From positions 780,001 through 812,000 of the forward strand of contig MGBH01000001.1 in NCBI GenBank assembly GCA_001790095.1: 32,000 nucleotides of DNA, given 5' to 3'. Below the pieces are notes generated by a model that was not told where the DNA came from, made no database searches, and worked only from the letters and a program-made list of their open reading frames with translations. The DNA is from Candidatus Saccharimonadota bacterium (GTDB lineage: Bacteria; Patescibacteriota; Microgenomatia; UBA1406; GWC2-37-13). The position numbers were made by a program, and so were the translations under genes. Position 1 is the first letter of the stretch, and the number at the start of each line of letters is the position of its first letter. Positions 1 through 32,000 of this stretch are shown here, piece by piece.

Positions 1-2123
1 AAACACCCATTGAGTCAGCGACCCAGATATTTGCATCGGTTCTTCCTTATCCTTTCCTTCCCCTATTAAAACGTACCTTGTTTGTCCATCCCAAGACCTA
101 TGCGTTTGAGATCTATCTTATCAATCAGCTTGTTTATTTTTACGTAACTACACCCGCAGTAAGTGAAACTTTGATCCAAAGTCTTGTAACATCCTCTTTT
201 CCCTCTTCAAAAATCACAAAAACGACTGACCCCATGGAAATTATCTTTAAATCAAAACATCTTTCAGTCGGCGAGGTAATCTTAAATTCATATTCATACC
301 TACCTATTAAAACTTACTTTGATTTTAAAGACGTTGATCCTTTATCAGCTCTGGTGGGATTTTTGTCCAAACAACCTCCTCATCTCAAAATGGCAGTGCA
401 GATCGTCGTCACACCCCCCTATTTTGCATGGCAAGACCGGGCAGTAAAAGCTGCAGGGCTTCAGGTATATGATGAAAACGCCTTGAAATATACGATGAAT
501 CCACAGAAGATGGTCATCATGAAAAAAGCCACATTTCAAGGGGGTAAAGTAGGTATCCGTCTTTTGGCTGGCACAAATACACCTCATTTTGATCCTATGC
601 CCTATGTGTCAAATCTTGCTGGTACATTTGGAAGTTTTTCGCTTGGTGAAGGTAATCAGTTTGTATTCAAACGCCCCATTTTTTTCAAAGATTGGCTTCT
701 CAAACGCGTAAAAGAAAGGTCTCTGTCTTACTTTGAACACAAAAATCAAATCCTAAACTCTCAAGAGCTAGCCACACTCTGGCATCCGCCAGGAATACTT
801 CTTGCTGGTATTAAAAATATTTCATGGGGTAAAACATTGATTGGAGAACCGCCAGAAAATCTGCCTGTTGCAGACCGTGCAACTGATGAAGAAAAAAAGT
901 CCATTAACTTCTTTGCCAAGACTGAGTTTCGTAATAAAGATACTATCTTTGGTATCAAAGATGCAGATCGTCGCAAACATGTATATATCATCGGGAAAAC
1001 AGGAGCGGGTAAATCTACTCTCATCGCCAATATGGCGATAGATGATATCAGGAAAGGTCGAGGTATTGGTATTGTTGATCCGCACGGTGATCTTTGTGAG
1101 ACCATACTTGACTTTATACCTAAACGTCGTCTTAACGATGTAGTATACCTTGAACCCTTTGATCTGGAACGGCCCTTTTCCCTCAATGTTCTTGAGATCA
1201 AAAATAAACAGCATAAAGACCTTATCTCATCAGGTATCGTATCTATTTTCAGCAAACTCTATAAAGACAGCTGGGGTCCACGACTTGAATATATCCTACG
1301 CAACGTCATCCTTACGCTTCTTGAGACACCGGGAAGTTCACTTCCTGATGTCTTATCTCTTTTAGCTCATGCTGATTATCGAAAAAAGGTGGTATCTGCA
1401 CTTACAGATCCTGTCCTTAAAAGTTTCTGGGAAAAAGAATTCGCCAAGATGCCCGACCGTTTGAAAGCCGAGGCTATCTCCCCTATCCAAAACAAAGTCG
1501 GACAGTTTGTAACCTCACGCATGATACGCAATATCGTTGGTAAACCAAAGTCATCCATAAATCTTGAAGAGATCATGAACTCAGGTAAAATCCTGCTGTT
1601 GAATCTGTCACAGGGCAAGCTTGGAGAAGATAATGCGGCTTTGCTTGGAGCTATGCTCATAACCCAAATACAGCTTGCTGCCATGAATAGAAGTTTCATG
1701 AAAGAGGAAGAACGTAAAGACTTTTTTCTTTATGTAGATGAGTTCCAGAATTTTGCAACAACATCATTTATCAAAATTTTGTCTGAAGCTCGCAAATACC
1801 GGCTTGCTCTTACTCTAACTAACCAGTATATCGAACAGCTTGAAGAAGATATCGAACGCGCAATATTTGGTAATGTAGGCACCCTTATTTCTTTTGTCGT
1901 TGGCGCCAGAGATGCGTATGCACTTTCTAAAGAATTCGGGGAGCTATATGAAGAAAGCGATTTGGTAGCACTTGGCAAATTTGAAACCGTCATGAAACTA
2001 TCAATTGACAATATGACAAGTGCTCCTTTTCCTGCCATCACTCTTCCCTTACCAGCGCTTCAAAACAATAATCGTGAAGCAATTATCCGCCTGTCAAAAG
2101 AAAAATACGGACGTAAAGTATAA
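1..2123 (+). CDS. Type IV secretion coupling-protein-like (TraD/VirD4/TraG-type) P-loop ATPase, 5' partial
   Basis: The frame is open from the window edge: codons from nt 3 have no stop before the track's TTG at 78. Walker A GKTGAGKST at nt 993-1019. Walker B-like FFLYVDEFQNF with D-E at 1737-1742. The downstream ARKYRLALTLTNQYIEQL block is typical of this ATPase class. Confidence 0.75.
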   Translation, partial: TPIESATQIFASVLPYPFLPLLKRTLFVHPKTYAFEIYLINQLVYFYVTTPAVSETLIQSLVTSSFPSSKITKTTDPMEIIFKSKHLSVGEVILNSYSYLPIKTYFDFKDVDPLSALVGFLSKQPPHLKMAVQIVVTPPYFAWQDRAVKAAGLQVYDENALKYTMNPQKMVIMKKATFQGGKVGIRLLAGTNTPHFDPMPYVSNLAGTFGSFSLGEGNQFVFKRPIFFKDWLLKRVKERSLSYFEHKNQILNSQELATLWHPPGILLAGIKNISWGKTLIGEPPENLPVADRATDEEKKSINFFAKTEFRNKDTIFGIKDADRRKHVYIIGKTGAGKSTLIANMAIDDIRKGRGIGIVDPHGDLCETILDFIPKRRLNDVVYLEPFDLERPFSLNVLEIKNKQHKDLISSGIVSIFSKLYKDSWGPRLEYILRNVILTLLETPGSSLPDVLSLLAHADYRKKVVSALTDPVLKSFWEKEFAKMPDRLKAEAISPIQNKVGQFVTSRMIRNIVGKPKSSINLEEIMNSGKILLLNLSQGKLGEDNAALLGAMLITQIQLAAMNRSFMKEEERKDFFLYVDEFQNFATTSFIKILSEARKYRLALTLTNQYIEQLEEDIERAIFGNVGTLISFVVGARDAYALSKEFGELYEESDLVALGKFETVMKLSIDNMTSAPFPAITLPLPALQNNNREAIIRLSKEKYGRKV

Positions 2124-2125
2124 AC

Positions 2126-2554
2126 TTATTTCTTTTTCCCTTCCAGTTTCTTCCACTCTTTAAGAAGCGCTTCTTTTAATTTTTCCATTTCTTTTCCTTC
2201 TTTTTTCGCTTCTTTTTTGATTATGTCAACTGTCTCCTTTACAACAGTTTCATATTTTTCTCGATCAATATGTTCAATAGTCTCTTTAAGTTCAGATAGT
2301 CTTTTTATGAGTTCTTTTTTTGTTTTAAGATAAAGGTCTCTTGCTTCCTCAGTCACTTCACCAAATATTTCCTTAACTTTTTTATCAATATGTTCTTCTT
2401 CAAGCATTTTTTCAAGCTCCTTTATCTTTTTTGCAAGAAGCTTACGGTTCTCCTCTCCAGAGGTTGGAGATAAAAATAAAGCAGTAAGACCTCCCAATAA
2501 GGTGCCAATAAAAAGCCCTATGCCGAATTTCGATGATTTTTGATCTGTAGCCAT
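2126..2554 (-). CDS. YtxH-domain protein (Gly-rich N-terminal membrane helix plus K/E-rich coiled coil)
   Basis: GLFIGTLLGGLTALFLSPTSGEENRKLL matches the YtxH signature and is followed by a charged helical tail. The track's TTG start at 2617 sits inside a TTGACA word, so the ATG at 2554 (MATDQKSS) is preferred. Confidence 0.6.
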   Translation of the reverse strand: MATDQKSSKFGIGLFIGTLLGGLTALFLSPTSGEENRKLLAKKIKELEKMLEEEHIDKKVKEIFGEVTEEARDLYLKTKKELIKRLSELKETIEHIDREKYETVVKETVDIIKKEAKKEGKEMEKLKEALLKEWKKLEGKKK

Positions 2555-2702
2555 AAGTATTAGATAAAATGGTAATACTATAAATATACCATGAAATAAA
2601 CCTTTAATAAATGTCAAATTTCAAATTGCAAATATACATGTTAAATATCAAATATTTGAGCTTTACTATGTAGATTTGACATTTGACTTTTTACATTTGA
2701 TA

Positions 2703-3512
2703 TTACGTCGGTGTTGGAGATGGAGTTGAGGTCGGAGTAGAGGTTGGAGTTGAGATCGGAGTAGAGGTTGGAGTTGAGGTGGGGGCAGTTGTTGCGGTTG
2801 GAGCCGGCGTATTGGTTGGAGCAATCTGTGTACAGGTGGATAGAGTTACTTTTCCCACACAACCTGAACGCATCCAGTCTTGTGAACTACATGTCTTGCC
2901 TATTTTTTGACATATTTTTATACAATCAGTTTCTCCGCATACATATGCAGCAAGTGTAGGTAAGATGTAGGGCGTTGATGTTGGAGCCGGAGGCTTTACT
3001 ACCAGGGATGATGTTGGTCTAACAATCGGAACATTGCTTGCAACCGAAGGTGTTGGAAGTGTTGAGGCCAGAGTCGGGCTTATGGTTGGCGATAAAGCTT
3101 CGCTTCCTTTACTTTTTGTAGTAAAAGTCCATGGCACTCCTCCATTATCATATTTTTGATCACCAATACGGATCTGAAAATAATACGTTGAGTTTGGCGA
3201 AAGCAAGGTAAGATCTACGTTGTGTTTCTTTCCTTTTTGCGACTCAGGAGCAAAAAAATTCAAAGCGGTTGGAGACGTGCCATACTCTATCACTCCTTGA
3301 GTCTCCTGATCTGTGCTCCAGCCAATTTTGGCTGTATTTTGCGCGATTGAAGTGATCACAACCTCCCTTGGAGCGCTATCTGAAGCTTTGGTGAATACGC
3401 CCTGAACCAATCTAAAACCGATGAAAAGCAGTACCAACGCCAAAAGACCTCCAATGGATAGAGAAAGTATTTTAGGAAGTTTGGTTTTATCAAGCTTCAT
3501 TGCGAATTTCAT
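2703..3512 (-). CDS. Membrane-anchored fibronectin type III-like protein with Cys-rich segment and Thr/Ser/Pro repeat tail
   Basis: N-terminal TM segment LSLSIGGLLALVLLFIGF. FN3-like segment AKIGWSTDQETQGVIEYGTS...YYFQIRIG. C-terminal TPTSTPISTPTSTPTSTP repeat. Its ATG overlaps the upstream stop as ATGA. Confidence 0.6.
   Translation of the reverse strand: MKFAMKLDKTKLPKILSLSIGGLLALVLLFIGFRLVQGVFTKASDSAPREVVITSIAQNTAKIGWSTDQETQGVIEYGTSPTALNFFAPESQKGKKHNVDLTLLSPNSTYYFQIRIGDQKYDNGGVPWTFTTKSKGSEALSPTISPTLASTLPTPSVASNVPIVRPTSSLVVKPPAPTSTPYILPTLAAYVCGETDCIKICQKIGKTCSSQDWMRSGCVGKVTLSTCTQIAPTNTPAPTATTAPTSTPTSTPISTPTSTPTSTPSPTPT
2722..2785 (-). repeat. 24-bp in-frame tandem repeat encoding the TSTPTSTP tail
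   Basis: The unit ggagttgag(g/a)tcggagtagaggtt occurs at 2722-2745 and 2746-2769, with a partial copy at 2770-2785. Confidence 0.85.
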
Positions 3513-4183
3513 AATACCAATCGCAACATCAGACCCACCATTAATAATATAAGTCCTGGCGCAGCAAATTTAGACATATTTTCAACAATTCCGCTTTGTG
3601 GTAAAGATGCGGGGGAGGTGGGATTTGCGGGAGGAGTATATCCGGGAGATGAAGATGAAGCTCCTCCACCTACTCCTATATTGACGGCAAGTGAGGCATT
3701 CTTCGAACATTCAATGATATTGGTTGCGTTGACATCGTTTTTTATGATCTTTGAGGAGTTGCTAACATCGGTTCGACAGTCATAACTCAATGTAGTTGTA
3801 CCTGTTTTAAGTGCTTTAAACGTTACGGTCCCTATGACACCTGACCCTGTCTTATATGTCCCAGGGTCAACGATAAGACCGGTGATTGAGACTTTACCTG
3901 AGGTAATATTGTTGGTAACAGCTGGGAAAAAGCTTCCATTTGCAACCGTTTGCGCCTCTAAAAATGCGGGGTCATACACAAGCCAAATATCTGATGAGGT
4001 TATCTGGTCTGTCCCTGCATCAACGACTACATCTGCAGTAAAGGTCTCATTGGGCAAAGGGGAAGCTGTCGTCTTGTCAAAATTAAGATAAGCAGCATCA
4101 ACGTATGAAAAAAGGAAAGGAATAAGGAAAAAGAAAGTAAGAAGGCTCATTAGAAGTGATTTTTTCATTAGTTCATTATTCAT
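3509..4183 (-). CDS. Secreted cohesin-domain protein with C-terminal LPxSG-like sorting signal
   Basis: Signal peptide MKKSLLMSLLTFFFLIPFLFSYVDA. Cohesin-like beta-sandwich sequence (FTADVVVDAGTDQITSSDIWLVYDP...GVIGTVTFKALKTGTTTLSY). C-terminus LPQSG plus hydrophobic stretch plus R. Confidence 0.6.
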   Translation of the reverse strand: MNNELMKKSLLMSLLTFFFLIPFLFSYVDAAYLNFDKTTASPLPNETFTADVVVDAGTDQITSSDIWLVYDPAFLEAQTVANGSFFPAVTNNITSGKVSITGLIVDPGTYKTGSGVIGTVTFKALKTGTTTLSYDCRTDVSNSSKIIKNDVNATNIIECSKNASLAVNIGVGGGASSSSPGYTPPANPTSPASLPQSGIVENMSKFAAPGLILLMVGLMLRLVL

Positions 4184-4186
4184 TAT

Positions 4187-4834
4187 TTACTCATAAATTT
4201 CAAGCTGTAGTTTACCTGTGGTTGGATATGTCACTTGGGCTTTGTCATCAACTAATTTACTAGTCTCTTTACCTTGTGGAGTAAGTGTAAATACATACGT
4301 CCCTGGTTGCTTTGCTTGAAACTCAACTTCGATTAAAACCGTGTCCTCCCATGTGGTTGTGGAGTTATTTTGTAACGATTTGACTCCTGATACAGATAGA
4401 TGGGTTGGCCTGTTAAAAGGATATATTTTAAACTCAGGAAGCATAGATGTAGCTTTGATAAACTCAAACCCCTGCTTTTCATAACCGATTACTCCATCAT
4501 ACCCAACAATAGATTTTCCCTGAGATATTGCAGACAATATCAATGTAAATTGAGTATTCTTCTTATATCTTTTTTCATTATCCTTTGTGGAGAGTCTCAT
4601 AGAGCCTAAGGTGGGATAAGGAATCAAGGTTGGAGTGATAGATGGAAAAAGTACTGGAGAAACCATTATGTCTGCTTGCTTCTGGATGGAATTTTTTTTC
4701 CGCACACCAGACCACACCATTATGCCCGCAAGCACTATGAGTATTATGAAAAGAAAGATAATAACAACTTTGTTTTTACTTTTCTTTGGGGACTCTATTG
4801 TTGTTTGAGGAAGGGGGGTATAATGCTGTTCCAT
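4187..4834 (-). CDS. N-terminally anchored cohesin-like beta-sandwich protein (hypothetical)
   Basis: TM segment VVIIFLFIILIVLAGIMVWSGV. The C-terminal region resembles the neighbouring cohesin-like modules (FTLILSAISQGKSIVGYDGVIGYEK...IEVEFQAKQPGTYVFTL). The ATG at 4834 is preceded by GAGGAG-N7. The alternative ATG at 4852 overlaps the upstream gene by 14 nt. Confidence 0.45.
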   Translation of the reverse strand: MEQHYTPLPQTTIESPKKSKNKVVIIFLFIILIVLAGIMVWSGVRKKNSIQKQADIMVSPVLFPSITPTLIPYPTLGSMRLSTKDNEKRYKKNTQFTLILSAISQGKSIVGYDGVIGYEKQGFEFIKATSMLPEFKIYPFNRPTHLSVSGVKSLQNNSTTTWEDTVLIEVEFQAKQPGTYVFTLTPQGKETSKLVDDKAQVTYPTTGKLQLEIYE

Positions 4835-4838
4835 AGTA

Positions 4839-6578
4839 TTACTCCTCATCATATTTAATTGATAATGAAGCTAGAACTAGTGAGAAATCTTGACTGTCAA
4901 TAACACCATCATAGTTTAAATCCCCAATCTGAAGCTCTGATGAATTAGTGCTTTGTAAATGTGTACGAATATACCCCGTATCATATGCGTCAATGATGCC
5001 GTTTTGCGCGCCATTTTCAGGAAGGTCTCCAACCAATAGCAATATCTTGGAAAAGTCAACCGAGTTGTCACCTGCCTTAATAGTGATCTTTCCATCACCG
5101 CAATGATAGGTACCCCCTGCCGCCTCAGATGCTGCGGCATCACAGATTTTTTTCTGTAGATGTTTGGGACCCTTGACATACACAACATACCCATCTCCTG
5201 GCGGTACTGAAAAATCTGCGGTTCCCGACCACACTCCATCCGCCCCAACAGTAAATTTAGCTGTCTGATAGGCTGTAGATGATGATAACAACCTACCTCC
5301 TAGCTTTACTTTTACGTCAATTGAATCAGACGTCCGTGGTTTGGCTGTAACTCCCTGGAGCTTGATTTTCATAACCAGTTTAACTGCGGTTGCACCAGGA
5401 ATCGAACTAGAAGATCCTCCTCCACCACCACCTCCTCCAGGCGGAGGACCAGGTGGAACTTTTGTATTGATTGCCATACCATAATAGTATCCCAGTTTAT
5501 TACTTGCATCTCCCCAGGCATTGGGTTGATCAAGTGATATTGAGGTAACTGCTGTTTGAATATTTTTAAACTCCCCATTGAGTACATATTCCTTTCCGCC
5601 TCCTGCAAAACTGACCCAGTCAACGTAAAGTTCACTCCCTTCCCCAGCAACGACTCGCACACGATAGTCCTTGTTGTTACCATCAGCCGGGATCACAATG
5701 GGAATTGATTTTGTCTCAAAATCAGGATTCTGAGGAAGTGGGATTATACCTAGGGAATCGTTCTCTTTTTTACCTCCACCGCAGTCAGGATTGGCACAGA
5801 GTAAGTCTACAAACGCTCCATTACCTTTAGAAATTACAGTATATGCACGTACAGACAGCGTATAGCTACCGCTTGGTACTCTCATTTTTTGAATAAAGTG
5901 GGCGGCCGTTGATAATACGCTATACGGACTGAGTACTTTTGTATAATCTGTTCCGGCACAACAAGCCATCTTAGTACCGGATGATACCACACATGCAGCG
6001 TCAGTATAGGTCCCGGGATTATATCCTGCCCTGCAGGCAAAGATCGTCTCACCATTGACATAGGTCCGTTGAGTACAGTTTGTCAAACCTCCACCGCTCA
6101 CACTTAGACAATCAAGATCAGCTCCATAACCGCATTTTACCAATACATCAGCTCCGGGCATAACCACATATGGCTCAATCCCTCCTGTCTTAAATTGATA
6201 CTGATTACAGGTTGGGGTAGGTATGGGGGTTGAAGATGGTTTTGTTCCACCGCCTCCACCACCATCATCGTCATCATCTTCATCACCTATACATAAATAA
6301 CATTTATCTCCAGAGACATCAGGACAAGAACCCCCGTCAATTGGAACACAAACTCCGCCCTCCATTTTACATGATCCCTTACTACCATTTGTACAAACAG
6401 CGCTTGGGCAACCATTACCCTGGACACAAGTTACCCCATCAAGTCCTACCCTCCATGGATCTTCACATTCATTAGCTCCACAAGGTACAGGATCAGCGGC
6501 AAATACATTATGTTCTTTATATACAGGAAGAAGAGCAAAAACAATTAGACTTATTATGCATAATATGAGTTTCTTCAT
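4839..6578 (-). CDS. Secreted Cys-rich protein with CBM-like beta-sandwich and C-terminal dockerin
   Basis: Signal peptide MKKLILCIISLIVFALLPV at the ATG at 6578; the track's upstream extension to 6671 overlaps the previous gene. C-terminal duplicated dockerin segments GDLPENGAQNGIIDAYDTGYI and GDLNYDGVIDSQDFSLVLASL. Poly-D/G and poly-G/S runs are present. Confidence 0.65.
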   Translation of the reverse strand: MKKLILCIISLIVFALLPVYKEHNVFAADPVPCGANECEDPWRVGLDGVTCVQGNGCPSAVCTNGSKGSCKMEGGVCVPIDGGSCPDVSGDKCYLCIGDEDDDDDGGGGGGTKPSSTPIPTPTCNQYQFKTGGIEPYVVMPGADVLVKCGYGADLDCLSVSGGGLTNCTQRTYVNGETIFACRAGYNPGTYTDAACVVSSGTKMACCAGTDYTKVLSPYSVLSTAAHFIQKMRVPSGSYTLSVRAYTVISKGNGAFVDLLCANPDCGGGKKENDSLGIIPLPQNPDFETKSIPIVIPADGNNKDYRVRVVAGEGSELYVDWVSFAGGGKEYVLNGEFKNIQTAVTSISLDQPNAWGDASNKLGYYYGMAINTKVPPGPPPGGGGGGGGSSSSIPGATAVKLVMKIKLQGVTAKPRTSDSIDVKVKLGGRLLSSSTAYQTAKFTVGADGVWSGTADFSVPPGDGYVVYVKGPKHLQKKICDAAASEAAGGTYHCGDGKITIKAGDNSVDFSKILLLVGDLPENGAQNGIIDAYDTGYIRTHLQSTNSSELQIGDLNYDGVIDSQDFSLVLASLSIKYDEE

Positions 6579-8173
6579 TGTCTTGATGAACTGTTTATAT
6601 ATAATGCCCCGTCTTTTCCTTTTGTCGTATCGATCGTACCATAGATAGACCCCGCCATATCCATCTCCCAATAGTCAGGATATTTGCGTGGACTGCTTAT
6701 CTTAGAAACCGTATTAAAATGATAGTCCTGCAATTTTTCACCACCCCATATGTCAGTAAGTGACACGTAGTCAAAATCAGCTTCTGATCCATCTTCAACA
6801 AATATGCGTACTACATATTTCTTTTTGTCGCCGGCATCGCTAATATGTATGGTTACTTCCTGACGCTGAAATGTGGTGGAAAGGGGGAAATGAGGAGTTT
6901 GACCAATAACATCGTTGAGTTTTTTACCATCTCCGCAATCGCTTTCTCCACAGGCTAAAACAACCAGAACTTCTCTACCACGGCTGGTATAAGTAAGTGC
7001 TCCCCCGGACAAAACATAGTCACCTTTTTCCAGATTAACAACCTGTTCATATCTGGTTGGAGCCTGATCAAAGGTGGTTGAATTGATGTGTAATATGTCG
7101 CCATTGCTTTCGATCTGTTCTCCAGGAATCACGCTGCTACTACTTCCCCCAGAACTCGTGCTTGAAGAAGAACTTGTTGTACCAACCGTTACCGTATAAG
7201 AATTTACAGTCGTTAAAATATTTTGCGGGCTGTCGTTAAAAGTATAGACAGTACAATTATCTTTTATGTATGCTAAATTTGCTGTGCCATCTACAGAGGC
7301 CGTAAACTTAACTGTTGCCACTTTTAGATTCCCTGATATAGCTGTTTTTCTGGCTGCATTGATGACGACTGTACCGGTGGTACTTGGTACAACCGGCGGA
7401 GTCACTCCATTTATAGCTGTTGAATCAAATGTGTTGGTATTAATAGTGGTTGATTTATGGGCTAAAATATTTGCCGGGTATGAAAAATATACACCCGTTG
7501 ATGATATCTGTTGATTGTTCGTATCAACCATTATGTCTATACTCACCTCTTCTCCAACCGAATATGTCTGTTTTGAAGATGCAAATGATAAAGAAACTCC
7601 CCCCCCGCTTGAATCGCTTGATGAAGATGAACTTGATGAGTTGTCATTTATGGTAAGTGGTACTTTGACAAAATTTGTCACCTGAAGTGTGACTGCTCCC
7701 CATGAAAACGTCAAGGGAAACGTCGAGCCTGATTTCATTTTAAATGCAATATCGGCAATAAGTTGATTGGCGGGAGTAAAAGGTGAACCTGTCTTTGTGC
7801 CAACTATATGTATAGTATCCGTACCTACAAGCGTAACAGACTGCTTTAGTACATCAGGAGCGAGCGTAACATTTGCATCGACTCCACCTGTGTTTTTTAA
7901 CTCAAGTTTTGAAGCATCGAATTTTGCCTCTATGTCAAAAGAGTATAGTTCGGTCGCAACACTGTTTGGATTTATCTTGACTGCTATCTTAATTCCGTTA
8001 TCGCCTTGCATGGGAGGATTATCAACCGTTGCAAACAATAACTCAGGTGTACCAAGGGGTGCTGCTTTTGAACGTTTACGCAGCTGTTGATAAAACACGA
8101 CAAATCCAACCACTGAAAAGACAACAAGAAGTAGTGCAATAAATGCAATTCTTAATTTTTTTATCTTGGTCAT
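6575..8173 (-). CDS. Membrane-anchored protein with two cohesin-like modules and a C-terminal CBM-like domain
   Basis: TM segment IAFIALLLVVFSVVGFVVF. Two cohesin-like modules separated by poly-Ser linkers. The C-terminal domain is paralogous to the one in 4839-6578 (LACGESDCGDGKKLNDVIG...YVVRIFVEDGSEADFDYVS). Confidence 0.6.
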   Translation of the reverse strand: MTKIKKLRIAFIALLLVVFSVVGFVVFYQQLRKRSKAAPLGTPELLFATVDNPPMQGDNGIKIAVKINPNSVATELYSFDIEAKFDASKLELKNTGGVDANVTLAPDVLKQSVTLVGTDTIHIVGTKTGSPFTPANQLIADIAFKMKSGSTFPLTFSWGAVTLQVTNFVKVPLTINDNSSSSSSSSDSSGGGVSLSFASSKQTYSVGEEVSIDIMVDTNNQQISSTGVYFSYPANILAHKSTTINTNTFDSTAINGVTPPVVPSTTGTVVINAARKTAISGNLKVATVKFTASVDGTANLAYIKDNCTVYTFNDSPQNILTTVNSYTVTVGTTSSSSSTSSGGSSSSVIPGEQIESNGDILHINSTTFDQAPTRYEQVVNLEKGDYVLSGGALTYTSRGREVLVVLACGESDCGDGKKLNDVIGQTPHFPLSTTFQRQEVTIHISDAGDKKKYVVRIFVEDGSEADFDYVSLTDIWGGEKLQDYHFNTVSKISSPRKYPDYWEMDMAGSIYGTIDTTKGKDGALYINSSSRQ

Positions 8174-8178
8174 ATTAG

Positions 8179-9972
8179 TTAGTTTCCTACCCTCCCAAAA
8201 TTTTTACCCAGTATACCAAGGTCAAAGATATCAATCTTTCCATCAAGATTAAAGTCAGCGTTTGGCTCACTTGGCATTGGTACCACCATATAACCTACTA
8301 CTATTTTCTGCAGGTCTGCTACATCTATCTTGTTGTAGCTTCCTGATGGTATCGTACCATTGGTGCCATCGTTAAATCCATCGCTATCTCCTCCATAAAG
8401 CGGACTTAAGTGTGAATCCTTTAAGCTTCCACATTCATTATCCGGCACATTTTTTGCACAATCAATAGTCTGACCGACGTGTAAAGTGACAGTAAACGCA
8501 CGACGGATGGTATGCAACTGCTTAATAAGTACAGTATATTGAATTCCGCCCACAACATCAAGTTCGACCGGAGTAAGGGTTTTAAAAGTATCTGTCCCGG
8601 TTATACGTTGTAGGCTCGTCATTGCTCTGATTGAAGAGTTGCCGCTCACCTGTATTCTCACGTTGGAAACAGAACCAATACTTGTTGGAATATCAGGCAT
8701 ACGTACTTTAAATAAAAGGTTTGCTTTTGTAGGCGATCCTGTTGGGATAGGGGTCGCTGTTGGAAAATTATAAGGAGTAGCTGTAGGAACACGAGTGACA
8801 GTTGGAGTAGGTGGTGTTGTGGGAACACGAGTGACAGTTGGAGTAGGTGGTGTTGTGGGAACACGAGTGACAGTTGGAGTAGGTACTCCACACGAAATAA
8901 TTCCATTTACAACAGTTGCCTGACATTCTCTCGTATTATTATTTTCATTGTTTTCTCTGACCGTATTGAATTTATCAACCCAAACATATATTAAATGCTG
9001 TCCTTCAGTTAAAGATACGGTTTTTGAATAAGTAAAAGTTCCTCCAGGATTTAATGCTACTCCAAAATAGGTACTGAATCTATCTGGTGTTCTAATTGTA
9101 GGAGGATAATCAACCGGATCAACATATCCATGGAGATAGAAGTTTCTAGCAAGACTTTGTCCGTTATTTCTTACTTTGACACTGATAGTGTAGTTAGATG
9201 ATCCTTGAGAAGAGGTGACAATCGGATCAATGGTCAGATCGGGCAAAGATTCTGGAGTAGGAGTAGGAGGTGATGTTGGGACACGAGTGGCAGTTGGAGT
9301 AGGTGGTGTTGTGGTAAGAGTTGGAGTAATGTTACGAATAGGTATAATAATATTTGCATTGATTGGAGTTAACGAAAAAATATTTGTATTTATATTGGGT
9401 CCAACGATCATCGAAGAGCCTGTGTTGATGCGCAGTGTCGTATTTGAAAAAGCAGTACTCATCGTTGTACGAGTTTTAAAACGAAGCCGTACGGTTGCAG
9501 TTCCTTTTAAACTAGAGTTTGCCCGTTTTGCTACCATAACCAGCCTGTCCAGCTTTCTTGACCCATCAGGCCTTGTACTATATTGAAGCCGCACTGTCTC
9601 ATCAAACGATTTGACAGTTGGGTTTTCCAAGGGAAAAGTGGCATCGGGTAATATAAAATCAAGGGCGTCTTCAGGATTTTCAAAAACAAGATCAAGGGCT
9701 GAAATTTTGTTGCTGTTATTTGCCGTCATAGTAATCCCTATAGCAAAAACCGCTCCTTTTTCAATTATCCCCACTGTATTGTTTGAGAGGGAAAGTGTCA
9801 CGATACCTGATCCACTCGCCTTTGTTTTAACACCCATGTTATTATAGATAACATAGGCGAAAAATCCAATGCTTGCGAAAAGAACGACAAAAATGAGGAT
9901 TCGTTTCGATAAAATACGTAGATCCATATTTATCATTAATAATAATGAAAGAAAGCTATCTTTGCAAGACAT
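8179..9972 (-). CDS. Surface protein: cohesin-like module, CARDB-like domain, Thr/Pro linkers, C-terminal dockerin
   Basis: CARDB-like segment PDLTIDPIVTSS..YTISVKVRNNGQSLARNFYLHGYVD...VWVDKFNTVRENNENNN. Triple PTPTVTRVPTTP linker. Dockerin-like segments GGDSDGFNDGTNG..IDVADLQKIVVGY and ADFNLDGKIDIFDLGILGKNFG. Its ATG directly abuts the PMT stop as TAAATG. Confidence 0.65.
   Translation of the reverse strand: MSCKDSFLSLLLMINMDLRILSKRILIFVVLFASIGFFAYVIYNNMGVKTKASGSGIVTLSLSNNTVGIIEKGAVFAIGITMTANNSNKISALDLVFENPEDALDFILPDATFPLENPTVKSFDETVRLQYSTRPDGSRKLDRLVMVAKRANSSLKGTATVRLRFKTRTTMSTAFSNTTLRINTGSSMIVGPNINTNIFSLTPINANIIIPIRNITPTLTTTPPTPTATRVPTSPPTPTPESLPDLTIDPIVTSSQGSSNYTISVKVRNNGQSLARNFYLHGYVDPVDYPPTIRTPDRFSTYFGVALNPGGTFTYSKTVSLTEGQHLIYVWVDKFNTVRENNENNNTRECQATVVNGIISCGVPTPTVTRVPTTPPTPTVTRVPTTPPTPTVTRVPTATPYNFPTATPIPTGSPTKANLLFKVRMPDIPTSIGSVSNVRIQVSGNSSIRAMTSLQRITGTDTFKTLTPVELDVVGGIQYTVLIKQLHTIRRAFTVTLHVGQTIDCAKNVPDNECGSLKDSHLSPLYGGDSDGFNDGTNGTIPSGSYNKIDVADLQKIVVGYMVVPMPSEPNADFNLDGKIDIFDLGILGKNFGRVGN
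8786..8884 (-). repeat. 36-bp in-frame tandem repeat (2.75 copies) encoding the PTPTVTRVPTTP linker
   Basis: The unit ggaacacgagtgacagttggagtaggtggtgttgtg occurs at 8786-8821, 8822-8857 and 8858-8884 (partial). A diverged copy lies at about 9281-9316. Confidence 0.9.
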
Positions 9973-11418
9973 TTATACCGGCTCCAAACCCCACCAAGGC
10001 AACCAATTCCGAAGCTGAAAAGCAGACTTAGACAAAGGATAATAATAGGTAAGCGGACTAAAGAAAATATATACTGCTACTACAAATCCAAAAATGATCA
10101 AAACTGCTACATAAAATTTCGTATTGTTCTTTTTCAATTTCTCCTCAAACAGATACTCCAGCATCATAAATGCAAGTATCAAACTTAAAATAAGCGGAAT
10201 AAAGTAATGATACAGATACATCACTCTTTCCAGACTCAGCATTGCACCCATGTAGATGATATAAAGTAAAACAAACGATAAAATGCAAAAAAATAATCGT
10301 TTATTTTTGATAGGGGTTTTAAATGCCAAGTGGGATACGACCAAGTTGACAGCAAAGAATATTCCCATAATTCCAATGAGCCAAATCATCGGATTACCCT
10401 GTAAATATAAATATCTTACACTCTCCCCATCTCTTTCCCAACGATAATTGATTGATTTGTTGCCAAATGGCCAAGCCACAGGAAGACTACCATTTTCTCC
10501 TGGCTTACATGCATCGTATTTTGGTACTCCTTTTTCATAATGGGAGATAAATCCCAAGTGCTCGCCCAATTGAAGAGGAAAAGTCGCAGGGTTTGATGAT
10601 CGTCCTCGCTTCAATAAGGCTCTATAGACATCTGATGCCTGAGAATATCTTTCCTCAAGAGGAGATTTGGCAAGTATGAAATGCAGACAATACACATTGA
10701 CAAAAACAATAATCGATGCAAGGACAAAAAGTGCAATTTTCACAATGATCTCACTCCATCGTATTGTTTTATGATACTCCCACACAAGAAGAATGATTAG
10801 TATCAAACCCAGTATCGCGCCGTTTAACTTAATCGAAATGACCGCCCCATACAATAATCCCAAAACTACATATGATGGAAAAGTGTTCTTATGCAAGGAA
10901 GAGCTTACCAACCAAAAAAAATAAAGTAAAAACAAAAGTATGAAAAATATCTGCGTTCCCTCAAGCATCGCCCCCCTGCTATGGACAATGATGGCGTTTT
11001 CAAAAAGATATACAGATGTAAATAAAAATGATAATGCAGGCTTATGCGACAATATATATAAAATGAGAAAAAAAAGAAGGGTACTTAGGAAAGCAAAAAA
11101 TGTCGGAAAAAATCTAACCCCTTTAAATGAATACCCTTGAGGAATGTCTTTAATATAGTCGGCCGTGAGAAAAGAAGATGTGTCAATTTGATCGTTCGGA
11201 TGTAATATATATTCTCCAAGAGCAATAAACATCTTACCGAGCGGGGGGTGTGGCTCCATAAAAAAAACTCCGTTCAAGTATTTTTGAGCAGATGCGATGT
11301 GATAGTTTTCATCCCAAAAAAGATTGGGAGGGTAAGAATAATTACGAAAATAAGTAAAATATGAAATGATGAGAATAAGAAAACTAAAAAGAATCAGCTG
11401 GGTTTTCTTATGCATCAT
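9973..11418 (-). CDS. PMT-family (GT39) protein O-mannosyltransferase-like polytopic membrane glycosyltransferase
   Basis: Loop-1 motif LFWDENYHIASAQKYL...FFMEPHPPLGKMFIALG matches the PMT D-E and HPPLGK signature. It is followed by many TM helices. Confidence 0.75.
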   Translation of the reverse strand: MMHKKTQLILFSFLILIISYFTYFRNYSYPPNLFWDENYHIASAQKYLNGVFFMEPHPPLGKMFIALGEYILHPNDQIDTSSFLTADYIKDIPQGYSFKGVRFFPTFFAFLSTLLFFLILYILSHKPALSFLFTSVYLFENAIIVHSRGAMLEGTQIFFILLFLLYFFWLVSSSLHKNTFPSYVVLGLLYGAVISIKLNGAILGLILIILLVWEYHKTIRWSEIIVKIALFVLASIIVFVNVYCLHFILAKSPLEERYSQASDVYRALLKRGRSSNPATFPLQLGEHLGFISHYEKGVPKYDACKPGENGSLPVAWPFGNKSINYRWERDGESVRYLYLQGNPMIWLIGIMGIFFAVNLVVSHLAFKTPIKNKRLFFCILSFVLLYIIYMGAMLSLERVMYLYHYFIPLILSLILAFMMLEYLFEEKLKKNNTKFYVAVLIIFGFVVAVYIFFSPLTYYYPLSKSAFQLRNWLPWWGLEPV

Positions 11419-11456
11419 TTATCTATGATATCACCAATAAACTTAAATTACAAAAC

Positions 11457-11753
11457 TCAAATAACTCTCAGTAGTCTAAAGAGCGCAAAGCTTATGAAGT
11501 AGAAAAGCACGATCTGGAAAAAAGGAAGATATAGAGTCAAGAAAATTGTAACAATCGCAAGGATAAAAAAAGCTTCATTGTGGATAGCCGGTAATAGTCC
11601 CTTGGTAAGCAACATCAGAATAATGAGGGTGAGAAGGATGCGGGGGTTAAACCAAATAAGTGGCCAACCGAAAAACATGGCAACTCCTATAAGGATAGCC
11701 GCCAGTATAAGAAATATTTCTTTTGTATCAAAATAAAATGGACCGAGATACAT
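11457..11753 (-). CDS. Small polytopic membrane protein (hypothetical)
   Basis: About 98 aa, almost entirely hydrophobic helices. The track's TTG start at 11789 is the TTGACA -35 box, and the ATG at 11753 (MYLGPFYF) fits the promoter geometry. Confidence 0.5.
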   Translation of the reverse strand: MYLGPFYFDTKEIFLILAAILIGVAMFFGWPLIWFNPRILLTLIILMLLTKGLLPAIHNEAFFILAIVTIFLTLYLPFFQIVLFYFISFALFRLLRVI

Positions 11754-11760
11754 ATTATTA

Positions 11761-11789
11761 AATTTAGAATGTTTGAACTTAAATGTCAA
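11761..11789 (-). promoter_or_regulatory. Internal promoter-like element
   Basis: On the minus strand: TTGACA (11789-11784), N17, TAAATT (11766-11761), N7, ATG at 11753. Confidence 0.4.
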
Positions 11790-11801
11790 ATGATAAAGAT
11801 A

Positions 11802-12191
11802 TTATCTCTTTAGAATTTCCACTCCCTCCGGCACCACATATACTACTTCTTCCGATTTGTCACCTTTTTTTTCTTTTATGGATTTCTTTACCCAGTTCAC
11901 TTTACTCATATCGTAGTCCATTACATATACGTTTTCTTTACTTTTTGCCTGTACACCTTTTGCGATGCTTTGAAAGGGTATTTGAACAAGTTCTTGTTTT
12001 GTCTTTTCTGTCTGACCTTCCTGCGTTTTGACTAATTTTAATTTGGATGCAATATACTTGACCAAGTTAGGCCTCATCGTGGGTGAATTGTTTGGAAAAA
12101 CTATTTTATGAAGCAATATACTGATCATAAAAGCACAAAATAAAGTAAATATAATCTTAATATATTTAATTATTTTATCTTTTATACTCAT
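11802..12191 (-). CDS. Small N-terminally anchored protein (hypothetical)
   Basis: TM segment IIFTLFCAFMISILL followed by a K/E-rich soluble part. Only a 1-nt gap separates it from the upstream gene. Confidence 0.45.
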   Translation of the reverse strand: MSIKDKIIKYIKIIFTLFCAFMISILLHKIVFPNNSPTMRPNLVKYIASKLKLVKTQEGQTEKTKQELVQIPFQSIAKGVQAKSKENVYVMDYDMSKVNWVKKSIKEKKGDKSEEVVYVVPEGVEILKR

Positions 12192-12192
12192 A

Positions 12193-14178
12193 TTATTCGT
12201 TTGAGTTAATGGTTAAATCGATGGTCGAATTTCCTAGACTTGTGTCACCTTCTATTATTTGTGATGGTAACATCATTGATGTTCCCCCCCCTGTCATATA
12301 AGTAAGTTGTGCTTGAATCCTTTTTCCAGCCAAACTTGTACACCACGGGATAGTAAATGTTTTCTCCGTAGCTGAGCCTATATTTTTTACATCTACGTTC
12401 GTATAGGCAGTACTGTAGACTGTTTCATTATCGCCTCGTAAATCATTTCGAAACAGATCTACTCTTATTGAGTTTTCTTGAATGTTATTCCGATAAAGAG
12501 AACAGAAAAAACCATTGTATATACAATCATTTTGAGGAACACTACCTTGCATCCTACCTGTATAGACAATATTCAGATTTACATCCATATTGTAACCCGT
12601 ACTGTTATCCCGAATATCTGCAGAACTACAACCGCCTGGGGTATTTACGACAGTAGGATTTGCACCGCCAGAGCCAACAGCTACAATCGGTAAATAGGCC
12701 CTATAGGTCGCCGATGTAGTTGGAACTACTTTCCAGTATAAATCAATATAACCACGATCATAGTCTGCTGGCATATTGGGGATTGTTCCGCTCACCGTAT
12801 TTCCATCAGTATAGGTACCACCGGTATGACATGTAACGTTGTTTTCGCATTTTGAATATTGACATGCATAACCTGTCGGAGCAGTACAAGTTGCTGTATA
12901 TGAATCTCCTACTACAAAACTAGAGACACCATATGGAGCGTTGTGTTGTGATAGACTAAATGTCTGTTGGTCTACGCCATTATTTTTTACATTAATTTGA
13001 ACTGCGGAAGGTAGAGTAACTCCATCTTCAAGAATCAACCTTCCTTGAACCATCCCTGGTGGAGCTGTATCTCCAATAAGAGTCACCACTATTCCTCCGT
13101 CTAAAGTACAACTGCTTATTCTTTGATAGTTTGGTGATGATTTCCATTGACCATTTTCGTCTAAAACATATACATAACAATCACTGGGTATGCTTGTACC
13201 GTTAGGATATGTATGGGTTAGAGTAAATGCTCCATATGTCGTCCTTGTCTCGCTAATCTGTTGATAGTCTGCATTGGTGATACCAACTCGCCAATTATGG
13301 GGATTACCCGAAAGAGTACCTGTAATATTATATGATCTTGAAGCAGTAACTGGACAACACCATCCATTATTACATGTCCCGACAGCACATGTGTCTCCAC
13401 TACATGCATCACCTATATATTCTCCCCCTCCATCCGTACATGGAGATGCTGGAGCCGAAGATGCCTCAACATATTTACAACATTTTCCATAGTCCTCACC
13501 ATCTATACACCATCCTTTTTCAGTTCTGCTGTAATCACACTCCCTATTTATAACACAGTCGTTTTCTCTACAGGTATCTGAGATGGCGGGATGTGTGGGA
13601 GTAGGAGCACTTGTAGGTGATGGAGTCACAATCGGAATACAACATCGATATTCATCCTCACCTCCTGGCTTATCAATACAATATCCACTAACCCTTCCCA
13701 CAAGACAATCTCCACTGTTAGAGGTACAATTGCCCGGTCGTGAGCAATCTAATTCATCTGGCGACAATGTGGGTACTAGTGTTAGTCCTGTTTGAGTCGG
13801 TGCCGGAACTTCAGTTGGAGTTGGGGTTGAAGTTGGAATCCCTGTATAACGTTTGATTGATCTACACATGTTGCGTGGGCCTTCATCTCCCCATTGTTTT
13901 TTCTCTCCGTCATAATAATAATTATTGCCTTCATAATGAAGACATCCATACGAAAATTCAGTTGAACTTATTGCGGTACAATTAAGACAACCAGATTCTT
14001 CATCATCACATGTGGTAAAACACCATTTTGTTGGGTCATATACTATACCAGCAGCGCGCGATCCTGTCGTCTTTTTGTCTTTAAGAAATACTGACGACAC
14101 TGCAGCAGTAATGGTGATAACAAGAAGAGTACCTATAGTAAGAATAGTTGCGATCTCCGCTCGTTCGTGTTGTCTCAT
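12193..14178 (-). CDS. Membrane-anchored/secreted Cys-rich modular protein (hypothetical)
   Basis: N-terminal TM segment ATILTIGTLLVITITAAVSSVFL. Three Cys-rich modules each end in CC and are separated by Thr/Pro linkers. A large C-terminal beta-rich region follows. Confidence 0.6.
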   Translation of the reverse strand: MRQHERAEIATILTIGTLLVITITAAVSSVFLKDKKTTGSRAAGIVYDPTKWCFTTCDDEESGCLNCTAISSTEFSYGCLHYEGNNYYYDGEKKQWGDEGPRNMCRSIKRYTGIPTSTPTPTEVPAPTQTGLTLVPTLSPDELDCSRPGNCTSNSGDCLVGRVSGYCIDKPGGEDEYRCCIPIVTPSPTSAPTPTHPAISDTCRENDCVINRECDYSRTEKGWCIDGEDYGKCCKYVEASSAPASPCTDGGGEYIGDACSGDTCAVGTCNNGWCCPVTASRSYNITGTLSGNPHNWRVGITNADYQQISETRTTYGAFTLTHTYPNGTSIPSDCYVYVLDENGQWKSSPNYQRISSCTLDGGIVVTLIGDTAPPGMVQGRLILEDGVTLPSAVQINVKNNGVDQQTFSLSQHNAPYGVSSFVVGDSYTATCTAPTGYACQYSKCENNVTCHTGGTYTDGNTVSGTIPNMPADYDRGYIDLYWKVVPTTSATYRAYLPIVAVGSGGANPTVVNTPGGCSSADIRDNSTGYNMDVNLNIVYTGRMQGSVPQNDCIYNGFFCSLYRNNIQENSIRVDLFRNDLRGDNETVYSTAYTNVDVKNIGSATEKTFTIPWCTSLAGKRIQAQLTYMTGGGTSMMLPSQIIEGDTSLGNSTIDLTINSNE

Positions 14179-14188
14179 GGATATTAAA

Positions 14189-14217
14189 AATATAACAGAG
14201 AGAGAAATATATTACAA
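14189..14217 (-). promoter_or_regulatory. Promoter-like element for the surface-protein operon
   Basis: On the minus strand: TTGTAA (14217-14212), N17, TATATT (14194-14189), N10, ATG at 14178. Confidence 0.45.
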
Positions 14218-14248
14218 TTATTTATTGCAAATATAAAATATTTAATAT

Positions 14249-14277
14249 TTGACATTTGGCATTTGACTTTTTATAAT
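14249..14277 (+). promoter_or_regulatory. Consensus sigma70-type promoter for the HTH gene
   Basis: TTGACA (14249-14254), N17, TATAAT (14272-14277), N10, ATG at 14288. Confidence 0.6.
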
Positions 14278-14287
14278 AGAGCATACT

Positions 14288-14512
14288 ATGTCTCTCAAAA
14301 ACAAACTCGTAACAAAAGTATCACTTTCCGACCTACCCGATCTTCTGACCATTCGTGAAGTAGCAGGCCTTCTGCGAGTAAGTTCTCTTACTATCAAACG
14401 TTGGGGTAAAAAAGGTAAACTTCCAGCTATTCGCATAAACTCCCGCGGTGACCGCCGTTATAAAAAAGCGGTAGTACTCAAACTTCTTGGAGAGATAACT
14501 GAAGGAGTATAA
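14288..14512 (+). CDS. Excisionase/MerR-type helix-turn-helix DNA-binding protein
   Basis: LLTIREVAGLLRVSSLTIKRWGKKGKLPAIRI is a typical excisionase-family HTH. The gene is preceded by a consensus promoter. Confidence 0.7.
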   Translation: MSLKNKLVTKVSLSDLPDLLTIREVAGLLRVSSLTIKRWGKKGKLPAIRINSRGDRRYKKAVVLKLLGEITEGV

Positions 14513-14523
14513 AAAGAATCTGA

Positions 14524-14904
14524 CTACTTTGTAATCCATCCTCCGATATTTTTTATTATGTTCCAAATAAACCTAAATGGAGAAGTGAGAGAAGACCATG
14601 TCTGTTTTGCAATCTGGGTTATTTGAGTAAGGGAGATTTGCTTTCCTTGTTTTACAACGGGTGTATCATATCCCGTTGCCTCATCTCCAGGTCCTGCTAT
14701 AGGTTCAGGCACCGCTTGACTACTAGCTTTTGCTTCCTCAAGCATCTGCATGGCTTGTTGCATTGCCTGTTGCTCTGCCAATGAAGACGCTTGATCTGGA
14801 ACATCATGAGGTGGTTGTTCAACAGGAAGAGCCTCCTGGATCTCTGAGGGTCGATCTTGTTCAGATTGCGGAGGTAATGAAAAAGTCTCTGCTGTGTCTA
14901 CCAT
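14524..14904 (-). CDS. Acidic Q/E/P-rich 126-aa protein with hydrophobic/amphipathic C-terminus (hypothetical), last gene of the cassette operon
   Basis: The ORF starts 15 nt after the P1 stop. It has a low-complexity acidic N-terminus and a C-terminus FRFIWNIIKNIGGWITK. Confidence 0.45.
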   Translation of the reverse strand: MVDTAETFSLPPQSEQDRPSEIQEALPVEQPPHDVPDQASSLAEQQAMQQAMQMLEEAKASSQAVPEPIAGPGDEATGYDTPVVKQGKQISLTQITQIAKQTWSSLTSPFRFIWNIIKNIGGWITK

Positions 14905-14919
14905 ATATAGAGTATTATA

Positions 14920-17058
14920 CTATGGAATCTTTCGCAGTATATTCGTTGCGTGGGTCGCAACCCAGTTTATTCCTTTCTCACTAACTCTGCTTGTTGCACC
15001 AAGAGCAGCTGAAGGAACCGCTCCAACATTAGCAAGAGTGTTTATTACCCTTGCCGACTGTGTAGCAAGATTAAATGTTTGACCTGCATTCAAGGCAAAA
15101 CCTCCTCCCAAGGTAAACACTCCTGCTCCAATTCCACCTGCAACAGCCAAGACTTTCATAAGACGCTTTGACCCTTGCGTCCAGTCTTTACCTACGATAG
15201 CTTTTAGTTTTTCAGCTGACAGTGCTCCTCCATCAAGAAGATCATATTCGCCAAGCATCTTCGCGGCTGCTTCAATCTCTTTTTCACGACCTGCTATGGC
15301 TTTATCAAAAAAACCAGAATCTGGACCGTAAGCATGACGCAAAAACTCTGCTTCACCTTTTTTCAGTTTCATGCGGTCAAAATAATACCCTCTTGCCCAT
15401 GCATATCCCAACATATCTGGTACTTTTTCCGCTGCAATACTATCATATAGAGTATCAGGAAGTTGATTCAATACATCACGCAGTGCCAAGGGCGGAGTAC
15501 CCTTACCCAACCCCATATCTTCAAACATTCTCTTTATTTCTTTTCCATACTCTACCGGCATACTATACCTTTCACGATAAATTCGTTCAAGCATGCCTCG
15601 TGCAAGTTTTCTGGGACTCTGTGACAGTAAATCTTTGTGCATAAAATCTTTAATGGCACGATCATCCCAACCAGCTACTTTGCCGTTTTTATACTTGAGG
15701 AATGATATTTTTAGATATTTGTCCAACATCTCTTTCGCCTTATCTTCACGTGCTTTTTTCTCATCTGCTTCTTTTTGTTTTCCCTCTGCCTTCATAGCTT
15801 CATCAGCCTGTACAGCCCGATCTGCTGCAGTTAGTGTGATCTCATTCCAATACCGTTTCATTTCCTCAGATAAAGCTGTATCCATTTTACGTCTATATTT
15901 GTCCGCATATTGACTCCGTTCACCTTCAAGCTGTAACATCTCTCTTTCGGCTTGATTTATGGTCACCAACTCCGCATCCAAACTACCTTTTTTAGTCGTA
16001 GCCTCACTATAATCTTTCATGTCTTGAAAACGTTGCTCAAGACTTGTATCAGTCAATTCCCCATCTAAATAGGTAAGAGGACTTAATGAATTTACTAACG
16101 AATCATACTTTGCTCTTCTGTCTGCATAAACATCTGCGACACCCTTTACTGGGGGCTTATTTATATCCGGATAGCGCGTTTCATAAGCTGTAATGTCTGC
16201 ATTAAGTCTTGTCAAACACCTTTGCACTTCAGTTTGAGTCATTTTAATTGGCCTGTATGTCTCATCTGAGATTTTCGCAACTTGAGCATTTAGTCTGTTA
16301 TACCAATAATTTGCTTTATTTAATTCATCGGTTGATGTGAATTTTCCTTTTACTGTTGTTATTGTTTTATCCGCATCATCTTTTTCTTTTTGTTTTTCAG
16401 CCTTGTTTTTTATTTTTTCACGTCTGTTTTCTATCTCTGATGCTTTTACAGCATCTTCTGCCGGCATTGATAATGCTGACAAATTCTTTGCAATCCGTTT
16501 GCCCAACTTATCACTGCTTAAAAAAGTTGCAACAAGTTCGTTTATAGCTTTCCGTTCATCCGGAGTAACTACTACTCCCCCCTTACCTGAGACAAACTGT
16601 TTCACTTGATCGATCGTCAACCTTCCACCACTCACCAAAGAGATTGATTCACAAAATCCAGGAAGATTTACCATAATATTTACCATTTCTCCTCTTTCCT
16701 CAGGTGTCATGGATAAGAATCCTTCGTTGTTAAGAAGTTTGTCATAGACTCCATATCGTCTCATAAGTCGATCATGTCTTTTTAGCAAATCAGCCTTTTT
16801 CCCAGGATCTGTCTCTGCATCAACGCGTTTTTTTTCATCGTCCAAAACTCGTCGCATCTGATCAAAATTCACCATTGTATCCTCTTCATTCTCAGCTAGT
16901 TCAGCTTCAAACATAGATTTGCCACCCAGCTTTTTTTGGCGTTCTGCTAGTGCTGCTATTTCTTTATTGAGTATAGGAGCTCTTCCTGCCTCAGGAGCAA
17001 GCGCTGCTGCGATATGTTTTATCGCGATTGATTCTTTTGATGTAGTTGTATCTGTCAT
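14920..17058 (-). CDS. Cassette large protein P1: 712-aa charged helical protein with C-terminal Gly/Ala-rich hydrophobic region (unknown family)
   Basis: Long ORF with no signal peptide and an E/K/R/D-rich body. C-terminus LAVAGGIGAGVFTLGGGFALNAG...VGAVPSAALGA. The ATG lies 1 nt after the S1 stop. Confidence 0.7.
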   Translation of the reverse strand: MTDTTTSKESIAIKHIAAALAPEAGRAPILNKEIAALAERQKKLGGKSMFEAELAENEEDTMVNFDQMRRVLDDEKKRVDAETDPGKKADLLKRHDRLMRRYGVYDKLLNNEGFLSMTPEERGEMVNIMVNLPGFCESISLVSGGRLTIDQVKQFVSGKGGVVVTPDERKAINELVATFLSSDKLGKRIAKNLSALSMPAEDAVKASEIENRREKIKNKAEKQKEKDDADKTITTVKGKFTSTDELNKANYWYNRLNAQVAKISDETYRPIKMTQTEVQRCLTRLNADITAYETRYPDINKPPVKGVADVYADRRAKYDSLVNSLSPLTYLDGELTDTSLEQRFQDMKDYSEATTKKGSLDAELVTINQAEREMLQLEGERSQYADKYRRKMDTALSEEMKRYWNEITLTAADRAVQADEAMKAEGKQKEADEKKAREDKAKEMLDKYLKISFLKYKNGKVAGWDDRAIKDFMHKDLLSQSPRKLARGMLERIYRERYSMPVEYGKEIKRMFEDMGLGKGTPPLALRDVLNQLPDTLYDSIAAEKVPDMLGYAWARGYYFDRMKLKKGEAEFLRHAYGPDSGFFDKAIAGREKEIEAAAKMLGEYDLLDGGALSAEKLKAIVGKDWTQGSKRLMKVLAVAGGIGAGVFTLGGGFALNAGQTFNLATQSARVINTLANVGAVPSAALGATSRVSEKGINWVATHATNILRKIP

Positions 17059-17059
17059 A

Positions 17060-17356
17060 TTATTTGGTGTGTAAAAATTGTTGTAGATGCTCTATCACCT
17101 TTTCTTCATGGTACTCGTTGATCTGCCCCTTTACCCGAACGAGTGCATTGGTAAATGCAGGATAGACCTTTACCAAACCGTCTATAAATGTTATCACTTC
17201 TTCAAATGTCTGAGCAGGATCCATATTATTTAAGATTTTACGCGACAAAAGCCTTCGTTCATAGGTACCAATCATCCCTTGACGCAACAAGTCAAGATAC
17301 CCTTCAGCTAAGATGTCATAGATCCGCTTTTTTTCATCTGGTGATAAAATCCGCAT
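17060..17356 (-). CDS. Cassette small protein S1 (98 aa, helical, unknown family)
   Basis: Paralogue of S2 and S3, sharing the blocks IYDxLA, EE(L/V)(I/L)xF(I/L)xxL, YPA(F/Y) and LxxFL. Confidence 0.65.
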   Translation of the reverse strand: MRILSPDEKKRIYDILAEGYLDLLRQGMIGTYERRLLSRKILNNMDPAQTFEEVITFIDGLVKVYPAFTNALVRVKGQINEYHEEKVIEHLQQFLHTK

Positions 17357-17361
17357 AAATA

Positions 17362-19560
17362 TTAGTTTTCACTAAATGCATCCATTGTTTTTTTAGCAGC
17401 AACTCCTGTCAAAGCGGCACCTGCTACTTCACCTGCGATCCTTGATGTACCATGACCGATAAACGCTGCGCCCGCTCCTTTCAATGCATTTATTGCAGGA
17501 AGACCTGCTGCTCCACCCAATGCCCCTCCCCCTACACCTAATAACACCGCCAATACATACCAAAGCCATTTCATATTATGATCTATCTTTACACCCTGTG
17601 CTTCCAAACTTCTCATAGCAGCAGCAGCTTCTGTATTTTCTTCAAGACCCTTTGTGATCTCAGGCTCATACAGTTTGAGCATCTGCTGCCATTCGCCCCG
17701 TTTGAATCCGAGCTTACCACTTACTGCCTCCATCCCAAACCCAAAGTTCCAAGAACGATCACCTATGGTACGTGCGGCCAGTAGATCAGCAAATAATTTG
17801 TCACGATACTCCTGACCTGTAAGTTCAAAGACTTTGTTAAGTTGAGTAAGATCTTCTGCTGTAAGTAATTGAGCTCCTGTTTCATCAGTCCCATCAATGA
17901 CATTGAGTTTATCAAAATGTGTCAGGCTGATAGTATATGCTCCTCCTCCAGGCATAGTTCTTTGTTTTCCATGAAACAGATCTCTTGCAATAAGTTGTTT
18001 CAAAGCCATATCTTTATCGTAGGTAAATCCAAGATGAGTTACATCTTTTTTTATCTGATCTTTATTAACAGTCTTCTTATGGGTTGTAGCGTCAAAGCCA
18101 ATCCAGTTACTATTCATTTTCTTCTTTAATTCAAGAACCAGTTTTTGTATATCTTGTTCTGCCTTTTTCTGATCTTCGGTACTAAGTCTCCCATTACGTT
18201 CTTGCATAACATCATATCGCTCTTCAAGTACATCAGCGATAGATTGACCAAGGATACCATCCATCAAGCCACAAAGATCTTCCTCTTCCACTATACGAAT
18301 AACCTGTGATTTGCGCATGTCTTCAGTAGTCTTCGGCAATACTTTAATTTGAAGATCAAGATCAGCTGCTTTTAACTCCGCCTGTTTTGCTTCCATCGTA
18401 AGTGTTGAAAAGGCAGAATTTCGATAGAGAGGTAAAATGCGTGTTTTAAACAACGTCAAGTCTGGGTTTACTGCTGGATAGGCTGTATTTAATCTTCCCA
18501 TTTCTGATACTGTTCTCTTATAATCAATTACTTCTTGAAGAGATGCGTTCCTTGGATCTGTTAACCAAGCAGTAGTTGGTGGATTTGTCGCACCCTTTGC
18601 AACAAGCTGTGCAACCAAATCAATACGCTGTTTTGGCAATTCTAGGACCAATTGTTTTAAATCAACAAGAATCGTATGACCTTTACCGAGTGCGCTTTCC
18701 GCAATAGTATCTGCTGCTGTCTCGGCAGTCAGACTGCCCTTGATAAGAGTGTTTATCTCCACTTGGGTATAAGCTGCTATCGTTACAGGATTAACAATTC
18801 CTTGTCCATCAAGAAGAGCCTTTAGACTTTTTGATTTTTGTTCCAATCTCTCCTCTTCGACTTGCTTTTGTTGCTCCATTTCAATTCTTTTTTCGTCTGT
18901 TGCAATAGGAGTAAGTTCAAGTGCACTTTTATATGCCTCTTGCATACGAGTACCAAGACGGCTTGCCAATCGACCATCCTCAGCCGGCATAAGTGTTTTT
19001 TCTATAAAATCTCTTCTCTGTGGATCTGTTAAAGGTGGAACATGAGCGCTTATTTCGGGAAACATCGCAATAAATGAAGAGTCCCTTGCGATTGAGTCAA
19101 GTACTGTGTCTCTTAATGCAGTAAAGGCTGTACCTGATCTTTCTCCAATTGCAGAACATATGTCTTTATCTTTTAGTAGTGCGGTTTGTTCTGTTGCAGA
19201 TAACATTCGCAGTTCAAGAAATAAGGCAATCTTTGCATCTTTATGCAAAACTTCCTGTGCTTTTTTATATGATGCCTTCTCCGATGAGCTCATTTTAGTA
19301 ACATCTTCTTTGCCGCCTCCAAATCTTTTCAAAAAATCAGCGGTTGAACGCACATTATATCTTGTCTCGCCATCCTTTAAAGCAAGCGCTGCACGCATTG
19401 TTTCTTTTCCACCTGCCGGTCGTACTGTACGGAGTCTATCAGCTCTCTGTACTGATTGTTCACCTCGTTGTCCAGCGGTCCAAACAACTCCATGTTCTCC
19501 TCCTGCGGCTAATACTCCTAATCTATCCAACACCGGTTGTTCTGTGGCTGTTGCGGTCAT
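17362..19560 (-). CDS. Cassette large protein P2: 732-aa charged helical protein with C-terminal Gly/Ala-zipper region (unknown family)
   Basis: Long ORF with no signal peptide. C-terminus WLWYVLAVLLGVGGGALGGAAGLPAINALKGAGAAFIG. The ATG lies 3 nt after the S2 stop (TAAcatATG). Confidence 0.7.
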   Translation of the reverse strand: MTATATEQPVLDRLGVLAAGGEHGVVWTAGQRGEQSVQRADRLRTVRPAGGKETMRAALALKDGETRYNVRSTADFLKRFGGGKEDVTKMSSSEKASYKKAQEVLHKDAKIALFLELRMLSATEQTALLKDKDICSAIGERSGTAFTALRDTVLDSIARDSSFIAMFPEISAHVPPLTDPQRRDFIEKTLMPAEDGRLASRLGTRMQEAYKSALELTPIATDEKRIEMEQQKQVEEERLEQKSKSLKALLDGQGIVNPVTIAAYTQVEINTLIKGSLTAETAADTIAESALGKGHTILVDLKQLVLELPKQRIDLVAQLVAKGATNPPTTAWLTDPRNASLQEVIDYKRTVSEMGRLNTAYPAVNPDLTLFKTRILPLYRNSAFSTLTMEAKQAELKAADLDLQIKVLPKTTEDMRKSQVIRIVEEEDLCGLMDGILGQSIADVLEERYDVMQERNGRLSTEDQKKAEQDIQKLVLELKKKMNSNWIGFDATTHKKTVNKDQIKKDVTHLGFTYDKDMALKQLIARDLFHGKQRTMPGGGAYTISLTHFDKLNVIDGTDETGAQLLTAEDLTQLNKVFELTGQEYRDKLFADLLAARTIGDRSWNFGFGMEAVSGKLGFKRGEWQQMLKLYEPEITKGLEENTEAAAAMRSLEAQGVKIDHNMKWLWYVLAVLLGVGGGALGGAAGLPAINALKGAGAAFIGHGTSRIAGEVAGAALTGVAAKKTMDAFSEN

Positions 19561-19563
19561 ATG

Positions 19564-19872
19564 TTATGCATGCAAAAAATTTGCTAATTTGCTTTGAATT
19601 TCCTGTATCTTTGCCTGATCCTGCACTTCTTTTTTTTGCCCTTCATAACGGACTAGCTCTATTGCATAGGTCTTCCATTTTTCTCCCAGTGTCCGCAAAA
19701 ACTCAAGAAGTTCTTCCTCTGTTTTTATGGTATCCAAGGTTTCCAAGATATATGTACATGATTGTTTCATCTCTTTAAAAGGTAGATCATCGCGCTCGAC
19801 TGCATCGATCATCAGATCTGCCAGATCGTCGTAAATTTTTGTTCGTTCGGCCTCTGTTATAGTTTGCCCCAT
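19564..19872 (-). CDS. Cassette small protein S2 (102 aa, helical, unknown family)
   Basis: Paralogue of S1 and S3. It is preceded by its own promoter-like element in the 51-nt gap after P3. Confidence 0.65.
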   Translation of the reverse strand: MGQTITEAERTKIYDDLADLMIDAVERDDLPFKEMKQSCTYILETLDTIKTEEELLEFLRTLGEKWKTYAIELVRYEGQKKEVQDQAKIQEIQSKLANFLHA

Positions 19873-19878
19873 ATTATA

Positions 19879-19907
19879 AATATGTACTATCGTGCACTAA
19901 TTTGCAA
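19879..19907 (-). promoter_or_regulatory. Internal promoter-like element before S2
   Basis: On the minus strand: TTGCAA (19907-19902), N17, CATATT (19884-19879), N6, ATG at 19872. Confidence 0.35.
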
Positions 19908-19923
19908 GAGAATATTTGTTGCC

Positions 19924-22065
19924 TTAAATGGCATTATCCTCTTTCTTTTTAAAACCACTTACTCCACCTAAAAGTAATAAAAGCAAAAACCAAAAGGAAC
20001 CGCCTCTTTTTGTATCAATACCTTTTTCATTTAGAATGTCAGCTAGTGTCCTTCCCGAATCTCTTGATTCCTGATACGCTGCTTTCACCATATCAGCTCC
20101 CAAATATGCTGCAAGATCAGCAGATTGACCATGACTAAGTTTTAAGTCATCTCGTGAACCCAACACCTCCATCTGTCCTCTCTGCCCCAATATCCCTCTG
20201 AATGGGGGTTTCAGTGCAATAAAATAGTCAGACATGATTTCCTGGGTGAGTCGAGCACCTTGTCCTGCGTGTATTTGGTCAAGTAGTTTACGATCTTCTA
20301 CCGACAACTGTTCATATCTAACTGTCTCCCAAGTAGCCGGTATCTTTTTTTGCGATACTCCTTCTCTATAAGGAAGACCCTTTTCGTCAACAAAATACCT
20401 CGGTATTGGTTGTGGAGGATTACCACCATCCATCTTTATGATACCTCTTTCATCAGTCTCATATAAAGCAACTACGGGATGTTCTCCTTCTGATAGATCG
20501 CGTAGTTCGATTCTCCTGACTCCTTCTTCTTTATCTTGAGCTATACGTCTTACGTCTTCACCGATTCCTTTTCTGTGTATTATTGTTTTTCCTGTTGTTG
20601 CATCAGTCTCAACCCCATGATGTCCTTGGTTACGTTGCAACGCAAGTATTCCATCACTCAAACGAACATCTCCTTGTTCAGCAGCATCAAGCGCATCTGC
20701 CTGTGCCTTACGATCATTTATCTCCCTTAGATCTCGATAATCATTCCAGAGTACTTCCTGAACACTATCCTCTAATGCCTCTGCCATCTGTTGTCTTAAC
20801 TCTTCTTGTTTTAATACTCGCTCTGACGCCTTTTGTTGGTCACCGCTTGCAGGAGTTTTTGCTGCCCTTTCTACTCTCTCACTTGCTGTCAAATTATCCT
20901 GTATCTGTCTGATTTCATCACGCACGCCTCCTGCACTTACCAAAGCACCTCTAATATAGGTTTGTTTCCCGAAGACTGCATCTTCAATATCTCTTATGGT
21001 TTGTTCTTGAGCCTCAGAAATACTTGGTTGAGGAAGACCTTCATTTCGAGTTCTCAACGCTACATACTCTTTTACTCTTGGATCAGATTCATTCCCCCGT
21101 AAATAATCATCCAAATTGAGTGGACCCTCCTTATGAGGTCCTTTTTCGTGAGCTTCTTGAAACTCTTTTTCCAATGCCTTCATACGACGTTGCTCTTCTC
21201 GTGCATGATAGTCGGCTGGTTTTATACCGTTTTGTTCAAGAGTAAGATCAAACAAACGTATCTCTATTTCTTCGATAGATTGGCCACTCGCAATCATTCT
21301 TTCTATATCTGCATCATTTATTTTTTCTCCTACTTTCCCTAGTCTTGCTTTCAACCTATCTATGGTCACTTTTCTATCAGCAGCAAGTTCTGTCTTTTTT
21401 TCTTGAGCCGTTTGTTTTGCAACTTCTGCTGGATCTTCAGGAAGTTGTATAGCTTCATGTGATATTCTATGCATGCGATCCATGTACTCCCTCCTCACTC
21501 CTTCGTGGCTTGCTGCGTAAGCTTCAACTGCGATCAATTGATCTTTAGGCGTCATCTGATCAAAACCAGGAATAGCTTCTCTAACATACTCCATCTTTGA
21601 CATTCGTTCAAGTACTGCTGTTCGTGTGTTATCAAATTCTGAAGGGGTGAGTTTGCGCGATTTACAAATATCAGCTATGGGTTTACCGGTCCTTCTTGAC
21701 TCATCCACGACTGACGAATATGTATCAAACTGTCTCGCTTCCAATGCTAGCTGAGGATCAACCCGATCAAGCTGGCTTAATTCAGTAGGAGATAAAGACG
21801 TAGTAGTTCCACGACCTTCACGCATTGCCAGACCAGGATCTTCATGTGCTCTGTCATAATCAACAAGTTCCTTTCCTCTTCTTTGTGCATCTTCCAACTG
21901 CTTTCCTCTTTGATCATCTGGTCTAAACGGTGACTCAAGTTTTCTCGGTCCATTTTGTTCTGCAGCGGGTCTATGATCTCGCATTGCAGCTTCCCTTTGT
22001 AAAGGGGGTGGCGGACGTGGAGCTCTTTCGGCTACTGAGACTGGTACTGATCTAGAAATTGCCAT
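19924..22065 (-). CDS. Cassette large protein P3: 713-aa charged protein with R/P-rich N-terminus and C-terminal tail anchor (unknown family)
   Basis: Long ORF. N-terminus VAERAPRPPPPLQREAAMRDHRPAAEQ. C-terminus GGSFWFLLLLLLGGVSGFKKKEDNAI. The ATG lies 3 nt after the S3 stop (TAAcatATG). Confidence 0.7.
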   Translation of the reverse strand: MAISRSVPVSVAERAPRPPPPLQREAAMRDHRPAAEQNGPRKLESPFRPDDQRGKQLEDAQRRGKELVDYDRAHEDPGLAMREGRGTTTSLSPTELSQLDRVDPQLALEARQFDTYSSVVDESRRTGKPIADICKSRKLTPSEFDNTRTAVLERMSKMEYVREAIPGFDQMTPKDQLIAVEAYAASHEGVRREYMDRMHRISHEAIQLPEDPAEVAKQTAQEKKTELAADRKVTIDRLKARLGKVGEKINDADIERMIASGQSIEEIEIRLFDLTLEQNGIKPADYHAREEQRRMKALEKEFQEAHEKGPHKEGPLNLDDYLRGNESDPRVKEYVALRTRNEGLPQPSISEAQEQTIRDIEDAVFGKQTYIRGALVSAGGVRDEIRQIQDNLTASERVERAAKTPASGDQQKASERVLKQEELRQQMAEALEDSVQEVLWNDYRDLREINDRKAQADALDAAEQGDVRLSDGILALQRNQGHHGVETDATTGKTIIHRKGIGEDVRRIAQDKEEGVRRIELRDLSEGEHPVVALYETDERGIIKMDGGNPPQPIPRYFVDEKGLPYREGVSQKKIPATWETVRYEQLSVEDRKLLDQIHAGQGARLTQEIMSDYFIALKPPFRGILGQRGQMEVLGSRDDLKLSHGQSADLAAYLGADMVKAAYQESRDSGRTLADILNEKGIDTKRGGSFWFLLLLLLGGVSGFKKKEDNAI

Positions 22066-22068
22066 ATG

Positions 22069-22374
22069 TTATATTGATGCAAACTGTCTTAACCTTGCCT
22101 GTAATGCTTCCATTTTCTTTTTATCTTTTTGCGCTGCTTCTTCTTGTTTAAAAGATACGTATACGCCTTTATATGCTGGATATGTATTGGCTAATGATTG
22201 AAGAAATAAAAGAAGTTCTGTATAACTTTCAATTCCATCAAGATTCCTCACTATCTTCCGTGAAGACACCTCCGAATCATCCACCGTCATCTCCCCTTTT
22301 TTAAGGGCTGAGGTCATCGCCTCTAGTAGCAATTGATAAGCCTTTTTTTGTAGATCTTTAAGTATTACGTCCAT
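22069..22374 (-). CDS. Cassette small protein S3 (101 aa, helical, unknown family)
   Basis: Paralogue of S1 and S2. The track's TTG start at 22413 is a TTGATA -35 box, and the ATG at 22374 (MDVILKDL) fits the -35/N17/-10/N10/ATG geometry. Confidence 0.6.
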   Translation of the reverse strand: MDVILKDLQKKAYQLLLEAMTSALKKGEMTVDDSEVSSRKIVRNLDGIESYTELLLFLQSLANTYPAYKGVYVSFKQEEAAQKDKKKMEALQARLRQFASI

Positions 22375-22384
22375 GTAATATTTT

Positions 22385-22413
22385 ATGCTACAGAAAATTG
22401 AACCACATATCAA
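22385..22413 (-). promoter_or_regulatory. Promoter-like element for the cassette operon (S3)
   Basis: On the minus strand: TTGATA (22413-22408), N17, TAGCAT (22390-22385), N10, ATG at 22374. Confidence 0.4.
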
Positions 22414-22449
22414 GAGGTAATATATATAAACAGTTAAGGTCCTATAATA

Positions 22450-22478
22450 TTGTAATATTCACCATCGTATGATATAAT
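22450..22478 (+). promoter_or_regulatory. Promoter-like element for the 75-aa peptide gene
   Basis: TTGTAA (22450-22455), N17, TATAAT (22473-22478), N10, ATG at 22489. Confidence 0.45.
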
Positions 22479-22488
22479 GATGTATCAT

Positions 22489-22716
22489 ATGGAAGCAAAT
22501 AAAGTTGTACGCGTTGTTACAGAAACCGTAAGAAATGGTGCACTTTTCGCTGCAGCTGGAGCAGGAATCGCCTGGGGACTAGCCTTCCTAAAAGCAGCTA
22601 TCCCAGCCGCTGTACTTGGTGTTATGATACCTGGCGCTCAAATAGGTTTGATAGCAGCTGGAGTACTTGGAGCAATCAACATGGTCGGTGCTCTCGCCTC
22701 TAGTGCAACTGCATAA
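22489..22716 (+). CDS. 75-aa Gly/Ala-rich double-helix membrane peptide (hypothetical)
   Basis: GALFAAAGAGIAWGLAFLKAAIPAAVLGVMIPGAQIGLIAAGVLGAINMVGALASS. TATAAT at 22473-22478 overlaps the track's first ATG, so the ATG at 22489 is preferred. Confidence 0.5.
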   Translation: MEANKVVRVVTETVRNGALFAAAGAGIAWGLAFLKAAIPAAVLGVMIPGAQIGLIAAGVLGAINMVGALASSATA

Positions 22717-22804
22717 TATACTTTTATATTCTCCCCTTGATCTTTCCTCTAAATCCTTTATACTAACACTAATTATTGGATTGATTTTAACTGATTTAAC
22801 CTCT

Positions 22805-23545
22805 ATGAATTGTCCCAACTGTTCTCAACAGATGAGCGTCGTAAACTTCGACAATGAAATAGTTTTGCACTGTACTACCTGCGGTTCAAGTTTTTTTGAC
22901 AAAGACGGTATAAGACACATCTCCTCTGCCTCAGCTCGAAAGATTGCAGAAGACGCACAGGGTCATTACATACTGGGTAATAAAAAGCAGTGCCCAAAGG
23001 ATCATGCTGAACTTGCTCAAAAGATAAATGACCCACAAATCCCAAAAAACACCATCCTTCTTGAGTGTCCGAAATGTTTTGGAATATTTGCTTATCCTGA
23101 TGATTTGCTGAAGTATAAAGGCATCCGTGAACTGACTCCCTTATCTCCTCTTTCCATGAAGCTTCTTCCTGCACCAAAAACTATATTTATGCTGTCTCTT
23201 TTTGCTGTATTTTCTTTTGCTGCCCTTTTAAACTTTGGTGCAATCTCAAGAAATTTTTCATCAGGCTCTAAAGCCGATGAACAGATCAAGAAAGTTGTCT
23301 CAGTATCAGATGACAAAAAACATTACCTCTTTTTTGACTTTATTACTGAAGCTTCTCTTACCTCAAAGGTTCGTTTTATCGATAAGTCAATCAACAAAGA
23401 GATTTTAAAACTGGTTTCTACAGAGCCTAAAAAGATACATCATCTTGTGACGGCAGAACTTGATCTTACTCATGAGATCTATTATCAGATACTTTTGGGA
23501 GATAATGAAAAACCGACTGAGGAGAAGAGACTCGAGATAAAATGA
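22805..23545 (+). CDS. Tandem zinc-ribbon (zf-TFIIB-like) protein with a central TM helix
   Basis: First ribbon CPNCSQQM...CTTCGSSFFDKDGI. Second ribbon CPKDHAEL...CPKCFGIFAYPDDL. TM segment IFMLSLFAVFSFAALLNFGAI. The track start at 22667 overlaps the previous ORF, so the ATG at 22805 is preferred. Confidence 0.55.
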   Translation: MNCPNCSQQMSVVNFDNEIVLHCTTCGSSFFDKDGIRHISSASARKIAEDAQGHYILGNKKQCPKDHAELAQKINDPQIPKNTILLECPKCFGIFAYPDDLLKYKGIRELTPLSPLSMKLLPAPKTIFMLSLFAVFSFAALLNFGAISRNFSSGSKADEQIKKVVSVSDDKKHYLFFDFITEASLTSKVRFIDKSINKEILKLVSTEPKKIHHLVTAELDLTHEIYYQILLGDNEKPTEEKRLEIK

Positions 23546-23560
23546 TCAATTCTCAAACCC

Positions 23561-23624
23561 CAATTTTCAATCAATATCCAATTGATCATTGAATAAATGA
23601 AAATTCATTGAAAACTGAAAATTG
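23561..23624. repeat. Inverted repeats between convergent genes
   Basis: caattttca (23561-23569) pairs with tgaaaattg (23616-23624), a perfect 9-bp inverted repeat. An inner palindrome aatgaaaattcatt is also present. All stems are AT-rich. Confidence 0.5.
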
Positions 23625-23628
23625 ATAA

Positions 23629-24519
23629 TTAAAAATAAGAAGATTTTTTCTTTAGTTTATCCAATACGTTCACCATCCTCATCTCCATCCCTTTATATTC
23701 CATAGCTGCGGTGGTCGGATCTACTATGTTTACATTAAGTCCTGTTCCAAGCTCAAACCCTGCCCTATGAACAAAACGGGGTATGATGCGAAGATACCAG
23801 TTTGAATGCGGATAAATGTAATAGTTATAACCAAACGACATATTAGCAAATCTGTTTTTTTCATAGATTGTTTCCAGTTGCCTCACTGTTTTTTTGAGAA
23901 GAGTTGATAGATCTACGATCTGTTTATCTGTCAGATCACCAAAATGAGCTCCTTCTTTTTTTGGCGCAATCCAAATCTCATACGGCCATTGGGAAAAATC
24001 AGGGCAGTACGTGTAAAAAAAAGTGTTGTCTTCCACGATGTTATTTAGTGGTTCACGGGTCAAGGTATCGAGATTGATCTGTGAAGGTATTACAACAAGT
24101 TGAGAGTGGGGATGGTGGATTGAGGCTCCAGATCCTTCTCCATGATTACAAAATATAAGAACCTGTCCTTTTTTTCGATAATAATTAAATCGTTCTCTAT
24201 ACGCTTTCAGAATCGATTCCACATGAGATGCAGAAAGATGCTCTATGTCTTTATCTTCGTGAGGAGAATGGATGATAACTTCGTGATAATCAGTGATCGG
24301 ATACTTATTGGGAATCACTCGCACCACCCAACCCTTTTGGTCCTTTTCACCCTTTCCTATACGAAATACTTCGCCGGGTGAAACATGTTCATTTCCTGGA
24401 CAAAAAGGACACAAACTCTGTTTTTTTGATTTTGCACTTATGTGGTCTGGTCGGCTAAGACGAGATGGGGCAACAATCACCCACCTGCGAGATAAAATAT
24501 CGGGAACGTATTTGGACAT
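23629..24519 (-). CDS. galT: Galactose-1-phosphate uridylyltransferase
   Basis: Zinc motif CPFCPGNE and active-site motif HHPHSQ (HPH). The ATG at 24519 (MSKYVPDI) is preferred over the track start at 24561. Confidence 0.85.
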   Translation of the reverse strand: MSKYVPDILSRRWVIVAPSRLSRPDHISAKSKKQSLCPFCPGNEHVSPGEVFRIGKGEKDQKGWVVRVIPNKYPITDYHEVIIHSPHEDKDIEHLSASHVESILKAYRERFNYYRKKGQVLIFCNHGEGSGASIHHPHSQLVVIPSQINLDTLTREPLNNIVEDNTFFYTYCPDFSQWPYEIWIAPKKEGAHFGDLTDKQIVDLSTLLKKTVRQLETIYEKNRFANMSFGYNYYIYPHSNWYLRIIPRFVHRAGFELGTGLNVNIVDPTTAAMEYKGMEMRMVNVLDKLKKKSSYF

Positions 24520-24525
24520 AAATTT

Positions 24526-24554
24526 AGTATAAAGTAGAAAGTAGCAAGTAGCAA
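24526..24554 (-). promoter_or_regulatory. Promoter-like element for galT, built from heptamer repeats
   Basis: On the minus strand: TTGCTA (24554-24549), N17, TATACT (24531-24526), N6, ATG at 24519. Confidence 0.35.
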
Positions 24555-24620
24555 GTATCAAAACGTTTTTATATCACAAATCACTTTATACTTTATACTT
24601 TCTACTCTATACTTAACTAC
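24527..24620. repeat. Dyad-symmetric pair of 5-unit heptamer arrays in the galT/pth divergent spacer
   Basis: Left array 24527-24561: GTATAAA GTAGAAA GTAGCAA GTAGCAA GTATCAA. Right array 24585-24620: TTTATAC TTTATAC TTTCTAC TCTATAC TTAACTAC, the reverse complement of the same word family. The right array ends at the pth ATG. Confidence 0.8.
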
Positions 24621-25115
24621 ATGAAACTCATCATCGGCCTTGGCAATCCCGAGGAAAAATACAAAAATAACCGCCACAATGTGGGCCATATGTTTGTAGA
24701 TTATCTTGAAAATACAATGAAGGGGAAAAGTTTTAATGAAGCAATCTCATTGGCAAAAACTACAACGTACATGAATGAGTCCGGTAAATCGGTACAAAGT
24801 TTTATGCAAAAATATAGAGTTAAACTCAAAGATTTGATCGTCGTCCATGACGACCTAGACATACCCTTAGGTAAATTCAGGATTGTAAAAGGTTATGGCC
24901 CCAAACTCCATAATGGGATTGAGTCTATCGAAGATCATCTCCATACTAAAGATTTTTTAAGAGTGAGAATAGGAGTGGACAACCGCGCTCCGGACAATAG
25001 AATACCGGGTATTGATTATGTATTACAGGATTTTACTAAGGAAGAATGTGATCAACTTTCTGGGCTTTTTTCTTTAATAGTTAATCTTTTGGTTGCAGAA
25101 AAACACCTTGCGTGA
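24621..25115 (+). CDS. pth: Peptidyl-tRNA hydrolase
   Basis: N-terminus MKLIIGLGNPEEKYKNNRHNVGHMFVDYL, then YMNESGKSV and VVHDDLDIPLGKFRI. Confidence 0.9.
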   Translation: MKLIIGLGNPEEKYKNNRHNVGHMFVDYLENTMKGKSFNEAISLAKTTTYMNESGKSVQSFMQKYRVKLKDLIVVHDDLDIPLGKFRIVKGYGPKLHNGIESIEDHLHTKDFLRVRIGVDNRAPDNRIPGIDYVLQDFTKEECDQLSGLFSLIVNLLVAEKHLA

Positions 25116-25144
25116 AGTAATTTTTCTATGATATACTTCTTGTA

Positions 25145-25717
25145 ATGAAAATTTATTTTTCAGCACCCATCAAAAGTGTTCATACTGTTGAATCATACAT
25201 TAAGGAAATATGCGAAACAATCTCTAAACTTGGTCATACTCATCTAGATAACTACCTAAAACGACTAGAAGATAATGCGACATTTTACACAAAATTAGAT
25301 AAAGGAGGAAAAGAAGCTCATGAGATGTATTTTTCCGAGACCATTGACAATCTTAAATCCTCGGATATTAATATTTTTGAATGCTCGATACCAAGTCTTG
25401 GAATAGGTTTTCAAGTCGAAAAATCATTAGCATATAATAAGCCAACTATTGTCTTATATTATAAGAGTCATGTCCCTCATTTTTTTACAGGTTCACAGAC
25501 TGACAAACTTTTTATATGCGAATACCATGAAGATAATGTCGCTTCCGTACTAACAGATGCTATTGAGGAAGCGAAACACGCAAGTGATAAACGTTTTAAT
25601 TTTTTTATTAGTCCTTCTCTCTTAACATATCTAGAAGAAGTATCAAATAAGGCTGGAATGACTAAATCAGCCTTTATCCGCAAACTTATTCTTGAACATA
25701 AAAAGAAGCAAAAATAA
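25145..25717 (+). CDS. Nucleoside 2-deoxyribosyltransferase-like domain fused to a C-terminal ribbon-helix-helix (CopG-like) domain
   Basis: NDT-like N-domain: MKIYFSAPI...SDINIFECSIPSLGIGFQVEKSLAYNKPTIVLY. RHH-like C-terminus: KRFNFFISPSLLTYLEEVSNKAGMTKSAFIRKLILEH. Confidence 0.5.
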   Translation: MKIYFSAPIKSVHTVESYIKEICETISKLGHTHLDNYLKRLEDNATFYTKLDKGGKEAHEMYFSETIDNLKSSDINIFECSIPSLGIGFQVEKSLAYNKPTIVLYYKSHVPHFFTGSQTDKLFICEYHEDNVASVLTDAIEEAKHASDKRFNFFISPSLLTYLEEVSNKAGMTKSAFIRKLILEHKKKQK

Positions 25718-25735
25718 TCTCTCTTTTTTGTTTTG

Positions 25736-26659
25736 TTAAGACTTTATTTCTTTTACAAAAGAATGCCAAGCCGTATGTTTTTTTACTTCTGTTTGAGCTA
25801 TTTTTCCAATCGCTTTGAGTCTCTTTTTTTGAAGTACTGACTTGTTGAGATCCTGTATATCAAGTATATTAATGCCTGATTTCATCCAAGAAGGTGAATA
25901 TGCGTCTAAGTTCGTCAAAGCGGGGCAACCCCTCTCCATAACTGCATACAAAGTCGTATTATTTGCCCGTGCTCCTTTGGAAAAAAAATTGACAAATAAG
26001 TCTGATTTATGAACAAAATGACCTATGGCCTGATCTGACAAAAAACCAAAAAACTGCACTTTGTCGCCATATACTCCCTCAAGTTCTTCCGCTATCTCAT
26101 CATATTTTCCAAAATTGGCTTTTTCATGAAAACCTGTAGAAAAACGAATAATATAATTTATTCCCAGATTCCTTAGTTTCTTAGCGAATAATTGATGATA
26201 TCCTGTCTGAATTTTAAACGCCATACCAAAAGAAAAAATGTTCAAAACATTTTCTTTTTCAAGAAGTCCATTATGGATTAATGGCGGACTCCACATATTA
26301 TAAATTGAAGCATGGAATGGTTTTAATACGTGGTATATCTCTGCGTTTGCACAATAAATCTTCTTAGCCCTTTTAACAAGAGCTTGTTCTATCGGCAATT
26401 CATCAAAAGAATGAAAAAACACACTAAATGTTATTTGCTTCTCCTCTGCAAGTTCAAAAAACCTCCACACCTGCGTTTCAAGTTCCATGTCAGGAATATT
26501 GAAGGAAACGGAAAGAATAACATGGATACCTTTATGTAAACTGTCTGTATCAAAAAAACTCACATAAGGAATATCCAGATGTTTTGCCAATAAGGCTCCA
26601 AATTTTGCTACTCCTGAAAGATGGGGTTTTGTATTTGTTGAGATGATATGAGAAAACAT
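25736..26659 (-). CDS. Hypothetical protein (possibly glycosyltransferase-like; no motif recognised)
   Basis: A 307-aa ORF with no competing frame. I could name no diagnostic motif. Confidence 0.45.
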   Translation of the reverse strand: MFSHIISTNTKPHLSGVAKFGALLAKHLDIPYVSFFDTDSLHKGIHVILSVSFNIPDMELETQVWRFFELAEEKQITFSVFFHSFDELPIEQALVKRAKKIYCANAEIYHVLKPFHASIYNMWSPPLIHNGLLEKENVLNIFSFGMAFKIQTGYHQLFAKKLRNLGINYIIRFSTGFHEKANFGKYDEIAEELEGVYGDKVQFFGFLSDQAIGHFVHKSDLFVNFFSKGARANNTTLYAVMERGCPALTNLDAYSPSWMKSGINILDIQDLNKSVLQKKRLKAIGKIAQTEVKKHTAWHSFVKEIKS

Positions 26660-26775
26660 ATTAGATTAATCGTCACAAATTTGACAAATGAAGTTTAATT
26701 ATATCATATTATAGGCTATTTACAATAGCCTGTTTTCTTATTCATTGTATCATTCTATTTTGCCAAGAGTGTTCC

Positions 26776-27527
26776 CATCTAACCTACGAGGTTAAAAGTG
26801 GGCCGTTTTAATAATCCAATGATTAATCGATTAATAGTTTTTTTATTTGTTTTAGGTTTTTTTGATAATCTAAGTTATTGTTAACGAACTTTTGATACGT
26901 TTTACCACTTCTTATTGATATTTCCTTAAGCTCACTAAGAATTTCTTCATTAGAGATAATATTCTTAATATGATGAAAATTGCCAATCTTCAGGCTGGGA
27001 AACTAGTCCTCTTGTCGTTGGATTAAGATGAATATAGCGGGACGTATGAAGGAGTTGCTCGTTTGATTTGATCAATACGTAGCGGTATCGAGACTGCCAT
27101 AATGGACCTTTACGATGATATTTTAAATTAAAATAGCGCGTGTAGCTATTTTCAATATCGCTTATATATTTTGATATCGAATATTCGTCTTGTACTTTAA
27201 AAAGTAAGTGATAATGGTCTGGCATAATACAATAACTAAGAATTTTAATTAGAGTGTCTTTTTTTGGAATAATAATATTTGAATACTTATATTTTTTTTG
27301 CTTAAGCGCGATAGAAAAACTCGTCCAAACATGGTGTTTATTGTAATAATCTACCGTTTCTAAAAAACGCTGACTATTTCCATTGGATACAAAAATTGAA
27401 AAATCCGCAATACTCTTGTTGCATATATGATATATTTTTCCGATAACATATTTTTTCTTCATAACATCGATTTTTACTGTTATAACAATCTACATTTGAC
27501 CTGCGAGGTTAAATTTGGGCTGTTTTG
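26776..27527. mobile_element. IS200-like element: Y1 transposase bracketed by same-strand hairpin repeats
   Basis: The 35-nt repeats at 26776-26810 and 27493-27527 match at 28 of 35 positions by my count. Both lie on the + strand and each holds a short stem-loop (TAACCT-acg-AGGTTA; ACCT-gcg-AGGT). The span of about 750 bp fits IS200. Confidence 0.55.
26965..27462 (-). CDS. IS200/IS605-family Y1 (HUH) transposase, RAYT-like
   Basis: IYHICNKS, HUH motif YCIMPDHYHLLF, catalytic-Tyr region SRYIHLNPTTRGLV and PEDWQFSSY. The ORF ends right after SSY, and a +1 frame stays open for 47 more codons. Confidence 0.8.
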   Translation of the reverse strand: MKKKYVIGKIYHICNKSIADFSIFVSNGNSQRFLETVDYYNKHHVWTSFSIALKQKKYKYSNIIIPKKDTLIKILSYCIMPDHYHLLFKVQDEYSISKYISDIENSYTRYFNLKYHRKGPLWQSRYRYVLIKSNEQLLHTSRYIHLNPTTRGLVSQPEDWQFSSY

Positions 27528-27620
27528 ATTATTCATACTCCTTATTTTCTTCACGTTTTATGTATTTGTCAATGGATTATATGCTACAAAAATTCAATAT
27601 AGCCCGATATGGTACTCCCC

Positions 27621-27648
27621 TTCTAACCTACGCGGTTAGATGGTTACT
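27621..27648 (+). repeat. Solo third copy of the IS-end hairpin motif
   Basis: ttCTAACCtacgcGGTTAGatgg shares tctaacctacg and ggtta with the 26776 repeat and forms a 6-bp stem. Confidence 0.45.
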
Positions 27649-27688
27649 TTTTTTGCTTTTGTGCAAAGGAATTCATATAATAGTTTTT

Positions 27689-28816
27689 ATGCCTCATACT
27701 TTTCACCATCTTCTATTAACCACAGATAAACTTGTACTAATAAAAGAAAGTTTTGAACAAGAACTTATAGCTGCCTTATATGGAAAAGTGACTAGTATCT
27801 CCTTCCTACATAATCCCCTTCCCCCTTCCGCAACTATTAAAAACGGAGAAATCTTTCAAGTCATGGTCGTCGGCGGCTCGATATTTAAGTATGCCCTCAT
27901 TAAAAAGGAAAATGATCAAATATCGATCATAAAAGAAACCAAAGATAGCCTTCCTGTTTTTGATACTGACAGGATTTTTTTGGAATTTATCGATTCCCAT
28001 CTTGATCCGTCTATCTCCTATCTGTCGCTTAACTTTGCTTATCCCATCCAATCAATAACTCGTGATAACCTAACAGATGCGGTTCTATCACGAGAAGGTA
28101 AAGAACAAGCTTTTGAGGGGCTCGTGGGGAAAATGGTAGGAAAAACTATAGAAGAGTACGTTTTTACAAAATATAAAAGAATGATCCGTGTAGCAGTCGC
28201 TAACGATACAGTCTGTCTTTTTCTGTCTGAAGTAACCAAGAACACCTGGGGTACAACAGTTGCATGCATTATTGGCACAGGCATCAACCATGCCTTTGCC
28301 ATAAATAAGGAAATAATCAATCTTGAAAGCGCAGGCTTCAAGCAATTTTCTCCAACTGATTCAGGAAAAGTGGTAGATCTTGAGTCCAAAAATAAAGGAC
28401 GGGCTCTTATTGAGAAAGAGATAGCCGGAGCATATCTTTACCGGCACTTTAATATCATTAATCAACAAAACAACTTAGGCTTCCCTCCTCTTTCCTCAAC
28501 AAAAGAACTGTCTCTGCTTGCAGCGAAAAACGGTAGTGCATCTTCTCTTGCTCAAGTCCTTCTTGAACGGTCGGCTTCACTTGCTGCAACACAGATGGCT
28601 GGAATTGTGGAGTTTTTGTCAAATCGGTTAGATTCGACACATTTGGCTAATTTTCTGTTTGTCATGGAAGGAACTCTTTTTTGGGAAGGATATAACTATC
28701 GGAGCTATTTGGAAAAGTATCTAAAGATGTTCGGAGTGGATGATAAATTAGATTTTAGCAAGACACGTCATCACAGCATTCAGGGAGCAATTAAACTCCT
28801 GATAGGTCTTTCATAA
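27689..28816 (+). CDS. Hexokinase-family sugar kinase
   Basis: LNFAYPIQ, VAVANDTV, IIGTGINHAF, INLESAGF and EKEIAGAYLYRHF parallel the hexokinase motifs LGFTFSFP, NDTVGT, GTGxN, NxEWGxF and EKMxSGxYLGE. The ATG at 27689 is preferred because the track's N-terminal extension covers the IS-end and solo hairpins. Confidence 0.6.
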   Translation: MPHTFHHLLLTTDKLVLIKESFEQELIAALYGKVTSISFLHNPLPPSATIKNGEIFQVMVVGGSIFKYALIKKENDQISIIKETKDSLPVFDTDRIFLEFIDSHLDPSISYLSLNFAYPIQSITRDNLTDAVLSREGKEQAFEGLVGKMVGKTIEEYVFTKYKRMIRVAVANDTVCLFLSEVTKNTWGTTVACIIGTGINHAFAINKEIINLESAGFKQFSPTDSGKVVDLESKNKGRALIEKEIAGAYLYRHFNIINQQNNLGFPPLSSTKELSLLAAKNGSASSLAQVLLERSASLAATQMAGIVEFLSNRLDSTHLANFLFVMEGTLFWEGYNYRSYLEKYLKMFGVDDKLDFSKTRHHSIQGAIKLLIGLS

Positions 28817-30212
28817 ACCATAAATACGTTGCAACCGTCCAACCAAACCCTTGCATGACCCCGTAAAATCCTTCCTCTATCTTTACTGAACTGTCAAAGA
28901 CGTGCTTTTCTGCAATCCCACCTGTTCTTTCAAACTCTTTTTCAATATGGACGACCCATTTTCTCTCGTATTCCTTTGCTTCTTTAACAAATCCATAGTT
29001 TTTTAAGCCTTCAACCGCAATCATCATAAGAGGCGGCCAGCAGTTGGGGTATTCCCATTGAAACTTCCACTGACCCTGCGGCTCAACCGGTACACTACCT
29101 CCCTCGCGAAGCTTCAGACTTGATGTGGCAAGACCGATATCGCCTGCATAAAAGGAAGCGATATTATCTTTTATCCTCAAAGCCTGCTCCTCTGTTGCTA
29201 GTTTGAAAAAAAGAGGAAATACCTCAGCGGACAAATCACCATAAAGAATATGTCCTTCTTTGTTTTGAATAAGTGAATAATCACGAAAACCCATCCATTT
29301 TCCACTCTCACACCAAAACGTTTTTTGAAAATCATCATACATGCGTTGTCTTAATAATCCATACAAGCTGGCTTTTTCCGTATTATTCCCCCAATCTGGG
29401 GATTTATAATATGTCTCAAGCGATGTAACCGTGCCATATAGAATTGCGTTCAGTTGGACAGGTAGGTGGTGATAGCTATATGTAGCAACAACCCAGTTGT
29501 GATCTTTCCCATCCTCACATCCCACCATAAAAGGGTTTGAATGTGGTTCATAACGGGTTAATAACCCATACTTTTTTACAAGCTCCTCTGATTGGCGGTG
29601 GTTTTGCTTTCCTGTTTGATAATCAAACCATTCACTCACTAGCTCTTCCTCAATCATCTGTACCGCGTGTTGTACTTCATTATCACAAGATAAACCCGCC
29701 TCGAGAAGATCCATAACCATCCTCATCTCAAATGGCGGTTGAGGCCGGGACAAAAAAGGGCTTACCAATGCATTAGGAATTCGTCTAAACTCCTCAAATA
29801 CGTCAGTCAAATTAAGAAGTTGTCCTTTTGCTAGTTCCAACCCGCCCGCAAGGATAAGTCCTCTATTTTGGAAAAACGTATCCCACCGATACTGCTCACC
29901 AAAAGCAAATGATAAGGCATCATTATCTCCTGTTGGAGTAACAAATGGACGTTTTGCAAGATTAATACCTTTAAATCCCGATGTTTTGTGTGGAATTTCT
30001 ATCGTCGATCTTTCCCAAAAATCAACAATATATTCAAATATTTTTTTCTTTTCATTCGTTACATTTTCTCTTAAAAAAATTTTTATCAATTTATCAACAC
30101 GTTCTTCCTTAGTACTACCTAAGAATCGATACAAATCCCCTCTTTTTTTAGGTGAACCAACAATAACGATTTTTTGAAGAAGCGATTGTCGTAGTTTTAA
30201 CAGAAGATCCAT
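28791..30212 (-). CDS. Alpha,alpha-trehalase (GH37)
   Basis: QWEYPNCWPP matches trehalase signature 2 (QWDxPNxWxP). GEQYRWDTFF resembles signature 1. Confidence 0.8.
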   Translation of the reverse strand: MDLLLKLRQSLLQKIVIVGSPKKRGDLYRFLGSTKEERVDKLIKIFLRENVTNEKKKIFEYIVDFWERSTIEIPHKTSGFKGINLAKRPFVTPTGDNDALSFAFGEQYRWDTFFQNRGLILAGGLELAKGQLLNLTDVFEEFRRIPNALVSPFLSRPQPPFEMRMVMDLLEAGLSCDNEVQHAVQMIEEELVSEWFDYQTGKQNHRQSEELVKKYGLLTRYEPHSNPFMVGCEDGKDHNWVVATYSYHHLPVQLNAILYGTVTSLETYYKSPDWGNNTEKASLYGLLRQRMYDDFQKTFWCESGKWMGFRDYSLIQNKEGHILYGDLSAEVFPLFFKLATEEQALRIKDNIASFYAGDIGLATSSLKLREGGSVPVEPQGQWKFQWEYPNCWPPLMMIAVEGLKNYGFVKEAKEYERKWVVHIEKEFERTGGIAEKHVFDSSVKIEEGFYGVMQGFGWTVATYLWFMKDLSGV

Positions 30213-30237
30213 ATATACTATACTGTACCATATTTCT

Positions 30238-31344
30238 ATGAGCCATTCTATTTACCAGCACATTCATACGCTCGTAAAAAACAAAATGGCGTTTGTTGAT
30301 GTTGACGAGACTCTAACTGCATATCCCTGGGAAACAACAGAAAAAGATCTTCTTAGTGCAAATCTAACAAACAATGCAGTTAAGACGCTACAGAATAATG
30401 GATATATGTGCACACTAATCACATCCCGCACTGCTGAAATGTGCATGAGCAATAAACAATATATATTGTCACAAAAGAATTACGGATTTATCCGACCACA
30501 ACCACACGTGGGGATTAATACTCAAAATAAACACTTCTACATAAAACCCGAAGAATATTTCCCCTCAAGAATTCTTGATCTTCCTATTATTATATCTTCT
30601 TCAGGAGCGCAAATTTCTGTTTTACAAAAAGATGGAGGATATGCAATAGATCATGATTTTTATCCGCCGGACTACCCCAATGCATCTACATGGAGAAAAG
30701 AAACTATGCAATATTTATCAAGTCTGCATGTTCCCTTTACATATGCACGAATTGATTCGGAAGATGCATACAACAAGCATGAAACAGATATATTTCCTGC
30801 AGATTACCGAATCCAGTTGTTATTCAAATCGAAAGAGGACATGATGTTGTTACAACATATTAAAAAAAGAGCAGACTTATTTATTATAAACGACAGCAAT
30901 CCAGACAAAAAAATCTATACGACTTATTTGGCGCCGAAAAAAGGGAAAACTGAGGCTATAAATCATGTGTTAAATCATCTTCGAACCCTTACTAAAATCC
31001 TTGTTATTGGAGATAGCCTGCCTGATTTTGAAGCTGGAATACAAATATATCCGATATCAGACGTAAGCATTACTCTTCTATTGGTAGGAGGTTCGAGGCT
31101 AACTACGTTTTTGCTGGAGAAAGAAAAGAATGACTTTGCGGGTACAGACTTAACTAATTTCAAAAAAAATATGACATCCTTGAAGAGAGCTGGATACTAC
31201 CTATATACTGATCATAAAACAACCAACAAACGTCTGATTATCATTGGAGATGTGGCTTCACCTCAATCTATAGGACCAAAATGTATAGTTGAAATTCTTC
31301 AGGATAAAAGATATCATGTAAGTAGTACAACATTAACTTATTGA
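30238..31344 (+). CDS. HAD-IIB family phosphatase, candidate trehalose-6-phosphate phosphatase
   Basis: HAD motif I FVDVDETLT and motif IV VIGDSLPDFEAG. It lies directly upstream of otsA. Confidence 0.55.
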   Translation: MSHSIYQHIHTLVKNKMAFVDVDETLTAYPWETTEKDLLSANLTNNAVKTLQNNGYMCTLITSRTAEMCMSNKQYILSQKNYGFIRPQPHVGINTQNKHFYIKPEEYFPSRILDLPIIISSSGAQISVLQKDGGYAIDHDFYPPDYPNASTWRKETMQYLSSLHVPFTYARIDSEDAYNKHETDIFPADYRIQLLFKSKEDMMLLQHIKKRADLFIINDSNPDKKIYTTYLAPKKGKTEAINHVLNHLRTLTKILVIGDSLPDFEAGIQIYPISDVSITLLLVGGSRLTTFLLEKEKNDFAGTDLTNFKKNMTSLKRAGYYLYTDHKTTNKRLIIIGDVASPQSIGPKCIVEILQDKRYHVSSTTLTY

Positions 31345-31353
31345 GTTAAGTAT

Positions 31354-32000
31354 ATGATAAGTAAAGAAAATTTTGAAAAATTCATAAAAAAAACGCTTAA
31401 AGATAGAAAATTTTTTATCGTTACTAATCGAGCTCCCTATATTCATACAAAAACCCAAGAGGGAATAAAAGTTACAACAAATGCCGGTGGCGTACACACC
31501 CTTCTTGATCTTGTAGCTCAAGCCTCAAATGCCATCTATGTTGCATACGGCTCAGGAAACGCTGACAAAACCGTTGTAGATAGTCACAACATGATACCCG
31601 TGCCTCCGAAAATCAAATCATATATATTGAAGCGGGTGTTTCTTTCGAAAAAAGAACTAGAAAATTATTATTATGGATTTTCAAACCAAACTCTTTGGCC
31701 TCTCTCACATGCAGTATTTGTAAAACCTGAGTTTCATACATCTTGGTGGGAATCATACCAGGAAGTGAATAGAAAATTTGCTGACTCAATTTTGGAAGAA
31801 ATTGGCAATAAAAAAGCTTTCGTCTGGGTGAATGATTATCACATGGCGCTTGTCCCAAAAATGTTAAAAGATTCGGGTAAAGATATTCGGGTAGGAATGT
31901 TTTGGCATATTCCCTGGGCAACATATGAAATCTTCCGCGTAAATCCTTGGGGGAAGGAAATCCTCATCGGCATGTTGGGATCAGATTTTATCGGTTTTCA
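31354..32000 (+). CDS. otsA: Trehalose-6-phosphate synthase (GT20), 3' partial
   Basis: My translation from the ATG at 31354 gives FIVTNRAPY...NAGGV...YYYGFSNQTLWPLSH...YQEVNRKFA...VWVNDYHMALVPKML...VGMFWHIPW...GMLGSDFIGF. The frame is open to the window end. This ORF is absent from the track because it has no stop. Confidence 0.85.
   Translation, partial: MISKENFEKFIKKTLKDRKFFIVTNRAPYIHTKTQEGIKVTTNAGGVHTLLDLVAQASNAIYVAYGSGNADKTVVDSHNMIPVPPKIKSYILKRVFLSKKELENYYYGFSNQTLWPLSHAVFVKPEFHTSWWESYQEVNRKFADSILEEIGNKKAFVWVNDYHMALVPKMLKDSGKDIRVGMFWHIPWATYEIFRVNPWGKEILIGMLGSDFIGF

Follow-up and report, generated by a model that had tools for sequence, protein, structure and literature searches.

The clustering of cohesin- and dockerin-like modules in one operon of a CPR bacterium raises the question of what the encoded proteins might build at the cell surface, and whether enzymes would belong to it. 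The operon lies in a 32-kb stretch of DNA (the window, i.e., the whole stretch analysed, 32,000 nucleotides) and belongs to an ultra-small groundwater Candidatus Roizmanbacteria (CPR/Patescibacteria) bacterium. From the sequence, we give a probability of about 0.6 to a cell-surface complex that would be held by cohesin-dockerin pairs and display binding modules.

A translationally coupled operon with a variable slot

Positions 2703-9972 of the minus strand hold six translationally coupled genes, p1 to p6 (Table 1), whose reading frames overlap or lie no more than 5 nt apart, with ATGA junctions; the p4 ATG overlaps the p5 stop codon in this way (ATGA), and a GAGGAG Shine-Dalgarno sequence precedes the p3 ATG at 4834. 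The open reading frames and motifs given in a preliminary description of this DNA were all recovered in place, and a gene caller run on the identical contig likewise predicted a p4 of 579 aa. All six proteins have Sec-type N-termini. Upstream, the co-directional run continues to ~14178 through a GT39 protein O-mannosyltransferase-like (PMT) gene, whose stop codon abuts the p6 ATG (TAAATG).

Table 1. Features of the operon and of the gene next to it (positions in the window).
Feature	Position	Strand	Description or evidence
GT39 protein O-mannosyltransferase-like gene	9973..11418	-	PMT + PMT_4TMC; Pfam PMT 84.2, PMT_4TMC 75.8 bits
p6	8179..9972	-	597 aa, adaptor-like: N-terminal hydrophobic segment + KTKAS, cohesin-like module, PT linker, CARDB, PT repeats, beta-sandwich X, dockerin
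p6 N-terminal cohesin-like beta-sandwich	9343..9819	-	residues 52-210
p6 CARDB	8929..9243	-	Pfam CARDB 45 bits, threshold 22.7
36-bp tandem repeat coding for PTPTVTRVPTTP linker units	8782..8884	-	TRF: 2.9 copies, 98% matches
p6 X module, beta-rich, precedes dockerin	8413..8730	-	alignment
p6 dockerin	8182..8391	-	profile A3 PDB matches
p5	6575..8173	-	532 aa, two cohesins and C-terminal J domain, without dockerin
p5 cohesin module 1	7679..8047	-	orthologue Pfam matches; AF2
p5 cohesin module 2	7178..7600	-	orthologue Pfam matches; hhalign
p5 J beta-sandwich	6719..7111	-	homologous to p4 J
p4	4839..6578	-	579 aa: classical signal peptide, Cys-rich region, J domain, X module, dockerin
p4 J domain	5469..5936	-	hhalign
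p4 X module (KLQG...KGPKHLQKK), precedes dockerin	5064..5396	-	alignment
p4 dockerin	4842..5042	-	Dockerin_1 20.4 bits, E 5.8e-4
p3	4187..4834	-	215 aa: N-terminal TM anchor, linker, cohesin
p3 TM anchor	4706-4768	-	
p3 divergent cohesin	4190-4612	-	
p2	3509..4183	-	224 aa: signal peptide, cohesin, S/P linker, sorting signal
p2 cohesin	3674-4093	-	
p2 LPQSG sorting signal	3512-3604	-	
p1	2703..3512	-	269 aa: hydrophobic segment + TKASD, FN3-type domain, PT linker, 6-Cys module, PT tail
p1 FN3-type domain	3108-3377	-	Pfam Pur_ac_phosph_N 37.3 bits, above 30
p1 6-Cys module	2832-2939	-	

The order PMT, p6-slot, p5, p4, p3, p2, p1, YtxH recurs at seven further loci of related MAGs, conservation of the cluster being confined to a narrow Roizmanbacteria clade; the PMT gene holds its upstream position in L001, L002, L005, L007 and L008 and is missing from it in L004. 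Both the tight junctions and the kept order argue for a joint assembly. So does the pattern of conservation: the two dockerin types (mean identity 0.78 and 0.67) are conserved while passengers vary, and the p2 cohesin (0.77) equals the p4 dockerin in conservation. Passenger variation is most evident in the p6 slot, which carries, depending on the species, cohesin-like plus CARDB, cohesin-like plus Cys, one or two LamG_3, or Cys-rich/FN3-like modules. Throughout this swapping the X-dockerin tail remains constant, again in favour of an assembly, the X module itself being kept in all p6-slot orthologues of the alignment. The preliminary description had mentioned neither this swapping nor the GT39 gene nor the X-module-plus-dockerin arrangement.

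Cohesins, dockerins and anchors

At least five cohesin-like modules had been claimed; four have sequence support (p2, p3 and both of p5) and the fifth, at the N-terminus of p6, is supported by predicted fold only. Pfam Cohesin is matched directly above threshold by a single protein of the operon, p2 (34.8 bits against 24.1), and by three of six p2 orthologues. Neither p3 nor p5 from the window matched this model; five of six p3 orthologues did, one of them exceeding the threshold (E 3.6e-7 to 9e-4), as did all ten p5 orthologues tested, each over two separate stretches (E 3.5e-7 to 6.9e-14); the better stretch fell in module 1 (residues ~49-151) for P0009, P0010, P0011 and P0013 and in module 2 (~195-324) for six. 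In hhalign comparisons, p5 module 2 resembled the p2 cohesin (96.4%, E 1e-9) and p3 (68%, E 4.8e-5), and phmmer gave it weak matches to cohesin 3 of Ruminococcus flavefaciens ScaB. The AF2 model of p5 has three beta domains, module 1 being a beta-sandwich (pLDDT 74-90), and retrieved cohesins with Foldseek at TM up to 0.80 (rmsd 2.1 A). The p6 N-terminal module gave no significant sequence signal. Its family is rare (9 matches among 1.84 billion representatives), and one distant member has a weak Pfam Cohesin match (E 0.012). As modelled, it is cohesin-like in fold, a label we chose because the AF2 model is confident (pLDDT 89.5, pTM 0.85) and cohesins make up the majority of its top 50 Foldseek matches in the PDB, but with TM of just 0.5-0.65 and an adhesin CLIPPER domain on top. 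The support of the window's own p3, p5 and p6 modules, which fall below Pfam thresholds, through orthologues or fold only counts against the assembly.

The duplicated dockerin segments reported at the ends of p4 and p6 stood up well, with an atypical first Ca loop in both: profiles of the tails retrieved almost only dockerins from the PDB (15 of 18 matches for p4, profile A2, best 5LXV_B at 6e-4; 17 of 17 for p6, profile A3, best 2JNK at 1.8e-4). The unusual first loops count against the assembly: that of p4 is degenerate (NGAQNGIIDAYD), its second being canonical (DLNYDGVIDSQD); in p6 a 14-aa insert splits the first loop (GDSDG-insert-IDVADLQKIV), absent from the L004 orthologue, and the second segment is canonical (DFNLDGKIDIFDLGILGKNFG). 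The p4 score for Pfam Dockerin_1 lies below the threshold of 22.9 bits; all four p4 orthologues tested matched (19.3-25.4 bits, one above threshold). For p6 the score was only 14.2 bits, and E values of its orthologues were 0.0086-0.083. The X modules preceding the two dockerins showed weak hhalign similarity (10% over 75 columns).

Among the other modules, CARDB and the FN3-type domain were confirmed by Pfam, the latter showing the highest conservation of any domain in the cluster (mean identity 0.79). The 'CBM-like' label found no support: the beta-sandwich concerned, the J domain, is common to p4 and p5 (p5m3 versus p4cbm in hhalign, 99.6%, E 1.6e-23) and had no sequence relative in Pfam or the PDB. 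The LPQSG motif followed by a hydrophobic stretch and R is indeed present in p2 and conserved in the alignment as LP[QE][ST]G. This signal scored 15.9 bits with Gram_pos_anchor (Pfam threshold 20) and was not matched by the NCBIfam LPXTG models; its Ser at the Thr position in this genome, 10-residue spacer and single basic residue weigh against the assembly. So does the lack of a sortase gene both in the window and across ~254 kb of related loci; a complete Microgenomates genome encodes one (PMC7143001), in line with the assembly. Of the N-terminal TM anchors proposed, that of p3 stood, and those of p1, p5 and p6 are doubtful: a conserved [ST]KA[SA] motif comes after these segments (in p5, an invariant RxxSKAAPxGT), which may instead be signal peptides that are cleaved off.

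A proposed surface assembly and its known counterparts

Pfam, profile, fold and synteny data together support the view that a single operon encodes a cohesin-dockerin assembly for the cell surface, and its proteins probably form, judging from their domains, a complex built of binding domains and not of enzymes; no protein of the cluster carries an enzyme domain, as expected for such a complex. In the arrangement we propose, p2 would be joined to the cell wall through its LPQSG signal and p3 held in the membrane by its N-terminal helix, each presenting a single cohesin as anchor point, and p5 would supply two more. The dockerins of p4 and p6 would plug into these cohesins in a Ca-dependent manner and, by way of long Pro/Thr/Ser-rich linkers, display their passengers (Cys-rich region and J domain; CARDB). 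Since p6 combines a cohesin-like module with a dockerin, it could serve as an adaptor extending the assembly, the species-variable p6-slot protein acting as a putative specificity element. Given that the displayed modules are of binding type and not enzymes, the most likely role is to adhere to a polymer, a particle or the cell of a host. The place of p1, in which neither cohesin nor dockerin was found, has no explanation in this arrangement, which speaks against it.

Bacterial PMTs act on Pro/Thr/Ser-rich linkers, and the glycosylated linkers of cellulosomes are of this type as well. The upstream GT39 enzyme might O-mannosylate those of the operon during export, as its PMT plus PMT_4TMC architecture, encoded here beside secreted proteins with such linkers, resembles that of the Sec-coupled GT39 O-mannosylation of Actinobacteria.

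The proposed assembly is of a known kind; its lineage and layout are unusual. By analogy, its closest architectural counterpart is the sca cluster of R. flavefaciens (scaC-scaA-scaB-cttA-scaE), in which several cohesin proteins and zero enzymes share one gene cluster (PMC2930009). There, ScaE (single cohesin with C-terminal LPXTG sortase signal) resembles p2, CttA (non-enzymatic binding modules with C-terminal dockerin) p4, ScaC (a small one-cohesin adaptor that also bears a dockerin) p6, and the multi-cohesin scaffoldins p5 (PMC2930009). Among PDB sequences, the nearest to the operon modules are likewise X-module-plus-dockerin dyads and modules of R. flavefaciens; identity of the operon modules to known ones is ~10-20%. 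However, the sca host is a fibrolytic Firmicute and ours a tiny-genome CPR bacterium, with just 4-5 cohesins, no dockerin in p5, an extra cohesin protein (p3) membrane-anchored via an N-terminal helix, a dedicated GT39 mannosyltransferase, and no known CBM or enzyme partners.

Cohesins and dockerins also serve outside plant cell-wall degradation, as we propose here, in the GH84C/GH33 toxin complexes of Clostridium perfringens and in the Archaeoglobus fulgidus cohesin 2XDH. The best PDB match of the p6 dockerin profile is that of C. perfringens GH84C (2JNK/2OZN, E 1.8e-4), and cohesins of both organisms appear among the fold matches of the operon. Those modules occur on enzymes (sialidase, hyaluronidase-like GH84) or isolated proteins, whereas here they occupy a dedicated operon of non-enzymatic, anchor-bearing proteins. 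Within CPR bacteria, the saccharibacterium Southlakia epibionticum has a dockerin-domain surface protein, SEML1_0315, essential for epibiotic growth by Tn-seq, for which interaction with host-cell glycans was proposed (PMC10633639). An essential envelope protein of this kind in a cultivated saccharibacterium favours our reading. It resembles p4 and p6 in domain type and differs in belonging to another CPR class, with no cohesin partner or operon described (PMC10633639).

Competing readings

The preliminary description had noted no glycoside-hydrolase catalytic domain and had preferred an adhesion scaffold to a cellulosome. Domain searches bore out this lack in the operon, the sole glycoside hydrolase of the window being a signal-less GH37 trehalase (28791-30212). 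The step to 'not a cellulosome' is unproven, since enzymes are as a rule missing from scaffoldin clusters, the sca cluster being an example (PMC2930009). Moreover, the 4-5 cohesins of the operon outnumber its two dockerins, which counts against a self-contained assembly; therefore, partners may be encoded elsewhere and might be enzymes. The operon could thus be the sca-like scaffoldin cluster of a mini-cellulosome or amylosome-like system, with J, LamG and CARDB binding the polysaccharide substrate and dockerin-bearing glycoside hydrolases or peptidases filling the surplus cohesins. The mirrored sca architecture, the R. flavefaciens origin of the nearest PDB sequences to p5 module 2 and the p4 dockerin, and the reported richness of Microgenomates in glycoside hydrolases relative to other CPR lineages (PMC7143001) fit this reading. 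We nonetheless consider it unlikely: no dockerin-bearing enzyme occurs in the window or within +/-10 kb of seven related loci, and CPR bacteria have small genomes, of less than 1 Mb (PMC12857230), with 649 kb for the longest of the related contigs (CAZVQS010000001.1). Searches with the p6 dockerin profile gave short fragments only, and a metagenome scan gave generic dockerins from elsewhere, outcomes that lend this reading no support and weigh little against it.

Beyond the organisms that produce cellulosomes, dockerin-like modules for which no cohesin partner is known are widespread. The modules could accordingly be generic Ig-like and EF-hand-like blocks of an envelope or S-layer-type structure, in which 'dockerins' bind Ca for stability and plug into nothing; the sub-threshold scores of several modules in this genome, the atypical first Ca loops and the additional resemblance of the p6 N-terminal fold to integrin and CLIPPER adhesin domains would agree with this. 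Such an explanation appears improbable, as it must face cohesins and dockerins sharing a translationally coupled operon conserved across species, dockerin tails strongly conserved beside variable passengers, and profile matches that are almost all true dockerins or cohesins with solved complexes.

Very improbably, the cluster might provide an adhesin for neighbouring type-IV-secretion-related machinery, by analogy with the LPXTG adhesin PrgB, whose type mediates cell-cell contact in Gram-positive conjugation systems: a gene for a VirD4-like coupling protein (T4CP; 78-2123), 81-95% identical between species, adjoins the cluster in the window, L001, L005 and L007, Gram-positive T4SSs need sortase-anchored adhesins (PMC12857230) and Patescibacteria were found without a PrgB-like one (PMC12102498), but the T4CP gene lies on the opposite strand, convergent with the cluster, is absent from the flanks of L002, L004 and L006, and has no recognised VirB4, VirB6 or VirB8 beside it in the window, and in Patescibacteria the majority of T4CPs are orphans encoded at a distance from virB4, the T4CP gene being dispensable for epibiotic growth (PMC12102498).

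Two further observations concern the proteins of the operon themselves. The copy number of the PTPTVTRVPTTP linker differs among near-identical database variants (four units in P0019, six in P0018), and in P0031 the p4-type X-dockerin unit follows a module like that at the p6 N-terminus.

Operon structure and distribution

Every gene between positions 14178 and 2126 lies on the minus strand. The six cluster genes (p1 to p6, numbered so that p6 comes first in transcription) directly follow a gene for a protein O-mannosyltransferase-like protein (PMT). At the PMT/p6 junction TAA is immediately followed by ATG, p6 and p5 are separated by 5 nt, p5 and p4 meet at ATGA, p4 and p3 are 4 nt apart with a GAGGAG Shine-Dalgarno sequence, p3 and p2 are 3 nt apart, and p2 and p1 meet again at ATGA. 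Junctions as tight as these make it almost certain that p1 to p6 and the upstream PMT gene are co-translated as one operon. A promoter and terminator consensus scan did no better than on shuffled sequence.

Coordinates of the operon genes and of their neighbours in the window
Feature	Position	Strand	Remark
Coupling protein gene	78-2123	+	VirD4/TrwB-like
p1	2703-3512	-	
p2	3509-4183	-	
p3	4187-4834	-	
p4	4839-6578	-	
p5	6575-8173	-	
p6	8179-9972	-	
PMT	9973-11418	-	upstream of p6
Small membrane protein gene	11457-11789	-	110-aa ORF
Secreted Cys-rich protein gene	12193-14178	-	661 aa
Three tandem gene pairs	14524-22413	-	
Transposase gene	26965-27462	-	IS200-like Y1
Sugar-metabolism group	27515-31344		

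The window belongs to a CPR bacterium. All the homologues that we found came from Candidatus Roizmanbacteria or Patescibacteria MAGs, and an identical p5 protein was present on a groundwater-metagenome contig (SRR2177951, PRJNA292723). The gene order PMT, p6-slot (the position directly downstream of PMT), p5, p4, p3, p2, p1, YtxH was repeated in five related loci (L001, L002, L005, L007 and L008); L004 had the cluster order without PMT, and the L006 cluster was incomplete, the start of its contig cutting into the locus. Just five GTDB species representatives carried a relative of p5, and the clade is therefore narrow. Three public assemblies with a Roizmanbacteria-type cluster (L010, L011 and L012) are titled 'uncultured Gammaproteobacteria bacterium', which looks like a taxonomic MAG mislabel.

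The PMT product, which has multiple hydrophobic segments, matched both the N-terminal domain PF02366 (84.2 bits) and the C-terminal four-transmembrane domain PF16192 (75.8 bits) and is, judging from these domains, a bona fide GT39-type protein. Long Pro/Thr/Ser linkers occur in every protein of the operon; by analogy with bacterial PMTs and with glycosylated cellulosomal linkers, it is reasonable to suppose that PMT would O-mannosylate them.

Cohesin and dockerin modules

The preliminary description had counted at least five cohesin-like modules. The module of p2 (3674-4093) reached 34.8 bits against Pfam Cohesin (PF00963, gathering score 24.1 bits) on its own sequence, with orthologues at 27.8-34.6 bits. 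In the case of p3, p5 and the N-terminal module of p6 (p6N, 9343-9819), single-sequence searches of Pfam, NCBIfam and PDB gave no significant match, such that the cohesin nature of p3 and p5 was visible only through their orthologues. Whereas the p5 protein of the window did not match Pfam Cohesin by itself, all ten p5 orthologues examined (49-58% identical) did so over two stretches each (30.9-52.7 bits, E-values from 3.5e-7 to 6.9e-14), the better stretch being the first module in four of them and the second in six. An AF2 model built from 14 orthologues comprised three beta domains (residues 43-165, 192-332 and 360-480), and Foldseek matched it to solved cohesins with TM-scores up to 0.80 and an rmsd of 2.1 Å, as well as to the type II cohesin dyad 3L8Q. 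In profile-profile comparison, p5 module 2 also matched the p2 cohesin (hhalign probability 96.4%). Orthologues, profiles and fold thus place modules 1 and 2 of p5 in the Cohesin family. For p3 (module at 4190-4612), again without a Pfam Cohesin match of its own, five of six orthologues matched the family (E-values from 3.6e-7 to 9e-4, just one above the gathering score) and the hhalign probability with p5 module 2 was 68%; we consider it a predicted divergent cohesin located behind an N-terminal membrane helix.

The fifth module, p6N, is cohesin-like by fold only. It belongs to a very rare family (nine matches among 1.84 billion representatives) and showed no significant sequence or profile link with cohesins: its best hhalign probability was 31%, over 48 columns, and p6N profiles built from three or seven sequences gave nothing significant against the other cohesin profiles. 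A distant family member matched Cohesin weakly (E-value 0.012). Searching with the whole p6 protein retrieved near-identical variants only, being swamped by low-complexity linker words. The AF2 model of p6N was confident (pLDDT 89.5, pTM 0.85), and cohesins made up the majority of its best 50 Foldseek neighbours in PDB (TM-scores 0.5-0.65, rmsd 5-6 Å). The top match, however, was the CLIPPER adhesin domain, and CLIPPER and integrin domains scored on a par with cohesins. The model thus suggests a cohesin-like fold, and we do not assign p6N to the Cohesin family.

Dockerins of the type I-like family (Pfam PF00404) consist of two tandem F-hand segments of ~22 residues, each made up of a Ca-binding loop of 12 residues, with D/N at positions 1, 3, 5, 9 and 12, and a helix after it. 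The duplicated dockerin-like tails initially proposed for p4 and p6 are probable dockerins by their profile matches. Both proteins scored below the Dockerin_1 threshold of 22.9 bits (20.4 bits for p4 and 14.2 bits for p6); the four p4 orthologues all matched Dockerin_1, one of them at 25.4 bits, and those of p6 matched across both repeats with E-values of 0.0086-0.083. We also queried all PDB sequences with profiles built from the last ~75 residues: a dockerin was carried by 15 of the 18 matches for p4 (best, the Ruminococcus flavefaciens dockerin 5LXV_B, 6e-4) and by all 17 matches for p6 (best, 2JNK, the non-cellulosomal dockerin of Clostridium perfringens GH84C, 1.8e-4). The second segments are canonical, with 12-residue loops (DLNYDGVIDSQD in p4 and DFNLDGKIDIFD in p6), whereas the first ones deviate: NGAQNGIIDAYD in p4 and, in p6, GDSDG followed by a 14-residue insert and IDVADLQKIV. 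Since the first segment is uninterrupted in the p6 orthologue of L004 (GDSDGGGLIDAAD / GDSDGGGLIDAADL), the form in the window is best read as a dockerin repeat interrupted by an insertion in its loop. In the alignments, a conserved beta-rich module (X) precedes the dockerin in both p4 and p6, as in type II/III X-dockerin dyads, and the X-dockerin dyads 4WI0 and 4U3S aligned with the p4 tail profile starting at the strand before the first loop.

Searches with the p6 dockerin profile (A3) for passengers attached to dockerins of this type yielded short fragments only, and its metagenome hits were mostly generic dockerins of unrelated organisms, the true p6-type ones being confined to L015, L016 and L017. 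A third dockerin type (GDANCD...ADFNSNG...) occurs in an additional Cys-rich protein in L005 (7530-8654) and L006 (3-632); the L005 copy exceeded the Dockerin_1 threshold (23.4 bits). As this protein was found in two of the three loci possessing p6N, the two modules may be a cognate pair. Within the operon, domain conservation was similar for the p2 cohesin (0.77) and the p4 dockerin (0.78), and for p5 module 1 (0.62) and the p6 dockerin (0.67), which hints weakly at these two pairings. The matched conservation levels and the conserved operon lend indirect support to a possible specific, Ca-dependent binding between its dockerins and cohesins. Mirror-tree and co-variation pairing was dropped because substitutions in the 7-8 closely related loci simply follow phylogeny.

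Putative anchoring and variable passengers

Sortase substrates carry at their extreme C-terminus an LPXTG motif, a hydrophobic segment and a positively charged tail. The p2 protein ends in LPQSG-IVENMSKFAA-PGLILLMVGLML-R-LVL, with 10 residues between LPQSG and the hydrophobic part, and its orthologues have LPQTG, LPQSG or LPESG. The sortase-type anchor proposed earlier thus retains a conserved LP[QE][ST]G motif, but it remains below the thresholds of the anchor models: Pfam Gram_pos_anchor gave 15.8-16.0 bits for the window protein and its orthologues (threshold 20), and the NCBIfam LPXTG models did not match the p2 proteins except for a weak hit of EF0750_LPXTG in L001 (22 bits versus 47). 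Neither the window nor ~254 kb of related loci revealed a sortase gene, and a crude scan of the Roizmanbacteria loci for the TLxTC sortase signature was negative too. A complete Microgenomates genome has been reported to encode a sortase (PMC7143001).

Classical signal peptides occur at the N-termini of p2 and p4. Of the transmembrane anchors initially ascribed to other proteins, that of p3 is a plain one, but p1, p5 and p6 combine a hydrophobic segment of ~20 residues with a conserved [ST]-K-A-[SA] motif ~8 residues further on (residues ~40-46 in p1, ~32-42 in p5 and ~47-53 in p6, and also in the proteins P0029-P0031); in p5, the motif RxxSKAAPxGT is invariant in 14 orthologues. It conforms to the -3/-1 rule of signal peptidase I and may represent either a signal peptidase site or a lineage-specific processing signal. 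Given this fit, and since the whole N-terminus of the p6 orthologues of L001 and L008 is replaced by an ordinary signal peptide, p1, p5 and p6 may be released from the membrane instead of being anchored.

Two of the passenger domains named in the preliminary description were recovered by Pfam above the gathering score: CARDB in p6 (45 bits) and an FN3-type domain in p1, as Pur_ac_phosph_N (37.3 bits), fn3 itself remaining at 18.8 bits, below 25. The module labelled 'CBM-like' is a real domain (J), common to p4 and p5 (hhalign probability 99.6%), but its label found no support: sequence and profile searches retrieved neither a Pfam family nor a PDB sequence relative, so that p4 and p5 have no recognised carbohydrate-binding module. 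The p6-slot was the one that varied in passengers, encoding cohesin-like and CARDB domains in the window, cohesin-like and Cys-rich ones in L005 and L006, one or two lectin-like LamG_3 domains in L002, L004, L007 and L017, and Cys-rich/FN3-like ones in L001 and L008. Whatever the passengers, the X-dockerin tail was the same. In p6, a 36-bp tandem repeat (8782-8884; 2.9 copies, 98% matches) encodes PTPTVTRVPTTP linker units, the number of which differs among near-identical variants (3, 4 or 6), pointing to a linker length that is polymorphic in the population.

Nature of the proposed complex and neighbouring genes

Taken together, these modules are best explained by a predicted envelope-anchored cohesin-dockerin complex displaying non-enzymatic binding modules. 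The initially described observation holds, and its interpretation does so in part. The closest logic is that of the sca cluster of R. flavefaciens, in which ScaE (a cohesin with LPXTG, anchored by sortase) holds scaffoldins and CttA (binding modules with a dockerin), with ScaC as adaptor (PMC2930009). At the locus level, we detected no dockerin-bearing carbohydrate-active enzymes in the window or in the flanks of the related loci. Given the likeness to the sca cluster, however, an operon free of enzymes is no proof of a non-cellulosomal system and, having cohesins to spare, it could also accommodate partners from genes outside the operon. Non-cellulosomal use of cohesins and dockerins is already known in C. 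perfringens and A. fulgidus, entries of which were among the matches of the operon modules. Full-text searches on cohesins or dockerins in CPR or Patescibacteria brought up no account of a cohesin-dockerin operon; their one relevant find was an essential dockerin-domain protein, without any known partner, reported in a cultivated saccharibacterium (PMC10633639).

More tentatively, with a probability of roughly 0.3, the operon could serve an episymbiotic CPR bacterium as a modular device for recognising hosts or targets. The cohesins p2, p3 and p5 would form a conserved, glycosylated platform fixed to the envelope, into which interchangeable 'warhead' proteins would plug through their conserved X-dockerin tail. 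The p6-slot would be refitted among sister species with cohesin-like and CARDB, LamG lectin or Cys-rich/FN3-like modules, and target specificity would evolve by cassette exchange, comparable to phage receptor-binding proteins. Beyond type IV pili, little is known of how ultra-small CPR/Patescibacteria cells recognise and attach to hosts or substrates; such a device would constitute an adhesin system separate from these pili and provide a cohesin partner for the so far orphan Patescibacteria dockerin proteins. As a candidate the locus is compact, conserved and amenable to experiments, with five small cohesin or cohesin-like modules and two dockerins that can be tested pairwise. It would also exemplify in nature a minimal cohesin-dockerin system that is free of enzymes and comes with a glycosyltransferase of its own.

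The adjacent type IV coupling protein may be functionally tied to the operon, but the case for this is weak. This VirD4/TrwB-like protein is highly conserved (81-95% identical among species) and its gene adjoins the cluster in L001, L005 and L007 too, but it is convergent with the cluster and missing from some related loci, and orphan coupling proteins are common (PMC12102498). No other T4SS components were recognised in the window.

The transposase (47.8 bits) and the sugar-metabolism group beside it (a hexokinase-like gene, a signal-less GH37 trehalase with 157.6 bits and a 368-aa ORF without Pfam match) are unrelated to the surface operon. The small polytopic membrane protein (~98 aa in relatives, no Pfam family) invariably occupies the position immediately upstream of the PMT/cohesin cluster. 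Among Roizmanbacteria loci its identity amounts to 89-93%, compared with only ~45-65% for neighbouring genes. The secreted Cys-rich protein heads the same co-directional gene run. It contains PT linkers as well as repeated C-x-C motifs, has neither Pfam match nor dockerin, and is conserved in relatives at its N-terminus only. Each of the three tandem gene pairs encodes a small protein (102-126 aa) and then a large charged one (712-732 aa), with a C-terminal hydrophobic segment in two of the three large proteins. The pairs, without Pfam matches, show weak paralogy to one another (28% over 116 aa; 26% over 88 aa), and other loci have relatives of them upstream of the cluster.

Follow-up and report, generated by a model that had tools for sequence, protein, structure and literature searches.

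A triplicated gene pair encoding two undescribed, predicted membrane-associated protein families in a Roizmanbacteria-like CPR genome

Gene content of the locus

The window analysed here comprises 32,000 nucleotides of contig MGBH01000001.1. Between positions 14524 and 22374 its list of open reading frames includes seven genes on the minus strand in the order S3-P3-S2-P2-S1-P1-A, which are the three pairs of a small (S) and a large (P) gene and the following acidic gene that an earlier note on this DNA had described. S3 (22069..22374, minus strand), the first gene of the operon, predicts a four-helix small partner of 101 aa from its ATG, and 101 aa is also the length of the S protein at this position in the public annotation (A2334_00810). 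An upstream TTG in the S3 reading frame, at 22413, is the end quoted in the earlier note. P3 (19924..22065, minus strand) predicts a 713 aa helical protein with a C-terminal membrane anchor. It is followed, all on the minus strand, by S2 (19564..19872), predicting a 102 aa small partner, P2 (17362..19560), predicting a tail-anchored helical protein of 732 aa, S1 (17060..17356), predicting the 98 aa small partner of P1, and P1 itself (14920..17058), predicting a 712 aa divergent member of the P superfamily. The last gene of the operon, A (14524..14904, minus strand), predicts an acidic, Pro-rich protein of 126 aa. The stop codon of each S gene is separated from the ATG of its P gene by 3, 3 and 1 nt, which matches the close spacing first noticed.

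The operon end converges with a gene for a 74 aa HTH_17/MerR-type DNA-binding protein (14288..14512, plus strand). Orthologues of this syntenic neighbour share 78-92% identity among those compared, and Pfam HTH_17 is annotated for the proteins at the same position in loci L001, L002, L009, L011-L014 and L018. On the other side, a Gly/Ala-rich protein of 79 aa with two predicted transmembrane segments (22477..22716, plus strand) is also a syntenic neighbour; it is divergent from S3 and is followed by a gene for a Zn-ribbon membrane protein that extends to 23545. The adjoining surface-protein operon (cohesin, dockerin, CARDB, PMT) is syntenic within Roizmanbacteria. A VirD4/TraG-like coupling ATPase is found at 78-2123 of the window, 12 kb from the S-P block with an unrelated operon in between.

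Relationships and predicted features of the S, P and A proteins

The small proteins are paralogues, as had been supposed, and S1, S2 and S3 match one another with hhalign probabilities of 97-99% (E 1e-11 to 1e-18). The large proteins had been described as strongly diverged with a single architecture, and this also stands. P2 and P3 are homologous over their full length (hhalign probability 99.5%, E 2e-23, ∼540 columns). BLASTP detects no relationship of P1 to P2 or P3, and P1 is linked to them by profile only, with a collinear match to the P2/P3 superfamily profile of 98 sequences (hhalign probability 97.9%, E 5e-13; best E of 0.007 in reversed-profile controls). At the level of sequence profiles, P1 is a divergent member of this superfamily, across which near-invariance is limited to one Arg and one Gly. 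The short motifs that the earlier note equated in all three proteins correspond between P1 and P2, where both MPAED and the GGK region coincide when the profiles are aligned, but not in P3. There, MTPKD pairs with LTDPQ of P2 (around residue 177) and LPEDP with ELTP (around residue 216), not with MPAED. Relatives number 25 for P2 (40-55% identity) and 23 for P1 (35-51% identity), plus an identical database copy of each. P2 is the most conserved P and the nearest to the single-copy form.

A hydropathy scan of P1, P2 and P3 found no hydrophobic window within the first 60 residues and a single C-terminal hydrophobic Gly/Ala-rich segment in each. In P3 this is aa 687-706 (19948..20007, minus strand; FWFLLLLLLGGVSGF), followed by KKKED. 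In P2 it is aa 661-690 (17491..17580, minus strand), with a helix at 661-680 in the structure model, followed by a Gly/Ala-rich tail of 42 aa. The segment of P1, aa 632-656 (15091..15165, minus strand), is Gly-rich and precedes a conserved 56 aa tail ending in Pro. By hydropathy, P2 and P3 have the features of tail-anchored proteins, namely no N-terminal signal or transmembrane segment and one hydrophobic segment near the C-terminus. The P1 tail is weakly hydrophobic in 16 of 24 orthologues, and a mean Kyte-Doolittle value of 1.3 is reached by the other 8. Among the 98 superfamily members, a hydrophobic segment is found at the C-terminus in 94 and at the N-terminus in none, and Gly and Ala together account for 33% of the last 60 residues compared with 16% elsewhere. 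Conserved residues also lie beyond the segment, DVNGN in many P2 orthologues and TLxNVG...SRxG with the terminal Pro in those of P1, and hint at a function outside the plane of the membrane, for which a simple anchor would have no use. Conservation in P2 is highest over the C-terminal 250 residues.

In the AlphaFold model of P2 (pLDDT 74.6) the body is mostly helical, with a 170-residue domain containing alpha and beta structure between a long helix and the anchor. Model and hydropathy agree with the architecture originally proposed, with no signal peptide, a helical body and one C-terminal Gly-rich segment. Internal spectrin-like repeats were not found in P. The S2 model (pLDDT 91.6) has four helices, at residues 7-26, 32-46, 52-65 and 67-101. 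The A protein has a net charge of -8 and a conserved C-terminal amphipathic/hydrophobic segment, and its body is probably disordered.

No significant match to S, P or A was found in Pfam, NCBIfam, PHROGs, PADLOC, PDB sequences, or PDB and BFVD folds. Neither partner could be given a family name in the earlier note, and libraries of profiles, sequences and folds gave none; profile and fold searches also produced no confident family match of the kind that would have countered its reading. An exhaustive search of 1.84 billion proteins with the P2 profile returned 121 clusters only, nearly all of them full-length (∼620-780 aa), hydrophobic and Gly/Ala-rich at the C-terminus and without a signal peptide. 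As judged from their sequences, S and P are one undescribed family pair of Roizmanbacteria-like CPR bacteria, and what is new here is the protein families themselves, which have no detectable relative in any library searched. A motif scan of P1, P2 and P3 found no P-loop, Walker or other catalytic motif, consistent with the earlier note, and Walker A/B motifs are absent from 49 members of the P1 and P2 families.

Several candidate families were considered, and all of them except the ClyA-type toxins were rejected. S is not a WXG100/ESX small substrate, having no Pfam match at E ≤ 1, no WXG motif in S1, S2 or S3, and four helices, and its model matches no PDB fold with E < 3. A PE/PPE pair was dismissed as no S or P has a Pfam match and PDB profile searches were negative. 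The best fold matches of P in Foldseek are non-significant (E ≥ 0.18, TM ≤ 0.2). They include the elbow of MukB (E 0.18, TM 0.07), and an SMC/Rad50/MukB-like ATPase is also at odds with the lack of Walker motifs. Matches to the ClyA-type toxins PaxB, XaxB, AhlC and SmhA are likewise non-significant (E 0.39-1.5, probability ≤ 0.3, TM ≤ 0.2). For a phage tape-measure protein with its chaperone, the only tape-measure match in PHROGs has an E value of 0.062, the BFVD matches have TM < 0.15 and the neighbouring genes are cellular. A ribbon-helix-helix match in P2 (phrog_8214, E 7.6e-4) was seen, yet it recurs in only 2 of 25 orthologues and there is no Pfam RHH match. No known type IV secretion (T4SS) component was recognised, since S, P and A have no Pfam or NCBIfam match to one, and a survey of Patescibacteria T4SS lists no component like S, P or A (PMC12102498).

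Distribution and divergence of the S-P pairs

The seven-gene block with the same flanks was found in this genome and in six others, and each position of the array forms a separate orthologue group across the seven genomes. The triplication is therefore old and fixed. Elsewhere the S-P unit is present in one or two copies, for an overall range of 1 to 3. The co-occurrence of S-like and P-like genes outside this locus, on which the earlier note had made its reading depend, is borne out by the neighbourhood survey. S is directly upstream of P in 30/30 pairs from 14 loci (29 tabulated pairs and that of L020), and the gaps are mostly 0-4 nt or overlaps. An insertion separates two pairs in L011, and no S is separated from its own P. 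L017 carries two S-like genes for one P.

The type of S follows the type of P (S1-P1, S2-P2 and S3-P3), an S1-type gene always accompanying a P1-type gene, and the S and P similarity matrices are correlated (Spearman 0.83, Mantel p ≤ 5e-4). S1, the partner of the P1 family, is the most divergent S. S2 is the best-conserved S and the best-conserved component of the module, with a median orthologue identity of 61%. The value is 47% for P2 and 58% for the neighbouring Pth, which puts S2 and P2 at roughly the evolutionary rate of the housekeeping genes nearby. P3 is the fastest-evolving P paralogue, with a median identity of 29%, and A reaches 20% and the adjoining surface protein 23%. Positional orthologues of A (115-203 aa, 15-35% identity) occur at all triple-pair loci and at L018. 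The earlier description of the array as diversifying does not hold for a syntenic triplet with fixed orthologue groups in seven genomes and a housekeeping rate for S2/P2. The array has the look of a cell structure that is passed on stably rather than of rapidly changing weaponry.

Single pairs in other lineages are surrounded by ribosomal, tRNA-synthetase, ATP-synthase and SmpB genes. Secretion or pilus genes adjoin S-P in two of about eight independent contexts, with the pair following two T4SS_pilin genes in the same orientation in L020 and diverging from a pilB/pilC/pilM/pilin operon in L015. Because pilin arrays are both scattered and very common among Microgenomatia (PMC12102498), this adjacency may be due to chance. 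No association of S-P with mobile elements, phages or plasmids was found. Although the adhesion operon next to the array is real, the link to host interaction drawn from it earlier is unsupported, because single pairs elsewhere lie in unrelated and mostly housekeeping contexts.

A possible membrane scaffold and the alternatives

Roughly half of CPR/Patescibacteria genes lack an assigned function and, to our knowledge, envelope organisation and host contact in these ultra-small cells are still little understood. S-P is a delimited unit in this setting, consisting of two co-evolving families with confident structure models, clear topology and 1 to 3 copies per genome. A two-subunit S:P module that serves as a non-enzymatic scaffold at the cytoplasmic face of the membrane is the favoured reading and a substantial possibility, if somewhat short of an even chance. 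P would be made in the cytoplasm as a mostly alpha-helical, non-enzymatic protein of ∼700 residues without a signal peptide, and a Gly/Ala-rich segment of the 'glycine-zipper' type at its extreme C-terminus would hold it in the cell membrane. Since P would be fixed by this end, its hydropathy suggests that ∼650 residues are directed toward the cytoplasm. S, predicted to fold compactly into four helices of which the C-terminal one is long, would be translated just ahead of P from the same mRNA and may bind it one-to-one, as a permanent subunit or an assembly factor. The unit appears to have been duplicated twice, long ago, in this Roizmanbacteria lineage. The three diverged modules, presumably co-expressed with the acidic and apparently membrane-seeking A, probably come together on the inner membrane face, in part via the Gly-rich segments in the membrane, as a single hetero-oligomeric scaffold whose task would be to organise, or to tether, something at the cell envelope. 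It is plausible that S acts as a partner or chaperone, or that P serves as a membrane tether. The weakly hydrophobic P1 tails and the conserved residues past the segment count against a scaffold, as do the divergence of P3 and A, which is as fast as that of the surface protein, and the pilus and secretion neighbours in two contexts. Were it a membrane scaffold, S-P would be a lineage-specific cytoskeleton-like element. P resembles syntaxin-type SNAREs and EzrA-type scaffolds in its large helical, presumably cytoplasmic domain, single terminal membrane segment, lack of catalytic motifs and presumed organising or tethering role. However, EzrA is anchored N-terminally and P C-terminally, and P has no sequence or fold match to these proteins, no spectrin-like repeats, a 170-residue domain containing alpha and beta structure, an obligatory small partner and a Gly/Ala-rich anchor that often bears a long conserved tail.

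Alternatively, P could be a secretion substrate, exported without a Sec signal via the type IV secretion or type IV pilus machinery of Patescibacteria and inserted by its Gly-zipper C-terminus into a target (host) membrane as an anchor or pore-former, while S, as its dedicated chaperone or adaptor in the cytoplasm, would maintain P in soluble form and hand it over. A small helical gene that comes first and is translationally coupled to a large partner is the typical chaperone-substrate order, as in VirE1-VirE2 (Agrobacterium T4SS) and Lap-LXG (T7SSb). These pairs share with S-P an acidic or neutral small protein encoded just upstream and a large partner with a membrane-active region, but no homology to it was detected, and P descends vertically and has conserved C-terminal regions in place of variable effector domains. 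The mycobacterial ESX pairs PE/PPE and EsxA/EsxB are similar in that an all-helical protein of ∼100 residues is encoded directly upstream of a larger helical partner, co-translated with it, presumed to form a 1:1 complex with it and duplicated with it several times. S and P differ from them in lacking PE, PPE or WXG100 Pfam matches, in the four helices of S, which are not a helical hairpin and carry no WXG motif, in the C-terminal membrane anchor of P and in the absence of EccC/EssC machinery from the locus. The fast evolution of P3 and A, the motifs conserved in the tails and the pilin or pil genes beside S-P in L020 and L015 would suit secretion, but most contexts are housekeeping, inheritance is strictly vertical with copy number fixed in the clade, S2/P2 evolve at about the housekeeping rate, and pilin arrays are common in Microgenomatia (PMC12102498). 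The coupling ATPase in the window is similarly offset by its distance and the intervening operon. Two- and three-component alpha-pore-forming toxins are among the best fold matches, though at non-significant scores (E ≥ 0.18, TM ≤ 0.2). Systems such as XaxAB/PaxAB/YaxAB, AhlABC, SmhABC, Hbl and Nhe also have two or three diverged, elongated helical paralogues side by side, each with one hydrophobic membrane-inserting element. P is twice as long with this element at its extreme C-terminus, and S-P includes a small partner gene and occupies a syntenic chromosomal position in a non-pathogen lineage. Secretion of P is judged unlikely on balance, and a more specific form, in which S-P is cargo and adaptor of a repurposed, relaxase-less T4SS/T4P and the P paralogues form a tether or conduit in the host membrane for epibiotic attachment, is distinctly improbable. 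As secretion cargo, P would give the enigmatic T4SS of Patescibacteria one of its first candidate substrates.

It is also rather unlikely that S is a transient holdase or targeting factor, similar to Get3 or SGTA, that covers the hydrophobic, Gly-rich tail of P until its insertion after translation and has no place in the final structure, the P proteins then being independent of one another. Tail-anchored proteins require post-translational targeting, S is always made just ahead of P, L017 has two S-like genes per P, and the most divergent S accompanies the P1 family, whose hydrophobic tail is weaker. However, there would be no need for a generic holdase to duplicate and diverge together with each P, and one S would be enough for three P, yet three are kept in seven genomes. 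The strong conservation of S2 is as expected of a structural subunit.

The strongly diverged P genes in tandem paralogous pairs had earlier suggested a polymorphic toxin/immunity or other conflict (defence) array, with P as toxin and S as immunity protein or adaptor, diversifying by duplication. This reading could also draw on the fast evolution of P3 and A, but is disfavoured and very improbable. The paralogues are stable orthologue groups in fixed order, the C-terminal region is the best conserved and not a swappable or variable toxin domain, no toxin or immunity model matches, nor do the PADLOC defence-system models match S or P, and the pairs have no mobile-element neighbours and are absent from plasmids and phages. 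Immunity genes usually sit downstream, whereas the small gene here lies upstream of P. Tandem paralogous pairs adjoining surface-protein genes are thus not necessarily conflict systems. A remnant prophage module, such as tape-measure-like proteins with chaperones, is likewise disfavoured and highly improbable. The order of a small helical protein before a long one, and weak PHROG and BFVD matches to tape-measure and SMC-like proteins, would fit, but these matches do not reach significance (E ≥ 0.0077, TM < 0.15) and are of the kind that coiled-coil composition typically produces. Phage genes are absent nearby, searches of phage (50,697 genomes), plasmid and IMG/VR collections found no S-P relatives, and the chromosomal synteny of the block is conserved.

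Organisation and paralogy of the S-P operon

The S-P operon is an unbroken series of genes on the minus strand of the window, S3-P3-S2-P2-S1-P1-A, in which S1 to S3 are helical proteins of about 100 aa, P1 to P3 are helical partners of about 710 to 730 aa with a C-terminal hydrophobic segment, and A is a small acidic protein. The ORFs are S3 (22069-22374, 101 aa), P3 (19924-22065, 713 aa), S2 (19564-19872, 102 aa), P2 (17362-19560, 732 aa), S1 (17060-17356, 98 aa), P1 (14920-17058, 712 aa) and A (14524-14904, 126 aa, net charge -8). The stop codon of the S gene lies 3, 3 and 1 nt from the ATG of its P gene in S3-P3, S2-P2 and S1-P1, respectively, while the gaps between a P gene and the next S gene are 51 and 5 nt, and P1 is separated from A by 15 nt. 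The window derives from Candidatus Roizmanbacteria bacterium RIFOXYB2_FULL_38_10, under which name the database copies of P2, S2, S3 and P1 are entered as A2334_00795, A2334_00800, A2334_00810 and A2334_00785. Between positions 15001 and 22000 the GC skew (-0.11 to -0.28) and the AT skew are strongly negative throughout, because the coding minus strand is rich in purines (Glu/Lys/Arg/Asp/Gln codons). Promoter and terminator consensus scans of the window gave chance-level counts that do not define the transcript ends, and no tRNA or Rfam elements were found in it.

S1, S2 and S3 share about 29% identity and, as six-genome family profiles, match one another in hhalign with probabilities of 97-99% (E 1e-11 to 1e-18). 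BLASTP matches P2 to P3 modestly (E 2e-6), and the profile alignment of the two (probability 99.5%, E 2e-23) spans ~540 columns, beginning at residue 75 and reaching the membrane segment. P1 has no BLASTP match to P2 or P3, and its family profile gives two weak collinear matches to the P2 family alone (E 4e-4 and 2e-3). Against a 98-sequence P2/P3 superfamily profile, the P1 family matches over 232 collinear columns (probability 97.9%, E 5e-13), with a second collinear match at E 4e-5, whereas reversed profiles used as a control reached a best E of only 0.007. P1, P2 and P3 therefore form a single superfamily, with P1 as an outlier. No homology of A to S or P was found.

The triplicated S-P cassette described in the earlier note is confirmed by the ORFs, and strengthened by the profile paralogy of both S1-3 and P1-3. 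The short motifs that the note equated among the large proteins do correspond between P1 and P2, but those of P3, 'MTPKD' and 'LPEDP', pair with other positions in P2.

Conservation, copy number and distribution

The whole S3-P3-S2-P2-S1-P1-A block is also present, with the same flanks, in six further loci (L001, L002, L009, L011, L012 and L013). Upstream are genes for a peptidyl-tRNA hydrolase, a GalT/HIT-like protein and a divergent Zn-ribbon membrane protein, and downstream are a convergent 74-aa HTH_17 gene and then a large surface-protein gene. The window, L009 and L013 have a PMT mannosyltransferase gene after it, and the window, L002 and the two-pair locus L018 encode dockerin or cohesin proteins downstream. 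In all-against-all BLAST and HMM scoring, each position in the block forms its own orthologue group, and the triplication therefore arose before these genomes diverged and has since stayed intact. It is not the actively diversifying array that had been suggested. In L011, an insertion separates P3 from S2 (7778-9614) and carries a 409-aa gene and a toxin-antitoxin pair, the toxin being of YafQ type, leaving the triple locus otherwise intact and the S and P of each pair together.

Variation in copy number among CPR genomes, which the earlier note proposed to survey, takes the form of one, two or three pairs according to lineage. A single pair occupies the same locus in L014, a Roizmanbacteria genome in which the 450-aa and 220-aa proteins showed no homology to P or A, and L018 carries two pairs there (S-P-S1-P1-A). 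L019 has two convergent pairs, with one P detectable only by hhalign (E 2e-11), and L015, L016, L017 and L020 have one pair each, in unrelated contexts. An S-like gene lies directly upstream of P in 30/30 pairs. In L017, a single P is preceded by two S-like genes in tandem, of 153 and 102 aa (9174-9996), and in L016 an HSP20 gene precedes an S with a 65-residue Pro-rich N-terminal extension (9496-9999).

The type of S goes with the type of P, and the similarity matrices of the two families are correlated (Spearman 0.83, Mantel p <= 5e-4), with shared phylogeny contributing; it is clear that S-P co-duplicated as a unit. Median pairwise identities in six genomes are 81% for HTH_17, 65% for the GalT-like protein, 61% for S2, 58% for Pth, 47% for P2 and for S1, 44% for S3, 41% for P1, 29% for P3, 23% for the neighbouring surface protein and 20% for A. 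Constraint on S2 and P2 is thus about at the level of housekeeping genes, and P3 and A are fast-evolving.

In an exhaustive hmmsearch against 1.84 billion cluster representatives, the P2 profile matched 121 clusters. Almost every match is a full-length protein of about 620-780 aa with a C-terminal '...G(I/V)K..K(L/M)KWLLY.L..LG' segment and Gly/Ala-rich sequence after it, and no fusion of P to another domain was seen among them. Word-index searches recovered 25 relatives of P2 type and 23 of P1 type in addition to identical database copies, and the 13 S-type matches include S2 and S3 themselves; all named relatives are Roizmanbacteria or Patescibacteria. The six loci found in a scan of GTDB species representatives are titled Roizmanbacteria (two), 'Patescibacteria group bacterium', 'MAG: bacterium', and two contigs of one MAG labelled Gammaproteobacteria. 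Phage genomes, plasmids and IMG/VR contained no S-P relatives, a single-protein metagenome scan gave no match, and a subgroup metagenome scan gave one short contig. The S-P module is well delimited and lineage-specific within the CPR bacteria.

Predicted architecture and role of the S-P module

None of the seven S, P and A proteins gave a significant match in Pfam, PHROGs, NCBIfam or PADLOC, nor did 19 diverse P homologues in Pfam or the 25 sequences of the P2-family alignment in PHROGs. PDB sequence searches with single sequences and four family profiles (A3, A4, A5 and A6) returned only coiled-coil and repeat noise. Foldseek against PDB and BFVD was negative, the best P2 matches being generic helical or coiled-coil structures with TM-scores <= 0.2. 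No paper on such a pair was found in the literature. S and P, for which the earlier note recognised no family name, are new families in sequence and, to the extent that folds could be compared, in fold.

P1, P2 and P3 each lack a hydrophobic N-terminus and have one Gly/Ala-rich hydrophobic segment at the C-terminus. Across the superfamily the C-terminal segment is found in 94/98 members and an N-terminal one in 0/98, and G+A content is twice as high in the last 60 residues. The segment is weaker in the P1 family, where it reaches the threshold in only 8/24 orthologues. The AlphaFold2 model of P2, built from a 25-sequence alignment (mean pLDDT 74.6, >90 at residues 230-400; pTM 0.42), is almost wholly helical, with a 74-residue helix (412-485), small beta elements (487-613) and a terminal helix (661-680). 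The S2 model is confident (pLDDT 91.6, pTM 0.74) and has four helices, the last of 35 residues. A beta-alpha-alpha element of P2 (496-529), considered as an Arc/RHH-like DNA-binding module, was rejected because only 2/25 orthologues match. No internal repeats, including the spectrin type, and no Walker/NTPase or other catalytic motifs were found in P, and only one Arg and one Gly are near-invariant across the superfamily, which points to a structural protein and away from an enzyme.

Many P2 orthologues (alignment A3) have a conserved '...DVNGN...' ending after the Gly-rich hydrophobic segment, in place of which P2 of the window (aa 690-732) has an alternative '...FSEN' ending. P1 orthologues retain 'TLxNVG...SRxGxxAI' and a terminal Pro beyond the segment. 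The tails of P1 and P2 seem to have a role beyond anchoring.

The best fit to the combined evidence is an obligate two-subunit module, in which P would be the large subunit, held by its tail in the membrane of the cell itself. That evidence comprises the tight translational coupling of S and P, their joint duplication and divergence, the tail-anchor topology, a non-enzymatic pattern of conservation, vertical inheritance, and the housekeeping contexts in which single copies are found. Within the clade, three ancient paralogous modules would be co-expressed with the acidic, amphipathic-tailed A, and could plausibly build a hetero-oligomeric scaffold at the cytoplasmic face, perhaps oligomerising via Gly-zipper-like segments. 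We infer the scaffold, the S:P contact and the orientation of P, and the reading as a whole is offered tentatively, as a possibility falling a little short of probable. The interpretation in the earlier note is partly supported, its partner and tether logic being plausible. S might instead be a transient holdase for the hydrophobic tail of P, but this is unlikely because every P keeps its own co-diverging S.

Export of P as a membrane-inserting cargo, with S as its chaperone, would accord with the motifs conserved past the hydrophobic segment, the fast evolution of P3 and A, and the secretion-type genes near some pairs. In L020 the pair is immediately preceded by two T4SS_pilin (PF18895) genes (48-782), a complete type IV pilus cluster (PilB, PilC, PilM and pilins) is divergent from the pair in L015 (576-9550), and a VirD4-like ATPase is encoded elsewhere in the window. 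Against this reading, which is considered unlikely, the contexts of S-P are mostly housekeeping, and Microgenomatia genomes commonly carry pilin arrays at scattered sites (PMC12102498). A toxin-immunity system, as the earlier note had entertained, is judged wrong, and both it and a prophage remnant are essentially excluded.

Genes flanking the operon

The 74-aa HTH_17/MerR-type gene (14288-14512, plus strand) is always convergent to the end of the S-P operon, and no other gene in the neighbourhood is as well conserved (78-92% identity). Its ATG comes ~10 nt after the end of a perfect TTGACA-17-TATAAT (14249-14277), so its transcript would be nearly leaderless. Beyond it is a long envelope-protein operon (2703-14178, minus strand) that encodes a Cys-rich 661-aa protein, two small proteins, a PMT-type protein O-mannosyltransferase, and proteins with CARDB, dockerin, cohesin and fn3/purple-acid-phosphatase-N domains. 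Its first protein is very fast-evolving (23% median identity). The 'DVNGN' tail of P2 orthologues is reminiscent of half a dockerin calcium loop, and cohesin and dockerin proteins are encoded in this adjacent operon. Past the surface-protein operon, and 12 kb from S-P, is the VirD4/TraG/TrwB-like type IV coupling ATPase (78-2123, plus strand, 681 aa; Pfam TrwB_AAD_bind 3.7e-12, T4SS-DNA_transf and TraG-D_C).

On the other side, a Gly/Ala-rich two-TM ORF (22477-22716, plus strand, 79 aa) is divergent from S3 and has positional orthologues of 68-72 aa in L001, L002, L012 and L018. The Zn-ribbon (PF13453) membrane protein gene follows (22667-23545, plus strand); translation probably begins at the ATG near 22805, as orthologues are 236-248 aa. 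An IS200-like Y1 transposase gene (Pfam Y1_Tnp 2e-12) is at 26965-27462 on the minus strand, and trehalase and hexokinase-like genes are found farther along the window.
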